Source: Bacteroidales bacterium (GTDB lineage Bacteria > Bacteroidota > Bacteroidia > Bacteroidales > WCHB1-69). From it: a stretch of 64,000 nucleotides of DNA. The notes under the pieces were generated by a model. That model worked only from the letters and a program-made list of their open reading frames with translations, was not told the DNA's origin and did not search any database. How positions within the stretch are numbered: the stretch's first letter is position 1; the number at the start of each line of letters is the position of its first letter. The stretch is from contig JAGBPS010000024.1 in assembly GCA_017633255.1 (NCBI GenBank), positions 12,451-76,450 of the forward strand, read 5' to 3'. Below, one piece after another: positions 1 through 64,000 of this stretch. The position numbers and the translations under genes were made by a program.

Positions 1-1
1 C

Positions 2-175
2 GGAGAGCTCATCGGTCTGGCCTTCGACGGCAACTGGGAAGCTCTGAGCAGCGACATCGTGTTCAACACCGAACTGCAGCGTTGTATCAATGTTGACTCC
101 CGTTACGTTTTGTTCGTAATCGACAAGTTCGGCGGCGCAGGCTACCTGCTCAATGAAATGGACATCAGAAAATAA
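2..175 (+). CDS. S46 family dipeptidyl-peptidase (DPP7-like), C-terminal fragment; 5' end outside window
   Basis: Frame 2 reads [61 protein letters not shown]. This is colinear with the C-terminus of the full S46 gene at 59962..62106. Confidence 0.85.
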
Positions 176-181
176 TCCATC

Positions 182-1426
182 TTGAAAAGAATATCATTCC
201 TTATCGGATTACTGTTATTATCGGTGCTGGTCACGGCCAACACCGATAATAACATTTATAAACTGCCCCAAAAATCAGTTAAAACCATTGATTCACTGGT
301 TAATAGGGGCATTCGTACCGAAGTGTTCCCCGGTTGCCATGTGGTAGTACTCCATAAAGGCGAAGTCGTCTTCGACAAATGCTATGGCTACCAAACCTAC
401 CGGAAGCAACTGCCCGTTACCGATAGCACCCTCTACGACATGGCCTCCGTCACCAAAGCCGCTGCCACCACCTTGGCGGTCATGAAATTGTACGACGAAG
501 GCAAAATCAAACTTTACGATACTATCGGATCTTATCTACCTTACCTACGAGGCACCGACAAAAGCAAACTTTTCATTATAGAGCTGCTGACCCACACTTC
601 GGGGATGCCGGCTTTTATTCCTTTTTACAAAAAGATTTGCAACAACTGCCGCTACATCGTCCCCTGCCCTTCCGACCAGTTTTCCATTCAGATTGCTGAC
701 AGCTGCTACCTGCGCACCGACTATCAGGACAGCGTCCGCTACAAAATCGCCCATTGCAAATTAGGAGCCAAAAAGTACGTTTACAGCGATTTGAATTTCT
801 TTTTCCTGAAAGAAATGGTAGAGCAGATCACCGGCATACCCATGGACGAGTACTTGCAGGAAAACTTCTATCAGCCTATGGGATTGAGATATACCTGCTT
901 CAATCCCCTGCGGCATGGTTTCAGCAAAAGCGACATCGCCCCCACCGAATTGGACACGTTGTTCCGCCATCAAGTGGTGGAAGGCTATGTCCACGACCAA
1001 ACTGCCGCCCTTTTTGACGGGGATGCAGGCAATGCGGGACTTTTCTCCACTGCCCGCGAAATCGCCACCATCTTCCAGATGCTGATGGACGGTGGTATCT
1101 ATCAAGGACAGAGATTCTTATCAGAAAAGACTGTAAAATTCTTCACCAAAACCTTTTCTATCCACGGCTGCAACCGCAGAGCCTTGGGTTTTGACACTCC
1201 CTGCTTTGAGAAAAACAACGGCGTGCTCCCTTCCATGGCCTCCAACAAAACTTACGGACATCAAGGGTTTACCGGCAATGTGGTGTGGTGCGACCCCGAC
1301 CGGGAGTTAGTCTATGTTTTCATTTCCAACCGAGTTTACCCTTACAGCGAACCTAACAAATTAGTTAAAAGCAAGATACGTCTCACCGTACACGAAGCGG
1401 TGTACCGTGGTCTGTCTATTTATTAA
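182..1426 (+). CDS. Serine hydrolase, beta-lactamase / penicillin-binding-protein family, secreted
   Basis: 414-aa ORF with an N-terminal signal peptide and the SxxK nucleophile motif (ASVTKAAA). It has a TTG start 7 nt after the upstream stop; the exact start is uncertain. Confidence 0.8.
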   Translation: MKRISFLIGLLLLSVLVTANTDNNIYKLPQKSVKTIDSLVNRGIRTEVFPGCHVVVLHKGEVVFDKCYGYQTYRKQLPVTDSTLYDMASVTKAAATTLAVMKLYDEGKIKLYDTIGSYLPYLRGTDKSKLFIIELLTHTSGMPAFIPFYKKICNNCRYIVPCPSDQFSIQIADSCYLRTDYQDSVRYKIAHCKLGAKKYVYSDLNFFFLKEMVEQITGIPMDEYLQENFYQPMGLRYTCFNPLRHGFSKSDIAPTELDTLFRHQVVEGYVHDQTAALFDGDAGNAGLFSTAREIATIFQMLMDGGIYQGQRFLSEKTVKFFTKTFSIHGCNRRALGFDTPCFEKNNGVLPSMASNKTYGHQGFTGNVVWCDPDRELVYVFISNRVYPYSEPNKLVKSKIRLTVHEAVYRGLSIY

Positions 1427-1439
1427 TCACTGATTTTAC

Positions 1440-3710
1440 ATGAAGCCACAGCAGAAAAAGAAAACCACCATAGCGGCACCGGTTCCAACGCCCCTCGTCA
1501 AAACAAAGCAATACAGAGGCTTGGGCTTAATCATCTTCATCGTGGCCGCTGCCCTTTATGCCAACACCTTCCATCATGACTGGGTATTGGACGATTACGG
1601 CAGTTTCAAGCTCAATATATACGTAACGGCTGGAACCAACGGCTATCATGACATCCTGACCAAAACTTACCGTCACGGTTCAGGTTTTTACACTGATAAC
1701 CTTTACCGTCCGTTGTCCCAGCTGATGTTCGCCACCGAGTGGCAACTCTCACCCGACAATCCTGGCTTGTACCACGCCATCAGCGTGTTTTACTATGCTT
1801 TGGCATGCACACTGCTGTTTTTCTTTTTACGCCGATTACTGAAAAAATATAATCTCTGGATTCCATTTTTCATTGCCCTACTGTTCGCAGCTCATCCTAT
1901 TCATACAGAAGTAGTTGCCAACATCAAGAGCCGCGACGAAATCATGAGTTTCCTCTTTGTGACGCTCACTCTTTATCTCTCGCTATTGTATGTGGACAAA
2001 CAGAAATTCTACCTTTTGCCTCTGGTTTTCATCAGCTTCCTTCTGGCCATGTTCTCCAAAGAAAGCGCTATCACCACACTGGCTTTGCTACCGGTAACCC
2101 TGTATTTTTTCAGGGAAGCCAAGGCCAAAGACTATATTCTCACCTTCCTGATGATTGCCATTCCCGCTGCCATCTATCTGACAGCCCGACACAATGTTCT
2201 GGCCAATTATCCCGATTCCGAGAATTTCTCTGTTTCAGTAGTTGACAACTATTTTTATGACAGCGATTTATGGGAAAGATGGGCCACTGCCATCATGCTT
2301 CTGGGACAATACCTCATCAAACTGTTTTTCCCCTACAGTCTGGCCTGTGACTACTCCATGAAACAGTTCCCGCTCACCTCCTTTACTGATGTCTCCACCT
2401 GGATTTCTCTCTTAATTCATTTAGGATTAGTTATTTATGCCATATTTGGTATCAAGAAAAAGAACCCTATTGCTTACGCCATCTTCTTCTATATCATCAC
2501 GATGAGCATCTTCAGCAATCTGGTTTACCGCATAGGTTCCTCCTTCGCTGAGCGTTTCCTCTTTATACCCGCTTTAGGTTTTTGCACCGCCTTGATTTTC
2601 ACTATTTTCAAACTTTGTAAAATCGATGGCAAAGACGCCTCCCTCAAAACGCCACGGTTCGGAATCATCGCCGGAGCATTGGCAGTGGTATTCCTGCTCT
2701 ATTCAGGAAGAACCATAACCCGCGCCGCCGACTGGAAAGACCAGTTCACCCTTTTCGGCAAGGATGTCAAGAAGTCGGACAAGAGTGCGCACATGCGTTT
2801 GTACTGGGGACTGGCTCTACGCGACAAAGGTGATGAATTTGAACAGGCCAACGTCAAGGAACAGAACTGGGTGAAAAGGCTGGAAAATGACCAACAGTTT
2901 TTTGACTGGACCTGGAAAGCCATCAAGCAGTTCAAAAAAGGAATTGAAATCTACCCCCAATACGCTGACTGCTACGAACAATTGGGCTTGCTATACGACA
3001 AAATCGGTGTCAAAATCAACGACATGACGTACAGAGACACAGCCGAATATTTCTATCTGCAATGTCTCAAGAATATTCCCAGCAAAGCGACCGCCAACAG
3101 CAATTTGGCCAAGATATACTTTGAAAGAGGAGAGATTCAGAAAGCCAAACAGTTCTATCTGGCCGCTGTTTATTTCGACCCGCTTCTGTCGGACGGCTAC
3201 TTCAACTTAGGCAGCACTTACGGGACCTTGGCCATGTATGATTCTTCTTTCTACTACTATAATCAGTGTCTGAAGTTGGATCCCAAGCGCACCGACGCCT
3301 ATATTTACATGGGGCTGAACTATTACAATACCGGGCGGCCCGATTCGGCAATTATCTATTATGACAAAGCCATCCAGATGGATCCCTACGTGCCCGCCAG
3401 CTACATTTTGAAAACCAAGTTGCTGCTGCTCAGCGATCGCTGGGATGAAGGCGAAACGGTCATCCAGCAGGCCCAATCTGTTTTCCCCTACAATGGCGAG
3501 TTGTATTACTACAAAGGCTTGGTGGAGAAGCACCGCCAGAACTATCCGGCGGCACTGGACTGCATGAACAACTGCATTAGATACCAGCAAAACTTCTTGG
3601 AAGCCTATCGCGAGAAAGGTGACCTCTTCCAACGTTTAGGCCAACGCGACTCCGCTTTGTACTACTACAATTTCGTCAGTCAAATTGATGCGATGGTTTC
3701 AAGGCGATGA
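1440..3710 (+). CDS. Polytopic membrane protein (GT39/PMT_2-like, TMTC-like) fused to C-terminal TPR repeats
   Basis: 756-aa ORF. The N-terminal ~480 aa contain many hydrophobic helices. The C-terminal ~270 aa carry repeated TPR-like A/Y/G patterns (YYNTGRPDSAIIYYDKAIQMDP and similar). Confidence 0.6.
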   Translation: MKPQQKKKTTIAAPVPTPLVKTKQYRGLGLIIFIVAAALYANTFHHDWVLDDYGSFKLNIYVTAGTNGYHDILTKTYRHGSGFYTDNLYRPLSQLMFATEWQLSPDNPGLYHAISVFYYALACTLLFFFLRRLLKKYNLWIPFFIALLFAAHPIHTEVVANIKSRDEIMSFLFVTLTLYLSLLYVDKQKFYLLPLVFISFLLAMFSKESAITTLALLPVTLYFFREAKAKDYILTFLMIAIPAAIYLTARHNVLANYPDSENFSVSVVDNYFYDSDLWERWATAIMLLGQYLIKLFFPYSLACDYSMKQFPLTSFTDVSTWISLLIHLGLVIYAIFGIKKKNPIAYAIFFYIITMSIFSNLVYRIGSSFAERFLFIPALGFCTALIFTIFKLCKIDGKDASLKTPRFGIIAGALAVVFLLYSGRTITRAADWKDQFTLFGKDVKKSDKSAHMRLYWGLALRDKGDEFEQANVKEQNWVKRLENDQQFFDWTWKAIKQFKKGIEIYPQYADCYEQLGLLYDKIGVKINDMTYRDTAEYFYLQCLKNIPSKATANSNLAKIYFERGEIQKAKQFYLAAVYFDPLLSDGYFNLGSTYGTLAMYDSSFYYYNQCLKLDPKRTDAYIYMGLNYYNTGRPDSAIIYYDKAIQMDPYVPASYILKTKLLLLSDRWDEGETVIQQAQSVFPYNGELYYYKGLVEKHRQNYPAALDCMNNCIRYQQNFLEAYREKGDLFQRLGQRDSALYYYNFVSQIDAMVSRR

Positions 3711-3795
3711 GGTATGGGTTATGAGCTATGGGCTATGGGCTTTGAGCTCACAACTCACGGCTCACAGCTCATCGCTCACAACTCATTGCTCACAT
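3711..3795. repeat. Heptamer-periodic inverted-repeat hairpin (GCTATGR x5 facing CTCAYNN x7); probable terminator
   Basis: Read directly: GGTATGG GTTATGA GCTATGG GCTATGG GCTTTGA | GCTCACA ACTCACG GCTCACA GCTCATC GCTCACA ACTCATT GCTCACA. The arms pair with several G-U and mismatch positions. The element sits immediately 3' of the 1440..3710 stop. Confidence 0.7.
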
Positions 3796-3807
3796 CAAAA
3801 TATTTCG

Positions 3808-3815
3808 TATTTTTG
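3808..3815 (+). promoter_or_regulatory. Bacteroides-type -7 promoter box TATTTTTG
   Basis: Matches TAnnTTTG, 48 nt upstream of the ATG at 3863. Confidence 0.5.
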
Positions 3816-3862
3816 CACCCCTGAATTTCAAACTATAAAAACATTCAAAAAAACTTATAATT

Positions 3863-5062
3863 ATGCCCAAAATTTCCCAAAAAGGCGCAAGCATGCAGTC
3901 TTCTCCTATCAGGAAGCTGGTGCCGTTTTCTGATGCCGCCAAAAGTCGTGGTATCCATGTTTACCACCTCAACATCGGTCAACCCGACATCGAGACCCCG
4001 AAAGGTGCCCGTGATGCCGTGCGCAACGCCGACATTCCCGTAATCGCTTACAGCCACTCTGCCGGTAACCTCAGCTACCGCAAGAAACTAGTGGAATACC
4101 ATCACAGCGTGGGTATCGAAATCACCACCGACGAAATCATCGTCACCACCGGTGGTAGCGAAGGCCTTCTTTTCGCCTTCAACAGCTGCATGGATCCGGG
4201 CGACGAAATCATCATCCCCGAACCTTTCTATGCCAACTACAACGCTTTCGCCACCATGTGCGGCGTAATCGTAAAACCCATCATCTCCACGATTGAAAAC
4301 GGTTTCGCACTGCCTTCCATCGAGGATTTCGAAAAGGTGATCACCCCGAAGACGAAAGCCATCATGATCTGTAACCCCAACAACCCGACGGGTTACCTCT
4401 ACTCCAAAGAGGAAATCCTGAAGCTGGGTGAGATCGCCAAGAAACACGACCTCTTCCTCTTCGCTGACGAGGTTTACCGTGAATTCTGCTACGATGGCGT
4501 GAAACATTTCTCCGTGATGGAGCTGACCGACATCGCCGACAATGTAGTTCTTTTGGACTCTGTGTCAAAGCGTTACAGCGCTTGCGGTGTACGTGTGGGT
4601 GCCTTTATCACACACAACAAAGAAGTTTACGCTACCGCTATGAAGATGGCTCAGGCCCGTTTGAGTCCGCCATCCTACGGTCAGATCCTTGGTGAAGCCG
4701 CTGTGGATACCCCGAAGGAATATTTTGAACAAGTCAACAAAGAGTATGTAGCTCGCCGTAATACCATCGTGAACGGTGTGAATGCCATCCCTGGCTGCTT
4801 CGTACCGATGCCCAAAGGCGCCTTCTACTGCGTGGCCCGTCTGCCCATCGACGACTCCGACCGCTTCTGCCGCTGGCTGCTCGAAGAATTCAACTATAAC
4901 GGCGCAACAGTGATGTTCGCCCCCGCCACAGGATTCTATTCCCAAAAAGGCCAAGGAGTTAACGAAGTACGTATCAGCTACTGCCTCAACGTTTCCGACC
5001 TAGAGAAAGCCGTTGAATGCCTCCGCGAAGCCCTGAAGGTTTATCCTGGACGCACTAACTAA
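3863..5062 (+). CDS. Pyridoxal-phosphate-dependent aminotransferase, class I/II (aspartate aminotransferase-like)
   Basis: 399-aa ORF with the PLP-lysine motif SVSKRYSACGVRVG and the NPNNPTG motif typical of fold-type I aminotransferases. Confidence 0.9.
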   Translation: MPKISQKGASMQSSPIRKLVPFSDAAKSRGIHVYHLNIGQPDIETPKGARDAVRNADIPVIAYSHSAGNLSYRKKLVEYHHSVGIEITTDEIIVTTGGSEGLLFAFNSCMDPGDEIIIPEPFYANYNAFATMCGVIVKPIISTIENGFALPSIEDFEKVITPKTKAIMICNPNNPTGYLYSKEEILKLGEIAKKHDLFLFADEVYREFCYDGVKHFSVMELTDIADNVVLLDSVSKRYSACGVRVGAFITHNKEVYATAMKMAQARLSPPSYGQILGEAAVDTPKEYFEQVNKEYVARRNTIVNGVNAIPGCFVPMPKGAFYCVARLPIDDSDRFCRWLLEEFNYNGATVMFAPATGFYSQKGQGVNEVRISYCLNVSDLEKAVECLREALKVYPGRTN

Positions 5063-5065
5063 TTC

Positions 5066-5148
5066 AAACTAAGAATTAAGAATTAAAAACTAAAAGTTAA
5101 GAATAAAGAATAATTGAATTCTTACTTCTTAACTTTTAGTTTTTAGTT
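5066..5148. terminator. Bidirectional hairpin built from TTAAGAA-type heptamers between convergent genes
   Basis: 5085..5103 AAAAACTAAAAGTTAAGAA is the exact reverse complement of 5126..5144 TTCTTAACTTTTAGTTTTT (19 bp). The interior is also self-complementary around GAATTC. It lies between the stops at 5062 (+) and 5149 (-). Confidence 0.75.
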
Positions 5149-5571
5149 TTATTCATTCTTTTTGCTGGCATACAATACAAATTCCTTCGCCAGACGTTTG
5201 TCCATCAATTTCAGTATCATATAATATAAGGCGGTCAATCCTATACCTACCAAGACACTCAGCCACTCAATATGGGTCAGCGCATAACAAACGAACAAAC
5301 CGGCAACCAAGATGACAAATGGCAGAAGATAACCCAAAACCACTGCTTTGTTGGCCAGTTTCTGCATCATCTGGATCTGCACAGTTTCACCAATGGAGAA
5401 CTCCTCTCCCGTCATATTCACCGCCTCGACCAATTCATTCTTCTGTTCCGAAATATTGCATAAACTCTTGGCCGCGCATCCTCCGCATGCTGAGCTGACT
5501 ACAATCTCCACCCATACCTTACTGCCTTCAAGTTTACGGACAATCCCTTCTTTACATACTTCCTTTTCCAT
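5149..5571 (-). CDS. RseC/MucC family protein (SoxR-reducing system component-like)
   Basis: 140-aa ORF. It has an N-terminal soluble part with a Cys cluster (ACGGCAAKSLC) followed by two hydrophobic helices, which is the RseC_MucC architecture. Confidence 0.7.
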   Translation of the reverse strand: MEKEVCKEGIVRKLEGSKVWVEIVVSSACGGCAAKSLCNISEQKNELVEAVNMTGEEFSIGETVQIQMMQKLANKAVVLGYLLPFVILVAGLFVCYALTHIEWLSVLVGIGLTALYYMILKLMDKRLAKEFVLYASKKNE

Positions 5572-5609
5572 ATATCAATACTATCACCTATAAATCTATT
5601 TATCAGCTA

Positions 5610-5617
5610 CAAAAATA
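5610..5617 (-). promoter_or_regulatory. -7 promoter box TATTTTTG (minus strand) for the RseC-like gene
   Basis: Plus-strand CAAAAATA, 39 nt upstream of the start at 5571. Confidence 0.5.
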
Positions 5618-5727
5618 AAAAATATTTCTGGAATAATAGCATCAAAAAAATAATTCATTGATTAACAATATTTTACACACCCTGTTGTTTTTTTGTTTTT
5701 TAAACACTGTATCTCATTTTTTTTTCA

Positions 5728-5735
5728 TATTTTTG
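5728..5735 (+). promoter_or_regulatory. -7 promoter box TATTTTTG
   Basis: TAnnTTTG match 39 nt upstream of the ATG at 5774. Confidence 0.5.
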
Positions 5736-5773
5736 CCGTGTCAATTTTTTATTAACCATTAAAATCAAAAAAA

Positions 5774-5965
5774 ATGAAAAAAGTATTGTGTATTTTAGCA
5801 GCAGTTGCTATGGTAGCAGTTTTTTCAACTTCATGCAACAAGAAATGTACTTGCAAAGTTAATGGTGTTACCGCTACCTATGATTTGAAAAAAATCAAAG
5901 ATATGACTGGCATTGAAATCAAAAACTGCGCAGAATTATCATCTCCAGGTTGGGAATGCAAATAA
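5774..5965 (+). CDS. Small cysteine-rich lipoprotein (63 aa), paralogue of 20559..20837
   Basis: Signal peptide plus lipobox (FSTSC) followed by KKCTC, and the protein ends in WECK. It has its own -7 box and a strong terminator. Confidence 0.7.
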   Translation: MKKVLCILAAVAMVAVFSTSCNKKCTCKVNGVTATYDLKKIKDMTGIEIKNCAELSSPGWECK

Positions 5966-5989
5966 TTTGCCGCTAAAATTTCAAAAAAA

Positions 5990-6019
5990 GGCGATACAAC
6001 TTGTATCGCCTTTTTTTTT
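5990..6019 (+). terminator. Rho-independent terminator
   Basis: GGCGATACA-ACT-TGTATCGCC (9-bp stem, 5990..6010) followed by a T9 run. Confidence 0.85.
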
Positions 6020-6026
6020 ATCTTTG
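6019..6026 (+). promoter_or_regulatory. -7 promoter box TATCTTTG
   Basis: TAnnTTTG match 46 nt upstream of the ATG at 6072. Confidence 0.5.
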
Positions 6027-6071
6027 CACAATGATTTATTATATTTAATCCCAAAGAAATTCAAGGCTGTC

Positions 6072-8249
6072 ATGAAAAAATTTATTGCTTTCTTTCTACT
6101 ACTTTTCCCATTGATTATCAATGCCCAAAAACCAATCACCGTTGAGGACATCTGGTCCAAATACCTGTTTTATCCGAAAGGGGTTCCAGGCTATACACCC
6201 GTACCTAACGGCAACGAATACAGCGTAATGAGTGTTGCCGGCATTGTAAAACACAGTTTCGAGACGGGCGAGATGACCGAAGTGGCATTACCGACACTAA
6301 AAATCGAAGAGATGTCGAACAAGAAAATAGCACTGAATGATTTAAGCGACTATTGTTTCGACCAGTCCGAGCAGAAAATCCTTCTGGCTGTGAAAGAGGA
6401 AAGCATCTACCGCCGTTCCTCCAAAGCATTTTACTATGTGTACGACAAAAGAAGAGGAAGAATTGTCCCGTTGAGCGATGAGAAAAAGGGCAAACAAAGC
6501 TTCGCCACCTTCTCGAACGACGGCAGCAAAGTAGCCTTTGTGCGCGACAACAACCTTTTCATGGTGAACCTCAACAGCATGGAAGAGACGCAAATCACCT
6601 TCGACGGCGAGCGCAACAAGGTGCTGAACGGCATGGCCGACTGGGTATATGAAGAGGAACTCAGTCAGGCACAGTACTTTAGTTGGTCTCCCGACGGCAG
6701 CAAAATCGCGTTCCTGCGCTTTGACGAAAGCCAAGTGAAAGAATTCTCCATGACCATGTGGGGCGAACTTTACCCCGAAGAGTACCGTTACAAATATCCG
6801 AAAGCTGGTGAGGACAACTCCGTAGTGAAAGTGATGATTTACGACCTCACCACCGAAAAAACCACCCAACTCAATTTCGGAGAGAATTTCGATGGTTATT
6901 ACCCCCGCATATACTGGCTGCCCAACTCCACCGACTTGATCACACTGAAGCTGAACCGCCACCAGAATCACCTTGATTTTATTCGTTATAATACCCTGAC
7001 CAAGCAATATGATGTGGTGTTTACCGACGAGAACAAATGCTGGCTGGAAATCACTGATGATTACCATTTCTTAGAAGACAACAAGACCATGCTGGTCACC
7101 TCTGAACGGGATGGCTACAACCATATTTACAAAGTTGAATTCAGCGGAAAAATAACACAACTCACTCAAGGACAATGGGATGTAGCCTCCATCGCCGCTA
7201 TTGATCCCAAAGCCAAACTCGTGTATTATTTGTCCAACGAATCCAACACTCTCAACCGCGACCTCTATGTCATCAATTTCGACGGCAAGAAAAAGAAACT
7301 GCTCACCTCGGGCACAGGCTGGAACGATGTTTCTTTCAGCTCAAACGCCCACTATTACCGTTGCACCTATTCCGACATTCAGACACCTCCTGTCTACACC
7401 ATCCACAAGGCTGATGGCAAGCAACTGCGTGTGTTAGAGGATAATGCAGCATTGAAAAAACGCATGCAAGTTTACGGTTTTGCCCAAAAAGAACTGTTCA
7501 GCTTCACCAGCAACCAAGGTGTTGAACTGAATGGCTGGATGCTCAAACCCAATAATTTCAATGAATTCAAAAAATATCCGGTGCTGATGTATGTGTATGG
7601 TGGTCCATGCTCGCAGGAAGTCGACAACTCCTACTCTCGTGCCATGGATTTCGCTTGGTATCAATTACTTGCACAACATGGCTACATTGTCGTTTGCGTG
7701 GACGGCCGCGGCACCAACGCCCGTGGTGATGAGTTCCGCAAATGCATTTATAAAAACATGGGCCATTATGAGTCCATCGACCAGATTTCCACTGCCAATT
7801 ACTTAAAAACCCTTCCCTACGTAAACGGTAACCGTATCGGCATCTGGGGTTGGAGTTTCGGCGGCTATCTGTCAGCTCTGTCTGCATTCAAGAGCGGTAC
7901 TACTTTCAAGATGGCCATTTCCGTGGCTCCCGTCACCAACTGGCGCTATTATGACAACATCTATACCGAGCGTTTCCTCCAAACCCCGCAGGAAAATCCC
8001 GACGGCTACGACCAAAACTCCCCCATTACCTTCGCCAAAGATCTGGAAACCAAATATTTGTTGATTCATGGCACCGCCGACGACAATGTGCATTTCCAGA
8101 ACGCCATGGACTTGGTAACCGCCCTCAACAAGGCTGGCAAACAATACGACCAGTTCTTTTATCCCAACAAAAACCACTTCATTATGGGAGGCAATACCAG
8201 AGCTCATTTATACACTAAACTGACCAACTACATTCTTGAAAACTTATAA
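6072..8249 (+). CDS. Dipeptidyl-peptidase IV (S9B family), secreted
   Basis: Start moved to Met54 of the tracked ORF (MKKFIAFFLLLFPLIINAQ signal peptide). The tracked 5913 start would run through the upstream gene, terminator and promoter. Motifs: nucleophile elbow GWSFGG, HGTADDNVHF, NKNHF. Confidence 0.9.
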   Translation: MKKFIAFFLLLFPLIINAQKPITVEDIWSKYLFYPKGVPGYTPVPNGNEYSVMSVAGIVKHSFETGEMTEVALPTLKIEEMSNKKIALNDLSDYCFDQSEQKILLAVKEESIYRRSSKAFYYVYDKRRGRIVPLSDEKKGKQSFATFSNDGSKVAFVRDNNLFMVNLNSMEETQITFDGERNKVLNGMADWVYEEELSQAQYFSWSPDGSKIAFLRFDESQVKEFSMTMWGELYPEEYRYKYPKAGEDNSVVKVMIYDLTTEKTTQLNFGENFDGYYPRIYWLPNSTDLITLKLNRHQNHLDFIRYNTLTKQYDVVFTDENKCWLEITDDYHFLEDNKTMLVTSERDGYNHIYKVEFSGKITQLTQGQWDVASIAAIDPKAKLVYYLSNESNTLNRDLYVINFDGKKKKLLTSGTGWNDVSFSSNAHYYRCTYSDIQTPPVYTIHKADGKQLRVLEDNAALKKRMQVYGFAQKELFSFTSNQGVELNGWMLKPNNFNEFKKYPVLMYVYGGPCSQEVDNSYSRAMDFAWYQLLAQHGYIVVCVDGRGTNARGDEFRKCIYKNMGHYESIDQISTANYLKTLPYVNGNRIGIWGWSFGGYLSALSAFKSGTTFKMAISVAPVTNWRYYDNIYTERFLQTPQENPDGYDQNSPITFAKDLETKYLLIHGTADDNVHFQNAMDLVTALNKAGKQYDQFFYPNKNHFIMGGNTRAHLYTKLTNYILENL

Positions 8250-8258
8250 AGCACAGCG

Positions 8259-9905
8259 ATGAAAAGACTCACCTCTCTCCTGATAGCCATTCTGCTATTT
8301 CCCGGGATGGTTTTCTGCACCCAGGACAGCGTCAAAAACGTCATTTTGATGATTCCCGACGGCTGCAGCACTGCCCTGTTGTCCATAACCCGGCAATATG
8401 CCCAATATCATGACGCCAGCTATACCTCGCTGCCCATCGACGCCTATTTTTGCGGTATGGTGATGACCCATTGCTCAGACGCTCCAATTGGAGACTCCGC
8501 CCCCACTACCTCCTGTTATGTCACGGGACAGCCCTCCCAAAAAGGTTTTGTGTCCACCTATCCCGCCAAAACAGACCATGACCTGTATCCGATAGATGCC
8601 ACTCGTGTATATCAGCCCATGGCCACCGTCTTGGAAGCGGCCCACATCCTGAAGCACAAAGCCACCGGCTTGGTCTTCACCTGCGAGTTTCCCCATGCCA
8701 CCCCCGCTGACTGCGCCGCCCACACTTACAACCGTAGCGATTACGGCGCCATTGCTCCGCAAATGGTTCACAATCAGGTGGATGTGGTGATTGGCGGAGG
8801 CACATCGTATCTGACTGACGCATTGGTCAACGACTTGAAACATAATAACTACCAAGTGTTCCTGAACGACAAAAAAGGCATGGAAGCCACCCAAAACGGC
8901 AAAATGTGGGCTCTGTTCAACAAAAGCTGCATGGAATACGAGATTGAACGCGACCCTTCCGCAGAACCCTCACTGGCAGAGATGACCCAGAAAGCCATCG
9001 ACTTGCTGTCGCAGCAAAAAGAAGGTTTTTTCCTCATGGTGGAAGGCAGCAAAGTGGATTGGTCCGCCCACGACAACGATGCCAAGACCACCATTCTGGA
9101 CTTCCTGGCTTTCAACGACGCAGTGCAAGTAGCCTTGGACTTTGCTCAGAAAGACGGCAACACAGTGGTGCTGGTGCTTCCTGACCACGGTTGCGGCGGC
9201 TTCAACCTCGGCAGCCGTCATAGCAACAATGGCTACAGCAAACTTTCACTGGAAGATATCATGAAACCTCTGGACAATTACACCCGTTCCACCTGGTCTG
9301 TGGCCGAAATGATCAAAGAGTCTGAAATCGACCAAATCCCTGAATTGATGGAAAAATACTATCAAATCACACTTACTGAGGAAGAACTGGATAAAATATA
9401 CCATTCTAAAGACTTCAAGAACTCCCCCATTCCCAAAGAAGAAAGAAAAGAGGCTTCCCTGGAAAAAACCATTTCCTGTATCATATACGACCGCACTTGT
9501 TTCGGTTCCACCACATACGGACACACCGGCGAAGACGTCTTTTTGGCTTGCTATCATCCGCATAACGACCGCCCTACTGGTGTTATCAGTAATATCGAGG
9601 TGAATGAGTATCTATGCCGACAGATGGGTCTGACGGGACAACTTCCTGCCCTCACCGAAAGCATCTTCACCAGCCATACCACCCTGTTTCCCGATGCCAA
9701 AACCATCACTATCGACAGTCTGGACAAGAACCAGTACCGTCTGACCGTGCAATACAAAAAACACAAATTAGTGGCCAACAGCTACGACAACTACGTCACC
9801 ATTGACAAGCAGGTAATTCCGCTGGAATCAGTGGTAGTATATATGAAGAAAAACAATACTTTCTACCTGCCGAAAGAACTGCGGGAAAAACTATTGGAGA
9901 GATAA
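8259..9905 (+). CDS. Alkaline phosphatase family protein, secreted, with a ~100-aa C-terminal extension
   Basis: Signal peptide plus PhoA-type metal and nucleophile motifs: IPDGCS, GDSAPTTS, VEGSKVDWSAHDND, LPDHGCGG, GHTGEDV. Confidence 0.85.
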   Translation: MKRLTSLLIAILLFPGMVFCTQDSVKNVILMIPDGCSTALLSITRQYAQYHDASYTSLPIDAYFCGMVMTHCSDAPIGDSAPTTSCYVTGQPSQKGFVSTYPAKTDHDLYPIDATRVYQPMATVLEAAHILKHKATGLVFTCEFPHATPADCAAHTYNRSDYGAIAPQMVHNQVDVVIGGGTSYLTDALVNDLKHNNYQVFLNDKKGMEATQNGKMWALFNKSCMEYEIERDPSAEPSLAEMTQKAIDLLSQQKEGFFLMVEGSKVDWSAHDNDAKTTILDFLAFNDAVQVALDFAQKDGNTVVLVLPDHGCGGFNLGSRHSNNGYSKLSLEDIMKPLDNYTRSTWSVAEMIKESEIDQIPELMEKYYQITLTEEELDKIYHSKDFKNSPIPKEERKEASLEKTISCIIYDRTCFGSTTYGHTGEDVFLACYHPHNDRPTGVISNIEVNEYLCRQMGLTGQLPALTESIFTSHTTLFPDAKTITIDSLDKNQYRLTVQYKKHKLVANSYDNYVTIDKQVIPLESVVVYMKKNNTFYLPKELREKLLER

Positions 9906-10469
9906 TTATCCCAGAAACGCGTTGATTTTAGCCATTGCTTCCTCTTGGGCGGTTTTCAGGATATCATTCACGATAACCAAGTCGAACTGATTGGCAAAGG
10001 AAAGCTCGTATTCGGCCTTGTCTAGACGTTTCTTCAACGAGGCCTCATCCTCGGTACCGCGACCGCACAAACGCTCTCTGAGCGCCTCTTTAGTGGGTGG
10101 CTGGATGAATACGGCCAAGGCCTTGTCGCCAAAAATCTTTTTCAGATTCAGTCCTCCCAGCACATCGACATCGAAAATCACATGCTTGCCCTCGCTCCAA
10201 ATCCGTTCGATCTCGGATTTCAAGGTGCCATAAAATTGATTGTGATACACTTCCTGCCACTCGATAAACTCGTCGTTGGCCAGTTTCCGCTTGAAGTCAT
10301 CCACGGTCAGGAAATAATAATCCTTGCCGTCACATTCGCCCTCGCGTTTGGCACGGCTGGTAGCGGAAACCGAAAAAGCCAGCAAAGGCTGCTCTTTCAA
10401 CAAATGTTTCACAATGGAGGTTTTCCCTGCCCCTGACGGCGCTGATACGATGATTAATTTTCCTGACAT
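9906..10469 (-). CDS. gmk: Guanylate kinase
   Basis: 187 aa, P-loop SAPSGAGKTS, and a typical Gmk length and layout. Confidence 0.9.
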   Translation of the reverse strand: MSGKLIIVSAPSGAGKTSIVKHLLKEQPLLAFSVSATSRAKREGECDGKDYYFLTVDDFKRKLANDEFIEWQEVYHNQFYGTLKSEIERIWSEGKHVIFDVDVLGGLNLKKIFGDKALAVFIQPPTKEALRERLCGRGTEDEASLKKRLDKAEYELSFANQFDLVIVNDILKTAQEEAMAKINAFLG

Positions 10470-10555
10470 ATTTAGTTGTTTTTAGGGGACGGGTACTGCC
10501 CCGTCGTTACAATTTTTAAAGACGCGCGGCCGTGCGACTCTACATTAATTTCTGC

Positions 10556-11320
10556 TTATTGTTTCTTCAATGCAAACACATACGGCCCGTTCTGTTTCAA
10601 TATCTCCTGGGCCGCCTGATTCTGCATGATGCTGCCTCCCCACTCATCCAAATCAAACATACGACTGGCATTGAACCACTTGTTGATATCCATCACCAAC
10701 TGCAAATTTTCTCCGTTTTCTTTTACCGTAAAAGGAACTTCCAAATTCACTGTGAACGAATTGTCCACAAACCGGGTGACATTGCCCTCGTCATCATAAA
10801 GCTGCCCAATACCCGTATGCAAATTGAACGGCTTCACCTGATTGTCGTCGGCCAGCCACTTTCCATTGATCTTCATGTAATGATAGCCTCCTCCCATAAC
10901 TTCCGGCCAGCTCATGTTGCATTCCGGAGGATTGACAAAACGATAGCTTTGATTCTCCGCATTGTTCAGACCAAAGGTGAAAGAAATTGCACTATAATCA
11001 CCCTGTGGAACCATACCAAAATCCCAATCCAAGGTAGAAGCAATATCAATATCCACATAATGAATACGGTCTCTGGCCACCACAGAACCATCGCTTTTGT
11101 ACAACTTGATGTTTGAAATGAAAAACATCACCTCGTTTACCTCGTACTGGTTGCCTGCGGCATTGACATACTTCCGCACATCCTGTTCCAGAGTTTGTCC
11201 GTCCACCTGAAAAGCGAAGGACACAGACAATGCCGCTGTTTTCTCTTTATGACAAGAAGAAAACAACAATGGCATCAAAAGCAATAAAACAATGATATTT
11301 TTACCACTCATCTTCAACAA
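10556..11320 (-). CDS. Lipoprotein, MbnP-like (tentative)
   Basis: 254 aa with a lipobox (LFSSC). The N-terminal pattern F.VDG..L......Y.NAAGN.Y.V.....FISNIKLYKSDGS resembles the MbnP family as I remember it. The start could be 11320 or 11311. Confidence 0.4.
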   Translation of the reverse strand: MLKMSGKNIIVLLLLMPLLFSSCHKEKTAALSVSFAFQVDGQTLEQDVRKYVNAAGNQYEVNEVMFFISNIKLYKSDGSVVARDRIHYVDIDIASTLDWDFGMVPQGDYSAISFTFGLNNAENQSYRFVNPPECNMSWPEVMGGGYHYMKINGKWLADDNQVKPFNLHTGIGQLYDDEGNVTRFVDNSFTVNLEVPFTVKENGENLQLVMDINKWFNASRMFDLDEWGGSIMQNQAAQEILKQNGPYVFALKKQ

Positions 11321-11861
11321 TGACGGGCGGGTTCATGCCTTCTTCCAATGATTCTATCAAGGCCAATATCTGTTCATCAATCTGATTCAAATAAGCATAC
11401 TGTCCAATTTCCCATTTCGGATTCTCGGTATTCAGCCATACCTCCACCGGAGCGGCGGCGGCAGCTTTCTCATTGAAATCTGTAATCGTATAACGGTATC
11501 TGCCGGGACGGCATTCAATCTTCATATTGTAATACACAATATTCTTGAAAATCTTGCTTCCATCTTCCTTCACCACATAAATCCTGACGCTGGAGCGCAG
11601 CTGTATCACACCCTTGTCGCGATCACTGCTCTTGATAACCTCAGCGGTGTTCTTGTAGAATTTCTTCACCCAGTTCATCGCCCGGTCGTACAGCTCCTGC
11701 GGAGTGGCATTGGCCTGCTGCACCACCTCCTTGTAAGTCACCAGATTGGTCTCTTCGTCAATGGGCACATTGGGATACGGAATCTCCGGTCCCTTCTTGT
11801 TCTGACCGAAAGCCAGGACGCCCACCATCACCAAAGCAATTAATGCAAGAATCTTTTTCAT
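11301..11861 (-). CDS. DUF4468-like secreted protein
   Basis: 186 aa with a signal peptide. The segment VTYKEVV....TPQELYDRAMNWVKKFY is typical of DUF4468 (family call made from memory). Confidence 0.5.
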   Translation of the reverse strand: MKKILALIALVMVGVLAFGQNKKGPEIPYPNVPIDEETNLVTYKEVVQQANATPQELYDRAMNWVKKFYKNTAEVIKSSDRDKGVIQLRSSVRIYVVKEDGSKIFKNIVYYNMKIECRPGRYRYTITDFNEKAAAAAPVEVWLNTENPKWEIGQYAYLNQIDEQILALIESLEEGMNPPVIVEDEW

Positions 11862-12355
11862 TTTTGTTTCCTTTTATAAGTTTGAAAACGCAAATCGTAA
11901 ACATTTATTTCATCCTTGGGCACAAATTCGTCTTCTACCAGGTCCCATTCGTCCATATTCAATTCAGGGAAATACACATCTGCCTGAAAATCAGACAAGA
12001 TGCGAGTCAGGTACAAAGTTTCGATTTTATCGATGAACAATTTGTAGATGGTAGCACCACCCATGATGAACGGCTGTTCATCGTTCTCCACCAATTGCAT
12101 CGCTTCCTCAATGGAAAATGCCAACTCACAATTCTGATAATCAGCGTCTTTATTGAGGGTAATGACAATATTCCGGCGATTGGGAAGGGGCTTTTTCGGC
12201 AAAGACTCCCAGGTGCGGTCACCCATCAGCACCGTATGGCCAGAGGTCAACGTCTTGAAACGTTTCAAATCGACCGGCAAATGGCACAACAATTGGTTCT
12301 TGTAGCCCAACTCATAGTTATTGCCCACAGCGGCAATCATGGAAAGATTATTCAT
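11858..12355 (-). CDS. folA: Dihydrofolate reductase
   Basis: 165 aa. N-terminus MIAAVGNNYELGYKNQLLCHLPVDLKRFKTLTSGHTVLMGDRTWESLP. 4-nt overlap with the downstream gene. Confidence 0.9.
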   Translation of the reverse strand: MNNLSMIAAVGNNYELGYKNQLLCHLPVDLKRFKTLTSGHTVLMGDRTWESLPKKPLPNRRNIVITLNKDADYQNCELAFSIEEAMQLVENDEQPFIMGGATIYKLFIDKIETLYLTRILSDFQADVYFPELNMDEWDLVEDEFVPKDEINVYDLRFQTYKRKQK

Positions 12356-12363
12356 AGTCCGGA

Positions 12364-13386
12364 TTATTGGATTAAGAACGGGAACTTGTCGAAATTCTTC
12401 AGAGCGATAGCGGTACCACGGGCCACAGCCTTCAACGGGTCTTCAGCCACATGCACCTTCAGGCTGGTCTTCTTGGCGATACGCTTGTCCAAACCACGCA
12501 GCAAGGAACCGCCACCGGCCATATAGATACCGGTTTTGTAAATATCGGCGGACAACTCAGCGGGAGTGTTCTCCAAGGCGTTGATAACAGCGGCTTCAAT
12601 CTTGGAGATGGAGCGGTCCAAAGCCTGGGCAATCTCGCGGTAGTTGACCTTCACGCAGATAGGAATACCCTGCAAGAGGTCACGGCCGTACACCTCGTAA
12701 TCTTCAGGCGGATTTTCCAGGTCTTCGATAGCGGAGCCCACGTTAATCTTGATCTGCTCAGAAGTGCTGAAACCGATAGCGATATTATGTTTCTTACGCA
12801 TGTATTCCTGAATGTCGTAGTTGAACTCGACACCGGCAATCTTGATGGACTTGCTGCACACAATACCACCCAAGGCCAATACAGCGATTTCGCTGGTACC
12901 ACCACCGATGTCGATAATCATGTTACCGTTGGCATCCAGCACATCGATACCTGTACCGATAGCGGCGGCCATAGGCTCATAAATCATACGCACCTCTTTG
13001 GCACCCGCGTGTTCAGCTGAATCCCTGACAGCACGCTCTTCCACCTCGGTGATACCCGAAGGGATGCAGATCACCATTTTCAGGGCCTGCGGGAAAAAGT
13101 AACGCTTGGTACCCGTCATCTTGATCAGCTCATAGAGCATCTTCTCGGTGGACTGGAAGTCAGCGATAACGCCGTCGCGCAAAGGACGGATGGTTTTGAT
13201 ACGCTCGTGCTCCTTACCTTCCATCATCAGGGCTTTCTTGCCCACCGCCTGCAACTCTTTGGTGTCGCGGTCAATGGCAATAATAGAGGGTTCGTCCACC
13301 ACGACTTTGTCGTTATATAAGATGACCGTGTTGGCAGTGCCAAGGTCAATAGCTATCTCCTTTGTGAAAATCGAAAATAATCCCAT
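12364..13386 (-). CDS. mreB: Rod-shape-determining protein MreB
   Basis: 340 aa, actin-like ATPase motifs (IDLGTANT, DIGGGTSEIAV), full-length MreB layout. Confidence 0.95.
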   Translation of the reverse strand: MGLFSIFTKEIAIDLGTANTVILYNDKVVVDEPSIIAIDRDTKELQAVGKKALMMEGKEHERIKTIRPLRDGVIADFQSTEKMLYELIKMTGTKRYFFPQALKMVICIPSGITEVEERAVRDSAEHAGAKEVRMIYEPMAAAIGTGIDVLDANGNMIIDIGGGTSEIAVLALGGIVCSKSIKIAGVEFNYDIQEYMRKKHNIAIGFSTSEQIKINVGSAIEDLENPPEDYEVYGRDLLQGIPICVKVNYREIAQALDRSISKIEAAVINALENTPAELSADIYKTGIYMAGGGSLLRGLDKRIAKKTSLKVHVAEDPLKAVARGTAIALKNFDKFPFLIQ

Positions 13387-13435
13387 AATATTCAGCTATT
13401 TAAAGATTGACGCTAATACTACATGTTAAAGTTTG

Positions 13436-13443
13436 CAAAGTTA
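13436..13443 (-). promoter_or_regulatory. -7 promoter box TAACTTTG (minus strand) for the mreB-folA operon
   Basis: Plus-strand CAAAGTTA, 50 nt upstream of the mreB start. Confidence 0.5.
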
Positions 13444-13540
13444 CAAAAACTTTTTATATAAAGGCATCCTGCTGAATGTTTTTTGTTTTTTTTGGAAAAT
13501 GAAAATTTTTCAGGCTTACTCTCTTTTCAGATAAAAACCT

Positions 13541-13548
13541 TATTTTTG
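13541..13548 (+). promoter_or_regulatory. -7 promoter box TATTTTTG
   Basis: TAnnTTTG match 18 nt upstream of the ATG at 13566. Confidence 0.5.
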
Positions 13549-13565
13549 CAAAAATTATCCGAAAT

Positions 13566-16028
13566 ATGCTGACCATCGCGCAAATCAAAGATATCTGCCA
13601 AGCGAAGGATTGTCCTTTGTCTGACGAACATGCGGAAATCGAGCTGCTGGCCTTCGACAGCCGCAATGTGCTGATTCCCCAAAAAACCCTGTTCTTCGCC
13701 ATCACCACCGCCAAAAACGACGGTCATAACTATATTCCGGAATTGTGGCAACAGGGAGTGAAAAACTTCATTATCACCCGACCCATAGCCGAATTTTCCC
13801 ATTTTTCCGGTGCCAACTTCCTCCAAGTCGAAAATGCGGTTTCCGCCTTGCAGCAAATCGCCGCTTTTCACCGCCAGCAATTCGACTATCCCGTCATTGG
13901 CATCACCGGCAGCAACGGGAAAACCATTGTGAAAGAATGGCTTAGCCAGATGCTAGCCCCCGAATTCCATGTGGTGAGAAACCCCAACAGCTACAACTCC
14001 CAGATTGGCGTGCCCATGTCGGTATGGCAGATGGCACAACGGCACAACCTGGCCATTTTCGAGGCAGGCATCTCCCAACCCGGCGAGATGGAGAAACTGG
14101 AGGCTGTCATCCAGCCCACCATCGGTATCCTCACCAATATCGGCGCCGCCCACAACGAGTTTTTTCATAATAACGAAGAGAAACTGATTGAAAAGACCAA
14201 ACTCTTCCAAAATTGTCAGAAAGTAATTTACAACGCTGACAACCCGCTGATTCACAATTATTTCAAGCAGAACGAGCGCTTCAAAGGAAAAACCATTTCC
14301 TGGGGTCAGGCGGAGGATGCGGACTATCACATCGACTTTGTCAACACCGCCGACATGCACACCATAGTCTCGCTGAACGGACAACTGATTGACATTCCCT
14401 TCAGCGATGCCGGCTCCATCGAAAACGCCCTGCATGCTATCGTGCTGATGCTGCAATTGAATTTCACCCTTCCGCAAATCAAGCAGAAACTGCACAATCT
14501 TTCCGCAGTTTCCATGCGTATGGAGATGATCGAAGGCATCAACAACTCAGTCATCATCAACGACACTTATAGTCTGGATATGAGTTCGTTACGCATCGCC
14601 TTGAACTTTCTGAACGCCCAAACCCAGATGATACGCAAAACCGTCATCATCTCCGATTTTGAGCAAGTGGGAAATTTGGACACAGACGATTATCAGAAAA
14701 TAAACAACCTGCTGATTAACAAAGGAATAACAAGACTCATCGCCGTTGGTGCCGGCTTTTATGCCCACCGTTCTGTCTTCAGTTTTCCCGAACAAAGTTT
14801 TTACCACAACACTGAAGAACTGGTGGCCAATCTCAACCAAGAGCCTTTCCACCAAGAAGTTATACTGGTAAAAGCGGCCCGTAGCTACCGCTTCGAGAAG
14901 GTGGTAGCCGCCCTACAGTACAAGACCCACCAGACGGTGCTCAATGTCAACCTGCCCGCCATCATCCACAATCTGAGCTATTACCGTTCGCTGCTGAAAC
15001 CCGAGACCAAAATGGTGGCGATGGTGAAAGCACAGTCTTACGGTTTGGGCGATGTGGAGCTGATCAACGAGCTGATATACCATCATGTGAATTATTTGGC
15101 AGTGGCCTATACCGACGAGGGAATCCGTCTGCGCAAACGAAACATCACCAAGCCTATTATCGTGTTGGGCGCCGAAGCGCACAGTTTCGAGGCCATGATT
15201 GCCTATCGGCTGGAACCCGAGATTTTCAACTTCCACTATCTGGAACAACTGACGGAATTATTGGAGCAACATTCTGATATTGAATTATTTAAAATCCACA
15301 TCAAGCTGGATACCGGCATGCACCGCTTAGGCTTTGACGAAGGAGATCTACCCCGCTTGGTGGATTTTATCCAGCAGCATCCGAAGTTGAAGGTCGCCTC
15401 CATTTTCTCGCACTTGGCCGCTGCCGAAGACCCCGACGAGGACGACTTCACCCGTGGACAAATCGCATTGTTCGACCGCATGAGTTCCTATCTGATCGGC
15501 CAGTTTGATTACCCCATTCTGCGGCACATCCTCAACTCCGCGGGCATCAGCCGCTTCCCCGAAGCGCAATACGACATGGTGCGTCTGGGCATTGGCCTCT
15601 ATGGCTTCTCGGCTGTGCCGCAAGACCAAGCGCATTTGCAGAACACGGTAACCTTGCGCACCGTCATCACGCAGGTCAAAACCATCCCCACCAACGAAAC
15701 CATCGGCTATAATCGGAGCTATAAAACACTTAAAAAAAGCAAGATAGCTATCATTCCCATCGGTTATGCCGACGGCTATCCAAGAGAATTGGGCAATGGT
15801 GTCGGCAAGGTCTTTGTAGCAGGCCGGCTGGTGCCCATTGTGGGCAAAATCTGCATGGACATGTGCATGGTGGATGTCACCGGCTTGGATGTCAAGGAAG
15901 GCGACGAGGTAATTGTTTACGGCGACCCCAATCCGCTGGACAAAGTGGCGGCCTCCATCCACCGCATCCCCTACGAGCTGATGACTGCGATTTCCAAGCG
16001 GGTGCAGAGGATTTACATTAAAGAGTGA
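13566..16028 (+). CDS. murF/alr: Bifunctional UDP-MurNAc-pentapeptide synthetase (MurF) / alanine racemase (Alr) fusion
   Basis: 820 aa. The N-terminal half has the Mur ligase P-loop GITGSNGKT. The C-terminal half has the alanine racemase PLP motif (VKAQSYGLG) and the racemase C-terminal domain. This fusion is common in Bacteroidota. Confidence 0.9.
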   Translation: MLTIAQIKDICQAKDCPLSDEHAEIELLAFDSRNVLIPQKTLFFAITTAKNDGHNYIPELWQQGVKNFIITRPIAEFSHFSGANFLQVENAVSALQQIAAFHRQQFDYPVIGITGSNGKTIVKEWLSQMLAPEFHVVRNPNSYNSQIGVPMSVWQMAQRHNLAIFEAGISQPGEMEKLEAVIQPTIGILTNIGAAHNEFFHNNEEKLIEKTKLFQNCQKVIYNADNPLIHNYFKQNERFKGKTISWGQAEDADYHIDFVNTADMHTIVSLNGQLIDIPFSDAGSIENALHAIVLMLQLNFTLPQIKQKLHNLSAVSMRMEMIEGINNSVIINDTYSLDMSSLRIALNFLNAQTQMIRKTVIISDFEQVGNLDTDDYQKINNLLINKGITRLIAVGAGFYAHRSVFSFPEQSFYHNTEELVANLNQEPFHQEVILVKAARSYRFEKVVAALQYKTHQTVLNVNLPAIIHNLSYYRSLLKPETKMVAMVKAQSYGLGDVELINELIYHHVNYLAVAYTDEGIRLRKRNITKPIIVLGAEAHSFEAMIAYRLEPEIFNFHYLEQLTELLEQHSDIELFKIHIKLDTGMHRLGFDEGDLPRLVDFIQQHPKLKVASIFSHLAAAEDPDEDDFTRGQIALFDRMSSYLIGQFDYPILRHILNSAGISRFPEAQYDMVRLGIGLYGFSAVPQDQAHLQNTVTLRTVITQVKTIPTNETIGYNRSYKTLKKSKIAIIPIGYADGYPRELGNGVGKVFVAGRLVPIVGKICMDMCMVDVTGLDVKEGDEVIVYGDPNPLDKVAASIHRIPYELMTAISKRVQRIYIKE

Positions 16029-16029
16029 G

Positions 16030-16222
16030 CAGGTTACAGGAAACTAAGAATTCAAAGTTCAAAATTCAAAATCCATCATCCTGTAATCCTTTAATCCTGT
16101 AATCAACACCTCTCCCCTCGAACGCAGTGAGACTCCCCTATGGACAAAGTCCACTCCCCTTGAGCGCAGCGAAACTCCCCCTTTCCTTCATTTGCTAATT
16201 AACTAATTTGCTAATTTGCTAA
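16030..16222. repeat. Composite block of short-period word repeats between convergent murF/alr and rpoD
   Basis: Read directly: GGTTACAGG...(TTCAAAR)x3...ATCCTGTAATCCTTTAATCCTGTAATC. Next come four CTCCCCY boxes at 21-nt spacing (16100..16185). The block ends with TTTGCTAA TTAACTAA TTTGCTAA TTTGCTAA. Confidence 0.8.
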
Positions 16223-17086
16223 TTAAAGGTATATCTTCAAATTCCGGTTCTTGGTCTCCTGTTTGAGGCGTTTGAGGGCGCGCTCCTTGATTTGACGCAC
16301 CCGCTCGCGTGACAAACCCACGGCATCCCCAATCTCATCCAAGGTATATTCGTGGCTCACTCCAATGCCGAAAAAGAGCTTGACAATCTCTATCTCCTTT
16401 TCATTTAATGTTTTCTTCAGTATCTCATTGATTTCTGAGGACAAAGACTCATTGATCAGCTTGTCGTCGGTATCTTTCTCCACATTATAGATAAAAGTAT
16501 CCGAAAATTTGGTGTCATCATCCGGCGAAACCGGCGAGTCCATTGACTGCGGATGATTGTTGATTCTCAAGATCTCATTCACCTTGTCAACAGGCAGATC
16601 CATCGCCTCCGAAATCTCGTCCAAAGTGGGAGCGCGCTGGAACTCCTGCTCCAGATGGGCGATTTCCTTCTTGATTTTGTTGATGGTACCCACTTGGTTC
16701 AGGGGCAGACGCACAATACGAGACTGGTCGGCAATAGCCTGGCAGATGGCCTGGCGTATCCACCACACGGCATACGAGATGAACTTGAACCCACGGGTCT
16801 CGTCGAAACGCTTGGCGGCCTTGATCAAGCCAATATTGCCCTCGTTGATCAAGTCGGGCAGGCTGATACCCTGGTTCTGGTACTGCTTCGCCACAGAAAC
16901 GACAAAACGCAGGTTGGCCTTGGTCAGTCTTTCCAGCGCTTCCTGGTCACCCTGTTTGATACGTCTTGCCAGCTCAACCTCCTCGTCGGCACTAATCATT
17001 TGCTCTTTGCCAATATCCGCCAGAAAGCGGTCCAACGAAGCGGTATCGCGGTTGGTGATGGATTTCGAAATCTTTAATTGTCTCAT
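16223..17086 (-). CDS. rpoD: Primary RNA polymerase sigma factor (sigma-70 family, Bacteroidota short RpoD)
   Basis: 287 aa with regions 2-4 motifs: LRFVVSVAKQY, FKFISYAVWWIRQAI, LDEIGDAVGLSRERVRQI. Confidence 0.9.
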   Translation of the reverse strand: MRQLKISKSITNRDTASLDRFLADIGKEQMISADEEVELARRIKQGDQEALERLTKANLRFVVSVAKQYQNQGISLPDLINEGNIGLIKAAKRFDETRGFKFISYAVWWIRQAICQAIADQSRIVRLPLNQVGTINKIKKEIAHLEQEFQRAPTLDEISEAMDLPVDKVNEILRINNHPQSMDSPVSPDDDTKFSDTFIYNVEKDTDDKLINESLSSEINEILKKTLNEKEIEIVKLFFGIGVSHEYTLDEIGDAVGLSRERVRQIKERALKRLKQETKNRNLKIYL

Positions 17087-17121
17087 ATTGTTATAATGTG
17101 CTAATTGTCAATGTTTTTTTT

Positions 17122-17182
17122 GCTGTGAGCTATGAGCTATGAGAAGTTGGTAGTTGCTCATTGCCCATGGCTCATGGCTCAC
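17122..17182. repeat. Heptamer-periodic hairpin (GCTRTGA x3 facing GCYCATG/GCTCAYG x4)
   Basis: GCTGTGAGCTATGAGCTATGAG ... CTCATTGCCCATGGCTCATGGCTCACGGC. This gives a ~20-bp stem with three T-G pairs on the plus strand. It lies directly 3' of the htrA stop and upstream of rpoD. Confidence 0.7.
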
Positions 17183-18603
17183 GGCAGTTGTATTGTGTAG
17201 GTATATTTGTAGTATCCGTTATCATAGACGCCTTCGATGGCGATAAATCTATCACTGTTATGCTGGAAAAATTTGTCCAGGTCTTTGGTGTCGGAGATAA
17301 TGCGGCCGTTGATGACCGTGATTACAAAGCCTTTCTTCACGCCGGACTTCATCAGTAGACCGTCACCGGGATTCGTCACCTTCACGCCACCGGTAATACG
17401 GTAATAGTTCAGCTCACGCTTGCTCAAGTCGCTGAAAGAAGCTCCTAGCACAGCTTCCGCCGTGGCGTTGCTCTGCTCCACAATATCCGTATTTCCCTGA
17501 CGGTTCAGCAAACGGAGGTCTTTCACAGACTCCTGTCCTTTATGCAAAACTTTCACCTTGACCGTCTCGCCCGGAGAGTGCTGCATCAACACTTCTCGCA
17601 GTTCAGAAGCGGAATTGGTTTTGGTATCGTTAATCGCCAGAATCACATCCCCCTCTTCCAAACCGCTTTGATAGGCGGCGCCATTGGCATCCACCAAACC
17701 CACTATGACACCATCCAAACTTTTCAGATCCAGTTCCTCGGCTTTCTGCGGCGTGATATCCATAATGGAAACACCCAGATACGCGCGCTGCACCACCCCG
17801 TAGGTTTTCAGGTCGCTGGCCACCTTGCGGGCAATGTTGGACGGAATAGCAAAGGAATAGCCAGTATAATAGCCGGTTCCAGAAGCAATGGCCGTGTTGA
17901 TGCCTATCAGTTCGCCATGCGCATTGACCAAAGCACCGCCACTATTTCCTTGGTTTACAGCCGCATCCGTCTGAATAAATGATTCGATATTGGAACTTCC
18001 ATCCATGATATTCAGGTTACGGGCTTTGGCACTCACAATGCCGGCGGTTACTGTGGACGTCAAATTGAACGGATTGCCCACGGCCAGCACCCACTCGCCA
18101 ATCCGCACCTTGTCGGAATTGCCGAAACTCAGATACGGCAGCTGGCTTTCCTCAATCTTAATCAAAGCCAAATCCGCTTCCGCATCCGTGCCCACCAATG
18201 TGGCATTGAACTCGCGCTTGTCGTTCAAAGTGACGGTGATTTTCTCGGCATCCTCCACTACATGATTATTAGTAATGATATAGCCATCGGGGGCGATAAT
18301 GACACCTGAACCAGCCGCCTGCACCGGGTACTCATTACTTTGACCATACGGAATACCGAAAAAATGCTCCCAAAATGAGTCATTATAATAGCTGTCCCAT
18401 GCGGAATTTTTCTGTTTAAATTCCGTTTTGATATGCACAACTGCCTGAACAGAGTGCTCCGCCGCCGCTGTCAAATCGACATAATTGGAAAATTTCGGAG
18501 AATTTTGGAAGTTTTCCCCCGTTGGAGTTTGGGCGTTTAAACTGACGCTAAAAACACACAACAAGCTAATTATCAATGTGTTAAAAAATTTATTAATCGC
18601 CAT
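17179..18603 (-). CDS. htrA: HtrA/DegQ-family periplasmic serine endoprotease with PDZ domains
   Basis: 474 aa, signal peptide, and the catalytic motifs NNHVV, DLALIK and GNSGGALVN. Confidence 0.9.
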   Translation of the reverse strand: MAINKFFNTLIISLLCVFSVSLNAQTPTGENFQNSPKFSNYVDLTAAAEHSVQAVVHIKTEFKQKNSAWDSYYNDSFWEHFFGIPYGQSNEYPVQAAGSGVIIAPDGYIITNNHVVEDAEKITVTLNDKREFNATLVGTDAEADLALIKIEESQLPYLSFGNSDKVRIGEWVLAVGNPFNLTSTVTAGIVSAKARNLNIMDGSSNIESFIQTDAAVNQGNSGGALVNAHGELIGINTAIASGTGYYTGYSFAIPSNIARKVASDLKTYGVVQRAYLGVSIMDITPQKAEELDLKSLDGVIVGLVDANGAAYQSGLEEGDVILAINDTKTNSASELREVLMQHSPGETVKVKVLHKGQESVKDLRLLNRQGNTDIVEQSNATAEAVLGASFSDLSKRELNYYRITGGVKVTNPGDGLLMKSGVKKGFVITVINGRIISDTKDLDKFFQHNSDRFIAIEGVYDNGYYKYTYTIQLP

Positions 18604-18705
18604 TTTCCCATTACAATTTAGTGACGTGATAATATAAAGACGTATAAAGAACGAAAATGTTTAATAAAAAGTATAATTTTTTTCCGCTGGTATGATTTTT
18701 TTTTA

Positions 18706-18713
18706 TATTTTTG
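18706..18713 (+). promoter_or_regulatory. -7 promoter box TATTTTTG for rplU-rpmA
   Basis: TAnnTTTG match 39 nt upstream of the ATG at 18752. Confidence 0.55.
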
Positions 18714-18751
18714 CAGCCCCAAAAAATTATTAACCAAAAATATCAATCACA

Positions 18752-19063
18752 ATGTACGCAATCGTAGAAATAGCAGGGCAACAGTTCAAGATTGAACAAG
18801 GCCGCAAGGTTTATGTTCACCGCCTCAATGCTGAAGAAGGGTCGCAAGTTAAGTTCGACCGCGTGATGCTCGTTGATAATGACGGTACTGTAAACGTAGG
18901 TACTCCCACCGTTTCAGGTGCAGAAGTAACCGCTACCGTTGTCAACCACATCAAAGGTGACAAAGTTCTTGTTTTCAAGAAGAAAAGAAGAAAAGGTTAT
19001 CAGAAAATGAATGGTCATCGTCAGTATCTGACCACTTTGAAAATTGATTCTATAACCTTCTAA
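18752..19063 (+). CDS. rplU: 50S ribosomal protein L21
   Basis: 103 aa, [17 protein letters not shown]... is a canonical L21 N-terminus. Confidence 0.95.
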
Positions 19064-19093
19064 TTTAGTATTAACGATTAAAAACTTACAGAA

Positions 19094-19357
19094 ATGGCTC
19101 ATAAAAAAGGTGTCGGTAGTTCACAGAACGGTCGTGAATCCCACAGCAAACGCTTAGGCGTTAAGATTTTTGGCGGTCAGCTGGCCAAAGCCGGTAACAT
19201 CATTATCCGCCAGAGAGGTACCGTCCACAATCCTGGTATGAACGTAGGTATGGGTAAAGATCATACTTTGTTCGCCCTGATTGATGGAACCGTTGCTTTC
19301 AAAAAAGGTAGAAACGGTAAATCTTTTGTTTCTGTACAACCTGTTGCAGAGGCATAA
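19094..19357 (+). CDS. rpmA: 50S ribosomal protein L27
   Basis: 87 aa, [24 protein letters not shown]... is a canonical L27 N-terminus. Confidence 0.95.
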
Positions 19358-19381
19358 AGTTTGTTCATAATGTTTGATTGG

Positions 19382-19411
19382 AAAAACCGCTCGTCTTGAG
19401 CGGTTTTTTTT
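19382..19411 (+). terminator. Rho-independent terminator after rpmA
   Basis: AAAAACCGCTC-GTCTT-GAGCGGTTTTTTTT. Confidence 0.85.
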
Positions 19412-19412
19412 G

Positions 19413-19420
19413 TATTTTTG
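19413..19420 (+). promoter_or_regulatory. -7 promoter box TATTTTTG
   Basis: TAnnTTTG match 23 nt upstream of the ATG at 19443. Confidence 0.5.
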
Positions 19421-19442
19421 CATCCTCATAAATAAAAGTGGT

Positions 19443-20003
19443 ATGATTATCATCGGCATTACCGGAACTTTGGGTGCGGGCAAAGGCACCATTGTGGATT
19501 ATCTGATTGAAAAACGCCAGTTTCGGCACTTCTCGGTCCGCAGCTATCTGATTGAGGAGGCGGAACGGCGTGGCCTGCCCATCAACCGCGACACCTTTGT
19601 GGTGGTGGCCAACGAGCTGAGAGCCACTCACTGCCCCTCGTACATCACCGACGAACTGTTCAAACGAGCCCAGCAGCTGGGACAGAACGCCATTATCGAG
19701 AGCATCCGCACGCCTGGCGAGGTGGATTCGCTGCGCCAAAAGGGCAACTTTGTGCTGCTGGCGGTGGACGCCGACCCGAAAATCCGCTACGAGCGCATCG
19801 TGGGCCGCAACTCCGAGACCGACCATGTGAGCTACGAGACTTTCATCGAGAATGAGCAGCGAGAAATGAGCTCCACCGACCCCAACAAGCAGAATCTGGG
19901 CAAATGCATTGAGATGGCCGACTTCACCCTGCAGAACAACGGGGATTTCGAGGCCTTATATCAGCAAATAGATGACATTTTAAAACAAATGGACCATGAG
20001 TGA
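19443..20003 (+). CDS. P-loop nucleoside/nucleotide kinase-like protein (dNMP-kinase / dephospho-CoA-kinase fold)
   Basis: Start moved to Met24 (MIIIGITGTLGAGKGT, Walker A at the N-terminus). The tracked start at 19374 lies inside the rpmA terminator. The gene overlaps the dCMP deaminase gene by 8 nt. Confidence 0.6.
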   Translation: MIIIGITGTLGAGKGTIVDYLIEKRQFRHFSVRSYLIEEAERRGLPINRDTFVVVANELRATHCPSYITDELFKRAQQLGQNAIIESIRTPGEVDSLRQKGNFVLLAVDADPKIRYERIVGRNSETDHVSYETFIENEQREMSSTDPNKQNLGKCIEMADFTLQNNGDFEALYQQIDDILKQMDHE

Positions 20004-20496
20004 GAATACAGAAACCAAATACCAGCGCCCTTCGTGGGACGAATACTTCATGGAAATCGCCAACACGGTGAGCAAGCGCGCCACCTGCGACCGCGGACGT
20101 AGCGGCTGCGTGGTGGTCCGTGACCGCCAGATACTGGTTACCGGCTATGTCGGCTCCCCGAAAGGGCTGCCCCATTGCGACGAGGTTGGACACCAATTCA
20201 AGCGCACGGTGCACGAAGACGGCACCATCACCGAGCATTGCGTACGCACGGTGCATGCCGAGCAGAACGCCATCTGCCAGGCTGCCAAATTAGGCATTTC
20301 CTTGGACGGAGCCACCCTGTATTGCCGCATGACCCCTTGCCGCGTGTGTGCCATGCTAATCATCAACTGCGGCATCAAGCGCGTGGTGTGCGAGAAAAAA
20401 TACCATGCCGGCGCCGAATCCGAAGAGATGTTCAAGATGGCGGGCGTACAATTGGAGTTTTTCTCCGAAGATGTTGTGAAATACGACAGACAATAA
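19996..20496 (+). CDS. Deoxycytidylate (dCMP) deaminase, ComEB-type
   Basis: 166 aa with the zinc motifs HAEQNAI and PCRVCAMLI. Confidence 0.85.
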   Translation: MSENTETKYQRPSWDEYFMEIANTVSKRATCDRGRSGCVVVRDRQILVTGYVGSPKGLPHCDEVGHQFKRTVHEDGTITEHCVRTVHAEQNAICQAAKLGISLDGATLYCRMTPCRVCAMLIINCGIKRVVCEKKYHAGAESEEMFKMAGVQLEFFSEDVVKYDRQ

Positions 20497-20513
20497 ACCT
20501 AACTCAAAAAACT

Positions 20514-20543
20514 AAAAAAGGCGGCTCGTTGAGCCGCCTTTTT
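20514..20543. terminator. Bidirectional rho-independent terminator
   Basis: AAAAAA-GGCGGCTC-GTT-GAGCCGCC-TTTTT between convergent stops at 20496 and 20559. Confidence 0.85.
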
Positions 20544-20558
20544 CCTTAAATGTATATA

Positions 20559-20837
20559 TTATTTACATTTAATTTCTACTGTGCATTCAATCAGTTTGCT
20601 CATATCGCCTGATGAATGAGCATTCTGCTGTGATTCCCAAGTGTAACCTTTTTCAGGAGTTTGGCTGTAATTCGTACAAGCGGTCTTACTGAAAAATTTA
20701 GTACCACCGTTATCATAGGTTTCAACAGCAACTTTCTTACCATCCTCATAACGAGTACAATTACATTTCTTTCCACATGAAGTGAACATCAAAGCTGACA
20801 AAGCAACAACTGCAATAGTTCCTAAAACTTTTTTCAT
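20559..20837 (-). CDS. Small cysteine-rich lipoprotein (92 aa), paralogue of 5774..5965
   Basis: MKKVL... signal peptide, lipobox FTSC followed by GKKCNC, and the protein ends in EIKCK. Confidence 0.7.
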   Translation of the reverse strand: MKKVLGTIAVVALSALMFTSCGKKCNCTRYEDGKKVAVETYDNGGTKFFSKTACTNYSQTPEKGYTWESQQNAHSSGDMSKLIECTVEIKCK

Positions 20838-20886
20838 AATAATTTTATTTTAAGGTTAATACTAAATTGTTTCATTTTGTACGCTG

Positions 20887-20894
20887 CAAAATTA
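20887..20894 (-). promoter_or_regulatory. -7 promoter box TAATTTTG (minus strand)
   Basis: Plus-strand CAAAATTA, 50 nt upstream of the start at 20837. Confidence 0.5.
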
Positions 20895-20979
20895 GACTTT
20901 TTTTTTCTCTTTTTATCAACGACATTTTGAAATTAAGAAATTTTAACGAAAAAAAGGCTTTTACAATAAATTTCACAAC

Positions 20980-22215
20980 TTATTTGATGCCCAATTTCTT
21001 CTTAATATCTTTGGGAATACCGTTTTTGTGAACCACAATATTCATAGTTTTGTAACGGACGTATGCCTTGCTAGCATAGAACATACCATCATATTTGTAA
21101 ACCTTGCCCCAGCTGTTTTTCACCAAATAATATTCGTTACCCATCTGATCTTTGGCCTTGCCATAAATCAACATGCCGTGGTCATCGGTGGTTTCCCAAG
21201 AATCGAAAGCCAACTGACGTTCCTCGGGGGTCACCCAACGCTGCGGAGTGGGATGTTCATAAGCCTCTTTGGCACGATCGGTTTTGCTCAAACCAGTCCA
21301 ATGAGCCATGTCGCTGCCGCTGTTATCGCTGCTGGTAGCGTCCAAATCGGGCAATACGGCAAAACCTTCGCGGATACCTTTGCGGAAACCTTCCTCGCTG
21401 ACATCAGCACCCCAAGCGATGGTATAACCATTGTCAATAGCATAATCAAAAATATCCATGAACTCATCCAAAGGCAAGTTGTAGCACTGAGCCCAACGCC
21501 AGTTGTCCTGAATCTCCAAGACAAACTTCTCATAATAAGGATGATGTGTATAAGAAGTGATGGAAATATAATCATCAGGATTCAAACCCAGAGAATTGTA
21601 GAATGACATCGGAGTGTAAGTAACTCCATTGTACACGAAACTTTCGGGACGCTTGCCCAAATAAATGTCATGCACAGCTTCGATGGCTTTCACCCACAAC
21701 ACTTCGTTTTTGTTGTTATGCTGCAGTGATTTGTGGTCGCCTTCAGCAATAGCTTTCACGATAGCGTCGCTGATAGCGGACAATTCACCATGTTTGGAAA
21801 GGCTGTCGCCATACATGGCACCGGGACGCATCTCGGCTTCGGGCACCAAACCGAAAGTCTTCATGCCGTAAATCACATCGTAGAAAGAACCACCCTGTGA
21901 GAAAGAAACATCACCATGGGTACGAACGGCTGCTTTGGCACGATCGATGTAAGTGTTGTGAACAATGTACATTTCGGAAAGGTCATATTCGCCCTTGCCC
22001 ATACGGAGCAATTCGGCCTCGATAAAACCGAGTCCTGAGTAGCACCAGCATGTACCTGCACGGGCCTGGTCCTTCACCGAAGTGACGGGGATTTCTTTCA
22101 GGTTAGTGAACACATAACCTTCTTTTTTCTCTTCTTTTTTGGTTTCGTTTTGCGCGAATACCACACCGCTGAAAAGCAGAGCGGCGATGGTAAGGAGGGA
22201 AACTAATTTTTTCAT
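20980..22215 (-). CDS. C1-family cysteine aminopeptidase (PepC / bleomycin-hydrolase-like) with signal peptide
   Basis: Start moved to Met20 (MKKLVSLLTIAALLFSGVVFAQ). Catalytic Cys context QARAGTCWCYSG. The length of ~411 aa is typical of peptidase C1B. Confidence 0.85.
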   Translation of the reverse strand: MKKLVSLLTIAALLFSGVVFAQNETKKEEKKEGYVFTNLKEIPVTSVKDQARAGTCWCYSGLGFIEAELLRMGKGEYDLSEMYIVHNTYIDRAKAAVRTHGDVSFSQGGSFYDVIYGMKTFGLVPEAEMRPGAMYGDSLSKHGELSAISDAIVKAIAEGDHKSLQHNNKNEVLWVKAIEAVHDIYLGKRPESFVYNGVTYTPMSFYNSLGLNPDDYISITSYTHHPYYEKFVLEIQDNWRWAQCYNLPLDEFMDIFDYAIDNGYTIAWGADVSEEGFRKGIREGFAVLPDLDATSSDNSGSDMAHWTGLSKTDRAKEAYEHPTPQRWVTPEERQLAFDSWETTDDHGMLIYGKAKDQMGNEYYLVKNSWGKVYKYDGMFYASKAYVRYKTMNIVVHKNGIPKDIKKKLGIK

Positions 22216-22244
22216 TTTTGATAATTTTGTTAAACGTATGATGA

Positions 22245-23477
22245 TTAGAATTTTCTTCTGACTAAATCGCATAATGCCAAGTAGGCCGACGAAGTGGAAT
22301 CCCAGAAATACTGTTTTTTCAATCCTTCCATGGTATCGAAAGCCTCCTCGATATTCTCACAGTTATTCAAGGTATGAATAGCGTGACTGAACTCCTCACT
22401 CTTATTCTTGAACAACTCTCTGATAAACAAGAATTTGTCATTGATTGACATGGCCTTGGTCAAATCAGTGATTTTGGTTTGCTGGAATTTCTCGCCCAGA
22501 TCCTGTTTCTGCTCATTGAAGAGGTCATTGAGAGAGCGCTGCTGGGGTTTCACTTCCACCTTAGGCTGAGGCTGGGTAAAAACTTTGGGTTCGGGCTCTG
22601 GCTCAAGAGCAACCACGGCTTCTGGTTTGCTCTCCACAACGGGTTCAGGAGTCACTATCTTCACCGGCTCGGGTTCTACCGCTTTCACGGGCTCAGGAAT
22701 TGGCTCTGGCTCAGGGACAACCACTGGTTCAGGTTTGACTTCAACAACGGGTTCAGGAGCCACTACCTTCTCCGGTTCGGGAATTGGTTCAGGCTCAAGG
22801 ATCTCTTCAACCGATTCAGATTCCTCTGACTTCTCAGCTTCTGGCTCTACAATGGGCTCGGGCTCAGGGACAACCACGGGTTCTGGTTTGCTCTCCACAA
22901 CGGGTTCAGGAGCCACTACCTTCTTCGGTTCGGGAATTGGTTCAGGCTCAAGGATCTCTTCAACCGATTCAGATTCCTCTGACTTCTCAGCTTCTGGCTC
23001 TACAATGGGCTCGGGCTCAGGAGCAGCCACTGGTTCGGGTTTGGCTTCCACAACAGGTTCGGGAACCTCTTTCTTCACCGGCTCGGAAACAGGCGCAGAC
23101 TCGGAAAACAAATCGGGGGTCTTCTGAATCGGAGATTTTTCTTCGAAAACCGCTTTGGGCACCACTTTGACAAACTCCAAAATATCGGTATCCATTTCCT
23201 CATTTTCCTCTTCCGACGGCTCTTCCTCTTGCATTTCAACCTTTTCCTGAACAAGCTTCTCCACAATACTTTCCTTCTGCGGTTCTTCTGTTTTTTCTTC
23301 CTGATTTTCAACCACTTCCTTTTCATCAGAAACAGGATAACGCAAAATCGCAAGATAGGCTTCTCTCAGATTCTGAAGCAGAATATCTTTCTCAATAGAG
23401 GAAATTTTATCCGTATTATTTTTGATAAGCAAAAGATTATCAATAATTTGTCCTAATTCATCATGAACAGTCTGCAT
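22245..23477 (-). CDS. Acidic Pro/Glu-rich repeat protein; conserved helical N- and C-terminal domains joined by a long PEPEP linker
   Basis: 410-aa ORF with no signal peptide. The central ~230 aa are (P-E-P-V/I) repeats. Function unknown. Confidence 0.6.
22773..23078. repeat. Tandem duplication, 2 x 153 nt (51 aa), inside the PE-rich gene
   Basis: ATCTCTTCAACCGATTCAGATTCC... begins at 22801 and again at 22954. About 100 nt of each copy are identical by eye, and the copies then diverge. Confidence 0.85.
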
Positions 23478-23518
23478 AATTTAATGTCTTTAGCTCTGAA
23501 TAGTCCCAATAAATTTAT

Positions 23519-23526
23519 TAATTTTG
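23519..23526 (+). promoter_or_regulatory. -7 promoter box TAATTTTG for tdk
   Basis: TAnnTTTG match 57 nt upstream of the ATG at 23583. Confidence 0.45.
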
Positions 23527-23582
23527 CCTTCCGAAAAAGTCTTCAAAAATACAAAAATTATCAATATCAAACATCATAAAAA

Positions 23583-24188
23583 ATGTTTTTGGAAAGTAAG
23601 GCGAGCAGAAGCAAAAACAAGGGCTGGATTGAGGTGATTTGCGGTTCCATGTTTTCGGGAAAAACAGAGGAATTGCTGCGACGGATCCGCAGGGCCACCT
23701 TCGCCAACCAGAAAATCGAGCTGTTCAAACCCGCCATCGATGTCCGCTATGACGAAACCGACGTGGTGTCGCACGATGAGACCTCGATGGTGTCCACGCC
23801 CGTACACAATTCCTCCGAAATATTGCTGTATGTGAATATGGAAACGGTGGAAGTGGTGGGTATTGACGAGGTGCAGTTTTTCGATGACGGCATTGTTGAT
23901 GTATGTAACCAATTGGCTTCCTGCGGAATACGTGTAATCGTAGCCGGTTTGGACATGGACTATTTGGGCAAGCCTTTCGGACCGATGCCCCAGTTGATGG
24001 CGGTGGCGGAATATGTGTCGAAAGTGCATGCCATTTGCACCCGCTGCGGCGACCTGGCACAGTTTTCGCATCGCATTGTGCACAACGACAAACAAGTGAT
24101 GCTGGGAGAGAAAGAGAGTTACATGCCGCTGTGCCGACACTGCTTTAACGAGGTTGCAGGGGACAGGGAACAGGGGGCAGAAAATTAA
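23583..24188 (+). CDS. tdk: Thymidine kinase
   Basis: 201 aa, P-loop [12 protein letters not shown], and C-terminal zinc ribbon cysteines (CTRCG...CRHC). Confidence 0.9.
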
Positions 24189-24296
24189 GAATTAAGAACT
24201 AAGAACTAAAACTGAATCAAATCTACATTCTTAACTCTTAATTTTTAGTTCTTAACTTAATTAGCACATTAGCACATTGATAATTGGCACATTGAA
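24184..24296. repeat. Word-repeat hairpin block: TTAAGAA-type arms followed by TTAGCACA words
   Basis: ATTAAGA ATTAAGA ACTAAGA ACTAAAA ...loop... TTCTTAA CTCTTAA TTTTTAG TTCTTAA, then TTAGCACA TTAGCACA TTGATAA TTGGCACA. It lies directly 3' of tdk, whose last codons are themselves GGGGACA GGGAACA GGGGGCA heptads. Confidence 0.75.
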
Positions 24297-24304
24297 AAAT
24301 TTTG

Positions 24305-24312
24305 TATCTTTG
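24305..24312 (+). promoter_or_regulatory. -7 promoter box TATCTTTG
   Basis: TAnnTTTG match 20 nt upstream of the ATG at 24332. Confidence 0.5.
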
Positions 24313-24331
24313 CAGGTTAAAAAATTAAATC

Positions 24332-25069
24332 ATGGCAGATCAAGGCAATCATGTTAATTTGTTCATTCCCTGCGAAATGGACATGTTCAGTCCCTCTGTG
24401 GCACAGAGCGTTGTGCGCCTGTTGGAAAAGTTGGGTCTCGAGGTACATTACAACGCCGACCAAACCTGCTGCGGACGGAATTTCTATTTTTCAGGCGAAA
24501 TTGAAACTGCCAAAGAGTTAGGCGCGAAAATGATGGCCGAGTACGAGAACACCAAATTCCCCCTTGTCATCCCCTCCGCCGCCTGCGCCGGCTTTATCCG
24601 CAAGTATTACAGTCTGTTGCTGACCAATGTAAGCGTGGTCAACGACCTGAAATTCTTTGTGACCAATACCTACGAGCTGTGCGATTTCATCGTCAACCAG
24701 CTGGGCTTGACCACTGTGGGCAACCATTTTCCGCAAAGGGTTTTCTATTTCAAGTCGTGCGCTGCCCGCAATATGTACGAACTGCAGGATGAGGCCGAAA
24801 TACTGCTGAAAAACACCAAAGGTCTCGACCTCCTCACCGACCCCGACATGAACGACTGCTGCTCTGCCAACGGACGTTTCTCGGTCATCAACCCCGAGGC
24901 ATCGGACCAGATGATTGAAAAAATCGTGACTAAAATTTATTCCATGGGTGCCCAATATGTGACCTCTACCGACATCAACTGTCTGCAACACATGGACGCC
25001 TTCATACAATCCAAAGGAATGGGCCTTGAGGTAATCCACATCGCTGACATTCTCAATGCCGAAGACTAA
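24332..25069 (+). CDS. lutA: (Fe-S)-binding CCG-domain protein, LutA/YkgE-like
   Basis: 245 aa with two cysteine-rich CCG-type repeats (ADQTCCGRNF, PDMNDCCSANG). Confidence 0.7.
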   Translation: MADQGNHVNLFIPCEMDMFSPSVAQSVVRLLEKLGLEVHYNADQTCCGRNFYFSGEIETAKELGAKMMAEYENTKFPLVIPSAACAGFIRKYYSLLLTNVSVVNDLKFFVTNTYELCDFIVNQLGLTTVGNHFPQRVFYFKSCAARNMYELQDEAEILLKNTKGLDLLTDPDMNDCCSANGRFSVINPEASDQMIEKIVTKIYSMGAQYVTSTDINCLQHMDAFIQSKGMGLEVIHIADILNAED

Positions 25070-25081
25070 AAACAAAACAAC

Positions 25082-26356
25082 ATGTTACAGATTCAATTAA
25101 TCCGCGAGAATCCCCAATTCGTTATCGACCGTTTGAAGGTTAAACATTTTGACGCTGAAGGTATTATCAGCGAAATTTCGCAATTGGATGTCGATATCAG
25201 ACAAAACAAGAAAAGCCTTGACGACAACCTGATGGAACAGAAGAAACTTTCTGCCGAAATCGGCAAGCTGTTCAAGGAAGGCAAAGCCGCCGAGGCCGCT
25301 GACATGAAAGCCCGCATCGCCGAGCTGAAAGAGGTGGAAAAGCAGCTGCAAGCCAAAGTAGCCGAAGCCGCTGACAAAATTCAGGAAAGACTGTTCCTGA
25401 TGCCCAATCTGCCCCACGCTTCCGTGCCAGAAGGCAAAACCGCCGCTGACAATGAAATCGTTTACACCGAAGGCGACGCCTCCAATTTCGACTACGACGC
25501 CATGCCCCACTGGGACTTGGTGAAAAAATACGACATCATCGATTTCGACCTGGGCTGCAAGATCACCGGCGCAGGTTTCCCCGTGTATAAAGGCAAAGGC
25601 GCCCGCATCCAGAGAGCACTGATAGACTTCTTCTTGGATGAAGCGGTCCAGCACGGATTCACCGAAATCCAGCCTCCCTACATGGTGAACGAAGCTTCCG
25701 CTTACGGTACCGGCCAGCTACCCGACAAGGAAGGCCAGATGTATCACTGCGAAGTGGACGATTTCTATTTGATTCCCACCGCCGAAGTGCCCATCACCAA
25801 TATTTATCGTGATACTATCCTGAAAGAAAGTGACTTCCCCATCAAGAACTGCGGTTATTCAGCCTGTTTCCGTCGCGAAGCCGGCTCCTACGGCAAGGAT
25901 GTGCGCGGTCTGAACCGTCTGCACCAGTTCGACAAAGTGGAAATCGTGGTGATTGAGCACCCCGACCACTCTTATGAGACCCTGGAGAAGATGAAAACCT
26001 ACGCTATGTCGCTACTGACCAAACTCGGTCTGCCTTTCAGAGTACTGCGTCTCTGCGGTGGCGACATCAGCTTCACCTCTGCCCTGACCTTCGACCTGGA
26101 AGTATATTCCAAGGCCCAGCAGCGTTGGCTGGAAGTCAGCTCCGTTTCCAACTTCGAGAGTTTCCAAGCTAACCGCCTCAAACTGAGATTCAAAGACGAA
26201 GCCACAGGCAAAATGCGACTGGCTCACACCCTGAACGGAAGCGCCTTGGCACTGCCTCGCGTGCTGGCCGCCCTGTTAGAGAACAACCAAACCGACAAAG
26301 GTATCATTGTACCCGAAGTGCTGCGCAAATACACAGGCTTCGACATGATTGACTAA
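25082..26356 (+). CDS. serS: Seryl-tRNA synthetase
   Basis: 424 aa with an N-terminal coiled-coil arm and class II aaRS motifs (FRREAGSYG, GSALALPR). Confidence 0.95.
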   Translation: MLQIQLIRENPQFVIDRLKVKHFDAEGIISEISQLDVDIRQNKKSLDDNLMEQKKLSAEIGKLFKEGKAAEAADMKARIAELKEVEKQLQAKVAEAADKIQERLFLMPNLPHASVPEGKTAADNEIVYTEGDASNFDYDAMPHWDLVKKYDIIDFDLGCKITGAGFPVYKGKGARIQRALIDFFLDEAVQHGFTEIQPPYMVNEASAYGTGQLPDKEGQMYHCEVDDFYLIPTAEVPITNIYRDTILKESDFPIKNCGYSACFRREAGSYGKDVRGLNRLHQFDKVEIVVIEHPDHSYETLEKMKTYAMSLLTKLGLPFRVLRLCGGDISFTSALTFDLEVYSKAQQRWLEVSSVSNFESFQANRLKLRFKDEATGKMRLAHTLNGSALALPRVLAALLENNQTDKGIIVPEVLRKYTGFDMID

Positions 26357-28224
26357 TGATTCCCATGCGCCGATTCTTTCTGACCTGCATACTCATTCTT
26401 GTAGCCTCACTGGCGTTTGCCCAGCAAACCCCTGAGGAGCAGTTGGCTATGCAATATTACAAAGATGGCGAATACGAAAAAGCCAGCGAGTTGTTTGACA
26501 AAATCCAGCTGACCAAGAAAAACGCCTACTTGTATTACTACAATTTCCAGACGCTGTACGAATTGCATGACTTGGACAAACTGGAAAAGTTAGCCAAAAA
26601 ACAATGCAAGCTATTTCCGGAACAGCAACGCTACCGCATCGACCTGGGCTTTGTGTACGAAATGTCCAACCAGATAGGGAAAGCCGAGAAAGAGTATCAA
26701 GGTGCCCTCAAGGAAATGGCAGCTAAAGAGTACAGTGTCAGGGAGATATATAGTGCTTTCTTGTCCAAAGGCAAAAGAGAATACGCCCTGAACGCCCTGC
26801 TGAAAGGACGTTCGCTGCTGAACAATGAAAAACTGTTCACCAAGGAAGTCACCGGCATTTACAGCCAGCTGGGCCGCAGCGACAAGCTTTTTGAAGAGGC
26901 ATTAGCCCTGATCAGCGACAATGACGCCAAGTTTCTGCCCCAGGCGGAAGAGATCATCCAGAATGCCCTCGCTGACGATGAGAATCAGCAAAAATATACG
27001 ATGATCAAAACCTTGCTGCAGAAAAACATGCAGAAATATCCGGACAACGACTGCTATACTCTGCTATTGTCATGGGTATACCAAGTCAACAAAGACTTTC
27101 CGGAAGCACTGATTCTGGCCAAGGCCCTAGACAAAAAGAACAAGGAGGACGGCTCCCGTTTGATACAGCTGGCCATTAGCGCCCAACAAGCCCGCGATTA
27201 TGACATTGCCATTGAAGCATTGAATTACGTCATTGAAAAAGGGCCTGAAAACTCTCAATACGACAATGCCGTTTCCAGACTTTTGGATATCAAATACCAG
27301 AAAATTTCCAATACTTTTCCTGTCAAAAAACAGGAATTGACCGCTTTGGAAGCTGATTATCAAAAGTTTATCCAAGAAAAAGGCATGGGAAGCTGTCCTG
27401 CCGAACAAATATTGCAATATGCCTCCCTGCTGGCCTTTTATCTGGACAAACCGGCGGAAGCTTCCTCTTTGCTGGAAGAAGCCATCAAGGTCACCGGAAG
27501 GGAACCCCGGCAAATTAATGAATACAAGGTCAAATTAGCCGATATCTTACTGTACATGAACAATGTATGGGATGCCACGCTGCTGTATTCACAAGTGGAC
27601 AAAGACATGCCCAACGACGAAATCGGCCAGATGGCCAAGTTCAAAAACGCCAAACTGTCCTTCTATATCGGAGAATTCGCATGGGCCAAAAGCCAACTGG
27701 ACGTGCTGCGCGCCGCCACCTCCAAACTCATTGCCAACGACGCCATGTACTTCTCCTTGCTGATTTCCGATAATGAGGATGAGGACGAAGAGGAAGGCGA
27801 CGAAGAAGACAGTTTGCTGTTCGCCCAGACCAAGACCAACATTCCGCTGCAATATTACGCAAAGGCAGATTTTCTGCTTTTCCAGAACAAAGTGGAAGAG
27901 GCTTATACCATGTTCGATTCCGTCATGATGATGTCTCCCTTCGGCACCCTGGTGGACGACGCACTGTACCAACAAGCACTGATATTGATCAAGAAGAAAG
28001 ACTTCCTGACTGCGGAACAAATGTTACGCAAAATTGAGGAGTCTCATAGTACCGAACTGCTTGCCGATGACGCCCTTTTTAAATTGGGAGATTTATACGA
28101 ATATTATATCCATGATCCCAACAAGGCGATGGAATGTTACCGCAAGCTGATGCGGGATTTCCCCTCCAGTTTGTATATCACCGAAGCCCGTTCACGATTC
28201 AGAACCCTGCGGGGTGACCAATAA
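26356..28224 (+). CDS. Secreted tetratricopeptide-repeat protein
   Basis: 622 aa, signal peptide (LVASLAFAQQ), and TPR-like helical repeats throughout. The ATG overlaps the serS stop (TAATG). Confidence 0.65.
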   Translation: MIPMRRFFLTCILILVASLAFAQQTPEEQLAMQYYKDGEYEKASELFDKIQLTKKNAYLYYYNFQTLYELHDLDKLEKLAKKQCKLFPEQQRYRIDLGFVYEMSNQIGKAEKEYQGALKEMAAKEYSVREIYSAFLSKGKREYALNALLKGRSLLNNEKLFTKEVTGIYSQLGRSDKLFEEALALISDNDAKFLPQAEEIIQNALADDENQQKYTMIKTLLQKNMQKYPDNDCYTLLLSWVYQVNKDFPEALILAKALDKKNKEDGSRLIQLAISAQQARDYDIAIEALNYVIEKGPENSQYDNAVSRLLDIKYQKISNTFPVKKQELTALEADYQKFIQEKGMGSCPAEQILQYASLLAFYLDKPAEASSLLEEAIKVTGREPRQINEYKVKLADILLYMNNVWDATLLYSQVDKDMPNDEIGQMAKFKNAKLSFYIGEFAWAKSQLDVLRAATSKLIANDAMYFSLLISDNEDEDEEEGDEEDSLLFAQTKTNIPLQYYAKADFLLFQNKVEEAYTMFDSVMMMSPFGTLVDDALYQQALILIKKKDFLTAEQMLRKIEESHSTELLADDALFKLGDLYEYYIHDPNKAMECYRKLMRDFPSSLYITEARSRFRTLRGDQ

Positions 28225-28233
28225 CTTTGAGAC

Positions 28234-29001
28234 ATGCCCCTTGTCAAGCCCAAAAAGAACCTAGGACAGCACTTTCTGCGCAATGAAGACATTGCCCGGC
28301 AAATCGCCGAAAGCATTGTCTCCGGCCCTAAAAACGTGCTCGAAATAGGCCCCGGCATGGGAGTACTGACCAAGTATCTAATTGAACAAGGCTACGAAAA
28401 TTTCAATGTGGTGGAGATTGACCGTGAATCGGTCGAATATCTGCAGCAGCACTACCCTATCTTGCGAGAACACATCTGGTCAAAAGACTTTTTGGCGCTG
28501 GATTTAGCCGATTTATTCGAACAGAATCTGACCATAATCGGCAATTTTCCCTATAATATTTCCTCACAAATTCTATTCAAAGTACTGGATTACAAAGAAT
28601 TGGTAAATGAAGTAGTGGGGATGTTCCAGAAGGAAGTGGCTGAAAGGGTGGCAGCGAAACCCGGCAACAGGCAATACGGCATACTCAGTGTGTTGTTGCA
28701 GGCTTTTTATGATATTGAATATCTTTTCACGGTGGATGAGAACCAGTTCTTCCCTCCCCCGAAAGTGAAATCGGCGGTAATCCGCCTCACCCGCAATCCT
28801 GTCAAGCAATTGCACTGTGCTGAAAGCTTGTTCAAGCAAGTGGTGAAGTCCGCTTTCAACCAACGTCGAAAGACCTTGCGTAACTCACTGAGTCAGTTTG
28901 AATTTTCAGATGAATACCGGCAGGATCCCATTTTCACCAAGCGGCCGGAACAACTCAGTGTCCAGGAATTCGAGCAAATTTGCCTGAACGTCATCGCATA
29001 A
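28234..29001 (+). CDS. rsmA: 16S rRNA (adenine1518/1519-N6)-dimethyltransferase
   Basis: 255 aa, QHFL start motif, SAM motif LEIGPGMGVLT, and GNFPYNISS. Confidence 0.95.
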   Translation: MPLVKPKKNLGQHFLRNEDIARQIAESIVSGPKNVLEIGPGMGVLTKYLIEQGYENFNVVEIDRESVEYLQQHYPILREHIWSKDFLALDLADLFEQNLTIIGNFPYNISSQILFKVLDYKELVNEVVGMFQKEVAERVAAKPGNRQYGILSVLLQAFYDIEYLFTVDENQFFPPPKVKSAVIRLTRNPVKQLHCAESLFKQVVKSAFNQRRKTLRNSLSQFEFSDEYRQDPIFTKRPEQLSVQEFEQICLNVIA

Positions 29002-29042
29002 ACAGGTTAATACATCAGCGAAAAAACTTTCCGAAAAAGTAT

Positions 29043-29073
29043 AAAAAAACCGGAGCGAATCGCCCCGGTTTTT
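29043..29073. terminator. Bidirectional rho-independent terminator
   Basis: AAAAAAA-CCGGAGCG-AAT-CGCCCCGG-TTTTT between convergent stops at 29001 and 29094. Confidence 0.8.
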
Positions 29074-29093
29074 CATTATATAATATTTTGTTG

Positions 29094-31451
29094 TTATCTC
29101 ACCACAACTTTCTGTATTGTCTGTCCGGTTGGAGTATTCATGTGTAAGAAATAGATACCGCTTGCCAGGTCAGTCACAGGAACCTTGTAAATTTGGGTTC
29201 CACCATTATGACTGAACACATCGTTGTACATCTCTTTGCCGCTCAGGTCCACCATTTTCACGCTGATATTCTGAGCATCGCCAGTCAATTCAACATTGAC
29301 GAAGTTGCTTGCTGGATTAGGATAGATGTTAATATCTGACAAACCGCTTTCTTGATTAATACCTAAGATGGTCCAGTATTCCATTTCGAAACCGTTACCT
29401 TCCTGCCAATGGTCGGTGACAAATCTCATTTTCATAGTGCTTGCATTAACAGTATAACCACCTGTAGAAGGCTGGTTATACACATCGAATCTTTGCAACA
29501 ATTCCGGAGTGTTACCACTAGTTGTTATTTCAATAAAATCACCGGCTTTCAAATCAAATTTCGGGAAACTGAAGTAATAACCATGCGCATTGGGTGTTGC
29601 CACCGTCCATGAGCAAATATGCTCTGCGGCATAGGGTTCGTCTGCACTACTGATATTGTTGATTTCATTCTCATCAGTAACCACAGGCTGTTCCTTATCA
29701 ATAATAATGTAGTGAGAACCCGTCAACTCTTGTGATTCAGCACAAGCGGGAATATCACTCTGGTCATAAGCGCATGAATATTCCAAGACAAAACCGTAAT
29801 CCTCGATAGTATCATTGGAGGTGAAAGTCACCAGAACCGTGCTGGCAGAGACGGTGAAAGACTCTGGCAATGCCGGCATATCGAAAGTTACACTTTGAGA
29901 GGACATCACGGTTTGGTCGGTTGCCGCAACAGTAAGGTGCTGGCCTGAGAAAGATCCTACAAGGTTGGCTTCAACAGCTTCATTGCCAGAATAGATGCGG
30001 ACAACATCATTATCGGCTTCTGTGTTCAGACGTTTGAAAGTGAAGGTATAGCTGGTAGCATTGGGAGCAGCAATTTCCCATACACGGTTAGAATTGCTTG
30101 AATACAACATATTACCCGCACCATCGCTGATAGTACCTGATTTTGCGGTAACAACGGTTTCGCTTGTCACAGGCTTCTCGATGGCCAATGTGGCAGGTTG
30201 CAGATTTCTAATTACACTTTCTTTACGTTTATAACTAAAATTGTTACTGCTATACATGTAATAAGCCTTTCTCATTTCACCAGAGGTAACTGTAGGAGCC
30301 AAATTAACATGAAGATATACTGTATTACCTTGTGATCCGCCAACATTGAGATATTTATAACCATCAACCACAAAACACACATAGGAGGGGTTTAACGGAT
30401 CTTTATAAGCAGAATAGAAAACAGGGCGTCTTTCATTAAGTTCTGGAACTACATTTTCAGCAATCCAAATACTATCCAGTTTTTCTTTTTCCGTTATTTG
30501 TTCAGGTGACAAGTCAGAAATATCGTCATAATAATAGAACGGATATGACCTATATGATTTATGAGCATCAGTAATTACTCCCCAGTATTGTCTCAATGCT
30601 TCGAAGACATTATCAGGATTTGTTTTCGTTTTGTTAGCATTAGTTCTCTCTGCACTATAGGCAGTACGTGCTGTTGCACCCGTATGGAATAACAACTTGG
30701 CCACTTCTCCGTTATATTTGTCAAGAGAAGAAGTCATAGCATCATAATTGTAAGTAACCTCATTAAGGTTCAAGAAAATACGGGGATATGTTTCTCCCCA
30801 TTCATTGCTGGAGATATAGCTGACACCACCGTAACCCTGAGTGGGATAGCGATAATAATTGATGATAGAAGCCATTGCCAAACCTGCACTACCCACTGTG
30901 GTATGGTAATCTTTACTATTGACATTGGCATTACCATCGAAGGGGCAATATTGATTGTAATATTTGGTCTGGGCCCAGCTGGTAGTCAACAAAGGCTGGC
31001 ATTCATTTACAGTAACGTCTTCTTTTGCCTTGGTGAAATTCTCGCGATTGAAATGATTCCAAGCCTTGGCTACATTGGCGTTAATAGGAGCATTCGCATC
31101 TTTTATTTTTTTGATGCTATTTTTGTAACCATCGCAAAATGCGGAACTTTCCTCGCTCTCTTCGAAATTTGACTCGTAAGAGAAAGCCAAGATAGGATAA
31201 TAATTCTTGTTAGCTGAAACAATCACAAAACCCAGATTGTTCAACTGGAAACGATAATACAACGGCTCACCGTCCACGTCTGTCTTTACTTCCTGCAAAG
31301 TCAGATGAATGCTCTCTGCATTGATGTAGCACTGTTCGTTCAAGAAATTGGCAGCAGTCTGCTTGGCTTCATTCACTGTAACCACAGGATTAATGGCAAA
31401 TGAGCAAGTAAACAAAGTTACCAAAACGAATAAAAGAATAGATTTTTTCAT
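29094..31451 (-). CDS. C10 (streptopain/SpeB-like) peptidase homologue with N-terminal propeptide-like domain, beta-sandwich domains and T9SS C-terminal sorting domain; catalytic dyad apparently substituted
   Basis: Start moved to Met8 (MKKSILLFVLVTLFTCSFA). It carries the C10 hallmark PLLTTSWAQTKYYNQYCP. The expected GC(V/A)ATAMAQ nucleophile box reads VGSAGLAMAS (AGT codon at 30888..30890). The expected HAFV.DGY box reads VCFVVDGY. The C-terminal ~75 aa match a T9SS type A sorting domain (INIYPNPASNFVNVEL...GIYFLHMNT...QKVVVR). Confidence 0.75.
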   Translation of the reverse strand: MKKSILLFVLVTLFTCSFAINPVVTVNEAKQTAANFLNEQCYINAESIHLTLQEVKTDVDGEPLYYRFQLNNLGFVIVSANKNYYPILAFSYESNFEESEESSAFCDGYKNSIKKIKDANAPINANVAKAWNHFNRENFTKAKEDVTVNECQPLLTTSWAQTKYYNQYCPFDGNANVNSKDYHTTVGSAGLAMASIINYYRYPTQGYGGVSYISSNEWGETYPRIFLNLNEVTYNYDAMTSSLDKYNGEVAKLLFHTGATARTAYSAERTNANKTKTNPDNVFEALRQYWGVITDAHKSYRSYPFYYYDDISDLSPEQITEKEKLDSIWIAENVVPELNERRPVFYSAYKDPLNPSYVCFVVDGYKYLNVGGSQGNTVYLHVNLAPTVTSGEMRKAYYMYSSNNFSYKRKESVIRNLQPATLAIEKPVTSETVVTAKSGTISDGAGNMLYSSNSNRVWEIAAPNATSYTFTFKRLNTEADNDVVRIYSGNEAVEANLVGSFSGQHLTVAATDQTVMSSQSVTFDMPALPESFTVSASTVLVTFTSNDTIEDYGFVLEYSCAYDQSDIPACAESQELTGSHYIIIDKEQPVVTDENEINNISSADEPYAAEHICSWTVATPNAHGYYFSFPKFDLKAGDFIEITTSGNTPELLQRFDVYNQPSTGGYTVNASTMKMRFVTDHWQEGNGFEMEYWTILGINQESGLSDINIYPNPASNFVNVELTGDAQNISVKMVDLSGKEMYNDVFSHNGGTQIYKVPVTDLASGIYFLHMNTPTGQTIQKVVVR

Positions 31452-31493
31452 AGCTATGTTTTTAATTTGCATTATATTTCTACATTAAGATGG

Positions 31494-31501
31494 CAAAGAT
31501 A
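31494..31501 (-). promoter_or_regulatory. -7 promoter box TATCTTTG (minus strand) for the C10-like gene
   Basis: Plus-strand CAAAGATA, 43 nt upstream of the start at 31451. Confidence 0.5.
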
Positions 31502-31550
31502 CAAAAAAAATCATACACTTTGCACGTTTGCAAAAAAAAATAACTATCTT

Positions 31551-32024
31551 TTAATCATGGTGATAGGGCTCGTGATGCAAAATTGTAAAGGCCCTATATA
31601 GCTGTTCGGCAAAAATTAAGCGTATCATCAGGTGAGGAAAAGTCAGTTTGGAAAAGGAAATTTTGGCATTCTGACGCTGGTAAACCGCCTCCGAAAAGCC
31701 GTAGGCACCACCTATGACAAAGACGAGTTTTTTCACCCCACTGTTCATCCTTTGCTGAAGAAACTCCGAGAACCCCACCGAGGTCATTTCCTTGCCCCGC
31801 TCATCCAACAGCACCACACAGTCCGAAGGGGCGATTTTCTTGAGCAACAACTCGCCCTCTTTCCGCTTCTGCTCCTCAAAAGACATGGATTTGGTGTTCT
31901 TCAGATAAGGAATAACCACCAACTCGAAGTTGTTATACAGCTTGATTTTTTTGATGTACTGACCCAATGCCTCCTCAAAAGCATCCGCATTATCCTTGCC
32001 AATACACAAAAGCTCAATGTTCAT
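31551..32024 (-). CDS. rlmH: 23S rRNA (pseudouridine1915-N3)-methyltransferase
   Basis: Start moved to Met16 (MNIELLCIGK...), giving the canonical 157-aa SPOUT RlmH length. C-terminal HHEPYHH tail. Confidence 0.9.
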   Translation of the reverse strand: MNIELLCIGKDNADAFEEALGQYIKKIKLYNNFELVVIPYLKNTKSMSFEEQKRKEGELLLKKIAPSDCVVLLDERGKEMTSVGFSEFLQQRMNSGVKKLVFVIGGAYGFSEAVYQRQNAKISFSKLTFPHLMIRLIFAEQLYRAFTILHHEPYHHD

Positions 32025-32046
32025 ACATACTTTTCTCTGCCTTGAA

Positions 32047-32192
32047 CTTGAATAGAATTCAAAATTCAAAGTCCAAAATTCAAAACTAACCCCTATCCAC
32101 TAATTCCTATTCCCTAAAATCATTTGCTAATTAACCAATTTGCTAATTTACTAATTTAATTGGCACATTAGCACATTGATAATTAGCACATT
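32047..32192. repeat. Word-repeat hairpin block (TTCAAAA words, then TTTGCTAA words facing TTAGCACA words)
   Basis: AATTCAAA ATTCAAAG TCCAAA ATTCAAAA ... TTTGCTAA TTAACCAA TTTGCTAA TTTACTAA TTTAA TTGGCACA TTAGCACA TTGATAA TTAGCACA. It lies directly 3' of the sufD stop. Confidence 0.75.
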
Positions 32193-32193
32193 A

Positions 32194-33582
32194 TTATATT
32201 TTACTTAAATCAATATTGAACGAAAAGTTCTTATCCTCACCGCAGGGGAAAGCACAATGGGTGCATGCCGACAACTCTCCGCTGAGGCGCTTCTGGGTCA
32301 TCTCCAGCAAACGCTCGCGCAGAGAATCTATCTCCACAAAATTCACTATTTCGTTGGCGAAAGCATACATCAGCAGGGCACGGGCATTGCGCTCGCAAAT
32401 ACCTCTGGACTTGAGATAGAACAAAGCCTCTTCGTCCAACTGGCCGACTGTAGCACCATGACTACATTTCACATCATCGGCATAAATCTCCAAAAACGGC
32501 TTGGTCGTAATTCTCGCCTCATCTGTCAAAGCAATATTCTGGTTGGTCTGGAAAGCGGAAGTTCGCTGAGCCTGCGGACGGACAATGATGTGCCCGTTGA
32601 AATTGGCCCTTGACTCATCATCCGCAATACCCTTATACAACTGATAACTTGTGCAATCAGGCACCGCATGATTCACATATACCTGATTATCAACAAACTG
32701 CTTTTTATCCACCAAATAAAGCCCATACAACTTGGCATCCGCAAAAGGCTCCGACAAATTCACATGGATCATATTGCGCAGGAAGCCTGCATTGAAGGTA
32801 ATGGCGTTGGAACGAAAGACGGAATAAGCTTTCTGATGCACAAAAATATGGTTCAATTCCATGGACTGTGCATCTTTGTTCTCCATCTTATAATAATGAA
32901 GCCGCGAGCTCTCATCCAGCACAATTTCCATCACATTATTGGCAAAACTCTGATCGCTTTGCAACGAATCATCGCACTGCACCAAAGACAGCGTGGACTG
33001 CTTGCCGAGAATAATCAGGCTGTGACTGTTAATCATCAGCTTGCGCTGGCTGTTCACGATGGACACAAACTGCATGGGTTTCTCCACCGACACCTGGTCG
33101 GGCACATAGACAAAGAATCCATCGTTGAAAAACAGCTCGTTCAGACGAACAAACTTGTCGGCCTTGTCGGAATAAAACTTCGTGAGATGCGGCAGTACTA
33201 ACTCCGGATACTGCTGGATAGCGGCCATAATGCTTCCCACAATCACTCCGTTGGGGAATACGGTCAAGGGTGCGTTTTTATGCACATACCAGCCATTCAG
33301 CATGGTGAACATGTCGGTATTGATGTCGTGAACGCTGCATTTAAAATACTGGTCCACTGGCTGATAAGGGTCTGCTTCTACCTGAATGTCATATTGGGAG
33401 AACAGCTGTTTCTCCACGGGATAATGCCTCCACAACTCATCTTTTGAAGTGGGCAAACCTTTTGCGGAAACAGCCTTTAACGCCTGTTCGCGCAAAGCAG
33501 TCAATTTTGACTCCCCGTCATTCGGCAACTTCGAGTTGATCTCGGCAAACTTCTGCTGCAAATATTGAATAAACTTCTCCAT
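32194..33582 (-). CDS. sufD: Fe-S cluster assembly protein SufD
   Basis: 462 aa with a beta-helix-type SufD C-terminal region (HGATVGQLDEEALFYLKSRGI). It sits immediately downstream of sufC. Confidence 0.85.
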   Translation of the reverse strand: MEKFIQYLQQKFAEINSKLPNDGESKLTALREQALKAVSAKGLPTSKDELWRHYPVEKQLFSQYDIQVEADPYQPVDQYFKCSVHDINTDMFTMLNGWYVHKNAPLTVFPNGVIVGSIMAAIQQYPELVLPHLTKFYSDKADKFVRLNELFFNDGFFVYVPDQVSVEKPMQFVSIVNSQRKLMINSHSLIILGKQSTLSLVQCDDSLQSDQSFANNVMEIVLDESSRLHYYKMENKDAQSMELNHIFVHQKAYSVFRSNAITFNAGFLRNMIHVNLSEPFADAKLYGLYLVDKKQFVDNQVYVNHAVPDCTSYQLYKGIADDESRANFNGHIIVRPQAQRTSAFQTNQNIALTDEARITTKPFLEIYADDVKCSHGATVGQLDEEALFYLKSRGICERNARALLMYAFANEIVNFVEIDSLRERLLEMTQKRLSGELSACTHCAFPCGEDKNFSFNIDLSKI

Positions 33583-33588
33583 ATTATT

Positions 33589-34353
33589 TTAGTTCAGTTT
33601 GCCAGCGTTATATTCTTCTTTGATCCACTCGTAACCCTTGACTTCCAACTCTTTAGCCAATTCTTTGGGACCGGATTTCACAATTTTTCCATCGAAAAGA
33701 ATATGTACAATATCCGGCACAATATAATCCAAGAGACGTTGATAGTGCGTGATCACCACTGTAGCGTTATCCTTGGTTTTCAGCTGGTTAACACCATTGG
33801 CCACGATACGCAAGGCGTCGATATCCAATCCTGAGTCGGTTTCGTCCAGAATAGCCAATTGCGGTTCGAGCATGGCCATCTGGAAAATCTCGTTTTTCTT
33901 TTTCTCACCACCGGAAAAACCCTCGTTCACCGAGCGGTTGCTCAGTTTGGCAGTCAGTTCCACCACCTTTTTCTTCTCCTCCATCAACTTGAGGAACTGG
34001 GCTCCCGACAGAGGTTCCTGTCCGCGGTATTGGCGGATTTCGTTCAGCGCGGTACGCATGAAATTGGAGATGCTCACCCCCGGGATTTCCACCGGATATT
34101 GGAAACCGATGAAGATACCCTCGCGGGCGCGCTGCTCTACCGGCATGGCCAGCAGATTTTTACCGTTGTACGTGATACTGCCTTGGGTCACCTCAAAAAT
34201 CTCCTTGCCGGCAATCACCGAAGCCAAGGTGCTTTTGCCTGTGCCGTTCGGGCCCATAATGGCATGGACTTCACCAGGTTTGATTTCCAGATTTACCCCT
34301 TTTAATATCTCTTTTCCTTTGATGGAAACATGTAAATTTTCAATTTTCAGCAT
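33589..34353 (-). CDS. sufC: Fe-S cluster assembly ATPase SufC
   Basis: Start moved to Met57 (MLKIENLHVSIKGKEILKGVNL...), giving 254 aa. Walker A GPNGTGKST, ABC signature FSGGEKKK, Walker B LAILDETDSGLD. Confidence 0.95.
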   Translation of the reverse strand: MLKIENLHVSIKGKEILKGVNLEIKPGEVHAIMGPNGTGKSTLASVIAGKEIFEVTQGSITYNGKNLLAMPVEQRAREGIFIGFQYPVEIPGVSISNFMRTALNEIRQYRGQEPLSGAQFLKLMEEKKKVVELTAKLSNRSVNEGFSGGEKKKNEIFQMAMLEPQLAILDETDSGLDIDALRIVANGVNQLKTKDNATVVITHYQRLLDYIVPDIVHILFDGKIVKSGPKELAKELEVKGYEWIKEEYNAGKLN

Positions 34354-34394
34354 AATCAAAATTTTGGAGTGCAAAGTTACGGATTTTTTTTGAT

Positions 34395-36062
34395 TTACCG
34401 CTTGATGATTTTCGCCGTGCGAACCATGTTCTGTCCTTTGGCACGGATGATATAGAAACCAGACTGCAATTGTTGAACCGGCAGCTGAATCAATGGTTGT
34501 TGGCAATCGTCGAAACTGCATAGCATTTTGCCACTTACATCAAAAATTTCCACCTGGGAAATGGTCATATCGGAATTGACCAGCATCAGCTTATCGGAAC
34601 ATGGATTAGGATAAACCGAAAGCTGTGGCATAGTTTCCCTGATTGACACCGACGACTGGGCGTTGTCAAGATAAGCTTGGTACATGTCCGGAATGCCATA
34701 GCCCATAATGGAATCAGGGGTAGCATACTGATGACCATGCTGACGAATGATATCGGTGATTTCCAGAGCATTTTTCTGAGGCAAAGCCTGGCGCAGACAA
34801 GCTGTCAAACCTGCCAAAGTAGGACTGGCAAAACTAGTGCCGTTACCCGCATTGATGTAGCCATTGGCATTCACCACATAAGTATTCCAACCCACACTCA
34901 CCACATCGGGCTTTACCCTGCCGTCAGAGCTGGGTCCATACGAGGAAAAAGAAGCCATGAGGCTGTCCGCCGCTCTCGCCGCACCCACACTTATAACATC
35001 CACCGCATCAGCGGGATGGGAAATATAATGCCAAGGCTTATTGCCCTCGTTTCCGGCGGAAATACATACCGCGATGCCTTTGCGGCAAGCGAGACTCGCA
35101 TTCCGCGAAGCGATACTGGTCACTCCGTCACAATCGGCATAGGTGAAATCCCCTTGGTGAAAATCATCGAAAGTGGAATAACCCAAGGAAGAATTGATGA
35201 CATCAGCACCCAGGCTGTCTGCAATTTCCACGCCCTGTGCCCAGAAATCCTCTTCAATAAGTTCTTCTGTATAAGGGTTTTCAGATAAAATAAAGAAATA
35301 ACTGGCATGGGGAGCGGTACCAATAAGTTGACCATTTGCCGCAGTAGCCATAATAGAAGTCACATTGGTGCCATGCGTTCCACCATCATGTACATTATCA
35401 TGACCGGGTATCAAATCGCGGGTCCCGACAATCTGGCCATTCTCGTACAAAGAGCGGAAAATGGAAAGCGTGTCGAAGCCTTCCCAGCCGCCATCCAGCA
35501 CCGCAATCAACATGCCATCACCATAAAAGCCCAGTTCATGTAGGCGATGCCCGTTGTGAAAAGCAAGCTGTGCCCATCCTGGTCCATAATCATACAAGGA
35601 ATCAAAATACAATTCATTCCGCAACAATAAATTATTGTTATCCGGAACCACCTCCCGATAATCCTGGTGCTCTTCCAAGTCATACGATGCCACCGGAATG
35701 ACAGTGGTATCAGTAAAGGACAGCGCCTTCACAGCTTCCAACAAGGACGGATCGGGACAATAAATCACCACTGTGTTCTGCCATTTCGACTCAGCCAGAA
35801 TTTTAATACTACCGTCTATGGCACAAATCTGCCGCTTGTACCGTGGATTCACAGGGAGATCCTCACTAGTGATAGGAATATTATGCCTGGCCTTATTGTT
35901 AATAGCCCGTGGTGACAAAAACTCTTCTGGTCGGTTGACCGAGTAAGGGCTCCAGTTTTTATCCTTCAGCTGAATGCGGAAACAGGTGGCGGGATTCTGA
36001 GCCGACATTTGAAAAGCCAACAGAAAAACAAAAATCCCCAGAATGAATTTCAGAGTTTTCAT
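34395..36062 (-). CDS. S8 (subtilisin-like) serine peptidase with T9SS C-terminal sorting domain
   Basis: 555 aa, signal peptide, catalytic triad contexts IAVLDGGW / HGTNVTS / GTSFASPT, and a C-terminal ~80 aa T9SS-type tail (LSVYPNPCSDKL...GFYIIRAKG...AKIIKR). Confidence 0.9.
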   Translation of the reverse strand: MKTLKFILGIFVFLLAFQMSAQNPATCFRIQLKDKNWSPYSVNRPEEFLSPRAINNKARHNIPITSEDLPVNPRYKRQICAIDGSIKILAESKWQNTVVIYCPDPSLLEAVKALSFTDTTVIPVASYDLEEHQDYREVVPDNNNLLLRNELYFDSLYDYGPGWAQLAFHNGHRLHELGFYGDGMLIAVLDGGWEGFDTLSIFRSLYENGQIVGTRDLIPGHDNVHDGGTHGTNVTSIMATAANGQLIGTAPHASYFFILSENPYTEELIEEDFWAQGVEIADSLGADVINSSLGYSTFDDFHQGDFTYADCDGVTSIASRNASLACRKGIAVCISAGNEGNKPWHYISHPADAVDVISVGAARAADSLMASFSSYGPSSDGRVKPDVVSVGWNTYVVNANGYINAGNGTSFASPTLAGLTACLRQALPQKNALEITDIIRQHGHQYATPDSIMGYGIPDMYQAYLDNAQSSVSIRETMPQLSVYPNPCSDKLMLVNSDMTISQVEIFDVSGKMLCSFDDCQQPLIQLPVQQLQSGFYIIRAKGQNMVRTAKIIKR

Positions 36063-36074
36063 GATTTTTTTTTG

Positions 36075-36108
36075 AAAAAAAAAGAGACCTGCAAGAAGTC
36101 TCTTTTTA
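36075..36108 (-). terminator. Rho-independent terminator after tonB (minus strand)
   Basis: On the minus strand: AAAAAGAGAC-TTCTTGCAG-GTCTCTTTTTTTTTT. Confidence 0.75.
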
Positions 36109-36128
36109 TAGTAATTGACTGAATATTC

Positions 36129-36815
36129 CTACTGTAAGGTGAAACGGATAGGAAGGTTGAAGTAGCATCTGACGGGTTTACCCATCTGCTTACCGGGTTT
36201 CCATTTCGGCATCTTCTTCACCACGCGGATAGCTTCGGCATCACATTCGGGATAAAGAGAAACCAAAGGTTTCACATTACTAACGCTACCATCTCTCTCG
36301 ACCACGAACTCGAGCAGAACGGTACCCTGGATATTGTTGTTACGGGCAACTTCGGGGTATTGCAGCTCGTTTCTGAGGAAGGAGTACATGGCTTCCATAC
36401 CACCGATATACTCAGGCATTTCCTCTGCGAAACGCACAGGAGGAGCTTCTTCAGTTTCCTCTTCCACGATTTCGATGGGAACATACTCTTCAATTTCCAG
36501 GTTTTCGTCGAAATCCTGGCTGAAGTCAAAGTCGGTGTTGACCTTGATATTGTCATCCACAATATTCAAGACCACTTCCTGCTGCTGAGCCACTGGTGGT
36601 GGTGGCGGGGGAGGAGTCTGGTCGGTTGCGATAACGTCTTCATCCATCACTTCGATGAATTCGTCATCGGCCATGGACGACACCTGTGCTTTGTCGCGGG
36701 AAGCGAACAGCTCGAAACTCACGTATGTGAGTGCGAGAACAACGGCGAAGCCCATCAAGAGGAAGGATCTTTTCCTCTTCTCAAGATTGCCTTTTTCTGA
36801 CTTTTTCTCTATCAT
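36129..36815 (-). CDS. tonB: Energy transducer TonB
   Basis: 228 aa with an N-terminal membrane anchor, a poly-Pro spacer (PPPPPPPV) and a C-terminal TonB domain (YPEVARNNNIQGTVLLEFVVERDGSVSNV). Confidence 0.9.
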   Translation of the reverse strand: MIEKKSEKGNLEKRKRSFLLMGFAVVLALTYVSFELFASRDKAQVSSMADDEFIEVMDEDVIATDQTPPPPPPPVAQQQEVVLNIVDDNIKVNTDFDFSQDFDENLEIEEYVPIEIVEEETEEAPPVRFAEEMPEYIGGMEAMYSFLRNELQYPEVARNNNIQGTVLLEFVVERDGSVSNVKPLVSLYPECDAEAIRVVKKMPKWKPGKQMGKPVRCYFNLPIRFTLQ

Positions 36816-36848
36816 GACTCTAAATTTTGATTCTTATATTTGTAACGG

Positions 36849-36856
36849 CAAAAATA
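36849..36856 (-). promoter_or_regulatory. -7 promoter box TATTTTTG (minus strand) for tonB
   Basis: Plus-strand CAAAAATA, 34 nt upstream of the start at 36815. Confidence 0.5.
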
Positions 36857-37006
36857 CAAAAAATATTGTAACAAAATCTATTTTCCCCTCATTTTTTTCT
36901 ATTTATTTTTTCTTCTTGATTTTCTGACACATAAGGATGTGTTGGTGTGCCTCCGGCACTTTTTGATTTTAAACTATCAAATTTCTCAACTATCAAAACT
37001 ATTTTG

Positions 37007-37014
37007 TAGTTTTG
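37007..37014 (+). promoter_or_regulatory. -7 promoter box TAGTTTTG
   Basis: TAnnTTTG match 27 nt upstream of the ATG at 37041. Confidence 0.5.
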
Positions 37015-37040
37015 CACGTTCATATAGAAATTTATAAGAT

Positions 37041-40000
37041 ATGAAAAGAATCACGCTTATCGTTTCACTTTTTTTTCTATGCAATATGGTAACTTTTGCA
37101 CAACAAAGTCCCAAGGATATCCAACGGCAGCTGAAACTGTATGAAAAACAAATGCAGCAGTATGACAACGCCTTTGATACCATTTACCTGTCTATCAATC
37201 AGCAGATTGAACAGCAGAAGAGCAACCCCGGCAACGTGGCGATCTGGCAAAGCTGTATGGCCCAGCTGCTGTCGACTTACTATCAGCAGAACCGCTGGCG
37301 AATTATGGATCGCACCGCCCTCTCCGACGAAGAGGCCAATGCCGTTGATTTCAACACCTGGGACGCGCAACGCTTCGCAAAGGAAATCATCAAACATTAT
37401 CTGCTTTCTATCGAGAACAAAGAAGCACTCAGCAAAATTCCCATCCGAGAGTACGCTGTTTTGCTGGATTCGGTGACTTCGGAAACCTATCGCCCCACTC
37501 TGTACGACTTTTTAGCCTTCCGTTTTTTGGATTTTCTGAAAGATGAAATCTATGAACTGCCGATACCCGAAGTTCCTTTTGATGTAAATGATGAGCGATA
37601 CTGGGCTGAACCTCAACAATTTGCCAACATTGACATTCCCGCTACGGACGAATTGTCTTTTTCCTATCTCACTCTTTACACCCTGCAAGAGTTGACCCTT
37701 TTGCACTTGAACGAACCTGACTGCAGAGCATTGTTAGACGCCACCTTGCGTCGTTTCGAGTATTTGGGCTCACACAGCACCTTGGACAATGCCTCGGATT
37801 TGCAATTGGCGGCACTCACCAGCATGGAAAAACAATATCAAGGCAAAGAAGGATATGAAATGGTCACTAACGCTTTGGGTAATTTCTATCAGAAAAGAGG
37901 CAGTCAATACGATAAAAACACCCATCCAGAGTACAAAAACGACTATATAATCGCTATTGACTGGTTCAACAAAACCATTGCGGCAGCACCGAAATCCATA
38001 GAAGCCCGTAATGCCAAAAATGACATCAAAGAAATCAAAAGCTCTGAAGTGAAATTCAGCAGCAACAAAATCATTCCCGCCAACCAAGCCAACCTCATCA
38101 CTTTCTCCTATAAAAATTGTGAAAACCTGTATTTCCGTGTTGTTTCTTGCACAAAAGAAGACTTTGAACTGAAAAGAATTTCGGATAACAAAAAATTTTA
38201 TGCCTGGCTGATACAACAGAAAGAAATCTATGACACCGAACTCAACGCTCCCAACGAAAAAGACTATCGCGGCGTGAGTGGACATTTTCTGCTACCCTCA
38301 TTAGATGCAGGCTTTTATGTACTATTAGCTTCCGATGCCGCCTTCACCAATGAGAATAACAAAGGTTACTCCTTTTCCGCCTTGCAAGTGACTAATATTG
38401 ACGCACAATATCGTCAAAACGGCAAAAAACTGGAGTTTTTCGTGTTCGACCGCACCACAGGACAGCCCCTCAAAGGAGCGGAAGTTAAAGTTTCCCTTTA
38501 TCCAAATTACAATGCCAGCAAAGCTTCCAAAAGCATTCTACTCAACTGCGATGCCGATGGAAAATGTTCCTGTGAAATTACAGATAATGCTTATACACTA
38601 AGGGCCTCAGCCTCTTGGCAACAGGATAAATACCAGATTATCGAACACCAGTATTGGGGCAGATATCATGATGACCCAAAGGTCAATATTTCTGAAAAAG
38701 CCTATACATTCACTGACCGAAGCATATACAGACCCGGACAAACGGTCTATTTCAAGACGATTTTGGTAGAAACAACAAGCGTAGAGAACTTTATTCTTCA
38801 GCAAAAAACAGACAATGGCCAAAATTTTACCGTTGAATTATATGATGCCAACCATCAAAAAGTTGCTGAACAACAACTTACTTCAAATGAATATGGTTCG
38901 GCATCAGGAAGTTTTGTTTTGCCTAACCAAGGATTGACAGGGAGCTTTCATCTTCAGATTAAATTGGAATCAAAATATTTAGACAACCATTATTTCTCGG
39001 TAGAAGAATACAAGCGCCCCACCTTCGAAATCACCTTGGACCAACCTACCGAAGAGTTCAAAATCGGGCAAAATGTAAGCGTGGACGGTCATGTGAAAGC
39101 TTACGCTGGCTATGGTATCGGCGGGGCAAACGTAAAATATCATGTGGTACGCAAGGCCTCCTTCCCCTGGTGGCGCTGGTGGTGGTGGCAACCCACGGGA
39201 AAATCCCAGGAAATAGCCCATGGCGAGACAACCAGCGACAATGAGGGCAATTTCCACATCGATTTCATTGCCCAGCCCGACTTGGAGTCACAACGCTACA
39301 ACCCGCTCTACACCTACGAAATCAGTGTGGATGTGACCGACATCACAGGCGAAACCCACAGCGGCTCCACCCGAGTCTTGGTGAGCAAAATCGGACTGCT
39401 GATCAATGCGGAATTCCCCGAAAGCATTGCCCTGAACGGGAAAAACCAGTTCCCCGTAAAAATCACCAACTTGGCTGGTGAGACCCAAAAAGGCACAATA
39501 CATTACCGCATCGAAGCCTTGCAAACTCCTGAAAATTACAAATACAGTTGCTCGGAAGCCAATTATTATCTGTCTGATTCTATCCAGATGATTCAAAAAC
39601 TGCATTATCTGGACTTCCAAAACGAGACTCAGAAGAGCAATTGGAAAGTCCTAAAAACTGTTAAACATGGCGATTTTGTGACCGATGGCCAAAATCCTTT
39701 CATCATTCAGGATATGAAAAATCTTCAGGAAGCTTATTACAAAATCAGTTTAAGCACCTACGATAAAGACAATAATCAGATCCAAGAAGAGTATTATGTA
39801 TTGATTTATGACGAAAAAAGTAAAAAATGCGCGAATTACGAAGCTATTTGGCTGACAACATCTGACAAAAACACCATAGAAGTTGGAGAAACCATTCATT
39901 TCACCTTGGGAAGCTACCTAAAAAACGCCATGGTACTATGCGAAATCGTCTCTAATGATGAATTAGTGGAGTCAAAATGGGTGAAACTCAATCAAGGCAA

Positions 40001-42971
40001 AGCCGATTTCAGTTATACTGTGACCGAAAAAGACCTTGGCAAAGTGGTTGTCCATGCCTTCGTCACGCAAAACAATAAACAATATGAAAAAAACTTAAAT
40101 TTCAATATTCCCTTTAGTCACAAAAAAATCGACTTTGATTTTCTGACTTTCCGTGACAAGACTCTGCCGGGCAGTCTGGAACAATATCAGATAAGACTGA
40201 AAGATAAAAATGGTGACAAGGTGGCGGCGGAATTGCTTTGCTCCATGTATGACGCTTCCTTAGACGCATTAGCTTCTCCAAACTCTTGGATTTCAAGTAT
40301 TTTCAATAGCAGCAAACCTTCTTACAACTATTCTTTCCGGCTCACTTCAAACAATGGAAACAGCTATTACCGGAATTTTCAGAAAACCTCCTATGATTTT
40401 ATCAGCCGGAACTATCCGCAGCTGTTATGGGAAATAAATAGCTGGCGTAGAAACCGCCTGATGATGAGTAAAGCCGCTGGCGCCTATACCACCAATGGTG
40501 TGGAGGTAAGCATGGAAATGGATTTGGCTGCTGACTTTGATGAAGCAGAAGAAGTTGTGTTAAATACTGTAGCTGACAATATCAAGGTCAACACTGATTT
40601 AAATCTTGATGAAAATCTGGAAAAAGGAACAGAATCTACAGACAATCAAATCCGCACCAATTTCAACGAAACCGCTTTCTTCTTCCCGCATCTGCAAACG
40701 GACAAAGAGGGCAATGTGCTGGTATCCTTCACCATACCCGAATCACTCACCCGCTGGAAACTGCAAGGTTTTGCCCATAACAACGAGCTGATGAGCGGCT
40801 ATTTCGAAAAATTTGTACAGACCCAAAAACCGCTGATGGTGGTGCCCAATATGCCGAGATTCCTGAGAGAAGGCGACCTGGTAGTTTTGTCCGCCAAAGT
40901 GGTCAACATGGGCGAGGAACAACAAAGCGGACAGGTAAAACTGACTTTGACCAATCCTTTCAACGGGGAAAAATTAGACTTGACCAACGGCATCTCTGCC
41001 CAGAGTTTCACCGTTGAGGCAGGACAAAGCAAGGAAGTGCACTTCACCCTGACGGTTCCCAAAGACTTGGGTGCGGTGACTTACCGCATAGAAGCGCAAA
41101 ATGACCAGAGTCCCGCGTATGCCGACGGGGAGGAAGCCACCCTGCCCATTCTCACCAACCGCATTCTGGTGACCGAGAGCCTGCCACTTCATATTTCAGG
41201 AAAAGGAAGCAAAACATTTACTTTCAACAAATTGAAAAACAGTTTCAGCATCGCCAACTCCACATTGAGCACCCAATCCTATACCCTGGAATTCACTCCC
41301 AATCCCATCTGGTATGCCATTCAGGCACTGCCCTATCTGATGGAATATCCTCACGAATGCAACGAGCAGGTTTTCAGCCGTTTGTATGCCAACACTTTGG
41401 CGGCTCACCTCGTCAATTCGCATCCACGCATCAAGACTGTTTTCGACAGCTGGCTGAATGAATCACCCAACGCTTTCTGCTCGCAGTTGGAAAAGAATCA
41501 GGAGCTGAAATCCGTCATTTTGGAGGAAACCCCCTGGGTGTTGGATGCCCAGAACGAGTCGATGCGGAAACAGAACATCGCCCTGCTGTTCGACCTGCAC
41601 CGCATGGCCAAAGAGAACAAGGCCGCCGTGACCAAATTGGAGAAAGCCCAGAACAATGACGGAGGCTGGTCGTGGTTCGGCAGCCATGAGAGCAGTCGTT
41701 ACATCACGCAACATATTGTAGCCGGCTGCGGTCATTTGCAAGTGCTTGGCGTTCAGAATCCTATGAGCGACCAAGTCATCAGGAAAGCGGTTAACTTCAT
41801 CGACAACAAAGCCCGTGAAATCTACGACAAGTGGTACAGAGGCAAAAAAGCAGACTATGATATGACAGACATCCACTACTTGTACGCCCGCAGTTTCTTC
41901 CTGAAACAGAAAGTCAGCACCACCAACAGCGAAGCCTACAATTATTATTATGCCAATCTGAAAAAGAACTGGAAAAAACAATCCATTTACACCCAGGCCA
42001 TGACGGCTTTGATCTGTTATCGCAATGGCGATACCCAGCTGGCCCAGGAAATTGTGGCGAACATCAAATCGAGAGCACAATATTCAGAAGAAATGGGCAT
42101 GTTCTGGAAGAAAGAAGGCTACGGCTACTTCTGGTACGAAGCCCCCATTGAGCGGCAAGCCCTGCTGATTGAGGCATTCAACACCATCACCAAGGACCAG
42201 AAATCTGTGGAACAGATGCAACTGTGGCTGCTCAAACAAAAACAGACGCAAAACTGGCCCACCACCAAGTCCACCACGGAAGCTGTATACGCCCTGTTGC
42301 TCAACAACACACAACTGGAGAACACCAACGGGGTGAAACTGACCATGGGTGACTGGAGCTACACCGAGGGCGACAAGAGCATGCAGGCCGAGGCCGGCAC
42401 CGGCTATATCAAAAAAGCATGGAAAGGCAGCGAAGTGACGGAAGACATGGCCACCATAAAAATTGACAAAAGCAGCAACGGTCCCGCATGGGGAGGTTTG
42501 TACTGGCAGTATCTGGAAAATCTGGACAAAGTTTCCCACAGCGATGACCAGAACTTCAGCATTCAAAAGAAACTCTACAAGGTGGAAATCGGAAACCGTG
42601 GCGAAGTGCTGGTGCCGATTACGGAAAATGCTCCTCTGAAAGTCGGTGACAAAGTGCGGGTGCGCACCGAAATCCGCTGTGACCGCGACATGGAATATGT
42701 CCACCTGAAAGACATGCGTGCCTCCGCTTTCGAGCCCGTGAATGTGCTTTCACAGTACAAACACCAGGATGGCCTGTGGTATTACGAGGCCACCGGCGAT
42801 GCCGCCACCAACTTCTTCATCGACTATCTGCCCAAGGGCACTTACGTGTTCGAATACACTCTGATTGCCACGATGGCAGGAACTTACAGCAACGGCATCA
42901 CCACCATCCAGTGCATGTACGCACCCGAATTCACCTCGCACAGCGAAGGTATTCAAGTTACGATTCAGTAA
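37041..42971 (+). CDS. Bacterial alpha-2-macroglobulin family protein (1976 aa) with intact CxEQ thioester motif
   Basis: Signal peptide and a very long MG-domain-type sequence. The thioester box YPHECNEQVFSRLYA has TGC AAC GAG CAG at 41358..41369 (in frame, Cys1440). A TED-like helical region follows. Confidence 0.85.
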   Translation: MKRITLIVSLFFLCNMVTFAQQSPKDIQRQLKLYEKQMQQYDNAFDTIYLSINQQIEQQKSNPGNVAIWQSCMAQLLSTYYQQNRWRIMDRTALSDEEANAVDFNTWDAQRFAKEIIKHYLLSIENKEALSKIPIREYAVLLDSVTSETYRPTLYDFLAFRFLDFLKDEIYELPIPEVPFDVNDERYWAEPQQFANIDIPATDELSFSYLTLYTLQELTLLHLNEPDCRALLDATLRRFEYLGSHSTLDNASDLQLAALTSMEKQYQGKEGYEMVTNALGNFYQKRGSQYDKNTHPEYKNDYIIAIDWFNKTIAAAPKSIEARNAKNDIKEIKSSEVKFSSNKIIPANQANLITFSYKNCENLYFRVVSCTKEDFELKRISDNKKFYAWLIQQKEIYDTELNAPNEKDYRGVSGHFLLPSLDAGFYVLLASDAAFTNENNKGYSFSALQVTNIDAQYRQNGKKLEFFVFDRTTGQPLKGAEVKVSLYPNYNASKASKSILLNCDADGKCSCEITDNAYTLRASASWQQDKYQIIEHQYWGRYHDDPKVNISEKAYTFTDRSIYRPGQTVYFKTILVETTSVENFILQQKTDNGQNFTVELYDANHQKVAEQQLTSNEYGSASGSFVLPNQGLTGSFHLQIKLESKYLDNHYFSVEEYKRPTFEITLDQPTEEFKIGQNVSVDGHVKAYAGYGIGGANVKYHVVRKASFPWWRWWWWQPTGKSQEIAHGETTSDNEGNFHIDFIAQPDLESQRYNPLYTYEISVDVTDITGETHSGSTRVLVSKIGLLINAEFPESIALNGKNQFPVKITNLAGETQKGTIHYRIEALQTPENYKYSCSEANYYLSDSIQMIQKLHYLDFQNETQKSNWKVLKTVKHGDFVTDGQNPFIIQDMKNLQEAYYKISLSTYDKDNNQIQEEYYVLIYDEKSKKCANYEAIWLTTSDKNTIEVGETIHFTLGSYLKNAMVLCEIVSNDELVESKWVKLNQGKADFSYTVTEKDLGKVVVHAFVTQNNKQYEKNLNFNIPFSHKKIDFDFLTFRDKTLPGSLEQYQIRLKDKNGDKVAAELLCSMYDASLDALASPNSWISSIFNSSKPSYNYSFRLTSNNGNSYYRNFQKTSYDFISRNYPQLLWEINSWRRNRLMMSKAAGAYTTNGVEVSMEMDLAADFDEAEEVVLNTVADNIKVNTDLNLDENLEKGTESTDNQIRTNFNETAFFFPHLQTDKEGNVLVSFTIPESLTRWKLQGFAHNNELMSGYFEKFVQTQKPLMVVPNMPRFLREGDLVVLSAKVVNMGEEQQSGQVKLTLTNPFNGEKLDLTNGISAQSFTVEAGQSKEVHFTLTVPKDLGAVTYRIEAQNDQSPAYADGEEATLPILTNRILVTESLPLHISGKGSKTFTFNKLKNSFSIANSTLSTQSYTLEFTPNPIWYAIQALPYLMEYPHECNEQVFSRLYANTLAAHLVNSHPRIKTVFDSWLNESPNAFCSQLEKNQELKSVILEETPWVLDAQNESMRKQNIALLFDLHRMAKENKAAVTKLEKAQNNDGGWSWFGSHESSRYITQHIVAGCGHLQVLGVQNPMSDQVIRKAVNFIDNKAREIYDKWYRGKKADYDMTDIHYLYARSFFLKQKVSTTNSEAYNYYYANLKKNWKKQSIYTQAMTALICYRNGDTQLAQEIVANIKSRAQYSEEMGMFWKKEGYGYFWYEAPIERQALLIEAFNTITKDQKSVEQMQLWLLKQKQTQNWPTTKSTTEAVYALLLNNTQLENTNGVKLTMGDWSYTEGDKSMQAEAGTGYIKKAWKGSEVTEDMATIKIDKSSNGPAWGGLYWQYLENLDKVSHSDDQNFSIQKKLYKVEIGNRGEVLVPITENAPLKVGDKVRVRTEIRCDRDMEYVHLKDMRASAFEPVNVLSQYKHQDGLWYYEATGDAATNFFIDYLPKGTYVFEYTLIATMAGTYSNGITTIQCMYAPEFTSHSEGIQVTIQ

Positions 42972-43076
42972 GCCCATGCGGGGTTACTGAGATTCGACCT
43001 CTTCAAAGCCGTAATCTTCGTTTGTGCAAATTGATACGGAAAAGACATTTATCACGACAATACTAATCTGAAAAAA

Positions 43077-43925
43077 ATGGAATACTTCTTGGACATGGAC
43101 GAGCAATACGCTCGCTTGGAAAACGCAAAATACGCCCTCTTGCCCGTTGCCTACGACGGCACCAGCACTTTCGTGAAAGGCGCTGACAAAGGACCGCAAG
43201 CCATTATCGACGCCTCCGACAGCATTGAGCTGTACGACGTGCAGTTCGAGATGGAACCTTATACCGCCGGCATCTATACCGACCGCCACGGCTATGACTT
43301 CAGCACACCGGACAAAATGGTGGAATCGGTATATTTGAGGGTAAAGCACTTTATGGACAAGCATAAACGCATCGGCCTATTGGGTGGAGAGCACTCTGTA
43401 TCAGTCGGTTCTATCAAGGCGTTCAGCGAAAAATATCCGGATTTGTCGGTTTTGCAGGTAGATGCGCACGCTGACCTGCGTGACGAGTATCACGGCTCGA
43501 TATACAACCATGCCTGTGTGATGCGCAGAGCCCAGGATTATGCCCGTGTGGTGCAGGTGGGTATCCGCAATGTGTGCACGGAAGAAATGCATAACATCGT
43601 GAAAGAGAATATCTTCTATGCCCATAAGATGTATGACAACAGCGACTGGATGCAGCAGGCCATTGACCGCCTCACCGACCATGTGTATCTTACCATTGAC
43701 CTGGACGGTTTAGACCCGTCGGTACTACCCTCCACGGGCACCCCGCTGCCTGGCGGCCTGTCATGGTACACCCTGATTTCCTTCCTGGAAAAACTCTTTG
43801 CCTCGAAGAAAATAATCGGTTTCGACGTGGTAGAACTCTGCCCCCAGCCGCATGACAAGTCATCGGATGTGCTCGCCGCAGTGCTGGTGTATAAGGTGAT
43901 TTGCCTGTGGGAGAAAAGGAGTTAA
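43077..43925 (+). CDS. speB: Agmatinase (arginase/ureohydrolase family)
   Basis: 282 aa with Mn-binding motifs GGEHSVS, DAHADL and DLDGLDPS. Confidence 0.8.
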   Translation: MEYFLDMDEQYARLENAKYALLPVAYDGTSTFVKGADKGPQAIIDASDSIELYDVQFEMEPYTAGIYTDRHGYDFSTPDKMVESVYLRVKHFMDKHKRIGLLGGEHSVSVGSIKAFSEKYPDLSVLQVDAHADLRDEYHGSIYNHACVMRRAQDYARVVQVGIRNVCTEEMHNIVKENIFYAHKMYDNSDWMQQAIDRLTDHVYLTIDLDGLDPSVLPSTGTPLPGGLSWYTLISFLEKLFASKKIIGFDVVELCPQPHDKSSDVLAAVLVYKVICLWEKRS

Positions 43926-44041
43926 TGTGCTAATTATCAATGTGCTAATGTGCCAATGAAATTAGCAAATTAGTTAATTAGCAAATGTGCAAATGGAATT
44001 TAAATTCCCCTTCTTTTAGAAGGGGTGCCCGAAGGGCGGGG
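43925..44041. repeat. Word-repeat hairpin block (TGTGCTAA words facing TTAGCAAA words) plus three short GC hairpins between convergent genes
   Basis: GTGCTAA TTATCAA TGTGCTAA TGTGCCAA TGAAA TTAGCAAA TTAGTTAA TTAGCAAA TGTGCAAA. Next come the palindrome GGAATTTAAATTCC (43995..44008), CCCCTTC-TTTTA-GAAGGGG and GCCC-GAA-GGGC. Confidence 0.75.
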
Positions 44042-44067
44042 TAGTAATTAGTGTACCCATCAGCTTA

Positions 44068-44829
44068 TCACCGGATAGAAAAGATCCCGTAAACTGCGGA
44101 GCCGCTGCCGGACATAGAGGCATAAACCGCACCACGGGAATAAAAGTCATCTTTGATTTCTTGCAACACAGGGTATTTGGGGAACAAGGAATCCTCAAAC
44201 TCATTATGGATGCAATGTTTCCATTCCGTTATGGGACGTTTTATCAGTTCATTTAGACTGATTGCGGGCTGCTGGGGATGCACACCGGCATAAGCCTCTT
44301 TGGTGGAAATGGAAAAATCGGGTTTGATCATCTCTATTCTGTAAGCGGACAAGTCCAATTCCAGTGGCGTCATGATCTCGCCACGGCCTGTGGCATATAC
44401 GGGACGGTTTTCAATGAAAAATGCTGTGTCGCTACCTAATTGGGCGGCCAAATCCCGCAATTCCGTGGAAGAGAGTTGCAATTGAAACAGCTCGTTGTAC
44501 ATTTTCAGAGCGAAAGCCGCATCGGCAGAACCGCCACCCAAACCAGCTCCGAAAGGAATATTTTTGGTCAATTTGATATCCACCCCATCAATATCGAACT
44601 GCCTCTGCAACAGACGGAAAGCTTTGACACAGAGATTGTCCTCGTCGGCGCAAAGATTTTCCACATTCTGCACCGAAAGCTTCACTCCTTTCTCTATCCT
44701 ATTGATTTCCAGCTCATCGCATAAAGTATGAACCGGATAAAACACCGTTTGCAGCTCATGAAAGCCGTCGCTCCGTTTGGAGACGATATAGAGGCCGAGA
44801 TTGATTTTGAAATTGGGATGGGTAATCAT
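44068..44829 (-). CDS. ispE: 4-diphosphocytidyl-2-C-methyl-D-erythritol kinase
   Basis: ATG at 44829 gives MITHPNFKINLGLYIV...; the tracked TTG at 44841 is an alternative start. GHMP kinase motif PFGAGLGGGSADAA. Confidence 0.9.
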   Translation of the reverse strand: MITHPNFKINLGLYIVSKRSDGFHELQTVFYPVHTLCDELEINRIEKGVKLSVQNVENLCADEDNLCVKAFRLLQRQFDIDGVDIKLTKNIPFGAGLGGGSADAAFALKMYNELFQLQLSSTELRDLAAQLGSDTAFFIENRPVYATGRGEIMTPLELDLSAYRIEMIKPDFSISTKEAYAGVHPQQPAISLNELIKRPITEWKHCIHNEFEDSLFPKYPVLQEIKDDFYSRGAVYASMSGSGSAVYGIFSIR

Positions 44830-44940
44830 ACTGAAAACCAATATTATATTGAATGATTATAGACAGTTGGTTCCATTTTCTGTGAGATTTCCATGAGAGT
44901 AAGCTGTCATAGAGAGAAAGCAGTCATAGAGAGGGAGCAG

Positions 44941-44974
44941 TTATAACAAAATAGGCTGTCATCTCTGACAGCCT
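44941..44974 (-). terminator. Hairpin terminator 3' of tRNA-Asp
   Basis: AGGCTGTCA-TCTC-TGACAGCCT (9-bp stem, 44953..44974). On the minus strand it is followed by ATTTTGTT. Confidence 0.6.
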
Positions 44975-44982
44975 TTGTTTTG

Positions 44983-45057
44983 CGGTCCGGACGAGACTCG
45001 AACTCGCGACCTCCTGCGTGACAGGCAGGCATTCTAACCAAACTGAACTACCGAACC
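44983..45057 (-). tRNA. tRNA-Asp (anticodon GTC)
   Basis: The reverse complement reads GGTTCGGTAGTTCAGTTTGGTTAGAATGCCTGCCTGTCACGCAGGAGGTCGCGAGTTCGAGTCTCGTCCGGACCG. It has a 7-bp acceptor stem, anticodon stem CCTGC/GCAGG with loop CTGTCAC, and T-arm GTTCGAGTC. CCA is not encoded. Confidence 0.95.
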
Positions 45058-45076
45058 TTCGTTTGTTTTGAGGATG

Positions 45077-45084
45077 CAAAGATA
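45077..45084 (-). promoter_or_regulatory. -7 promoter box TATCTTTG (minus strand) for tRNA-Asp
   Basis: Plus-strand CAAAGATA, 20 nt upstream of the tRNA 5' end. Confidence 0.55.
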
Positions 45085-45690
45085 CAACTTTTTTTAATGC
45101 AAAAACATTATGATGTAATTTTTTCTTCTAAATTTTATAACATTCTTATTTTTAGCTATTTATATTAATCTGATTATTTTCTGATTAGTCAAAACATTTC
45201 ACAAAAACAGCTTATGTTCATGGTTTTTTCGGAAAAATTCAGAATAATTCCACTTTTTTGCAATATTTCTGCCCTGATGATGACACCTACCTGCCGCGAA
45301 AGGCACGAGCCCAAACAGCCTGATTGGAACGTGCTGGATATGTACAGGGTAAGAAGAAGGTATGAAGAGGGTAGGCTAAAGGGTGCTTCCGACACATGTA
45401 AATAATAATCGAAAAGTATACCACTGTAATAATGCAAAAGTATACCATTCGAGCAGATTGTACTTTCCCCTTTTGCAAGCCTTGCAAAAATCTGAAACAC
45501 AATATTCTTTGCTGTATCTTTGTGGCAGATAAACGATTTTTTCAAATCATTCATTTTCTTATTTGTATACTAAATGATTTGTATATATTTTCCCTTTCGT
45601 ATAATATAAAAACGAACAGAACAAATACTCTTTTTTGTATCTTTGCATGTCGTAAATAAAACAAAAACAGATCCGCAAATTTAATATTCC

Positions 45691-45698
45691 TACTTTTG
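45691..45698 (+). promoter_or_regulatory. -7 promoter box TACTTTTG for the island operon (further boxes at 45515..45522 and 45638..45645)
   Basis: TAnnTTTG match 25 nt upstream of the ATG at 45723. The tracked TTG start at 45696 lies inside this box. Confidence 0.5.
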
Positions 45699-45722
45699 CA
45701 TAGTCAACGAAATATTTTCCTC

Positions 45723-46787
45723 ATGGCAACCTGGCAGAAAATAAAGATACAACGCGAGAATGGTGAGCTTGCTGAAGCGCAAGCGCCAGTAATCGTATCG
45801 GCAAGTCGTAGCACAGACATTCCTGCGTTCTATGCCGACTGGTTCTTCCATCGTTTGAAGGTGGGTTATTCAGCGTGGACCAACCCTTTCAACGGAGTGA
45901 AGAGTTTCGTTTCGTACGAGAAATGCCGATTTATCGTGTTTTGGTCGAAGAATCCCGAACCGTTACTGTTGCATCTTGACGAGCTGAATGAACAAGGTAT
46001 CGGCTGCTATATCCAATATACTCTGAATGATTATGTCTCTGAAGGTTTGGAGAAAAATGTTCCAGCTTTAGAAAAGCGTATCGACACTTTCAAGCAACTT
46101 GTGGACAAATTTGGCAAAGGTCGTGTTATATGGCGTTTCGACCCTCTGATTCTGACAGACAAGATTAGTTTGGATGATTTGTTGCATAAGGTAGAAAACA
46201 TCGGTGATCAACTCCAGGGTTACACCGAGAAACTTGTATTCAGTTATGCCGATATAGCCGCCTATCGGAAGGTGAAATCTAATCTTGATAAAAACCATGT
46301 AAGCTATACGGAATGGACTACTAACCAGATGGAGGAATTTGCTAAAGAACTATCGAAACTCAACCAAAAATGGAACTATCAGCTGGCAACCTGTGGCGAG
46401 AAGATTGACATAGAGCGATATGGAATTCATCACAATCGCTGTGTGGACGATGATTTAATGATACGATTGGCCTATAAAGACAAGGCTTTGATGGATTTCC
46501 TCGGAGTAGAGATAAAAACAGTTGAAAACTCATTGTTTGGGGCAGAACCGATTCCCGCCAATGCCATCATGCTTAATGATACTCAATTCGCTATCAAGAA
46601 AAAAAACAATCAGGACAAAGGCCAGCGACAGTTTTGTGACTGTATGGTGAGCAAGGACATCGGTGAGTACAACACCTGTCCGCACCTGTGCGAGTATTGC
46701 TATGCCAATGTGAGCAAAGAAAATGCGACAAAGAATTATAAACAACATGAAATGAACCCATTGGGGGAAACTATAACTGGGAAATGA
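45723..46787 (+). CDS. DUF1848-family protein with C-terminal radical-SAM-like CX3CX2C cysteine cluster
   Basis: 354 aa from MATWQKIKIQ. The C-terminus reads QFCDCMVSKDIGEYNTCPHLCEYCYAN (C-P-H-L-C-E-Y-C). The overall pattern (SASRSTDIPAFYADWF..., RFDPLI) fits DUF1848 as I remember it. Confidence 0.7.
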   Translation: MATWQKIKIQRENGELAEAQAPVIVSASRSTDIPAFYADWFFHRLKVGYSAWTNPFNGVKSFVSYEKCRFIVFWSKNPEPLLLHLDELNEQGIGCYIQYTLNDYVSEGLEKNVPALEKRIDTFKQLVDKFGKGRVIWRFDPLILTDKISLDDLLHKVENIGDQLQGYTEKLVFSYADIAAYRKVKSNLDKNHVSYTEWTTNQMEEFAKELSKLNQKWNYQLATCGEKIDIERYGIHHNRCVDDDLMIRLAYKDKALMDFLGVEIKTVENSLFGAEPIPANAIMLNDTQFAIKKKNNQDKGQRQFCDCMVSKDIGEYNTCPHLCEYCYANVSKENATKNYKQHEMNPLGETITGK

Positions 46788-46788
46788 T

Positions 46789-48480
46789 ATGGTTATCGAA
46801 CAAAACACCAACTACGCTTACAAACTAAAGCATATAGACCGCCCGACTTTTGAGGCCGTAAGGGACTTGTCCATTGAATTCTATCGCAGTTTGCCTCAGG
46901 AGTTACAGGACGAATTGTTTGAGACCTTAAACCGTGGCGTTGATATCTTAGATAGCGAACCACAGCTGACGACTTACATGTTCTCATACGGAAAGATGCA
47001 TAAGGCCAAATTGGAATATGCTTTTGACAATCTGACAGAAGGTTTTCTTTTGCAAGATGAAATAAACATCATTGACTATGGCTGCGGGCAGGCCATCGGC
47101 ACGATGTGCTATGCGGATTTTCTTCGTAATAACGGATATACGCAACAGATTAAGACCATTACATTAATTGAACCTTCTGAAATAAGCCTGAAACGGGCTG
47201 CACTTCACATTTCAGCATTCTTCCCTAATGCAGAAATTAAGACCGTGAACAAAACTTTTGATGAGTTAAACAAAGATGACATCTATTATGAAGAAGACAT
47301 TCCTACGCTGCATATTCTTTCCAATGTTTTAGATATTTTGGATTTCGATATTAATAAGTTTTCAAAATTGGTAAAAAGCAGTTTGAACGGATTTAACCAA
47401 TTTGTATGTGTAGGGCCTTTTTTTAATGATTCCCAAAAAGATGATCGAATGGTTGTATTTCGATCACTTAGAAACGAAGATGAATATTTCAACAAGATTC
47501 TAGACAAATTCGAATTAACCCCAGAAAAAGCATGGACAGCACAAATACTCATTTTCTCAGTTGGAGAAATAGCCAAAACTAAAGTTCCTATTACAGTAAC
47601 AAACGAGGAGATTGAAAATGACATAGAAGATAAATGTGGTGTATATAGCAAAGATGGTCAAAAATTGCTAAAGTGTACAGACTCACATATGGGTACATAT
47701 ACAATAAAAAAAGGCACAAAGGTGATATGTAAGAATGCTTTTGAAGGTTGTTTGTTCAGTCAAATAATCATACCCGATTCAGTCGTAAAAATTGAATGGC
47801 AAGCTTTTTTGGCATGTGAATTTTTGCAAACAATCACCATACCCAACTCTGTTACAAGTATCGATTATAATGCATTTGGTTTATGTGAATCCTTGCAACG
47901 AATCAACATTCCGGATTCGGTTTCTTTTTTGGGACCATCAACTTTTCATCGATGCATCTCTTTACAACAAGTCAAAATTTCCAATTCGTTAACATGTATA
48001 GACTACATGACTTTTTGTGAATGCACTTCTTTAAATCAAGTCCTCATACCAAATTCAACCACAATTTTAGGTGATCATGTATTTTCAAATTGCAAATCCT
48101 TGAAACAAATAATAATTCCCAACTTGGTAACATATATAGGGATGGGTGCTTTTTCAAACTGCACATCTCTAGAGCACATTACTCTTTCCAATTCATTACA
48201 TAACATTGGACCTTTCGCTTTTGAAAAATGCCAATCTTTGAAAACAATTGCTTGCCCTGACTCAGTTAAGCACATATATGCCGGAGCATTTTCCGAGTGT
48301 GTAAACTTACAACAAATCATTATTTCTGATTCGGCAACTGAGATTGGTGACGAGATTTATTATGAAAATGTTTTTAATAATTGTATGTCTTTACGACAGA
48401 TTATCATTCCCAAAGGAAGTACGGAGAAATTTAGGGAAATGCTTGATAAAGAATTGTGGGATAAACTAATAGAGGAATAG
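46789..48480 (+). CDS. Cytoplasmic fusion protein: N-terminal class I SAM-methyltransferase-like domain + C-terminal BspA-type leucine-rich repeats
   Basis: 563 aa with no signal peptide. It has Rossmann motif I IIDYGCGQAIGT, an acidic beta-2 end TLIEPSE, and LSNVLD. From about residue 283 (47635..48433) there are ~10 units of ~23 aa of the form I.IP.SV..I...AF..C.SL... The ATG lies 1 nt after the DUF1848 stop. Confidence 0.7.
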   Translation: MVIEQNTNYAYKLKHIDRPTFEAVRDLSIEFYRSLPQELQDELFETLNRGVDILDSEPQLTTYMFSYGKMHKAKLEYAFDNLTEGFLLQDEINIIDYGCGQAIGTMCYADFLRNNGYTQQIKTITLIEPSEISLKRAALHISAFFPNAEIKTVNKTFDELNKDDIYYEEDIPTLHILSNVLDILDFDINKFSKLVKSSLNGFNQFVCVGPFFNDSQKDDRMVVFRSLRNEDEYFNKILDKFELTPEKAWTAQILIFSVGEIAKTKVPITVTNEEIENDIEDKCGVYSKDGQKLLKCTDSHMGTYTIKKGTKVICKNAFEGCLFSQIIIPDSVVKIEWQAFLACEFLQTITIPNSVTSIDYNAFGLCESLQRINIPDSVSFLGPSTFHRCISLQQVKISNSLTCIDYMTFCECTSLNQVLIPNSTTILGDHVFSNCKSLKQIIIPNLVTYIGMGAFSNCTSLEHITLSNSLHNIGPFAFEKCQSLKTIACPDSVKHIYAGAFSECVNLQQIIISDSATEIGDEIYYENVFNNCMSLRQIIIPKGSTEKFREMLDKELWDKLIEE

Positions 48481-48528
48481 TGCAAATAGATTTTTTAATA
48501 TTTTTATGATAATCAGAACACATAAAAC

Positions 48529-49806
48529 ATGAAAATAAAAAAGTTAATAATCAACAACTTTCGAGCATTTAAGCATGCAGAAATAGATTTTGATGATTTT
48601 AGTTGTATTATTGGCAAAAACGACACGGGCAAATCAACAATCTTGGCAGCATTAGAATGGTTTTTTAATTCTAACAAGGAATTAGACGAAAACGATTTTG
48701 CAGCAGCTAGTTTTGATTGGAGTGAGTGCGAACATCCTGCATTTCATGATGAAATAGCAGGTGAAACATTTCAAGGAGAGACTGTTAAAGAGTTTATTTA
48801 TGATGGTTTTTGCATATCAGTTGATGTGTATTTCAGTGACGCAAACCTTCCAAATAGGACAGAAGAATCTGATTTCATCTTCAACCATGACTTTGTGTTA
48901 AAAGATGGTAATATCTGTATAAGTAAATACATGTATCACCCGTATAAAGATATAAATCATCCTTCTATTGGAAAACAGATGGGATATCGCATGAAAAATT
49001 GTTTTTTTGAAAAAATGCAAAAACCATTTTCCGATTGTACTATTGAAGAATTGAAAACAGTATATAATGAGATTAGGAACAACGCTGATGATTTATGCAA
49101 AAAATTATATCATTTAGAGGAAGAACGTCAAAATAAAAAAAATAGAGGTGTAGGGACATTGGCTATTAATACCGAAATACGAGATGAAGTATTAAGAATA
49201 AAAAGACTTATATGTTCTGAATTATATAATCACTACAGTAACAAAGGTGAAAAGACTTGTGAAAAATGGATGCCTTTTGATAATATAGATAGCATTGAAT
49301 TTCATTTCGGTTTTGATTTACCTCAATTTATATTATATACATCAAAAACGCCAACAAACGATTATCTGAACAAGTTATTTACACCATATAATGCCATCGG
49401 ATTATACAAGTCTATTGAAAAAGCCAAAGTACACACAACAGAAAAGCTTTCTGAATTCCTAAATTTAAATGGCCTGAATGAAAATATACATATTAAAGAA
49501 AATGAAAAAATAGACTTGTTTACAAAAGACAGTTTGATATTCAAACATAATGACTTGCCATTGAACATTCCTCTCAAAAACAGAGGGGAGGGTTTTCAGC
49601 TAAAGATAAAAAATGCTGTATTTAGGTTGCTTACAGAAACTCGGACAAGAAACCAAATCAATATCATTTTTGCTTTTGAAGAACCCGAAACACATTTGCA
49701 TCCGTCTGCTCAAATTGAAATGTATCAAACACTAAAGGCACTATCAGAAAATATTAATTATCAGGTGATTATTACAACACATTCCCCTTATATTGTTAAA
49801 AATTAG
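48529..49806 (+). pseudogene. ABC/AAA_15-type ATPase (OLD/PrrC/RecF-like), reading frame terminates 7 codons after the H-loop; probably continues in 49800..50273 after a -1 shift
   Basis: Walker A GKNDTGKST, signature-like NRGEGFQ, Walker B IIFAFEEPETHLHP, H-loop ITTHSPYIVKN-stop. The stop lies just after an A5 run (49798..49802). Confidence 0.6.
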
Positions 49807-49820
49807 CTCAAAACGACATA

Positions 49821-50273
49821 GTGCCTATTGTAGTAAAACAAGAAGCAGCCCAAGAATCAAAAATAAGCAAACTTGACGAACGTGTTTTGCCATACATTTC
49901 AATGAACGAAATCAATTATATAGCTTTTGAAGAGCCGTCGATAGAGTATCACATTGAATTGTATGGTTATATGCAAAACAAGTTGGACAAAACTGTTCGG
50001 GAATTAGACGATTGGCTAAAAGGGTGCGGAATCATCAATGGTGATAACCTATATGACTGGTATGATACGAGAAATTTAGAAAAAACAGAAGACAAAAAAA
50101 CTTTACCTTATTGTGTTCGTAATAATATTGACCATCCATTGGTTGATGATGCCTGCGATTCAAGAAAACATAATGCTTATGTGAATAACAGTCAATTCAA
50201 CAATAGTGATTTGATTAGAAAAAGCATTGAAATTATGCGGGAAGCGATAATCAACAATGTAGAATTTATATGA
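49821..50273 (+). CDS. 150-aa ORF: probable C-terminal continuation of the ATPase, carrying a HEPN-like Rx4H motif
   Basis: This frame is open from 49800 (KLAQNDIVPIVVKQE...). The motif CVRNNIDHP has CGT at 50118..50120 and CAT at 50133..50135. There is no independent ATG until codon 28. Confidence 0.45.
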   Translation: MPIVVKQEAAQESKISKLDERVLPYISMNEINYIAFEEPSIEYHIELYGYMQNKLDKTVRELDDWLKGCGIINGDNLYDWYDTRNLEKTEDKKTLPYCVRNNIDHPLVDDACDSRKHNAYVNNSQFNNSDLIRKSIEIMREAIINNVEFI

Positions 50274-50313
50274 GAGAACATTGAAACCATGCAAATAATA
50301 AAAACACAACAAG

Positions 50314-50571
50314 ATGAACGATAACGAAAAAGCATTAATGCATCACTTTGAGATGATTGCACATTCGCAAGGAACGATGCAATTTCTATACAATTTGTTT
50401 GGCGGGGGCTTTGTTGCCAAACAACAAGCAAAAGAAACAATTGATTTTTGCATTGCAAAAATGAAACGGGATATTGAAAGCAATCCAAATTTGACACGAG
50501 AGCAAAAAGATCATGAGATTTCAATTAGAGAATGTTGGTTTAATGCAATGAAAAATTCATTGGGATTGTAA
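50314..50571 (+). CDS. Hypothetical small helical protein (85 aa), last gene of the island operon
   Basis: ORF only, co-directional, 40 nt after the previous stop, and followed by a hairpin. No recognisable motif. Confidence 0.4.
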   Translation: MNDNEKALMHHFEMIAHSQGTMQFLYNLFGGGFVAKQQAKETIDFCIAKMKRDIESNPNLTREQKDHEISIRECWFNAMKNSLGL

Positions 50572-50576
50572 CTTTA

Positions 50577-50619
50577 GCATAATAATCCCGTATGAAATTA
50601 ACGCACACTATTATTATGC
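50577..50619 (+). terminator. Hairpin at the end of the island operon
   Basis: GCATAATAAT (50577..50586) is the exact reverse complement of ATTATTATGC (50610..50619), with a 23-nt loop. It starts 6 nt after the stop at 50571. Confidence 0.5.
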
Positions 50620-50743
50620 ATGAATTAATTAGCAGAAAAGTAATAGCAAATTTTTGCTTCCTTAATTTAAGCGTAAATCTCGGCAACTGATAGTTGTCAA
50701 TATGAGGAAATAGATTAAAATAATATCGAAAGAGAAGACAACC

Positions 50744-50824
50744 ATGCTAATCAAACAAAATACCAACCACATATACAAGCTAAAATATATAGAAAAACCG
50801 ACCTTTGACATGTTCGAAGTATGA
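50744..50824 (+). pseudogene. 27-codon relic of a second methyltransferase-LRR-type gene (5' end only)
   Basis: Translates MLIKQNTNHIYKLKYIEKPTFDMFEV-stop, compared with MVIEQNTNYAYKLKHIDRPTFEAVRD at 46789. That is 14 identities in 26 residues plus conservative changes. Confidence 0.65.
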
Positions 50825-50863
50825 CCATTCCTCAAATAGTTAGTGTATTTAAAAATTTGTGCG

Positions 50864-50871
50864 TAACTTTG
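50864..50871 (+). promoter_or_regulatory. -7 promoter box TAACTTTG
   Basis: TAnnTTTG match 9 nt upstream of the ATG at 50880. The tracked start at 50859 lies upstream of the box. Confidence 0.5.
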
Positions 50872-50879
50872 CAAACGAT

Positions 50880-52358
50880 ATGAACAAAACAACAATCATA
50901 GAATCATTGCTCAAGGGTGAGCATATCACACTGGAAGCAAAACGGGCCGAGAATGATTTACCCAGATCGGTTTGGGAGACCTATTCGGCATTCGCCAATA
51001 CACACGGCGGATTGATTTTGCTTGGTGTTATTGAAAATCTAAAGGAGAAAGACATTAACAAGCGTTTCACCATCACTGGCGTTGATGATGCCGAGAAAAT
51101 ACGCAAAGACTTCTGGAATATTGTCAATAATGCAGAGAAAGTGAACATCAATCTACTTAAGGACGAGGATGTTGAAACGATTGACATGGATGGTAAAACC
51201 GTAGTAGCTATTAATGTGCCAAGGGCTGACTACACGGTACGCCCTGTATATATCAATAACAATCCTCTTCGGGGAACTTTCAAGCGTAACCACGAGGGCG
51301 ACTATCACTGTGCTGAACACGAAGTAAGGATGATGATGCGCGATGCCAACGAGGCTGGTAACGATGGCATGTTACTGGAATATTACACGATGGATGATAT
51401 TGATATTCCAACTCTGGAGCGCTACAGAAACCATTTCAGCAGCAGACACCCTGATCATGTGTTTAACAGTCTTGAACATAAGTCATTTCTAAAAGAACTG
51501 GGCGGCTATCATGTTGACAGAAAAGACCAAAGCGAATGTTTAACCATGGCTGGTTTATTGATGTTCGGCAAAGGCCATCCCATTCGTGAACGCTTTGAGA
51601 ACCTGCGATTAGATTATATTGACAAATCTGGGTTGATTGGTGATCAGCGATACAGCGACCGCCTAACCTACGACGGCACATGGGAAAACAATCTCTTCAA
51701 TTTTGTTACAATGGTATTGCCCAAGTTGCTGAGAGATTTACCGAGACCATTCAAGATGGATGGTATAGTGCGTGAAGACGACACTCCTCAACACAAGGCT
51801 GTTCGTGAAGCTCTGACAAATGCCATTATCCACGCAGACCTGATGATAAACGGGGTTCTGAAAGTGGAGAAATATGACGATAAACTTGTACTCACAAACC
51901 CCGGATTACTGAAGCTCCCCGTAGAACAAATCTATGCAGGCGACGAATCGAGAGCAAGAAACCAGCACATGCAAACCATGTTCCGCATGATAGGATTCGG
52001 GGAAAACTTGGGATCTGGTTTTCCCTTAATATTGAGTGCCTGGAATGAGAAACACTGGCTAAAACCGGAGTTAATTGAACAGCCAGAGCTAATGCAGGTA
52101 AAACTCATTCTGACAATTGAGGCAAAAGATGTCACAAAAGATGTCACAAAAGATGTCACAAAAGAACTATCTGAAAGACAGGTGCTTATATTAGAATTGA
52201 TAGCAGAAAATGCTATGGCGACAATATCAGAAATGTCACAAAAGACAGGGGTTGCACCTAGAACCATTATACGAGATATTGAGCATTTGCAATCCTTGGG
52301 CATTCTTGTTCGAATTGGTGGCCGCAAGGAAGGTCATTGGGAAATTAGCAATTTATAG
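50880..52358 (+). CDS. AlbA_2 (Schlafen-like) DNA-binding domain / HATPase_c_4-like / C-terminal winged-HTH protein
   Basis: 492 aa from MNKTTIIESLLKGEHITLEAKRAENDLP...AFANTHGGLILLGV (AlbA_2 pattern). The C-terminal wHTH reads LSERQVLILELIAENAMATISEMSQKTGVAPRTIIRDIEHLQSLGIL. Confidence 0.7.
   Translation: MNKTTIIESLLKGEHITLEAKRAENDLPRSVWETYSAFANTHGGLILLGVIENLKEKDINKRFTITGVDDAEKIRKDFWNIVNNAEKVNINLLKDEDVETIDMDGKTVVAINVPRADYTVRPVYINNNPLRGTFKRNHEGDYHCAEHEVRMMMRDANEAGNDGMLLEYYTMDDIDIPTLERYRNHFSSRHPDHVFNSLEHKSFLKELGGYHVDRKDQSECLTMAGLLMFGKGHPIRERFENLRLDYIDKSGLIGDQRYSDRLTYDGTWENNLFNFVTMVLPKLLRDLPRPFKMDGIVREDDTPQHKAVREALTNAIIHADLMINGVLKVEKYDDKLVLTNPGLLKLPVEQIYAGDESRARNQHMQTMFRMIGFGENLGSGFPLILSAWNEKHWLKPELIEQPELMQVKLILTIEAKDVTKDVTKDVTKELSERQVLILELIAENAMATISEMSQKTGVAPRTIIRDIEHLQSLGILVRIGGRKEGHWEISNL
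52125..52160. repeat. In-frame 12-nt tandem repeat AAAGATGTCACA x3 (KDVT x3)
   Basis: Read directly. A fourth partial copy, ATGTCACAAAAGA, follows about 65 nt downstream. Confidence 0.9.
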
Positions 52359-52614
52359 CATATGACAATGCCCACCATCCTCCTCATAATCAGCATATAC
52401 CTTGTCCTCAACCTCGCCTTGTTGGCTTTTAGGTGCACTGAAGTATAAGGAATAATATTACCCCGTTGGAGGCTGTGCGAACATGATTCCATGAGGTACG
52501 GCACCGCCGTGAGATTTATGCCACTACCTCGCCCTTTTTTCCGCTCCTTATCCATCACAGGGAATAAGTGTGAAGTACTATTTTATTCAGTGTAATATAT
52601 AAAAGAAATTTTTG

Positions 52615-52622
52615 TACTTTTG
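52615..52622 (+). promoter_or_regulatory. -7 promoter box TACTTTTG for nifJ
   Basis: TAnnTTTG match 116 nt upstream of the ATG at 52738, implying a long leader. Confidence 0.45.
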
Positions 52623-52737
52623 CACGCTTATTGGGGAGACTGGAGTGATGACTGTTTTTCAAGAAATATATAACAAAATCGAATTCATCAATAATCAACC
52701 AAAATACTAATCCATAAATATTTAACATCCAAAAACT

Positions 52738-55700
52738 ATGGCAGAAAAAAAATTTATGACATGCGACGGTAACTGCGCTGCAGCGCACGTAGCCTACATG
52801 TTTAGCGAAGTCGCCGCTATCTATCCTATCACCCCCTCATCACCGATGGCAGAGTACATCGACGAGTGGAGTGCTGGCGGCAGAAAGAACATTTTCGGTG
52901 AGACCGTGAAAGTGGTCGAAATGCAATCAGAAGCCGGTGCTGCCGGTGCCGTTCACGGTTCACTGCAGGCTGGTGCCCTGACCACCACCTACACCGCTTC
53001 ACAGGGTCTGTTGCTGATGATCCCCAACATGTACAAGATTGCCGGCGAATTGCTGCCCGGCGTATTCCACGTGTCAGCACGTGCATTGGCTGCTCAGGCA
53101 CTGTCTATCTTCGGTGACCACGCCGACGTGATGAGCGCCCGTCAAACTGGTTTCGCCATGCTGGCTACCGGTTCCGTACAGGAAATCATGGACCTGGCTC
53201 CTGTTGCCCACCTGGCAGCTATCGAAGGCCGCGTTCCTTTCCTGCACTTCTTCGACGGTTTCCGTACCTCTCACGAAATCCAGAAAGTAGAAGCCGCTGA
53301 TCAAAGCAAAATCGAAAAATTGGTCAACTGGAAAGCCCTCAAGGAGTATCGTGAGCGCGCCCTGAATCCGGAACACCCCGTGACCCGCGGTACCGCCCAG
53401 AACCCCGATATCTATTTCCAGACCAGAGAGTTGCAGAACAAGTACTACGACGCTCTTCCCGACATCGTTGCCAAATACATGAAGAAACTGAGCAAGATCA
53501 CCGGTCGTGAATATGCTCCCTTCACCTTCTACGGCGCAGAAGACGCTACCGACATCATCATCGCTATGGGCTCCATCACCGACGTCATCAAAACCGTCAT
53601 CGACAAGGAGAACAAAGCAGGCAAGAAACTCGGTCTCGTCAGCGTGCACCTCTATCGTCCGTTCAGCGTGAAGTACCTCGGCCAAGTGCTGCCTGAGACC
53701 GTCAAGCGCATCTGCGTCCTCGACCGTACAAAGGAGCCCGGCGCCAATGGCGACCCGCTGTATCTGGATGTTGTCGAAGCCTTCGCCAACTGCAAGGACA
53801 TCCCAGCTGCCAACAAACCTTTGATTATCGGTGGTCGCTTTGGTCTCTCCTCAAAAGACACCACTCCTGCTCAGATTCTGGCAGTTTACAAGAACCTCGC
53901 CGCTCCCAAACCGATGAACCAGTTCACCGTGGGTATCAACGACGATGTTACCCACCGTTCTCTCAAGGTTGGCAAGGAAATCTCTATCCTGCCGAAGGGC
54001 ACTTTCGAAGCCAAATTCTATGGCCTCGGCGCTGACGGTACTGTAGGTGCTAACAAGAACAGTATCAAGATTATCGGTGACAACACCAATAAATACAGCC
54101 AGGCTTATTTCGACTATGACTCCAAGAAGTCAGGCGGTTATACCTGCTCACACCTTCGTTTCGGTGACCAGCCCATCCTGGCTCCTTACTTGGTAGGTAC
54201 TCCCGACTTCGTGGCCGTTCATGTTCCTTCTTACCTGAAGAAATATGACTGTCTGCGCGGTCTGAAGAAAAACGGTACTTTCCTTTACAACTCACCGTGG
54301 AGCGTGGCCGACACCAAGAAACATCTTCCCGATTTCGTGAAGAAATACTTGGCTCTCAACAATATCAACATGTACATCATCGACGCCACCAAGATTGCCG
54401 CTGAGATCGGTTTGGGCAACCGTACCAACACCATCCTGCAGAGCGCATTCTTCAAGATTTCAGGCGTTATTCCTTACGACCTCGCTGTGGAACAGATGAA
54501 GAAATTCATCGTGAAATCATACGGCAAGAAGGGTGAGGATATTGTCAACATGAACTATGCAGCTGTTGACCGTGGTGGTGAAATCACCAAGGTTGACATT
54601 CCCGCTGAATGGGCTAAGTTGGAATGCAGCACCGACTTCGTTTTCGAACACAACGACAGCGATCCCGAATTCATCAACAAGGTGATGCGCCCGATGGTTG
54701 CTCAGTGCGGTAACGACCTGCCTGTGAGCGCCTTCAAGGAAATCGTTGACGGTACTTTCCCCGCTGGTACCACCGCTTACGAGAAACGTGGTGTGGCTAC
54801 CGTAGTTCCCGAATGGAATCCTGCCAACTGTATCCAGTGTAACCAGTGCTCTTTGGTATGTCCTCACGCAGCTATCCGTCCCGTAGTAATGACTGATGCT
54901 GAGTTGAAGAAAGCTCCTAAGGGCATGGCTGCCATCGACATCAAAGCTCCGAAGGAATTTGCCGGTATGCATTTCCGCATGCAGGTTTCCGTAATGGACT
55001 GCACCGGTTGCGGCAACTGCGCCGACGTATGTCCCGCCAAGGAGAAAGCTTTGGTGATGAAACCTTTCGAAAGCCAGCTTGACGAAGCCAAGAACTGGGA
55101 TTACAGCCAGAAGAAAGTTACCTACAAAGACAACCTCATCGACAAATACGCTACTGCCAAGAACAGCCAATTCGCACAGCCTCTGTTCGAGTTCTCAGGC
55201 GCTTGCGCTGGTTGCGGCGAGACTCCGTACATCAAGACCATCACCCAACTGTTTGGTGAGAGAATGATTGTGGCTAATGCTACCGGCTGCTCCTCCATCT
55301 ATGGTGGTTCAGCACCTGCAACTCCTTACTGCAAGAACTACAGAAGCGGCAAGGGTGTGGCTTGGGCCAACAGCTTGTTCGAAGACAATGCCGAATTCGG
55401 TCTTGGTATGGCTACCGCTACCCGCAAGATGCGCGACCGCGTGGAACGCGTCATGAGAGAAGCTATCGCCAACTGCGACTGCTGCAGCACTGAACTGAAA
55501 GCCATGTTCCAGGAATGGATTGACAACCGCGAATGCGGTATGAAGACCGCTGAGTTGGCCGACAAGATTGTGGCCGCTTGCGAGAAATGCGGTTGCGACT
55601 ACTGCAAGCAGATTGTTGACCTGAAAGACCACTTGGTGAAGAAATCACAGTGGATCTTCGGTGGTGACGGTTGGGCTTACGACATCGGTTTCGGCGGTTT

Positions 55701-56295
55701 GGACCATGTATTGGCCAGCGGCGAAGACGTGAACGTACTCGTACTCGACACCGAAGTTTATTCTAACACTGGTGGACAGTCCTCAAAGGCTACTCCGGCA
55801 GGTGCTGTCGCCAAATTTGCCGCTTCTGGTAAGAAGGTGCGCAAGAAAGACCTCGGCATGATTGCCAAGAGCTACGGCTATGTGTATGTGGCACAGGTAG
55901 CTATGGGCGCTTCCCAGGCTCAGTACTTCAAGGCCATCAAGGAAGCTGAAGCTTATCCTGGACCGTCATTGATCATCTGCTATGCTCCCTGTATCAACCA
56001 CGGTATCAAGATTGGTATGGGTCACTCACAGCTCGAAGAGAAGCTCGCCGTTGATTGCGGTTACTGGCACCTGTGGCGCTTCAACCCCGCCGAGGAAGAG
56101 GCCGGCCAGAACGGTTTCCACTTGGACAGCAAGGAACCCAACTGGGCCGACTTCCAGAAATTCATCATGGGCGAGGTCCGTTACAACTCCCTGATGAAGA
56201 CCTTCCCGGAAGAAGCCAAAGAACTTTTCGCCAAGACCGAGCAGTTCGCGAAACTGAGATACGAAGGATATAAGAAGTTGAGTGAAGGGAAATAA
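52738..56295 (+). CDS. nifJ: Pyruvate:ferredoxin (flavodoxin) oxidoreductase
   Basis: 1185 aa with two ferredoxin-type clusters (CIQCNQCSLVCP, CTGCGNCADVCP) and the TPP motif GGDGWAYDIGFGG. Confidence 0.95.
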   Translation: MAEKKFMTCDGNCAAAHVAYMFSEVAAIYPITPSSPMAEYIDEWSAGGRKNIFGETVKVVEMQSEAGAAGAVHGSLQAGALTTTYTASQGLLLMIPNMYKIAGELLPGVFHVSARALAAQALSIFGDHADVMSARQTGFAMLATGSVQEIMDLAPVAHLAAIEGRVPFLHFFDGFRTSHEIQKVEAADQSKIEKLVNWKALKEYRERALNPEHPVTRGTAQNPDIYFQTRELQNKYYDALPDIVAKYMKKLSKITGREYAPFTFYGAEDATDIIIAMGSITDVIKTVIDKENKAGKKLGLVSVHLYRPFSVKYLGQVLPETVKRICVLDRTKEPGANGDPLYLDVVEAFANCKDIPAANKPLIIGGRFGLSSKDTTPAQILAVYKNLAAPKPMNQFTVGINDDVTHRSLKVGKEISILPKGTFEAKFYGLGADGTVGANKNSIKIIGDNTNKYSQAYFDYDSKKSGGYTCSHLRFGDQPILAPYLVGTPDFVAVHVPSYLKKYDCLRGLKKNGTFLYNSPWSVADTKKHLPDFVKKYLALNNINMYIIDATKIAAEIGLGNRTNTILQSAFFKISGVIPYDLAVEQMKKFIVKSYGKKGEDIVNMNYAAVDRGGEITKVDIPAEWAKLECSTDFVFEHNDSDPEFINKVMRPMVAQCGNDLPVSAFKEIVDGTFPAGTTAYEKRGVATVVPEWNPANCIQCNQCSLVCPHAAIRPVVMTDAELKKAPKGMAAIDIKAPKEFAGMHFRMQVSVMDCTGCGNCADVCPAKEKALVMKPFESQLDEAKNWDYSQKKVTYKDNLIDKYATAKNSQFAQPLFEFSGACAGCGETPYIKTITQLFGERMIVANATGCSSIYGGSAPATPYCKNYRSGKGVAWANSLFEDNAEFGLGMATATRKMRDRVERVMREAIANCDCCSTELKAMFQEWIDNRECGMKTAELADKIVAACEKCGCDYCKQIVDLKDHLVKKSQWIFGGDGWAYDIGFGGLDHVLASGEDVNVLVLDTEVYSNTGGQSSKATPAGAVAKFAASGKKVRKKDLGMIAKSYGYVYVAQVAMGASQAQYFKAIKEAEAYPGPSLIICYAPCINHGIKIGMGHSQLEEKLAVDCGYWHLWRFNPAEEEAGQNGFHLDSKEPNWADFQKFIMGEVRYNSLMKTFPEEAKELFAKTEQFAKLRYEGYKKLSEGK

Positions 56296-56354
56296 TCCTT
56301 AATTGGAATTCTCATAGAGACGGGGCACTCTCGTCTCTATAAATAAAAAGACTG

Positions 56355-56393
56355 GCGCACCTGCAAGAAATTGTGGGTGCGTCTGTTGTTTTT
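56355..56393 (+). terminator. Rho-independent terminator after nifJ
   Basis: GCGCACC-13 nt loop-GGTGCGT followed by CTGTTGTTTTT. It is preceded by a second hairpin, ATAGAGACG...CGTCTCTAT (56314..56340). Confidence 0.65.
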
Positions 56394-56592
56394 ACTTCAT
56401 CTCTGGCATCGCCTCAACTTGCGTCCAACGTTTTGACGATTTCCGGGTGATTTTTCCTGTAAAACGGGAAAACTTCGGTTCGTTGTCGTGCAGAACACCT
56501 CTTTTATAATACAAATCACAATCAGGAGTAATCATGTACGTGTATTGTGACAAAGAATAGAGAGATTTACATGCTAACTTATTGACTACTAA

Positions 56593-56678
56593 TATGACAT
56601 CACAAATTGTGATGTCATACTTAGAACCAACAACCAAAGAAAATGTCCGCTTTAAGATGCCAAAATGGCATCTTAAAG
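56593..56678. repeat. Two perfect 13-bp palindromic hairpins 30 nt apart
   Basis: TATGACATCACAA-A-TTGTGATGTCATA (56593..56619) and CTTTAAGATGCCA-AAA-TGGCATCTTAAAG (56650..56678). Confidence 0.85.
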
Positions 56679-56762
56679 ACAGGTCGTGGTCAACATGGTA
56701 TGAAAGCATCCCCACAAAATCCAATAGGATTTAAACTTGGAAACTAATACTGGAAATTTATG

Positions 56763-56770
56763 TACCTTTG
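56763..56770 (+). promoter_or_regulatory. -7 promoter box TACCTTTG
   Basis: TAnnTTTG match 39 nt upstream of the ATG at 56809. Confidence 0.5.
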
Positions 56771-56808
56771 CAGCTGAAAATCAGTTTGTCATCTAAAAAA
56801 GATCAATT

Positions 56809-57291
56809 ATGTCCACATTCACCATCCGGGCGGCGAGAGAGAATGAGGCCGCCACTGTTCTGGAATACATCAAGAAACTGGCTGAATATGAAAAACTTGC
56901 CCATGAGGTGGAGGCCACCGAGGAAGGACTCCATGAGGCTCTCTTCGTACGCCACGAAGCGGAAGTGGTGTTTGGGGAGGAAGATGGCGTGATTGTCGGC
57001 TTCGCCCTCTTTTTCCATAACTTCTCCACTTTTGTAGGGCACAAAGGCCTTTATTTGGAAGACCTCTTCGTGCTGCCGGAGAAGCGCGGCCTCGGTTACG
57101 GAAAGGCACTGCTGCAACATCTGGCCAAACTGGCGCTGGAGCGTCACTGCGGCCGCATGGAATGGGTTTGCCTCGACTGGAACCAACCTTCCATCGACTT
57201 CTACAAGAGCATCGGCGCCGTCCCCATGGAGGATTGGACCATCTATCGCCTTACCGAAGAGAAACTGAAAGAATTTGCCACTTCAAAATAG
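56809..57291 (+). CDS. GNAT family N-acetyltransferase (spermidine/diamine acetyltransferase-like)
   Basis: 160 aa with the acetyl-CoA motif LPEKRGLGYGKALL. Confidence 0.8.
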   Translation: MSTFTIRAARENEAATVLEYIKKLAEYEKLAHEVEATEEGLHEALFVRHEAEVVFGEEDGVIVGFALFFHNFSTFVGHKGLYLEDLFVLPEKRGLGYGKALLQHLAKLALERHCGRMEWVCLDWNQPSIDFYKSIGAVPMEDWTIYRLTEEKLKEFATSK

Positions 57292-57298
57292 AATAATC

Positions 57299-58156
57299 AT
57301 GAATACCACCATTGAAAAGCCTTTGGATTACCGGTGCTTTCTGCTCGGAATCGTTGTTTATTGGATATTTGATGCCGTTTGGGCCTCCTTTGCCCCTTTC
57401 TTTCTTGCTTTGGAAACAGTGATGAATCCAATAGCAGTGATTATAGGCAAATCCATATTGACATTATTGGTGTTTTACCTCCTGTTCCACAAAGCGAAAA
57501 TGCCAACTATCAAATGGGGGCATATCTTAATAATGGTCGCTTTTTTGATAATTATGAGTCTGTTGGATATTTTGCTTAACCGTTTTTTTGATATTCATTC
57601 TGTCGTTAACAATCAAATGAACCGGGACATCTCCAACTATGTGATGCAAAACGTGCGAAAATGGTCAAATTTAATCACATCTCTCCTCATTATCGGTTTC
57701 ATCTGGTGGCGTTACGATTCGGAGGACACCACTTCTGACAGCGAAACCTCAACAGTCGAATCCCGAGGCTATTACGGAGGTATGCTGTTCTCCATCACTT
57801 TGGGATATATTCTTTCCTTGATACGAGTAATCGGTAGCAATTACTGGATGTATACTCTTCATCCGATACAGGAAGATGTGATTACCTGTTTGCTGATTCT
57901 TGCCGTTACTATCGGTGCCATTTACCTGCTTGCCAAAAAGCGTATGGTGGTATTACCCATTGTAGTAGTTATGATTATCCTCTTCCTACACTTTTTCTCC
58001 GCAAATTATCTGTTTAACATCATCGCTAAATATTTCACCATAAACGACATCTTGTATCCGCAGGTGTCATTTATCGTTCCTGTTGCCACTATTTGTGGTA
58101 TCGCATATAATCTTGCGGCCTTTATCCTCTACCGCAAAGAGTTGAAAAACAGGTAG
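57299..58156 (+). CDS. Hypothetical polytopic membrane protein
   Basis: Start moved to Met9 (ATG 57299) to remove the overlap with the GNAT gene. It has about 7 hydrophobic segments and no recognisable motif. Confidence 0.5.
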   Translation: MNTTIEKPLDYRCFLLGIVVYWIFDAVWASFAPFFLALETVMNPIAVIIGKSILTLLVFYLLFHKAKMPTIKWGHILIMVAFLIIMSLLDILLNRFFDIHSVVNNQMNRDISNYVMQNVRKWSNLITSLLIIGFIWWRYDSEDTTSDSETSTVESRGYYGGMLFSITLGYILSLIRVIGSNYWMYTLHPIQEDVITCLLILAVTIGAIYLLAKKRMVVLPIVVVMIILFLHFFSANYLFNIIAKYFTINDILYPQVSFIVPVATICGIAYNLAAFILYRKELKNR

Positions 58157-58262
58157 AAACGTTTCATGAAACGTCTCTACATTCAGATACACCTCAAACG
58201 CTTTTAGGGACGTGATAAATCACGGTTTACTGAGCTTGAATAATAAGTCGCCATTAACGCTA

Positions 58263-58709
58263 CTATTTCAGCAATTGCGCTGTGTGGTTTTTGGTATCGA
58301 CTTTGCCGATGGCATCGATGATAACGCCTTGTTCGTCAATGACGTAGGTGGTGCGTAGCGTACCCTCGGTCACTTTACCATACATTTTCTTCTCGCCCCA
58401 AGCCTCGTAGGCTTTCAGGATGGTGAGATCGGTGTCGGCAACGAGGTGGAAAGGCAACTCGTACTTGGCGATGAACTTCTGATGTGAGGCGGCAGAATCT
58501 CTGCTTACACCCAACACCTCGTAACCCATGGCAAGGAAACGCTGATAGTTGTCACGCAGGTCGCAGGCCTCGGCGGTACAGCCAGGCGTGCTGTCCTTCG
58601 GATAAAAGTAGAGCACCAACTTCTTTCCTGCGAAATCTTTCAGGGAAACGGACTTTCCGTTTTCGTCAACGCCCTCAAAATATGGGGCTTTTGTTCCAAT
58701 CTGTAACAT
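58263..58709 (-). CDS. bcp: Thioredoxin-dependent peroxiredoxin Bcp
   Basis: Start moved to Met23 (MLQIGTKAPYFEG...). Peroxidatic Cys context YFYPKDSTPGCTAEAC. Confidence 0.9.
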   Translation of the reverse strand: MLQIGTKAPYFEGVDENGKSVSLKDFAGKKLVLYFYPKDSTPGCTAEACDLRDNYQRFLAMGYEVLGVSRDSAASHQKFIAKYELPFHLVADTDLTILKAYEAWGEKKMYGKVTEGTLRTTYVIDEQGVIIDAIGKVDTKNHTAQLLK

Positions 58710-58735
58710 TTTTCTGTTTTTTTGACTTTGAATGA

Positions 58736-58743
58736 CAAAAATA
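58736..58743 (-). promoter_or_regulatory. -7 promoter box TATTTTTG (minus strand) for bcp
   Basis: Plus-strand CAAAAATA, 27 nt upstream of the start at 58709. Confidence 0.5.
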
Positions 58744-58764
58744 GCATTTTTTCGGGAAATGTCG

Positions 58765-58772
58765 TATTTTTG
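58765..58772 (+). promoter_or_regulatory. -7 promoter box TATTTTTG
   Basis: TAnnTTTG match 91 nt upstream of the ATG at 58863. Confidence 0.4.
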
Positions 58773-58862
58773 CATTCTTAATTATCAGGATTCCCGAAAT
58801 GGCTCATTTTACAATGCCATCGTTATGTTGTAGCATCCTGATTAACAAAAACATAAATAAAA

Positions 58863-59897
58863 ATGACTCCTGACATAGCAAAAGAGACACAACGAATCGC
58901 ATATTTAGACATCCTCCGCATATTGGCGACCTTCGGTGTGGTGTTTCTCCATGTCTCCTGCAGAGAGTATTATTCCACTTTCATTTCCTTCGATTGGTAT
59001 CTTGCCGCCTTCAATGGCAGTCTGGTGCGCTGGGCCGTCCCCGTTTTCGTGATGATCAGCGGAGCCCTTTTCCTAAACCCTGCGAGAGACATTCCCACCA
59101 AAGACATTCTGAGCCAGAAAATTCCAAGATTACTGTTGGCATACGTTTTTTGGTGGCTGGTATATTCCGTTATCATGTCATCTTGCAGTCTGATCTTTGG
59201 AGATGCTATCGGCCTCCCCTTCAGTTATGAATTTTTCATGCCCCGCTTTCACCTGTGGTTTCTTCCTATGCTCATGGGAATTTATTTGCTCATCCCATTT
59301 CTCCGCAAAATTGCTGCCGACGAAAAACTTCTCCGTTTTGCCCTTGTTCTCTGGATAGTCTATCTTACCGGTAGTTTTTTTATGGTAATAGAAATCCCTC
59401 AAATCTCACCGCTTTTTGCCATGAATATCGTTGTGGGACATACCGGCTATTTTCTGCTAGGCTATTATCTTTCAAAAGTATCCATTACCGCCAAACAACT
59501 GAAAATCATATACTTGCTTGGCATTCTTGGATTTATCCTAACTGTTGCAGGCAACATTATTCTTTCCATTCACGATGGCGAAAGTAATGACATGTTTCTT
59601 AATACCTTGAGCATGTTTGTGGTTTTAATGGCCGCCGCGCTTTTTGTCTTCATCAAGGAAATCTCACCGAAAATTGAAAACAAAACGACAAAATTGGTAA
59701 ACTATGTCCGACAAGATTTGTTTGGCATTTATCTCACCCATGCCCTCTGGCTGACAGTGCTGAACAGGGCTGTCATCCGCAATCTATGCAATCAAGCTGT
59801 CACCATTCCGTTGATTGCCATTGCGGTATTTGTGCTGAGCCTGTACACCACCAAACTCATCAGAAAAATTCCCTTTTTGAAAAATTTTGTAGAATGA
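58863..59897 (+). CDS. Acyltransferase family 3 membrane protein (O-acyltransferase)
   Basis: 344 aa with about 10 TM segments and the N-terminal motif YLDILRILATFGVVFLHV. Confidence 0.75.
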   Translation: MTPDIAKETQRIAYLDILRILATFGVVFLHVSCREYYSTFISFDWYLAAFNGSLVRWAVPVFVMISGALFLNPARDIPTKDILSQKIPRLLLAYVFWWLVYSVIMSSCSLIFGDAIGLPFSYEFFMPRFHLWFLPMLMGIYLLIPFLRKIAADEKLLRFALVLWIVYLTGSFFMVIEIPQISPLFAMNIVVGHTGYFLLGYYLSKVSITAKQLKIIYLLGILGFILTVAGNIILSIHDGESNDMFLNTLSMFVVLMAAALFVFIKEISPKIENKTTKLVNYVRQDLFGIYLTHALWLTVLNRAVIRNLCNQAVTIPLIAIAVFVLSLYTTKLIRKIPFLKNFVE

Positions 59898-59932
59898 TGC
59901 ATCTAAGCAAAACGACTGAAATAGAAAATTTG

Positions 59933-59940
59933 TATCTTTG
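59933..59940 (+). promoter_or_regulatory. -7 promoter box TATCTTTG
   Basis: TAnnTTTG match 22 nt upstream of the ATG at 59962. The tracked start at 59938 lies inside the box. Confidence 0.5.
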
Positions 59941-59961
59941 TACCATCAAATTTATACTATA

Positions 59962-62106
59962 ATGATAAAGAAAATCAACTTTTTAATCATCTTAGCGATG
60001 ATGTTTGTTTTTGGGGCCCAGGCCGATGAAGGCATGTGGCTGCCCTACTCTATTAACGGTCAGAACTTGGCTGACATGCAGCGACTTGGCTGCAAACTGA
60101 CCGCTGAGCAAATTTTCAGTTTCAACCAGCCCAGCCTGAAGGACGCTATCGTACAGTTCGGTGGCGGCTGCACCGGCGAGCTGATTTCTCCCGAAGGCTT
60201 GCTGCTCACCAACCATCACTGCGGCCTTTCGTACGTGCAAACCCACGCTTCTGTGGAACATGACTATCTGAAGGACGGTTTCTGGGCCAGAAGCAAGGAC
60301 CAGGAGCTTCCCAACGAAGGTCTGACAGTTTCATTTTTGAATTACATTGAGGATGTGACGGAACTGGTGCTGAAAGGCGTTACCGACAACATGTCGGAAG
60401 AGGCCCGTGCGGAGAAAATCGACGCCAACCGCAAGCAGCTGGCCAAAGAACGCAAGGGGGACAAGGCTGTGAAAGTGGAAATTATTCCCTTCTATCACGG
60501 CAACCAGTACATTCTGTTTGTGTACGACGTGTATAAGGATGTCCGCTTGGTGGCTTGTCCCCCCTGGGGCATTGGCAAATTCGGCGCCGACACCGACAAC
60601 TGGACCTGGCCGCGCCACAAGGGTGACTTCTGCATCTTCCGCGTCTATACCTCCCCCGACGGCTCACCAGCGGAATACAGCAAGAAGAATGTTCCCATGA
60701 AGTCCAAACATTTCCTGCCCATTTCCTTAAAAGGCGTACAACCAGGTGATTACACCATGATTTTGGGTTACCCCGGCTCCACCGACCGTTACTCTGCCTC
60801 AGGTTCAGTAAAGAATGTTATCGAACTGGAAGGACCCGCCATTGTGGACTGCCGTACCACCAAGCTGGAGCAATATCGCAAGCACATGGATGCCGACCCC
60901 GCCGTGTTCATTCAATACGCTTCCAAACAAGCCAGCGTGAGCAACTACTGGAAATATTATATCGGTCAGGTAAAGCAGCTGAAACGCAACAAAGTATATG
61001 AGAAACGTTTGGATCAGGAAAAAGCATTCCGCCAGTGGGCTGCCCAGGACAAAAACCGCAATGCGAAATATGCGGGCATCTTCGATGAAATGGACAACTA
61101 TTGGGATCATCAGTCCAAATACACCAAAGCTTTGATTTATCACCGCGAAGCCGGCTGGCGTGGCGGTGAGGCCGTGACTTTCGCACTGAGATTCAGAGCG
61201 GTAAACAATGCTTTCAGCGACAAATCGGTCTCCAAAGATGATATTAAAGCCTACGTCAAAAAGATGAAAGGTTCTGTTCAGGACTTTTTCAAAGATTATG
61301 ACAAAGCGTTGGATCGCGATGTGACCATTGCGTTGTTGAACCTCTTCTACAAGGATGTCAATCCCGCACAACTTCCCGCCACCATCAAAAAGGTGGGTGA
61401 CAAGACAGGTGGAGATTTTACCGCTTTTGTGGATAACGCTTTCGCCAAATCCATTTTTGTGGATGCCGACAAATTATACGCCTGGATTGACAATCCGAAA
61501 CCCCTTTCAAAAGATCCCATTTATGCGTTGATGTATGACATTCTGCAATCGTATTGGAATTTAAGCGAAGAAGCTGAAAAGGTGAACTGCAGCCGTGCCG
61601 ACCGACTCTACATGGAAGGCCTGATGGAAATGCAGAATGACCGCAACTTCTACCCCGATGCCAACTTCACCATGCGACTCACCTACGGCAGCGTGCAGGA
61701 TTGCAAACCATCGGACGGTGTCACCTACAACTACATCACCACTCTGGACGGTGTGATGGCCAAGTACATACCTGGCAACTGGGAATTTGACGTGCCGCAA
61801 GACCTCATCAAACTGTGGGAAAGCCACGATTACGGCCGCTATGCCAACGAAAACGGCGATTTGGTGGTGAATTTCATCACGACTAACGACATCACCGGCG
61901 GTAACTCCGGTAGTCCCGTGATTGACGCGCAGGGCAACCTCATCGGTCTGGCTTTCGACGGCAACTGGGAAGCCATGAGCGGTGACATCTCCTTCGAGAA
62001 TGAAGTGCAGCGCACCATCTGCATGGACATGCGTTACCTGCTCTTCATCATCGACAAGATGGCCAACGCCCAAAACCTGATGCAGGAAATAAAGATTGTT
62101 GATTAG
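59962..62106 (+). CDS. S46 family dipeptidyl-peptidase, DPP7-type
   Basis: Start at Met9 (MIKKINFLIILAMMFVFGAQADEGMWLP). Catalytic contexts TNHHCG and GGNSGSPVID. The S1 position reads FDGNWE (Gly, not Arg). Confidence 0.9.
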   Translation: MIKKINFLIILAMMFVFGAQADEGMWLPYSINGQNLADMQRLGCKLTAEQIFSFNQPSLKDAIVQFGGGCTGELISPEGLLLTNHHCGLSYVQTHASVEHDYLKDGFWARSKDQELPNEGLTVSFLNYIEDVTELVLKGVTDNMSEEARAEKIDANRKQLAKERKGDKAVKVEIIPFYHGNQYILFVYDVYKDVRLVACPPWGIGKFGADTDNWTWPRHKGDFCIFRVYTSPDGSPAEYSKKNVPMKSKHFLPISLKGVQPGDYTMILGYPGSTDRYSASGSVKNVIELEGPAIVDCRTTKLEQYRKHMDADPAVFIQYASKQASVSNYWKYYIGQVKQLKRNKVYEKRLDQEKAFRQWAAQDKNRNAKYAGIFDEMDNYWDHQSKYTKALIYHREAGWRGGEAVTFALRFRAVNNAFSDKSVSKDDIKAYVKKMKGSVQDFFKDYDKALDRDVTIALLNLFYKDVNPAQLPATIKKVGDKTGGDFTAFVDNAFAKSIFVDADKLYAWIDNPKPLSKDPIYALMYDILQSYWNLSEEAEKVNCSRADRLYMEGLMEMQNDRNFYPDANFTMRLTYGSVQDCKPSDGVTYNYITTLDGVMAKYIPGNWEFDVPQDLIKLWESHDYGRYANENGDLVVNFITTNDITGGNSGSPVIDAQGNLIGLAFDGNWEAMSGDISFENEVQRTICMDMRYLLFIIDKMANAQNLMQEIKIVD

Positions 62107-62143
62107 CCGTAGTCTATTGATATTATTATCTTTCAAATGACAT

Positions 62144-62174
62144 AAAAAAAACGCCTCGATTAACGGGGCGTTTT
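62144..62174. terminator. Bidirectional rho-independent terminator
   Basis: AAAAAAAA-CGCCTCG-ATTAA-CGGGGCG-TTTT between convergent stops at 62106 and 62198. Confidence 0.8.
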
Positions 62175-62197
62175 CTTTTATTCTTTGGTATAAAAGA

Positions 62198-62767
62198 TTA
62201 ATGAAGAGTATATCTAAGACCTACACACACTGCCCAGTCAAAATAGCTGACGGCCAGATGTTCTCTGAACAACAGACCATAACCAGGTCTGAAATCAGCC
62301 TGAAGAGTCAAAGGAATATTAAACTTGTACTCAATACCACCAATAGCGTTAATACCGAATTTACCATATACGGTAGTGTTTCGACCATAATTGTAAATAT
62401 AACCATTATTCGTGTACCATGAATAACCCAAACTGAGACCACCACCAACTAACCAATGCATACCTTTTGAGCCAACGGCAGCTTCATACATAAAATTAGG
62501 ATTTGCCTCAATAGTCATCGGACTCACACGAGCGTGCCCATCTTCATGGTCCCCGTTATACCATATATCATAAGTTGCAGGACCGATTGTCCATTTGAAA
62601 CCGGCATCCACACTGAAAGCCAAATTATCCGTCAAAAATGTTTTGTAGGAAAAGGCTTCCGTATTGCCCAAAGTTCCACCAATGCTGTGTTTGTATGGTG
62701 CTTGAGCATTCAATGTCAGCATCATACCCATCACTAAACTCAATAAAATTACACTGATCTTTTTCAT
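62198..62767 (-). CDS. Small outer-membrane beta-barrel protein (OmpW/porin-like)
   Basis: 189 aa, signal peptide, and alternating aromatic/Gly-rich beta-strand pattern. Confidence 0.6.
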   Translation of the reverse strand: MKKISVILLSLVMGMMLTLNAQAPYKHSIGGTLGNTEAFSYKTFLTDNLAFSVDAGFKWTIGPATYDIWYNGDHEDGHARVSPMTIEANPNFMYEAAVGSKGMHWLVGGGLSLGYSWYTNNGYIYNYGRNTTVYGKFGINAIGGIEYKFNIPLTLQADFRPGYGLLFREHLAVSYFDWAVCVGLRYTLH

Positions 62768-62801
62768 AACTTTAGTTTTTTTAATGGTTTTAATTTTTCT
62801 G

Positions 62802-62809
62802 CAAATTTA
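62802..62809 (-). promoter_or_regulatory. -7 promoter box TAAATTTG (minus strand)
   Basis: Plus-strand CAAATTTA, 35 nt upstream of the start at 62767. Confidence 0.5.
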
Positions 62810-62879
62810 GATTTTTTAACATTCTAAACGTGTTCTTTGTTGAAAAAATTATGCACACATACAAGTTGAATATTTTTCG

Positions 62880-62887
62880 TATTTTTG
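62880..62887 (+). promoter_or_regulatory. -7 promoter box TATTTTTG driving the riboswitch-btuB unit
   Basis: TAnnTTTG match just upstream of the riboswitch. Confidence 0.5.
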
Positions 62888-62889
62888 CC

Positions 62890-63070
62890 ACGGCTATTTG
62901 ATGAGGATTTCCCACTGCGAAAATCCGTGAGGGAAACAGGTGCAAATCCTGTACAGCTCCCGCTGCTGTGAGTTTCATCAACCTTTTTGACAAAGGTCAC
63001 TGTCGGCTCCAAAACCGACGGGAAGACGTCAAAAAAAGGGAAACAAGTCAGAAAACCTGTCAGATGGCCC
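62890..63070 (+). promoter_or_regulatory. Cobalamin (B12) riboswitch aptamer
   Basis: Conserved core AGGGAAACAGGTGCAAATCCTGTACAGCTCCCGCTGCTGTGAG, then GGTCACTG...GACGGGAAGAC and the B12-box-like GTCAGAAAACCTGTCA. It lies upstream of a TonB-dependent receptor. Confidence 0.85.
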
Positions 63071-63189
63071 TGGTTGTGAACACCTCGGGATGCAGGTACA
63101 AGCAACGCTCCGTCAGGAGATTGCCCGTATTATACTCATTCCGAACAAATTATAATAAAGGAGTCTTTCAGACTGCGAAAAGGAAAATA

Positions 63190-64000
63190 ATGAGAAAAAC
63201 TCTCATACTGATATTAACTATAACACTCATTTCCAGTGTTTTATATGCCCAAGAGGACACTCTCCGGCATCAACGTTTACAGGAAGTGGAAATTGTGGGT
63301 AAGGAAAGACCGAATGAATCGTCCGCTCCGATTCAGGTCATCAGGAATCAGGACCTTAAAGCCTTGCCCACTCTCCAACTTTCTGATGCACTGAAATTTA
63401 TGTCGGGTATCGTCATCAAGGACTACGGCGGAGTGGGCGGCATGAAGACCGTGGCGGTACGCGGTCTCGGCTCACAACATACGGGCGTGGCCTACGACGG
63501 CATTCCCCTTTCCGACTGCCAAACAGGACAAATCGACCTCAGCCGGATTTCCACCGACAACGTGAAGGCCCTTTCCCTGCAGATCGGGCGCGAAGAGGAT
63601 ATTTTCGTACCTGCTCGCTTATTTGCCTGCGCCAGCCTCATCAATATCGTCACCGAAGAGCCCAAATTCAAGGATGACAAGCCCGTCAACCTGCAATTTG
63701 CCTTTACAGGAGGCTCTTTCGGCCTTATCAATCCTTATCTTCTGATAGAAAACAGAATCAAGAAGAAAAAAAATCCTGAAGATTCATTCTATGCATGGTC
63801 GCTGAAAGTCAACTACTTGCAATCCAAAGGCAACTACCCTTTCGACTTGCATTACGGCTTCGGCGAACATGACAGCGTGTCGCACGAGCGGCGCAGCAAC
63901 TCCGATGTACGCACCCTACAAACAGAAGCCAATTTCTATGCGTATTTCAATCCCAAATCCAAACTGAACTTCAAAATCTATTATTACTGGTCCGACCGAG
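63190..64000 (+). CDS. btuB: TonB-dependent receptor (BtuB-like), N-terminal part; 3' end outside window
   Basis: Not in the ORF track because there is no stop inside the window. My translation: MRKTLILILTITLISSVLYAQEDTLRHQRLQEVEIVGKE...IVIKDYGGVGGMKTVAVRGLGSQHTGVAYDGIPLSD. This is the plug domain, and the frame stays open to base 64000. Confidence 0.85.
   Translation, partial: MRKTLILILTITLISSVLYAQEDTLRHQRLQEVEIVGKERPNESSAPIQVIRNQDLKALPTLQLSDALKFMSGIVIKDYGGVGGMKTVAVRGLGSQHTGVAYDGIPLSDCQTGQIDLSRISTDNVKALSLQIGREEDIFVPARLFACASLINIVTEEPKFKDDKPVNLQFAFTGGSFGLINPYLLIENRIKKKKNPEDSFYAWSLKVNYLQSKGNYPFDLHYGFGEHDSVSHERRSNSDVRTLQTEANFYAYFNPKSKLNFKIYYYWSDR

Follow-up and report, generated by a model that had tools for sequence, protein, structure and literature searches.

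A horizontally acquired mosaic island between tRNA-Asp and nifJ in a Bacteroidales genome carries a conserved DUF1848/methyltransferase-like gene pair, a candidate anti-phage system

Between the genes for tRNA-Asp and nifJ of a gut or rumen Bacteroidales genome lies an AT-rich segment, which raises the question whether it was acquired as an island and whether its genes belong to a defence system that has no name as yet. We analysed it within a window of 64,000 nt (the whole stretch of DNA studied). The initial annotation had reported a sharp drop in composition, and a recount gives precisely its two values (16/60 G+C at 48541–48600, 35/60 at 53101–53160); the segment it delimited (45058–52614) has 36.5% G+C compared to 46.2% upstream and 47.3% downstream. 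By aligning the interval with that of related genomes we find that sister lineages have empty sites, as expected of the accessory island it had proposed, and that homology to these relatives (L138–L147; ispE 84–98% and nifJ 97–99% identical) ends at 45166 and restarts at 52547. The island is thus real, with limits narrower than first drawn (Table 1). In close relatives the spacer between the two landmarks is only ~0.7 kb long or holds other small cargo. The segment is missing from relatives whose flanking proteins are 96–99% identical, which puts both the fall in G+C and the insertion far outside what chance would produce: the segment is a true insertion, horizontally acquired, and would have replaced ~0.4 kb of the spacer. 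The tRNA gene lies outside the insertion, its 5' side facing the island. Neither an integrase nor flanking direct repeats were found in or around the island, and its homologs occur in other chromosomal contexts, even at 88–89% DUF1848 identity. The leader shows no nucleotide similarity before 45700 to any of 140+ related loci; a motif scan found TAnnTTTG boxes on its plus strand at 45515, 45638 and 45691 (45691–45698, where a box had been noted before).

Table 1. Features of the island and its two landmarks.
Feature	Position	Strand	Evidence and remarks
tRNA-Asp(GTC)	44982..45057	-	ARAGORN; Rfam tRNA, 65.5 bits; left landmark
Inserted accessory island	45167..52546	none	7,380 bp, 36.8% G+C; limits from empty-site relatives
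AT-rich leader	45167..45722	none	without homolog in other islands
DUF1848 protein, 354 aa	45723..46787	+	PF08902 2e-92; PADLOC RTasDUF1848 9e-41
MTn-LRR protein, 563 aa	46789..48480	+	LRR_5 1e-57; Methyltransf_23 only 17 bits
ABC/AAA_15 ATPase, N-terminal 425 aa	48529..49806	+	AAA_15 4e-42; cut off by frameshift
A5 run, one A deleted compared with the A6 allele	49798..49802	+	alignment with locus L004
Out-of-frame ATPase C-terminal tail, 150 aa	49803..50273	+	HEPN-like motif CVRNNIDHP, R..H at 50118-50135
orf85, helical, 85 aa	50314..50571	+	recurrent end-marker of variable region
AT-rich inverted repeat after orf85	50577..50619	+	-9.3 kcal/mol, z = -1.54
Relic of second MTn-X gene, 27 codons	50744..50824	+	~80% nt identity to 46789-46860, start of the MTn-LRR gene
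Schlafen (AlbA_2) - HATPase_c_4 - wHTH protein, 492 aa	50880..52358	+	SLFN_AlbA_2 2e-11, HATPase_c_4 8e-13, HTH_DeoR 1e-6
nifJ	52738-56295		right-hand landmark of the island

All genes named in the initial annotation are present where it had placed them. In the product of the first, DUF1848, seven cysteines are invariant among 39 homologs whose identity falls as low as 27%: three belong to the CX3CXΦC motif near the C-terminus (C319/C323/Y325/C326), and the others are C224, C240, C305 and C307. Given this pattern, DUF1848 is probably a non-canonical radical-SAM enzyme with two Fe-S clusters. Its AF2 model is β/α-barrel-like and of low confidence (pLDDT 64.6), matching generic TIM barrels only. 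The second gene starts 1 nt past the DUF1848 stop and encodes an N-terminal class-I SAM-methyltransferase-like domain (MTn, aa 1–~255) followed by a BspA-type LRR domain. The MTn motifs are DYGCGQ, LIEPS, FDxL and SNVLD, the SAM-motif residues are invariant in 64 homologs, and the AF2 model (pLDDT 85.4) combines a Rossmann methyltransferase fold with the LRR. Relatives of this domain are rare (175 of 185,579 species genomes). Between lineages the N-domain is kept and the C-terminus is swapped, the alternatives being LRR, Sel1, TPR or WG repeats and SF1 or SF2 helicases; among 65 such proteins (MTn-X) LRR_5 occurs in 45, Sel1 in 20 and TPR in 8, with helicase fusions at three loci (L018, L064 and L156).

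Across Bacteroidales families DUF1848 and the methyltransferase-like repeat protein strongly co-occur. Among the 77 MTn loci that come from other species of Bacteroidales, 63 have a full-length DUF1848, which lies upstream on the same strand in 58 and within 60 nt in 40. Such close adjacency holds down to 43% MTn identity and with different flanks, in Rikenellaceae, Muribaculaceae, Prevotella, Bacteroidaceae and Paludibacteraceae. Sequence identity of the one protein is correlated with that of the other (r = 0.70, p = 2e-10); conversely, MTn is present in 5/7 close loci picked by DUF1848. Three loci (L062, L054 and L034) consist of the two genes with nothing else co-directional. DUF1848 and MTn-X are therefore a conserved gene pair. 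The same does not hold for the tight four-gene operon described earlier: its full order, DUF1848, MTn-LRR, ATPase and 85-aa ORF, is repeated at L007, L008 and L157, but the four genes are not obligatory partners. Of 81 neighbourhoods just 5 contain the ATPase, whose family members are also found by themselves, and orf85 is present, besides the window, at 13 of 80 genome loci. Rather than a single fixed operon, the island is a mosaic. Neighbours in related islands include YhcG, here PDC-S02 (3e-117), a DUF6602 PD-(D/E)xK nuclease, a NERD/UvrD helicase, and further defence-type genes (RhuM, caspase/CHAT and McrB).

PADLOC returned no model of a complete named system that fits, and the DUF1848/MTn pair matches none. 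The nearest known system is UG25, in which a methyltransferase is fused to a reverse transcriptase (RT) and DUF1848 is the partner protein; like UG35, it belongs to the class-1 UG/Abi reverse transcriptases (Mestre et al. 2022, PMC9226505). The combination with DUF1848 had not been recognised in the initial annotation; DUF1848 had already been linked to a methyltransferase fusion in a defence setting with UG25 (PMC9226505), a system for which we found no experimental characterisation in the literature. As in UG25, the partner of DUF1848 here combines a SAM-methyltransferase domain with a further module. In UG35 a UvrD-like helicase accompanies the MTase-RT, and MTn-NERD/UvrD helicase fusions are found in some related islands. 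The PADLOC RTasDUF1848 and RTasNERD-Hel models both match island-type proteins. However, domain and PADLOC searches of the island found no reverse transcriptase, MTn is fused to a repeat array or to a helicase instead, and it matches no PADLOC RT model (best, a generic methyltransferase, 1.5e-3). MTn-X also resembles Avs/NLR-like STAND proteins and the prokaryotic Schlafen (pSlfn) fusions, sensor-effector proteins of immunity whose sensors can be exchanged, in joining a conserved enzymatic domain to hypervariable TPR/LRR/Sel1 repeats or helicases. It differs in lacking a STAND NTPase, in that its conserved domain is SAM-methyltransferase-like, outside the known effector classes, and in its conserved, separate partner, predicted to be radical-SAM-like.

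We consider it moderately probable that this mosaic island, gained by horizontal transfer, is of defence type and made up of three modules. The first, the conserved kernel, would couple translation of MTn-LRR to that of DUF1848. Here the variable C-terminus of MTn may act as a sensor or specificity domain that binds an invader protein or nucleic acid, and the two SAM-dependent enzymes may form a conserved catalytic core that modifies nucleic acid or protein in response. The pair is a credible candidate for a new anti-phage system, and a defence role is likely. Against a defence role count the conservation of DUF1848, at 61–89% aa across families unusually high for an immune gene, its occurrence without MTn in other bacteria and huge phages, the 5–8 MTn loci that have no DUF1848 within 10 kb, and the recurrent neighbours, several of which are membrane proteins or lipoproteins without assigned role.

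That very high conservation would suit another, rather unlikely reading, in which the pair is a nucleic-acid modification or repair module and the island merely accompanies defence genes. DUF1848 would then act on RNA or DNA as a radical-SAM enzyme of repair or de-modification that needs no oxygen, filling in an anaerobe the place of enzymes such as AlkB, and MTn would be an RNA or DNA methyltransferase brought to its substrate complex by the repeat or helicase domain. Consistent with this, the JGI name for the DUF1848 family is 'DNA repair photolyase', and the nearest methyltransferase folds to MTn include the tRNA/rRNA enzymes CmoA, METTL6, Bud23 and RsmG. In huge-phage-like contigs the neighbours of DUF1848 are an RNA ligase and two RNA-repair phosphatase domains (HAD_SAK_2), or it lies immediately 3' of NrdD; it is two genes away from AlkB in Planktothrix, beside a flavodoxin and a non-specific DNA/RNA endonuclease in P. 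distasonis, and part of a macro-Sir2-DUF1848 operon in Roseburia. The phage neighbourhoods are, however, linked just loosely (3–9 kb apart). Against this reading also stand the patchy distribution (~175 species, missing from sister lineages) and neighbours that are nucleases, helicases and abortive-infection-type genes, and protein-binding repeats swapped among close relatives are a poor fit to a repair enzyme.

It is more doubtful still that a recombination hot spot has simply collected the genes, with no functional coupling, and that their apparent co-occurrence reflects shared descent of one mobile segment among related rumen Bacteroidales. Gene order does vary, such that YhcG, c23 or orf85 can separate DUF1848 from MTn; pseudogenes and relics are frequent, the loci come mostly from one order and one habitat, and relatives fill the spacer with other cargo. 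Yet neither the ≤60-nt adjacency in 40 loci across five groups nor the two-gene loci would be expected from such a collection, UG25 provides an independent parallel, and L102 combines a NERD-MTase, a helicase and DUF1848. Least probable is that the MTn-repeat proteins are eukaryote-like LRR/Sel1/TPR effectors, directed at the host or at other bacteria, with DUF1848 an unrelated neighbour. Their repeats are hypervariable, BspA-type LRR and Sel1 repeats are typical of gut-bacterial host-interaction proteins, and the best fold matches are surface LRR proteins of Bacteroides and Faecalibacterium. Nevertheless, MTn-LRR has no signal peptide and begins with an enzyme domain, we find no secretion-system genes and no T9SS C-terminal domain, the MTn N-domain is fused also to cytoplasmic helicases, and the same LRR module is found on a cytoplasmic ABC ATPase.

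Within the favoured reading of a defence-type island, the second module would comprise orf85 and an OLD/Gabija-like ABC ATPase whose tail is HEPN-like (RNxxxH). The HEPN-like tail had been described before, and its motif is real in the family; in this genome, however, what was taken as one ATPase gene is split by a 1-nt deletion. The intact allele, in another assembly, encodes 581 aa, and the frameshifted A5 allele is present in at least 4 independent assemblies. A CVRNxIDHP-type motif is invariant in 5 aligned homologs, and C.RN.[ILVM]DH is found in 106/120. Pfam gave no match to the tail, and neither profiles nor structures add to the motif as support for HEPN. The tail is a putative RNase, HEPN-like by its motif, and the ATPase would probably be an ATP-driven RNase effector of abortive-infection type, disrupted here. 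Its nearest solved proteins are OLD, GajA, PtuA and AriA, matched in PDB profiles by their ATPase parts only. With these it shares the AAA_15 head, an N-terminal Walker A, and a signature, Walker B and H-loop near residues 380–420. Unlike them, it has no Toprim and no GajB, AriB or PtuB partner, its C-terminal ~150 aa are the distinct domain with the invariant motif, and some family members carry N-terminal BspA-type LRR arrays. Relatives either stand alone, in defence-island contexts, or are fused to the LRR module of MTn-LRR, with which they share an LRR cap (36% identity, 3e-56). orf85, without significant family match in domain searches, occurs also at L089, L153, L156 and L157. The hairpin proposed as the operon's terminator exists but is weak (18/200 shuffles fold equally well) and has no T tract, leaving a weak terminator candidate.

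The third module would be the Schlafen/HisKinase/HTH protein with its own promoter; the gene has its own TAACTTTG box at 50864, a TAnnTTTG match in the motif scan, and most likely starts at ATG 50880. Here the earlier view that the gene set matches no nameable system stands for the DUF1848/MTn pair and not for this gene, whose domains place it among the prokaryotic Schlafens with the common HisKinase-HTH layout, within an already described anti-phage tRNase family (architecture class and motif in PMC12330615). This architecture is the second most common of the family, at 19.2% (PMC12330615). The protein has SLFN_AlbA_2 with the Ex4(E/D)xK motif (EHITLEAK), HATPase_c_4 and wHTH, and matches PDB 2kyy (1.4e-11); it differs from the described members in coming from an uncultured Bacteroidales and in a (KDVT)n linker repeat. 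A second methyltransferase gene does survive as a relic, as recognised earlier. Compared with L089, which has an intact 399-aa MTn gene at the same position between orf85 and the Schlafen gene, the relic is what a deletion of ~1.29 kb has spared. Split genes and relics are common in the island and its relatives, and part of the island may be decaying.

The stretch between the tRNA-Asp gene and nifJ differs in composition from its surroundings, G+C falling sharply from ~0.44-0.52 before 44750 to 0.28-0.44 at 44750-52750 and rising to 0.54-0.56 in nifJ, and a recount of the two lines counted by hand in the initial annotation (16/60 at 48541, 35/60 at 53101) was exact. By scanning metagenome contigs with the flanking ispE protein we obtained 10 loci also containing the arginase gene. 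In nine of these nifJ was seen and in nine the tRNA-Asp gene, and the island was absent from all 10. The distance from tRNA-Asp to nifJ was ~0.7 kb in L138, L139, L144 and L145, and 1.0-2.3 kb in L140-L143, where it was filled by small cargo unrelated to the island. Nucleotide homology to the empty sites stops at 45166 and restarts at 52547; the insertion is therefore 45167-52546 (7,380 bp, 36.8% G+C). Wherever an assembly encodes an identical ispE, the island is present. The tRNA-Asp/nifJ spacer is itself a small hot spot, with cargo at L141 241-2561, L142 862-2422 and L143 3886-5397; in island-free relatives the cargo is either a KilA-N-like 272-aa protein with a lipoprotein or a 212-aa secreted protein.

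The island lies on the 5' side of the tRNA-Asp gene. It does not fit a tRNA-targeting integrative island, as no integrase domain was found among the island proteins and the tRNA 3' end is not repeated at the far border; att-like direct repeats flanking the island were likewise not found. An Rfam search returned tRNA only. The described ORFs all exist (DUF1848, 2e-92; LRR_5, 1e-57; AAA_15, 4e-42; SLFN_AlbA_2, HATPase_c_4 and HTH in the last gene), and the table lists them together with the genes that recur downstream of DUF1848 in related islands.

Features of the island and its flanks, and gene types of related islands
Feature	Location	Strand	Remarks
tRNA-Asp(GTC)	44982-45057	-	tRNA gene
121-aa ORF	45189-45554	-	annotated as a gene in public assemblies; without family match
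TAnnTTTG boxes	45515, 45638, 45691	+	before DUF1848
DUF1848	45723-46787
Gene 2 (MTn-LRR)	46789-48480		563 aa; starts one nucleotide beyond DUF1848
ATPase, N-terminal part	48529-49806	+	425 aa; split at the A run 49798-49802
orf85	50314-50571		85 aa
MTn relic	50744-50824		opening 27 codons of a second gene 2 copy
TAnnTTTG box	50864	+	before last gene (Schlafen)
Last gene (Schlafen)	50880-52358		ATG 50880 most likely start
TAnnTTTG box	52615	+	before nifJ
nifJ	52738-56295		gene at the island's right flank
YhcG/DUF1016	related islands		PD-(D/E)xK nuclease; PADLOC candidate PDC-S02, 3e-117
DUF6602	related islands		PD-(D/E)xK nuclease, NucC-like matches
ADP-ribosylglycohydrolase	related islands
NERD/UvrD helicase fusions	related islands		PADLOC C3a187 and RTasNERD-Hel
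Small radical-SAM protein and Cys-rich 85-aa partner	related islands		after 1,250-aa MTn-Sel1-LRR proteins
RhuM, caspase/CHAT, McrB	related islands
Several unannotated families	related islands		including membrane proteins and lipoproteins

Two genes form the part of the island that recurs elsewhere: DUF1848 and gene 2, whose N-terminal ~255 aa are a methyltransferase-like domain (MTn). The initial annotation had asked whether such genes co-occur, and DUF1848 and MTn do recur together outside this genome. A full MTn match was found at 77 loci, of which 63 contained a full DUF1848; it lay upstream on the same strand in 58 of the 77 and no more than 60 nt from MTn in 40. A gene intervened between the two in 13 loci, most commonly the YhcG/DUF1016 nuclease, and loci with the pair only, in that orientation, were also found (L062, L054, L034). 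In the reverse test, MTn was present in five of seven distinct loci picked via DUF1848 alone (80-89% identity), and the identities of DUF1848 and MTn to those of the window were correlated (r = 0.70). Since none of 80 genome loci has nifJ or ispE near the pair, DUF1848 and MTn make up a unit that is conserved and mobile, rather than core genes in synteny, the outcome that would have spoken against an accessory island. MTn relatives were found in 175 of 185,579 species (one genome per species), nearly all of them rumen or gut Bacteroidales, including Rikenellaceae, Muribaculaceae, Prevotella, Bacteroidaceae, Paludibacteraceae and Salinivirgaceae. The full gene set proposed initially fared less well: the gene order of the window recurs in three loci (L007, L008, L157), but of 81 neighbourhoods only 5 contain the ATPase and 13 contain orf85.

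MTn is a family of its own that Pfam does not model. No Pfam model scored above threshold, the best of the curated methyltransferase families being Methyltransf_23 (17 bits, cut-off 27), and sequence and profile searches of the PDB with MTn gave no match. At 90% identity the family forms 338 clusters among 5.8 billion proteins, and at 50% identity 1,376 among 1.8 billion representatives. Across 64 homologs D96-Y-G98-C-G100-Q shows no variation, E128 and D158 are nearly constant (at least 90%), and the SAM-binding motifs DYGCGQ, LIEPS, FDxL and SNVLD are invariant or nearly so. The AlphaFold model of gene 2 (pLDDT 85.4, and >90 over MTn) predicts a class-I methyltransferase fold with a BspA-type LRR solenoid C-terminal to it. 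Foldseek matched MTn to CmoA/YecO, lmo1582, METTL6 and Bud23 with probability 1.0, and the domain has the Rossmann-like fold, motif I (D/ExGxGxG), acidic motif II and motif III of class I SAM-methyltransferases.

What follows MTn is variable. In gene 2 it is an LRR domain (PF13306, 193.9 bits, cut-off 27.7) with a fold that resembles BACOVA_04585 and similar proteins. The C-termini of 65 MTn-X proteins (MTn plus a variable C-terminal domain) from different species, ~350 to 1,258 aa long, contained LRR_5 in 45 cases, Sel1 in 20 and TPR in 8; other members end in WG repeats, and in L018 and L064 the C-terminus is an SF1 NERD/UvrD-like helicase. Three such loci adjoin DUF1848: L018 6407-9058 encodes an 884-aa NERD/UvrD-like fusion with a methyltransferase-like domain, L156 11358-16049 a 1,563-aa MTn-DEAD-box helicase fusion, and L102 4399-7551 a NERD-MTase followed by an SF1 helicase. 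Apparent DUF1848-MTn gene fusions (the C-terminal MTn proteins P0334, P0354 and others) were rejected, because here LRR or Sel1 ends read through into the next MTn copy.

DUF1848 is a widespread family without known function, and the protein of the window matches its model PF08902 over the full length (310.2 bits, gathering cut-off 30.5). Seven cysteines (C224, C240, C305, C307, C319, C323 and C326) occur unchanged in all of 39 homologs, the most distant at 27% identity, as does the arrangement C319-x3-C323-x-Y325-C326, which is located at the C-terminus, not the N-terminus. CX3CXΦC is the canonical cluster-binding signature of radical-SAM enzymes. From these motifs we infer that DUF1848 may be a radical-SAM enzyme, in which C224, C240, C305 and C307 could hold an auxiliary cluster. 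PF04055, the radical-SAM core model, has no match in DUF1848, and single-sequence and profile searches found no sequence relatives in the PDB. The AF2 model, made from a shallow alignment, is poor (pLDDT 64.6, alternating β/α), and this weak model matched only generic TIM barrels in the PDB (TM ~0.27). DUF1848, MTn and orf85 have no counterpart among the PHROGs families.

A known association of DUF1848 is with reverse transcriptases. The protein matches PADLOC PDLC03815 RTasDUF1848 (RT-associated) at 9.2e-41, and UG25 RTs with an N-terminal methyltransferase have been reported to associate with a DUF1848 cluster (Mestre et al., PMC9226505); our search of the literature on PF08902 and UG25 found nothing further. 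The island shares with UG25/DRT the associated DUF1848 protein, whereas the reverse transcriptase fused to the methyltransferase is absent: none of the six island proteins has an RVT or PADLOC RT match. As suspected initially, the combination matches no named system; PARIS, Gabija, OLD and UG25 DRT were all tested and fail on their defining parts.

The nearest solved relatives of the ATPase are OLD, GajA, PtuA and AriA; beyond AAA_15 its head matches PADLOC Old (6e-35) and GajA (5e-24) and the PDB entries 6p74 and 8wy4 (~6e-13), the PDB matches covering residues 1-69 and 293-436 only. In PADLOC the 'AriA' match is to a model of 373 positions, seemingly the equivalent of the generic AAA_15 profile. 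We rejected PARIS, Gabija and OLD as assignments for want of a Toprim domain or partner genes. OLD and Gabija GajA share the ABC ATPase head, but the C-terminal Toprim is absent here (none in the intact 581-aa ATPase at E <= 10), as is the GajB partner (no helicase in the island), and AriB (DUF4435/Toprim), the partner in PARIS, has no match among the island proteins.

The ATPase, initially described as a single gene, is split here by a frameshift relative to L004. The A run at 49798-49802 is A5 in the window and one A longer (A6) in L004; the A5 allele yields a split ATPase of 425 aa with an out-of-frame 150-aa tail, and the A6 allele an intact protein of 581 aa. Both alleles occur in public assemblies; A5 is present in at least four independent ones, which makes it a genuine polymorphism rather than a read error in the window. 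Programmed or transcriptional slippage was rejected, given the short run and the A6 allele in the population. The tail carries CVRNNIDHP, an Rx4H motif of HEPN type (R531-NNID-H536), which does not vary among five aligned homologs (35-76% identity) and which 106 of 120 family members have; Pfam, NCBIfam and PADLOC gave no match for the tail. Among the matches listed, six members of the ATPase family contain LRR_5, several of them being ~1,000 aa long with an N-terminal LRR_5 array. In the two LRR-ATPases read (P0423 and P0457) the array opens with the same cap sequence that follows MTn in gene 2, and the gene 2 LRR is 36% identical to P0423 (E = 3e-56). In defence-type contexts (RhuM, HipBA, an RT gene), one LRR-ATPase fusion and one member without fusion occur on their own. 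A common LRR module in MTn-X and ATPase therefore serves two different enzymatic partners, which supports reading the LRR as a putative sensor or specificity module and the ATPase as a candidate independent effector, inactivated in this genome. The RNxxxH-tailed ATPase, sometimes with LRR arrays, is a second, single-gene candidate.

Around the pair, the gene set downstream of DUF1848 shifts from island to island. In eight loci of Muribaculaceae, Prevotella and Bacteroides (L069, L071, L073, L076, L077, L080, L082, L083; about 10000-15000) DUF1848 is followed by a ~1,250-aa MTn-Sel1-LRR protein and a ~205-aa radical-SAM protein, usually with a Cys-rich ~85-aa protein next and in some with the DUF6602 nuclease. 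The MTn relic is explained by contig L089, whose DUF1848 is 89% identical and whose order is DUF1848, an unknown 348-aa gene, orf85, an intact 399-aa MTn gene and the Schlafen gene. Window and L089 match at 85-90% to either side of a ~1.29-kb gap, which removes the MTn gene of L089. Related islands often show split genes, MTn genes in tandem and fragments of the DUF1848 3' end before additional MTn copies, a pattern that indicates turnover by recombination at the conserved DUF1848-3'/MTn-5' junction. In L158 12316-15499 DUF1848 is in two pieces (69 aa and 341 aa) with an AAA_21 ATPase and a 272-aa gene between them, which may be a two-gene insertion into DUF1848.

Outside such islands, 43 IMG/VR contigs have DUF1848 homologs (27-69% identity), as do phage records in GenBank, among them 'uncultured phage' genomes of 735 kb; these phage homologs are without MTn. 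Huge-phage-like sequences (L119, L120, L122, L124-L126 and L131 from IMG/VR, 52-435 kb; GenBank LR756501.1 and LR756503.1) have homologs of ~28-37% identity, and their contigs have a conserved block in which DUF1848 is grouped with an RNA ligase and two RNA-repair domains of the HAD_SAK_2 ('Swiss army knife') type. In L117 and L118 DUF1848 directly follows NrdD and a 153-aa gene. In other bacteria it is found beside a flavodoxin and a non-specific endonuclease, close to AlkB, or within an operon with macro and Sir2. On the Roseburia plasmid NZ_CP135163.1 (L152 5337-7957) a distant DUF1848 (29% identity) is the last gene of a co-directional run whose other members are a 4Fe-4S protein, a macro-type protein-ADP-ribose hydrolase and Sir2; genes for ADP-ribosylglycohydrolase are likewise recurrent in Bacteroidales islands.

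Neither the island as such nor the Schlafen gene nor the ATPase head is of a new kind. New are the DUF1848/MTn-X pair with its swappable domains, the DUF1848 cysteine signature and the ATPase tail family with LRR fusions, for which sequence and genomic context suggest possible functions. The reading we favour, and place just on the probable side, is that of a mosaic island of defence type with a DUF1848/MTn kernel. The variable C-terminal domain of MTn-X would recognise a protein or nucleic acid of the invader, and the SAM-dependent MTn and the radical-SAM-like DUF1848 would perform a modification jointly. We lean to nucleic acid, probably RNA, as the substrate of the kernel because of the helicase fusions, the RNA-methyltransferase-like fold and the RNA-repair neighbourhoods in phages. 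A more far-reaching proposal, which we hold only tentatively, is that a two-cluster radical-SAM DUF1848 and a polymorphic MTn make up an unrecognised SAM-dependent conflict system of anaerobic gut and rumen Bacteroidales: the LRR, Sel1, TPR or helicase part would sense the invader, the pair would write or erase a mark on RNA, DNA or protein, and the DUF1848 of huge phages would be a counter-measure or a repair function.

The main rival, a repair or modification module without immune function, we regard as unlikely; the RNA-repair genes beside the phage homologs speak for it and the defence-type genes of the Bacteroidales islands against it. If it were right, the pair could mark an oxygen-independent route of nucleic-acid repair in anaerobes. 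Ranked below the repair module are a hot-spot gene collection without coupling, which appears improbable when unrelated cargo in the spacer is set beside the recurrence of the pair at other sites, and host-interaction effectors, for which we see very little chance. Under the defence reading, an immune pair would extend the known defence repertoire of the dominant gut phylum, in which few systems have been tested so far, by SAM radical chemistry and a modular sensor of protein or nucleic acid. For DUF1848 the analysis provides a testable frame, made up of radical-SAM-type cysteines, a conserved MTn partner whose sensor-like domains are interchangeable, residence in defence-type islands of changing content, and the homologs of huge phages.

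TAnnTTTG, the -7 motif of Bacteroidetes, shows enrichment across the window (71 vs 50 ± 7). Besides the boxes in the table, the sole further + strand copy in the operon is within the ATPase gene, and the pattern fits a single transcription unit and a separate promoter for the last gene. Scans for sigma-70 promoters and terminators scored at or below chance. The hairpin claimed after orf85 is present, but it is no better than shuffled sequence and is without a T tract. We doubt the 121-aa ORF because the 556-bp leader that holds it has a counterpart in no related island; it is probably not a gene.

The last gene has SLFN_AlbA_2 (44.9 bits, cut-off 25.3), HATPase_c_4 and a wHTH, with EHITLEAK (Ex4ExK) near its N-terminus. 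A 2025 preprint shows prokaryotic Schlafens (pSlfn) to guard against phages via tRNA cleavage, with the motif Ex4(E/D)xK and a Slfn-HisKinase-HTH architecture in 19.2% of the family (PMC12330615). Since its domains and Ex4ExK motif match that family, the last gene is, as judged from its sequence, a prokaryotic Schlafen. In the linker between HATPase_c_4 and the wHTH, at 52123-52165, three exact 12-nt tandem units (CAAAAGATGTCA...) encode (KDVT)3. The protein is called as 488 aa in other assemblies vs 492 aa here, and these 4 residues fewer would fit an array shorter by one (KDVT) unit.

What the first reader, a model, noticed from the sequence alone, without database searches (positions are those of the whole stretch)
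45723..46787. DUF1848 protein with CX3CX2C cluster translationally coupled to a SAM-binding-fold protein
The C-terminus reads CDC...C-P-H-L-C-E-Y-C-Y. This is the CX3CX2C spacing that binds the SAM-cleaving 4Fe-4S cluster in radical SAM enzymes, but here it sits at the C-terminal rather than the N-terminal end. As I recall, this is exactly the feature noted for the uncharacterised DUF1848 family. Its TGA (46785..46787) is followed after a single nucleotide by the ATG of the MTase-like/LRR gene. That implies co-translation and probably a complex of two SAM-related proteins. Radical SAM chemistry in immunity has a precedent in the viperins, and spore photoproduct lyase is a DNA-acting example.
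Basis: partly seen in the sequence, partly recalled or inferred. Interest (0 to 1): 0.7.

Follow-up and report, generated by a model that had tools for sequence, protein, structure and literature searches.

The report
Iron-sulfur DUF1848 enzyme paired with methyltransferase-fold partner
An uncharacterised, probably iron-sulfur enzyme and a tightly coupled methyltransferase-like partner form a conserved two-gene core that different bacteria attach to helicases, nucleases or repeat "sensor" domains, which suggests an undescribed anti-phage or nucleic-acid-modifying system.

Summary
ORF 45723-46787 (+) encodes a 354-aa DUF1848 protein (Pfam E 2e-92) ending in C319-X3-C323-X-Y-C326. Its TGA lies one nucleotide before the ATG of a 563-aa protein.

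- **DUF1848:** seven cysteines are invariant across 60 relatives, which suggests two metal centres. The model (pLDDT 96.8) is a beta/alpha barrel with a Cys-rich tail and has no significant PDB neighbour. The weak best matches are radical SAM domains. Only the cluster segment resembles the N-terminal cluster loop of SPL-like radical SAM proteins (E 4e-6). Radical SAM chemistry is plausible but unproven.
- **Partner:** its N-domain is a class I methyltransferase fold with an intact motif I, fused here to BspA-type LRRs.
- **Linkage:** 51 of 75 species loci carry a methyltransferase-fold gene beside DUF1848, usually with a gap of -4 to +4 nt. That domain is joined to LRR, Sel1, WG repeats, SF1/SF2 helicases or NERD nucleases.
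- **ATPase:** the AAA_15 gene is not a constant partner (3 of 83 loci).

My best reading is the catalytic core of an uncharacterised mobile conflict system. No experiment supports a defence role, and the chemistry is unknown.

The parts
45638..45698 (+). Two matches to the Bacteroidota -7 promoter consensus TAnnTTTG (45638-45645 and 45691-45698), 25-85 nt upstream of the DUF1848 ATG. This is the likely promoter of the cassette.
   Evidence: pattern search; sequence. There is no + strand match between 45723 and the partner's start at 46789. The consensus itself comes from my own knowledge of Bacteroides promoters. Function is inferred.
45723..46787 (+). DUF1848 gene (354 aa). A beta/alpha barrel (strands about 24-27, 70-75, 94-100, 135-142, 170-175, 220-223) is followed by a Cys-rich tail.
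   Evidence: Pfam PF08902 at E 2e-92. AF2 pLDDT 96.8, pTM 0.93. Invariant residues: D32, K76, N102, Y104, E110, W137, R138, D140, P141 and seven Cys.
46392..46442 (+). Codons of invariant C224 (46392-46394) and C240 (46440-46442). These are candidate ligands of a second metal centre.
   Evidence: The ligand role is inferred.
46635..46700 (+). Cys-rich tail: C305-x-C307 (46635-46643) and C319-X3-C323-X-Y325-C326 (46677-46700).
   Evidence: Invariant in 60 relatives. Residues 310-331 match the beta1 plus cluster loop of a COG1533/PA0069-type radical SAM family in hhalign, at probability 87% and E 4e-6.
46785..46791 (+). Stop-start junction: TGA, one nucleotide, ATG.
   Evidence: The same kind of junction (gap -4 to +4) occurs in 31 other species loci.
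46789..47559 (+). N-terminal 'MTN' domain of the partner (aa 1-257). It has a helical cap and a 7-stranded class I SAM-methyltransferase fold. Motif I is D96-Y-G98-C99-G100-Q101. Other conserved residues are E128-P-S130, R136, and H175/S178/N179/D182.
   Evidence: AF2 pLDDT 90.2. Foldseek against the PDB gives 593 hits at E<=1e-3, with METTL17/Rsm22, Bud23, CmoA and EgtD on top. The Pfam match to Methyltransf_23 is only subthreshold (E 0.005).
47722..48480 (+). C-terminal BspA-type leucine-rich repeats of the partner (aa about 312-563). This is the variable module of the cassette.
   Evidence: Pfam LRR_5 at E 1e-57. It is replaced by Sel1 repeats in L006 while MTN stays 64% identical. Identity falls from DUF1848 (68-88%) to MTN (46-68%) to the C-terminus (0-67%).
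48529..50273 (+). Neighbour, probably a separate system: an AAA_15/AriA/OLD-like ATPase (48529-49806) plus a 150-aa ORF (49821-50273). Together they correspond to one 582-aa protein in a relative, so the gene is split here.
   Evidence: It is present in only 3 of 83 DUF1848 loci.
50314..50571 (+). 85-aa ORF of unknown function that recurs downstream of LRR-type cassettes. Whether it belongs to the system is uncertain.
   Evidence: Found in the window-type loci and in L012 and L013 only. No family hits.
50880..52358 (+). Neighbour: a protein with Schlafen/AlbA_2, HATPase_c_4 and HTH domains. It often flanks these cassettes. Whether it belongs to the system is uncertain.
   Evidence: AlbA_2 relatives lie next to DUF1848 in 9 loci and in L083.

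Best explanation
Genes 45723-46787 and 46789-48480 form the two-gene core of an uncharacterised, horizontally mobile conflict (probably anti-phage) cassette.

- **Gene 1** is a DUF1848 enzyme: a beta/alpha barrel whose Cys-rich C-terminal tail most likely carries two metal centres. One is bound by C319/C323/C326, a CX3CX(Tyr)C motif of radical SAM type that seems to have moved from the N-terminal to the C-terminal end of the barrel. The other involves C224/C240/C305/C307.
- **Gene 2** is translated in step with gene 1. It starts with a class I methyltransferase-fold domain that keeps its SAM-binding motifs and ends in a swappable module, LRRs in this window.

Proposed working:
1. The variable module recognises an invader. 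LRR, Sel1 or WG repeats would bind a protein ligand. Helicase or nuclease modules in relatives would engage nucleic acid.
2. The constant pair acts as a SAM-using heterodimer.
3. That heterodimer chemically modifies or damages a nucleic acid or a nucleotide.

Shown: family membership, residue conservation, both folds, gene coupling, modular architectures and the low-GC island context. Inferred: Fe-S binding, SAM cleavage, the physical complex, the target and the defence role.
For: **DUF1848 protein**
- Pfam DUF1848 at E 2e-92.
- Seven invariant Cys plus Y325, Y327 and A328 in 60 relatives.
- A confident barrel model.
- The highest-probability structural neighbours are radical SAM domains. In the PDB these are Elp3 chains 8asw_C, 5l7j and 8pty_C (probability 0.99, rmsd 4-5 A). 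Among viral models they are PFL-activase, a peptide maturase and QueE-like proteins.
- The cluster segment aligns to the beta1 plus cluster loop of a bona fide PF04055 family at E 4e-6. With a doubled DUF1848 profile, the alignment runs from the C-terminal tail into the N-terminal barrel.
- DUF1848 occurs naturally fused to that radical SAM family and to an N6/N4 DNA methylase.

**Partner**
- Class I methyltransferase fold with motif I conserved.

**Linkage**
- 51 of 75 species loci have a methyltransferase-fold gene in the cluster, and 35 of these abut DUF1848.
- Three of three reverse look-ups from MTN proteins found DUF1848 immediately upstream.
- Phage-contig relatives at 28-31% identity also have an overlapping methyltransferase-like gene.

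**Modularity and context**
- MTN is fused to LRR, Sel1, WG repeats, DpdF/PsyrT-like SF2 helicases or UvrD/GajB/MkoA-like SF1 helicases. It also sits in operons with NERD, PD-(D/E)XK and 2CompART/ARG proteins.
- The published UG25 reverse transcriptases are methylase fusions with a DUF1848 accessory gene (PMC9226505). The PADLOC model RTasDUF1848 hits this protein at E 9e-41.
- GC falls to 0.30-0.37 between housekeeping genes.
- An 88%-identical copy sits in a completely different genomic context.
- The gene is rare in phages.
Against: - There is no PF04055 match, and no PDB sequence or significant fold match.
- Barrel-level profile similarity to radical SAM is weak (E 0.011) and is not separated from block-shuffled controls.
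- The canonical SAM-binding motifs of radical SAM enzymes could not be located.
- Cysteine geometry could not be measured.
- 24 of 75 loci show no methyltransferase-fold neighbour. About half of these are short contigs, but some have full flanks.
- Distant family members sit next to AlbA-unrelated genes such as AlkB, a non-specific endonuclease, or macro plus SIR2. The family as a whole may therefore have a repair or housekeeping role.
- The published defence-island score for UG25 was inconclusive.
- No experiment exists for any member.
Confidence: 0.55

Rival explanations
1. DUF1848 is a non-radical Fe-S nucleic-acid enzyme, such as a nuclease, glycosylase or lyase. Its clusters would be structural or DNA-sensing, as in EndoIII/MutY, AddB or Cas4. 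It would form a restriction-modification-like pair with the methyltransferase-fold partner.
For: - Seven Cys could split 4+3 with the CX3CX2C completed by C305 or C307.
- The barrel carries invariant D, K, N, E, R and D residues at strand ends, typical of acid-base or phosphate-binding TIM-barrel active sites.
- There is a natural fusion to an N6/N4 DNA methylase, like type IIG enzymes.
- Neighbours include a DNA/RNA non-specific endonuclease and an HsdR-like gene.
- There is no PF04055 hit.
Against: - The invariant aromatic residue before the last Cys and the CxYCYA signature are shared with a genuine radical SAM family.
- With seven Cys and no invariant His, one site keeps only three protein ligands. 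This is an inference.
- MTN lacks the (D/N/S)PP(Y/F) or PCQ motifs and a target-recognition domain of DNA methylases. Its nearest folds are RNA and small-molecule methyltransferases.
- MTN is fused to LRR or Sel1 sensors, which is not a restriction-modification architecture.
Confidence: 0.2
2. The pair is a housekeeping or repair function, for example a tRNA/rRNA or DNA base modification or lesion repair. It would merely sit in a variable region and would not be an immune system.
For: - The family is large: 3,641 clusters at 50% identity.
- JGI names members 'DNA repair photolyase'.
- Stand-alone copies exist.
- Neighbours include AlkB.
- The best fold neighbours of both proteins are RNA-modification enzymes: Elp3, and Rsm22/Bud23/CmoA.
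Against: - The distribution is patchy.
- The same gene sits in different genomic contexts, in a low-GC island.
- Domain swapping of the partner's C-terminus, and fusions to defence-type helicases and nucleases, are not expected of a housekeeping modification enzyme.
Confidence: 0.15
3. The AAA_15 ATPase downstream is a functional third component, so that DUF1848, MTase-LRR and ATPase form one system.
For: - Same strand, with a 48-nt gap and no terminator-like site between the genes.
- The same order is seen in L012.
Against: - The ATPase accompanies DUF1848 in only 3 of 83 loci.
- It is absent from the 88%-identical cassette in L004-L007.
- It resembles AriA/OLD/GajA ATPases of independent systems.
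- It is split by a frameshift in this window.
Confidence: 0.08
4. The cysteines bind only structural zinc, and the protein uses neither Fe-S nor SAM.
For: No metal is observed in any data here. Elp3, the best fold neighbour, also has a Cys-rich Zn site (my own knowledge).
Against: The exact CX3CX(aromatic)C spacing and the following YA are invariant and match a radical SAM cluster loop by profile. Seven Cys with no conserved His is unusual for two Zn sites.
Confidence: 0.05

Closest known systems
Pfam DUF1848 (PF08902)
   Same: Full-length match (profile positions 1-262 of 262) at E 2e-92. All family-invariant residues are present.
   Different: Nothing differs. It is a member of the family, but the family has no known function or structure.
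UG25 defence-associated reverse transcriptase systems (methylase-RT fusion plus a DUF1848 accessory gene; Mestre et al. 2022, PMC9226505)
   Same: DUF1848 is paired with a methyltransferase-domain protein that carries a further module. The PADLOC model RTasDUF1848 hits this protein at E 9e-41.
   Different: There is no reverse transcriptase here or in any of the 80 surveyed loci. The partner carries LRRs instead. Homology between MTN and the UG25 methylase domain was not shown: no PADLOC DRT model hit the partner.
COG1533 / SPL-like radical SAM proteins (PA0069, Rv2578c, 'mobile pair B' and Gp37/Gp68-type families)
   Same: Both share the beta-strand plus CxxxCxYCYA cluster segment (hhalign E 4e-6). 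There are possible shared SK(N)P, EPxxPxxxR and (D/E)P(L/M)L motifs. Natural fusions of the two exist, and both are annotated 'DNA repair photolyase' by JGI.
   Different: The cluster segment is at the C-terminus rather than after beta1. There are four extra invariant Cys. There is no PF04055 match, and barrel similarity is only E 0.011.
Radical SAM enzymes of immunity: prokaryotic viperins, and OpnA of Ophion (bioRxiv 10.1101/2025.09.30.679545)
   Same: A possible radical SAM-type enzyme in a defence-like gene cluster (for Ophion; viperins from my own knowledge).
   Different: Those are canonical PF04055 enzymes with nucleotide-metabolism partners. This one is non-canonical, is paired with a methyltransferase fold and sensor or helicase modules, and has no sequence relationship to them.
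Non-canonical radical SAM enzymes with a C-terminal cluster, such as ThiC (my own knowledge)
   Same: A barrel with the SAM-cleaving cluster supplied from a C-terminal segment.
   Different: ThiC uses a CX2CX4C motif on a full (beta/alpha)8 barrel. No homology was tested or implied.
Class I SAM-dependent methyltransferases (METTL17/Rsm22, Bud23, CmoA, EgtD folds)
   Same: A seven-stranded Rossmann fold, the motif I GxGxG-type loop, and an acidic residue after beta2.
   Different: No close family: TM 0.35-0.5, about 12% identity, and Pfam below threshold. It has its own conserved helical cap (Y63, G68, H71, K74). Catalytic competence is unknown.

Membership tests
DUF1848 (PF08902) | Match to the family HMM above the gathering score over its full length | tested here: met
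   310.2 bits against a cut-off of 30.5, covering profile positions 1-262 of 262.
DUF1848 (PF08902) | C-terminal cysteine cluster conserved in the family | tested here: met
   C305, C307, C319, C323 and C326, plus C224 and C240, are invariant in 60 relatives.
Radical SAM superfamily | CX3CX2C motif with an aromatic residue before the third Cys | tested here: met
   The motif is C319-PHL-C323-E-Y325-C326. Y325 is invariant.
Radical SAM superfamily | [quoted passage not shown] | tested here: not met
   The motif lies at residues 319-326 of 354, after the barrel. It is collinear with a radical SAM family only if a circular permutation is assumed.
Radical SAM superfamily | Sequence match to PF04055 or to a solved radical SAM enzyme | tested here: not met
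   No PF04055 hit at E<=0.01. There are no PDB sequence hits with the single sequence or with the profile.
Radical SAM superfamily | Partial (beta/alpha)6 TIM-barrel core | tested here: inconclusive
   The AF2 secondary structure shows six to seven beta/alpha units. The best-probability Foldseek hits are radical SAM domains, but only at E 0.01-0.05 and TM about 0.33, among generic TIM barrels.
Radical SAM superfamily | SAM-binding motifs (GGE, ribose motif, GxIxGxxE) and a cluster positioned over the barrel mouth | tested here: inconclusive
   Only a weak motif-level alignment was found (SKNP, EPxxPxxxR, DPL; E 0.011).
Radical SAM superfamily | Reductive cleavage of SAM to a 5'-deoxyadenosyl radical | not testable with these tools
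   This needs a biochemical assay.
Class I SAM-dependent methyltransferase fold (the partner's N-domain) | Seven-stranded Rossmann-like fold with the beta6-beta7 hairpin | tested here: met
   AF2 pLDDT 90.2 with strand order as expected. 593 PDB hits at E<=1e-3, and the top 50 listed are methyltransferases or methyltransferase-fold proteins such as GRAS domains.
Class I SAM-dependent methyltransferase fold (the partner's N-domain) | Motif I glycine-rich loop and an acidic residue after beta2 | tested here: met
   D96, G98, C99, G100, Q101 and E128 are invariant or nearly so.
Class I SAM-dependent methyltransferase fold (the partner's N-domain) | Match to a curated methyltransferase family above threshold | tested here: not met
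   Methyltransf_23 scores 17 bits against a cut-off of 27. PADLOC C3a159 hits at E 0.0015.
DRT / UG25 system | Presence of the UG25 reverse transcriptase next to DUF1848 | tested here: not met
   No reverse transcriptase domain appears in the window cassette or in any partner protein scanned.
Anti-phage defence system (generic) | Location in a variable, horizontally acquired island with defence-type neighbours and modular domain swapping | tested here: met
Anti-phage defence system (generic) | Demonstrated protection against phage | not testable with these tools
   No experimental report was found. Only three papers mention DUF1848.

The most novel reading that the evidence does not exclude
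DUF1848 and the MTN domain together form a new kind of split, circularly permuted radical SAM enzyme. The Fe-S barrel has lost its own N-terminal cluster loop, and perhaps its SAM-binding motifs. It would work only with a methyltransferase-fold subunit that holds SAM. This heterodimer would be the shared effector of a large, undescribed family of anti-phage systems whose sensors are LRR, Sel1 or WG repeats, helicases and reverse transcriptases.
Probability: 0.25. Interest if true: 0.85.

Novelty: new variant of a known kind. Interest (0 to 1): 0.62.

Why it matters
DUF1848 is a large family: about 3,600 clusters at 50% identity. It has no structure, no function and almost no literature. Three results here make it testable:
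- its cysteine set is larger than previously noted, with seven invariant Cys;
- its cluster segment is related to that of SPL-like radical SAM enzymes but sits at the opposite end of the barrel;
- it is bound genetically to a private methyltransferase-fold domain that different bacteria combine with helicases, nucleases, ADP-ribosyltransferases, reverse transcriptases or repeat sensors.

If the pair proves to be a SAM-using effector, it would add a new enzymatic principle to bacterial immunity beside viperins and Ophion. It would also give a function to the DUF1848 accessory gene of UG25 reverse transcriptases. If it is instead a repair or modification enzyme, it would still define a new non-canonical Fe-S barrel family.

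Tried and rejected
- **PDB by sequence.** The single protein and the 60-sequence profile found nothing. The fused radical SAM protein P0158 also found nothing.
- **PDB by fold.** Foldseek gave no match at E<=1e-3, so no fold assignment rests on a solved structure.
- **Model coordinates.** I looked for them to measure Cys-Cys distances, but they are not exposed.
- **Barrel-only hhalign against the radical SAM core.** The result was E 0.011, with one 31-column motif. Reversed control scored 16.0 and block-shuffled controls reached the same score, so I treat barrel homology as only suggestive.
- **First genome scan.** The scan with the 60-sequence alignment failed because it had no conserved stretch. 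I redid it with 12 sequences.
- **Structure prediction of MTN.** I redid it with database hits only.
- **Natural DUF1848-MTN fusions.** None were found among the 270 homologues fetched by then.
- **Further MTN relatives.** Iterative search in the loci added nothing. Two other methyltransferase-fold classes were then found by separate seeds.
- **Empty-site comparison.** A look-up of the exact IspE protein returned only the same strain.
- **ATPase linkage.** Rejected.
- **Other family libraries.** NCBIfam and PHROGs have no model for DUF1848.
- **Literature.** Searches for PF08902 and for permuted radical SAM enzymes returned nothing.
- **Promoter and terminator scans.** The sigma-70 and terminator scans were uninformative for a Bacteroidota sequence.
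Full report
**1. The observation**

The + strand ORF from ATG 45723 to TGA 46785-46787 encodes 354 residues. The protein ends ...QFC305DC307MVSKDIGEYNTC319PHLC323EYC326YAN.... Nucleotide 46788 separates the stop from ATG 46789 of a 563-aa ORF that ends at 48480.

Pfam places the first protein in DUF1848 over the full model (E 2e-92, 310 bits against a cut-off of 30.5). CX3CX2C occurs once in all six-frame ORFs of at least 100 aa in the window (32,767 residues).

An upstream TTG at 45696 is an unlikely start, for two reasons. Relatives begin at the ATG. Two matches to the Bacteroidota -7 consensus TAnnTTTG lie at 45638-45645 and 45691-45698 (the consensus is from my own knowledge).

**2. The DUF1848 protein**

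- **Family size.** A full scan of 1.84 billion representatives found 3,641 clusters at E<=1e-3.
- **Conservation.** Sixty full-length relatives of 35-61% identity share seven invariant cysteines: C224, C240, C305, C307, C319, C323 and C326. Y325, Y327 and A328 are also invariant, giving a CX3CxYCYA signature. So are D32, K76, N102, Y104, E110, W137, R138, D140 and P141. No histidine is invariant.
- **What the cysteines imply.** Seven cysteines fit two metal centres, and one of them would have only three protein ligands. This is an inference.
- **Model.** AlphaFold2 gives a very confident model (pLDDT 96.8, pTM 0.93). It has six to seven beta/alpha units followed by a loop-rich Cys tail and a terminal helix.
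- **Solved structures.** None resembles it significantly. Foldseek against the PDB has no hit at E<=1e-3. The highest-probability, lowest-rmsd matches are the radical SAM domain of Elp3 (probability 0.99, TM about 0.33), among generic TIM barrels.
- **Viral models.** The weak matches are again enriched in radical SAM enzymes: PFL-activase, a peptide maturase and QueE-like proteins. One crAss-like phage protein is a real match (E 6e-10).
- **Sequence searches.** Searches of the PDB by sequence and by profile find nothing.

**3. Relation to radical SAM enzymes**

Among the representatives, DUF1848 is naturally fused to PF04055 domains of the PA0069 / Rv2578c / 'mobile pair B' type, in both orders. 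It is also fused to an N6/N4 DNA methylase.

I collected 117 stand-alone relatives of that radical SAM domain and compared profiles. The results were:

- DUF1848 residues 310-331 (SKDIGEYNTCPHLCEYCYANVS) align with the N-terminal beta1 plus cluster loop (vkTVNCCtGCShdCxYCYAkgM) at probability 87% and E 4e-6.
- With a doubled DUF1848 profile, the alignment runs from the C-terminal tail into the N-terminal barrel. It pairs SKNP with SKP, TLNDY...EPxxPxxxR with FTIGA...EPNAPxxxR, and WRFDPL with SVEPML.
- This is the pattern expected of a circular permutation. However, the barrel part alone scores only E 0.011. Reversed control scored lower (16.0), but block-shuffled controls reached the same score.

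I therefore treat the cluster-loop relationship as reasonably supported and the permuted-barrel homology as suggestive. Canonical membership criteria fail: there is no PF04055 match, and the cluster is not after beta1.

**4. The partner protein**

- **Fold.** Residues 1-257 ('MTN') give a confident model (pLDDT 90.2) with a helical cap and the seven-stranded class I methyltransferase fold.
- **Fold neighbours.** Foldseek finds 593 PDB hits at E<=1e-3. METTL17/Rsm22, lmo1582, GRAS, Bud23, CmoA and EgtD are on top. All are distant (TM 0.35-0.5, about 12% identity), so there is no close family.
- **Conserved residues.** Motif I (D96-x-G98-C99-G100-Q101), E128-P-S130 after beta2, R136, H175/S178/N179/D182, and a cap motif (Y63, G68, H71, K74) are invariant or nearly so.
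- **What this means.** SAM binding is likely. Catalysis is unknown. Pfam matches are below threshold.
- **C-terminal half.** It consists of BspA-type LRRs (E 1e-57). I see no signal peptide by eye, which suggests a cytoplasmic ligand-binding role. This is an inference.

**5. Linkage of the two genes**

I fetched 80 species-level genomic loci that encode relatives of 48-84% identity.

- **Frequency.** Of the 75 loci with an intact DUF1848 ORF, 51 carry a same-strand methyltransferase-fold gene within 6 kb. They fall into three classes:
 - 41 of the MTN family;
 - 3 with a C3a159-type domain at the C-terminus of a NERD/PD-(D/E)XK/SF1 helicase protein;
 - 7 of a CheR/Methyltransf_23-like class.
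- **Adjacency.** In 35 loci the genes directly abut, with gaps of +1 (11 loci), -4 (10), +2 (5), +4 (3) and +3 (2).
- **Loci without a partner.** About half of the 24 'none' loci are short contigs.
- **Reverse direction.** Look-ups from three MTN proteins all found DUF1848 immediately upstream.
- **Distant relatives.** Phage-contig relatives at 28-31% identity have an overlapping methyltransferase-like gene of about 280 aa upstream.

The linkage is real and runs deep in the family.

**6. Modularity of the cassette**

The MTN domain occurs in many arrangements:

- alone (229-243 aa);
- fused to LRR_5, Sel1 or WG repeats;
- fused to UvrD-like SF1 helicases (840-1,050 aa; best PADLOC models are NERD+UvrD, GajB and RTasHel);
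- fused to DpdF/PsyrT-like SF2 helicases (1,400-1,750 aa);
- in operons of the form DUF1848, SF1 helicase, 2CompART/2CompARG, X-MTN;
- in operons of the form NERD-methyltransferase, SF1 helicase, an unknown protein of about 750 aa, DUF1848.

Among close relatives, identity falls from DUF1848 (68-88%) through MTN (46-68%) to the C-terminal module (0-67%, with outright domain replacement). This gradient fits a constant catalytic core with a variable recognition module.

The published UG25 reverse transcriptases (methylase-RT fusion plus a DUF1848 gene) fit the same scheme (PMC9226505). I could not show that their methylase domain is MTN.

**7. Genomic context in the window**

- **Island.** The cassette lies in a low-GC island (0.30-0.37 against 0.43-0.55). 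Its flanks are housekeeping genes: an alpha-2-macroglobulin-like gene, an arginase-fold gene and ispE upstream, and pyruvate:ferredoxin oxidoreductase downstream.
- **Mobility.** An 88%-identical DUF1848 with a Sel1-type partner sits in an unrelated context. Its flanks are RuvX, def and LytTR on one side, and ADP-ribosylglycohydrolase and YhcG on the other.
- **ATPase.** The downstream AAA_15/AriA/OLD-like ATPase occurs in only 3 of 83 loci. Here it is split into 425-aa and 150-aa ORFs that correspond to one 582-aa protein in L012. I regard it as a separate, possibly decayed, system.
- **Phages and plasmids.** DUF1848 is rare in both. It appears in 8 of 50,697 phage records, 6 plasmids and 25 loci in IMG/VR, and it has no PHROG.

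**8. Interpretation**

The shown facts are:

- a non-canonical, probably Fe-S barrel enzyme;
- a private SAM-binding-fold partner;
- conserved translational coupling;
- extensive module swapping with nucleic-acid-targeting and sensor domains;
- island context.

They are best explained by the catalytic core of an uncharacterised conflict system. In this reading the variable module recognises the invader, and the pair then uses SAM to modify or damage a nucleic acid or nucleotide.

Radical chemistry, the physical complex, the target and the immune role are all inferred. I put the overall reading at about 0.55.

The main rivals are:

- a non-radical Fe-S nuclease or glycosylase in a restriction-modification-like pair (0.2);
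- a repair or housekeeping modification function (0.15).

Distant family members next to AlkB, an endonuclease, or macro plus SIR2 keep the second rival alive for the family at large.

**9. Novelty**

- Only three held papers mention DUF1848, and none addresses function.
- Radical SAM enzymes in immunity are known: viperins (my own knowledge) and Ophion. Those are canonical enzymes with other partners.
- This is a new variant of a known kind. The new elements are a non-canonical radical-SAM-like enzyme and an obligate methyltransferase-fold partner, within a modular system family that has not been described beyond the UG25 note.

Noticed in passing
window 48529-50273 (+): The AAA_15/AriA/OLD-like ATPase (425 aa) and the following 150-aa ORF align end to end with a single 582-aa protein in locus L012. 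The gene is therefore split by a frameshift near 49800, next to an A5 run, in this strain and in L001/L002. It may be a pseudogene or phase-variable.
   Followed up: partly
window 52123-52165 (+), inside the AlbA_2/Schlafen-like gene 50880-52358: A perfect 12-nt tandem repeat (CAAAAGATGTCA, 3.6 copies) encodes KDVT repeats just before the C-terminal HTH. Two near-identical metagenomic copies differ by 4 residues in product length (492 against 488 aa), which suggests copy-number variation.
   Followed up: partly
window 45000-52400: A low-GC island (0.30-0.37) lies between ispE (44068-44829, -) and pyruvate:ferredoxin oxidoreductase (52738-56295, +). It carries several defence-type genes: DUF1848/MTN-LRR, an AAA_15 ATPase, and an AlbA_2-HATPase_c_4-HTH protein.
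   Followed up: partly
L041, L052, L060, L062, L064, L065 (for example L065 5995-11349): A conserved four-gene operon: DUF1848, a short SF1 UvrD-like helicase, a 2CompART/2CompARG ADP-ribosyltransferase-glycohydrolase protein, and a protein of about 510 aa with a C-terminal MTN domain. It looks like a distinct system subtype.
   Followed up: partly
P0151, P0155, P0158, P0267 (representative proteins): These are natural fusions of DUF1848 with a PA0069/Gp37-Gp68-type canonical radical SAM domain, in both orders. Each protein therefore carries two CxxxCxYCYA motifs.
   Followed up: partly
BFVD entry A0A7M1RU68 (uncultured crAss-like phage cr272_1, 1278 aa): This is the only significant structural match of the DUF1848 model (E 6e-10, TMq 0.53). 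It is a large phage protein annotated only as 'NTF2 domain-containing', and it may contain a DUF1848-like domain.
   Followed up: no
window 45189-45554 (-): A 121-aa ORF is called as a gene in the metagenome records, between ispE and DUF1848. I did not scan it against any family library, and it overlaps an 11-nt tandem repeat at 45348-45373. It may be spurious.
   Followed up: no
window 37041-42971 (+): A 1,976-aa bacterial alpha-2-macroglobulin-like protein (MG2, A2M and bMG10 domains) lies upstream. A similar A2M gene lies near another DUF1848 cassette (L097), and LytTR genes flank the cassettes in L004-L006 and L097. These may be recurrent insertion neighbourhoods.
   Followed up: no

Follow-up and report, generated by a model that had tools for sequence, protein, structure and literature searches.

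We found that the gene at 46789..48480 (+ strand) encodes a 563-aa protein in which a head with the fold of a SAM-dependent methyltransferase is joined to an array of leucine-rich repeats (LRRs), and that its sole conserved partner is the DUF1848 gene directly upstream. The window, which is the whole stretch of DNA that was analyzed, comprises 64,000 nucleotides of a contig from a Bacteroidales bacterium. The reading we favor, while holding it tentatively, is that the two genes constitute a SAM-dependent cytoplasmic conflict or anti-phage defense module whose repeats would recognize the target. A sequence-only reading of this DNA had assumed a defense operon as the setting of the gene and had missed its DUF1848 partner.

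The head–LRR fusion is genuine and predicted to be cytoplasmic

The ORF opens with an ATG that starts 1 nt past the stop codon of the DUF1848 gene (TGA, 46785-46787), a spacing that suggests translational coupling. An in-frame stop lies five codons upstream of this ATG, and homologues of the protein begin at the identical residue and are conserved from residue 1. Within the protein, no signal peptide was evident (the highest 15-aa Kyte–Doolittle mean in the first 70 aa was 0.13), no transmembrane segment was found (highest 19-aa mean over the whole protein, 1.2), and neither a lipobox nor a Por_Secre_tail or other T9SS C-terminal domain was detected by sequence inspection and Pfam. The hydropathy values agree with the sequence-only reading, which had noted the lack of a signal peptide, and we predict that the protein is cytoplasmic.

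Metagenome-type data and repeats prone to misassembly, such as LRRs, invite the concern that the fusion could be an assembly chimera or a gene-calling artifact. We consider this extremely improbable. Nothing was found in support of it, and across the region 45723..50273 one independent metagenome assembly (L093) was identical, a second (L092) differed by 1 nt, and a third (L094) was identical over the first 474 nt. The architecture is also present in dozens of species, and an AlphaFold2 model of the whole protein was confident across both domains (mean pLDDT 88.8).

The head has the fold and SAM-binding signature of a class I methyltransferase

The N-terminal head (aa 1-262; 46789..47574, + strand) was delimited from the AlphaFold2 model, Foldseek, and a family alignment. 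A helical cap (aa 1-88) precedes a class I SAM-methyltransferase Rossmann fold; aa 1-260 were modeled at a pLDDT of ∼90 as a seven-stranded Rossmann-like domain with the strand order typical of class I. A linker (aa 263-285; 47575..47643, + strand) modeled at low confidence (pLDDT ∼56, and <50 at aa 263-265) connects the head to the repeats. Motif I reads IIDYGCGQAIGT (aa 94-105, nt 47068-47103), and its D96, G98, C99, and G100 are invariant family-wide. The acidic residue at the end of β2, E128, is >90% conserved, and further conserved positions are D158 after β3, H175, N179, and D182 after β4, and H71, R136, and W249. Down to 25% identity, motif I and E128, H71, R136, H175, N179, D182, and W249 remain invariant or nearly so. 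The methyltransferase fold with motif I that had been read from the sequence was upheld by AlphaFold2 and Foldseek, and the SAM-binding signature is intact.

Foldseek searches with the N-terminal half returned CmoA (4iwn, 7.8e-5) as the best match, and also EgtD, METTL6, Bud23, and HEN1, all at a probability of 1.00 and E-values from 8e-5 to 6e-4; MnmM was likewise among the closest folds. CmoA, EgtD, METTL6, and Bud23 share with the head the seven-stranded Rossmann fold, a GxGxG motif I, the acidic residue after β2, and a helical N-terminal cap, which resembles that of small-molecule and tRNA enzymes, but their identity to the head is just 10-15%, with no significant sequence match. No Pfam or NCBIfam methyltransferase model matched the protein above threshold, and searches of PDB sequences with either the single sequence or a profile found nothing for the head. 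A head homologue scored 25.7 bits against Methyltransf_23, below the 27-bit cut-off, and the PADLOC C3a159 "methyl transferase" profile matched the protein weakly (1.5e-3). Because there is no Pfam model or PDB sequence match, and because CmoA, the best structural match, is not a methyltransferase, methyl transfer by the head is putative. From the conserved signature we infer that the head binds and uses SAM.

The C-terminal half forms a BspA-type repeat array

The rest of the protein (47644..48477, + strand) is a BspA-type LRR_5 array with a C-terminal helical cap, identified by Pfam, AlphaFold2, Foldseek, and reading of the repeats. The match to Pfam LRR_5 (PF13306) was strong (E=1e-57; 193.9 bits versus a cut-off of 27.7 bits), and ten repeats of 23 aa could be read from the sequence at aa ∼303-540, followed by the C-terminal cap. 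These results match the sequence-only reading, which had placed about ten BspA-type LRRs at 47635..48433. By Foldseek, the C-terminal half was closest to the BspA-type LRR structures 4gt6 (9e-12) and 4fs7 (2e-11). The repeat type and fold are shared with BspA-type surface proteins (4gt6, 4fs7, and 4fd0); those proteins are secreted or surface-anchored, whereas the protein described here lacks an export signal, and its head is of a cytoplasmic, enzyme-like kind.

The upstream partner is a cysteine-rich DUF1848 protein

The upstream gene (45723..46787, + strand) encodes 354 aa from an ATG (MATWQK) and was assigned by Pfam DUF1848 (2.5e-92) and the PADLOC profile RTasDUF1848 (1e-40). Seven Cys residues were invariant in nine sequences that extended down to 32% identity. 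Three of these make up the motif C319-PHL-C323-E-Y-C326 (nt 46677-46700), a radical-SAM-type CxxxCxYC that was invariant in the same nine sequences; it sits C-terminal rather than N-terminal and is accompanied by four further invariant Cys. The Pfam Radical_SAM model did not match the protein, and a sequence search of the PDB found nothing. An AlphaFold2 model showed a TIM-barrel-like core at moderate confidence (pLDDT 66) with a poorly modeled Cys-rich C terminus; the confidence was only moderate because the homologues listed were all ≥78% identical. When this model was compared with the PDB by Foldseek, there was no match at E≤1e-3 and the TIM-barrel matches were weak; the best radical-SAM match of the pLDDT-66 model was Elp3 (8pty_C, E=0.067, probability 0.97). 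The cysteine pattern suggests that DUF1848 binds an Fe-S cluster and may perform radical chemistry.

DUF1848 is a broad family, with at least 8000 matches that include archaea, cyanobacteria, and Firmicutes. Viral contigs with DUF1848 numbered 78, giant-virus MAGs among them, and the head was nearly always missing from these; elsewhere DUF1848 adjoins AlkB or a DNA/RNA endonuclease, and its JGI label is "DNA repair photolyase." Such breadth is as compatible with a general enzyme of repair or modification as with an immune effector. A literature search for DUF1848 and PF08902 found no account of the architecture described here.

The head defines a large family with interchangeable C-terminal modules

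The head represents a domain family of its own that lacks annotation and numbers 1364 clusters at 50% identity. The sequence-only reading had called such an arrangement unusual for a prokaryotic defense operon; the fusion to LRRs is no rarity, being the commonest architecture of the family and recurring in dozens of species. Among 67 representatives, the partner domain of the head was LRR_5 in 27, Sel1 in 21, TPR in 6, WG_beta_rep in 5, Fib_succ_major in 5, Lcl_C in 2, and S1 in 1. Heads of 35-37% identity were also fused to NERD/UvrD helicases (L024, L064, L098) or to DpdF-like DEAD helicases (L087, L091), and these helicase-fused heads adjoin DUF1848 in L024, L064, L098, and L087; DUF1848 was not found in the L091 locus. 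The homologue lists comprised proteins of ≤492 aa in the first search and ≤465 aa for the helicase-type head query, so long RT or helicase fusions fall outside them, as the 563-aa window protein itself did in the first search. The helicase fusions point to nucleic acid as a probable object of the chemistry.

The pairing with DUF1848 was frequent. DUF1848 was present in 66 of 80 GTDB species-level loci of the head gene; among the 80, it was directly upstream in 39 and separated by one intervening gene in 13. All seven metagenome contexts that were looked up contained the pair, and in one sequence (L053 = L054) the two genes read through as a single ORF. The two proteins and their domains have diverged unequally: identity to the window proteins was 71% for DUF1848, 54% for the head, and 40% for the LRRs, and the identity of DUF1848 exceeded that of the head in 61 of 61 loci. 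LRR orthologues in L013, L017, L033, and L062 were 56-66% identical. The C-terminal module is the fastest-evolving part of the head–LRR protein, although relaxed constraint by itself would also let repeats diverge rapidly. More than one copy is present in certain MAGs (L037/L038, L026/L039), and the genomic position of the pair varies between species.

The partner domains bear on whether the protein could be an ordinary BspA-type surface adhesin that leaves the cell by non-classical export, its methyltransferase-like head being incidental. Surface proteins of Bacteroidota and Fibrobacter typically contain LRR_5, Fib_succ_major, WG_beta_rep, Flg_new, and Lcl_C, and the LRR structures nearest to the array likewise bear the annotation of cell-surface proteins. 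We nevertheless regard an adhesin as very improbable. The protein has none of the signal peptide, lipobox, transmembrane, or T9SS features described above, its N terminus is conserved from the first residue, the same head occurs on helicases and on Sel1 and TPR repeats, and the enzyme with which it is paired is rich in Cys, presumably an Fe-S protein, and of a cytoplasmic type.

The pair lies in a low-GC accessory island

The two genes belong to a 7.4-kb accessory island (45167..52546) that was delimited by GC and by empty-site alignments and that holds all module genes plus a Schlafen-like gene. Its GC is 0.32-0.41, versus 0.45-0.51 in the flanks. Alignments of empty-site contigs end at 45166 and resume from 52547; the island is absent from nine contigs that match the window at 84-100% identity in their genes for GHMP kinase, arginase, and PFOR. 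We propose that DUF1848 and the head–LRR gene were horizontally acquired. A tRNA-Asp(GTC) gene (44982..45057, − strand) lies beside the left edge of the island, and the empty sites have it too. Because the island holds no integrase and the tRNA-Asp faces it with the 5′ side, integration of the classical kind, into the 3′ end of a tRNA gene, is unsupported. Neither an integrase nor any other mobility gene was found in the island, and a repeat scan found no flanking direct repeats of the sort that integration leaves. A scan of the island for Sigma-70 promoters and terminators, which is ill-suited to Bacteroidota promoters, returned nothing above shuffled expectation.

Downstream of the pair is a split gene for an AriA- or OLD-like ABC ATPase. 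Its N-terminal 425 aa (48529..49806, + strand) matched Pfam AAA_15 (4e-42) and PADLOC AriA (1.3e-42), and a 150-aa ORF without a family match (49821..50273, + strand) corresponds to its C-terminal domain. The reading frame shifts within an A-run at about 49785-49800, and L092 and L093 show this split as well; in five other loci (L013, L014, L049, L051, L088) the two ATPase ORFs are fused and lie directly downstream of the head–LRR gene. An AAA_15 ATPase follows the pair in ∼6 of 80 loci as well as in the window and is an occasional third gene. Island cargo further includes a Schlafen AlbA_2 + HATPase_c_4 + HTH protein (50880..52358, + strand; Pfam, PADLOC), which is not a conserved neighbor of the pair.

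A conserved third gene was considered for the module and rejected, given the heterogeneity of the outer neighbors. In a raw neighbor listing, genes outside the pair were often housekeeping genes, such as those for MatE, GyrB, and Fe-hydrogenase, and no defense family was dominant among them. Genes inserted between the two partners included YhcG, the PADLOC candidate PDC-S02, in nine loci, and also an AbiP2 abortive-infection RT (1.7e-168; a separate gene, in L032), a Schlafen/AlbA_2 protein, and an AAA_14 protein. GmrSD adjoins the pair on a viral contig, and DarT, HicA, and WYL genes are near the pair in other contexts.

These surroundings are relevant to two alternatives. The pair may be an accessory module for nucleic-acid or protein modification or repair that has no immune role, its repeats, helicases, and S1 domain serving as adaptors that recruit the enzymes to cellular substrates. 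DUF1848 is widespread, often stand-alone, found beside AlkB and endonuclease genes under a repair label, and encoded by giant viruses as well as large phages. In fold, the head comes nearest to tRNA- or rRNA-modifying and small-molecule enzymes (CmoA, METTL6, Bud23, MnmM, and EgtD), and the outer neighbors are often housekeeping genes, all of which would suit such a role. A housekeeping adaptor, however, is unlikely to be swapped among at least eight unrelated binding modules; the pair is absent from close relatives at the same site, multicopy, and located at varying sites; and defense genes are repeatedly inserted between its two genes. On this evidence we judge a module without immune function to be rather unlikely, while giving it appreciable weight.

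The second alternative is a selfish or counter-defense module. It could be toxin/antidote-like, with the head modifying a substrate and DUF1848 reversing or completing the modification, or it could provide anti-restriction that shields incoming DNA. Two tightly coupled genes of unequal conservation, the island location, and the DarT, HicA, and Phd-type neighbors elsewhere would fit this explanation, as would the presence of the pair on a few viral contigs. A Moraxella plasmid also carries a stand-alone head (35% identity) that adjoins ssb, a region that we take to be the kind of place where plasmids keep anti-defense genes. The head was present, however, in just 2 of 2.9 million viral contigs and, by tblastn of heads, in two plasmid records and one phage record, the last of which is unannotated. 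The island is without an integrase or other mobility gene, and variable protein-binding repeats are foreign to known toxin–antitoxin systems and anti-restriction methylases. A selfish or counter-defense role appears improbable to us.

Comparison with known systems

UG25 is the closest described relative of the pair and is itself uncharacterized. UG25 RTs have an N-terminal methylase and an associated DUF1848 gene, class 1 UG/Abi RTs carry alpha-Rep repeats, UG35 has a UvrD-like helicase in place of DUF1848, and the prediction of UG25 as a defense system was inconclusive in the UG/Abi study (Mestre et al. 2022; PMC9226505). The pair resembles UG25 in having an N-terminal methylase-like domain on a larger, repeat-ended protein and an adjacent DUF1848, which in the window is of the PADLOC "RT-associated DUF1848" type; it resembles UG35 through the UvrD-like helicase, helicase fusions being present in the head family too. 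Unlike UG25, the head–LRR protein has no RT domain, with no RVT_1 or UG RT match. The PADLOC RT_UG25 profile weakly matched 2 of 67 head-family members (best 1.7e-4), leaving the window protein unmatched; against the head of one locus (L025) its match was weak (0.004) and spanned profile positions 24-186. Homology of the two methylase domains is accordingly tentative.

In DSR2, a SIR2 head is followed by a C-terminal alpha-solenoid, which is the domain that contacts the tail tube of the phage (PMC11850899). With DSR2 and with the Avs/NLR-like STAND proteins, the head–LRR protein shares a conserved head, variable C-terminal repeats, and a predicted cytoplasmic location; binding of phage proteins is a property of those systems. 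Its head differs in having a SAM-methyltransferase fold rather than a SIR2 domain or STAND NTPase, and its gene has, by gene order, a separate putative Fe-S partner. The sequence-only reading had likened the protein to eukaryotic NLR and LRR immune receptors. The layout of an enzymatic head with variable repeats sustains that resemblance at the level of architecture only, and C-terminal repeats of the NLR type are present (LRRs in the window protein; relatives have Sel1, TPR, or WG repeats), with a putative sensing role. Membership in the NLR/STAND class was rejected, as Pfam, NCBIfam, and PADLOC searches found no NTPase domain of the STAND or P-loop kind. The NLR analogy also fails to predict the helicase fusions of the same head, which point to nucleic acid.

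A further likeness, to PARIS AriA, OLD, and Gabija GajA, concerns the downstream gene (48529..50273), whose AAA_15 domain matched AriA over the full profile. The locus differs from PARIS in that no AriB/Toprim partner or domain was recognized and in that the ATPase gene is frameshifted.

A proposed mechanism and its implications

Taking the pair as a conflict or defense module, we suggest that the SAM-binding head and the putative Fe-S enzyme DUF1848 would together perform a SAM-dependent modification, probably of nucleic acid, and that the interchangeable C-terminal module would set where or when this modification occurs. In the window protein, the ligand of the ten BspA-type LRRs would be a protein, for example one from a phage; in paralogues, the SF1/SF2 helicases or S1 domain may bind nucleic acid directly. 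The most likely opponents of the module would be phages or other mobile elements. The nucleic-acid target, the sensing of a ligand by the LRRs, and the defense phenotype are all inferred from the architecture, the family, and the gene context.

It is conceivable, though we are doubtful, that the family represents a non-STAND class of pattern recognition. The head and radical-SAM-like DUF1848 would then be the signaling or effector unit, LRR, Sel1, TPR, β-propeller, and lectin-like modules would be swapped by recombination to track phage proteins, and helicase- or RT-fused paralogues (UG25/UG35-like) would sense nucleic acid. The output would be a SAM-derived or radical modification of nucleic acid or nucleotides that is new to immunity.

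If the pair is immune, it would bring a new enzymatic chemistry, that of a SAM/Fe-S pair, to prokaryotic sensor-plus-effector immunity. It would also provide a function for DUF1848, a widespread orphan family that extends to large phages and giant viruses, and would account for the unexplained methylase and DUF1848 parts of UG25 systems. Should the pair serve repair or modification, the exchange of domains would still be an unusual means of directing a single pair of enzymes to a multitude of substrates.

Bacteroidales of the rumen and gut, in which few defense systems have been tested, are where the family is concentrated. Its swappable LRR, Sel1, and lectin-like modules may amount to a naturally occurring collection of intracellular binders whose partners are defined.

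A methyltransferase-fold head is fused to a BspA-type repeat array

The gene at 46789..48480 (+) encodes a protein of 563 aa from the LRR_5 repeat family; Pfam LRR_5 matches the C-terminal half (E=1e-57), in which ten 23-residue repeats (I.IP.SV..I...AF..C.SL) and a helical cap can be read by eye. An AlphaFold2 model (mean pLDDT 88.8; 66 homologs in the alignment) places a low-confidence linker (aa 263-285) between these repeats and an N-terminal head domain. Foldseek against the PDB divided the model in the same way: the repeat half resembles BspA-type solenoids (4gt6, 9e-12; 4fs7, 2e-11), and the head has a class I SAM-methyltransferase fold (CmoA, 7.8e-5; also EgtD, METTL6, Bud23, and HEN1; all at probability 1.00 and 10-15% identity). 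Its fold and motifs put the protein in the class I SAM-methyltransferase superfamily. Neither Pfam nor NCBIfam recognizes aa 1-280, no curated methyltransferase family matches the protein, and a sequence search of PDB chains with the head gave no match. A structure search of a viral library matched the LRR and methyltransferase folds separately and returned no protein spanning both.

The sequence-only reading had proposed this fusion, with about ten repeats, and had placed it in the cytoplasm; the fusion is confirmed, and the sequence supports the location. The N terminus is hydrophilic (peak 15-aa hydropathy 0.13 within the first 70 aa), hydropathy reveals no transmembrane segment, an in-frame stop lies five codons 5' of the ATG, and homologs share the start residue; the protein is thus predicted to lack a signal peptide or upstream extension. 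Despite its BspA-type repeats, a surface adhesin is essentially excluded. We also considered an assembly chimera. Across 45723..50273, one independent metagenome assembly has the identical sequence and another deviates at 1 nt, and a third agrees over the gene's first 474 nt. This recurrence means that the fusion is real, and an artefact is ruled out for practical purposes.

The head family is large, coherent, and undescribed, with a putative function and testable predictions. A word-indexed search returned 416 matches and an exhaustive search 1364 clusters at 50% identity (630 below 1e-30); the head is present in 172 species-level GTDB loci, almost exclusively in Bacteroidales of the rumen or gut. 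Down to ~25% identity, the residues that are invariant or nearly so include D96, G98, C99, G100, and Q101 of motif I (IIDYGCGQAIGT, aa 94-105), E128-P-S130 (the acidic residue after beta2), K155, F157, and D158 after beta3, H175, N179, and D182 after beta4, as well as H71, R136, and W249. The signature predicted to bind SAM, of which the sequence-only reading had seen motif I, is intact, and the conserved polar residues could form a candidate active site; together these argue for an enzyme, putatively a methyltransferase, and against a domain in decay. PADLOC 2.0 offers no head model other than C3a159, a type III CRISPR accessory methyltransferase, which matches weakly.

The head gene is paired with a DUF1848 gene

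A DUF1848 gene was seen 5' of the head gene in all metagenome contexts inspected; in the window (45723..46787, +; 354 aa), 1 nt separates its stop codon from the ATG of the head gene. Among 80 GTDB loci, DUF1848 was immediately upstream in 39, upstream with one gene between in 13, and elsewhere in the locus in 12; in 2 (L053 and L054, one sequence), the two genes read through as a single 898-aa ORF (junction ...ETITGK-I-MLIEQ...). Upstream DNA was too short to judge in 5, and no DUF1848 was found in 9. Across these 80 loci, the genes first outside the pair form a mixed set with many housekeeping genes, in which the commonest family (AAA_21/AAA_15) accounts for only 6-7 of 136; the core of the module is therefore two genes. 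We found no description of the pair in the literature searched.

Seven cysteines of DUF1848 are invariant, among them those of C319-x3-C323-x-Y-C326. CxxxCx(aromatic)C is a radical-SAM pattern but occurs here in a C-terminal position; DUF1848 would be a candidate for Fe-S cluster binding and radical chemistry. The AlphaFold2 model is of moderate confidence (pLDDT 66) with a TIM-barrel-like core, and had no significant match in the PDB (best radical-SAM protein, Elp3, E=0.067). DUF1848 is far more widespread than the head (at least ~8000 matches, some labeled 'DNA repair photolyase' by JGI) and is found without it in Planktothrix, Roseburia, Parabacteroides, and Methanosphaera, where neighbors include AlkB, a DNA/RNA endonuclease, or Sir2 with a macrodomain protein. 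It is also present on 78 viral contigs (IMG/VR; L114-L191), including phage-like contigs of 100-435 kb and giant-virus MAGs. A head gene adjoins it in only ~7 of the 78, those nearest the Bacteroidales type, and this near-constant absence of the head suggests a self-sufficient function of use to viruses. A selfish or anti-defense role for the module is in our estimation quite improbable. On one viral contig, GmrSD adjoins DUF1848 and a head-UvrD gene.

The pair occupies an accessory island and diversifies rapidly

The pair lies within a 7.4-kb island (45167..52546; GC 0.32-0.41 versus 0.45-0.51 in the flanks) between tRNA-Asp and a GHMP-kinase gene on one side and a pyruvate:ferredoxin oxidoreductase (PFOR) gene on the other. 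Nine contigs from close relatives (L102-L109, L111) have only 0.8-2.5 kb at this site and none of the island genes, with identities to the window of 84-98% for GHMP kinase, 96-99% for PFOR, and 95-100% for arginase. We found no integrase in the island and no direct repeats flanking it. The genomic position of the module varies between species, and two copies occur in some MAGs (L037/L038, on one contig; L026/L039). Compared with the window proteins, DUF1848 averages 71% identity and the head 54%; DUF1848 is ahead in each of the 61 loci. The LRRs average 40%, in 41 loci where the head averages 59%.

The site itself is a variable spot. Most relatives (L102-L111) have ~0.9-1.2 kb of non-coding-looking DNA, L105 has a 278-aa ORF (KilA-N/ORF6N-like by eye), and L106/L107 have a 212-aa ORF with a signal-peptide-like N terminus. 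At the left island edge, a 121-aa ORF (45189..45554, -) without a Pfam match is absent from the empty sites and contains a 21-nt near-tandem repeat (45403-45447). In the conserved flank, just upstream of the arginase gene, is a 1976-aa bacterial alpha-2-macroglobulin-like protein (37041..42971); the identical gene in two independent assemblies of the region (L092/L093) contains MG2, A2M, and bMG10 domains.

The head combines freely with other domains. Those attached to it in a set of 67 representatives are LRR_5 (27), Sel1 (21), TPR (6), WG_beta_rep (5), Fib_succ_major (5), Lcl_C (2), Flg_new (1), and S1 (1); in a minority of family proteins, the head is C-terminal. More divergent heads are fused to NERD/UvrD SF1 helicases (L024, L064, L098) or to DpdF-like DEAD-box SF2 helicases of 1500-1900 aa (L087, L091), one keeping the same motifs at 35% identity over 199 aa.

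In seven loci, an LRR-only ORF (~250-450 aa) lies immediately 3' of the head-LRR gene on the same strand (L020 9154..10206; L021 9605..10672; L035 11646..12416; L057 4404..5378; L060 4212..6666; L070 9688..10797; L076 9658..10752); these may be a reserve of C-terminal cassettes for switching by recombination, or fragments of one longer gene broken up by frameshifts. A second, divergent head paralog in reversed order (7-13 Sel1 repeats, then the head) lies a few kilobases downstream of the main pair in two loci (L020 11434..14451; L025 11024..13285) and weakly matches the RT_UG25 profile. A stand-alone head homolog (35% identity, 280 aa) is found on a Moraxella osloensis plasmid (AP031476.1; L100 6932..7774), ~0.8 kb upstream of ssb and ~3.2 kb downstream of a viperin-family radical SAM gene, with no DUF1848 nearby.

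A putative SAM-dependent module in conflict or defense

Several loci have defense genes nested between DUF1848 and the head gene: a YhcG/DUF1016 PD-(D/E)xK nuclease (9 GTDB loci plus L001 and L005; PADLOC candidate PDC-S02, 7e-149), an AbiP2 abortive-infection RT (1.7e-168), a Schlafen AlbA_2/HATPase_c_4 protein, or an AAA_14/DUF4143 protein. The interpretation in the sequence-only reading stands in part. Its defense-operon label comes from context, which is suggestive: these nested genes speak for it and the heterogeneous outer neighbors against it, and the operon corresponds to no recognized system.

The closest described genetic module is UG25, whose RTs bear a methylase and are found in association with DUF1848 (PMC9226505). 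The window DUF1848 matches the RT-associated type (PADLOC RTasDUF1848, 1e-40), and the head family gives weak RT_UG25 profile matches (1.7e-4 and 0.004); unlike UG25, our protein has no RT domain. By analogy, we rate the module as a UG25-like methylase/DUF1848 pair in which ligand-binding repeats would replace the RT, giving a sensor-plus-enzyme logic. The single-chain defense protein DSR2 (PMC11850899) may be likened to it, with an enzyme head plus a repeat sensor. The earlier comparison with NLR sensors holds for the layout, which NLR/Avs proteins share; membership in NLR/STAND is rejected because the defining P-loop NTPase is absent.

Established here are anatomy, pairing, modularity, and island status; SAM use, the Fe-S cluster, radical chemistry, target, and phenotype are inferences. 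We tentatively favor a two-gene SAM-dependent module acting in conflict or defense, given its accessory, patchy, and fast-diversifying behavior and the defense genes nested in the operon. Head and DUF1848 would act jointly, as their obligate adjacency, 1-nt spacing, and one read-through fusion suggest, and the attached module would set target specificity. Their chemistry may be directed at nucleic acid, to which the SF1/SF2 helicase and S1 fusions, the UG25 methylase/DUF1848 association, and the DUF1848 genes beside AlkB and endonucleases all point; where LRR, Sel1, TPR, or lectin-like modules are attached, these would bind a protein, as trigger or recruiter. The main rival, a non-immune modification or repair module retargeted by adaptor domains, could draw on the same AlkB neighbors; we think it rather unlikely.

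Downstream of the head gene, five loci (L013, L014, L049, L051, L088) carry an AAA_15 OLD/AriA-like ATPase of ~580-670 aa. A frameshift in an A-run (~49785-49800) breaks the window copy (48529..50273) into ORFs of 425 and 150 aa; in L013 and L014, the homologs are uninterrupted proteins of ~580-600 aa. Independent assemblies show the same split, which leaves a genuine pseudogene or a site of slippage as explanations. A perfect tandem repeat with a 12-nt unit (CAAAAGATGTCA, at least 3.5 copies, 52123..52165) lies within the 3' end of the Schlafen/AlbA_2-HTH gene. L092 encodes a product of 492 aa and L093 one of 488 aa, a 4-aa difference which fits copy-number polymorphism of this repeat.
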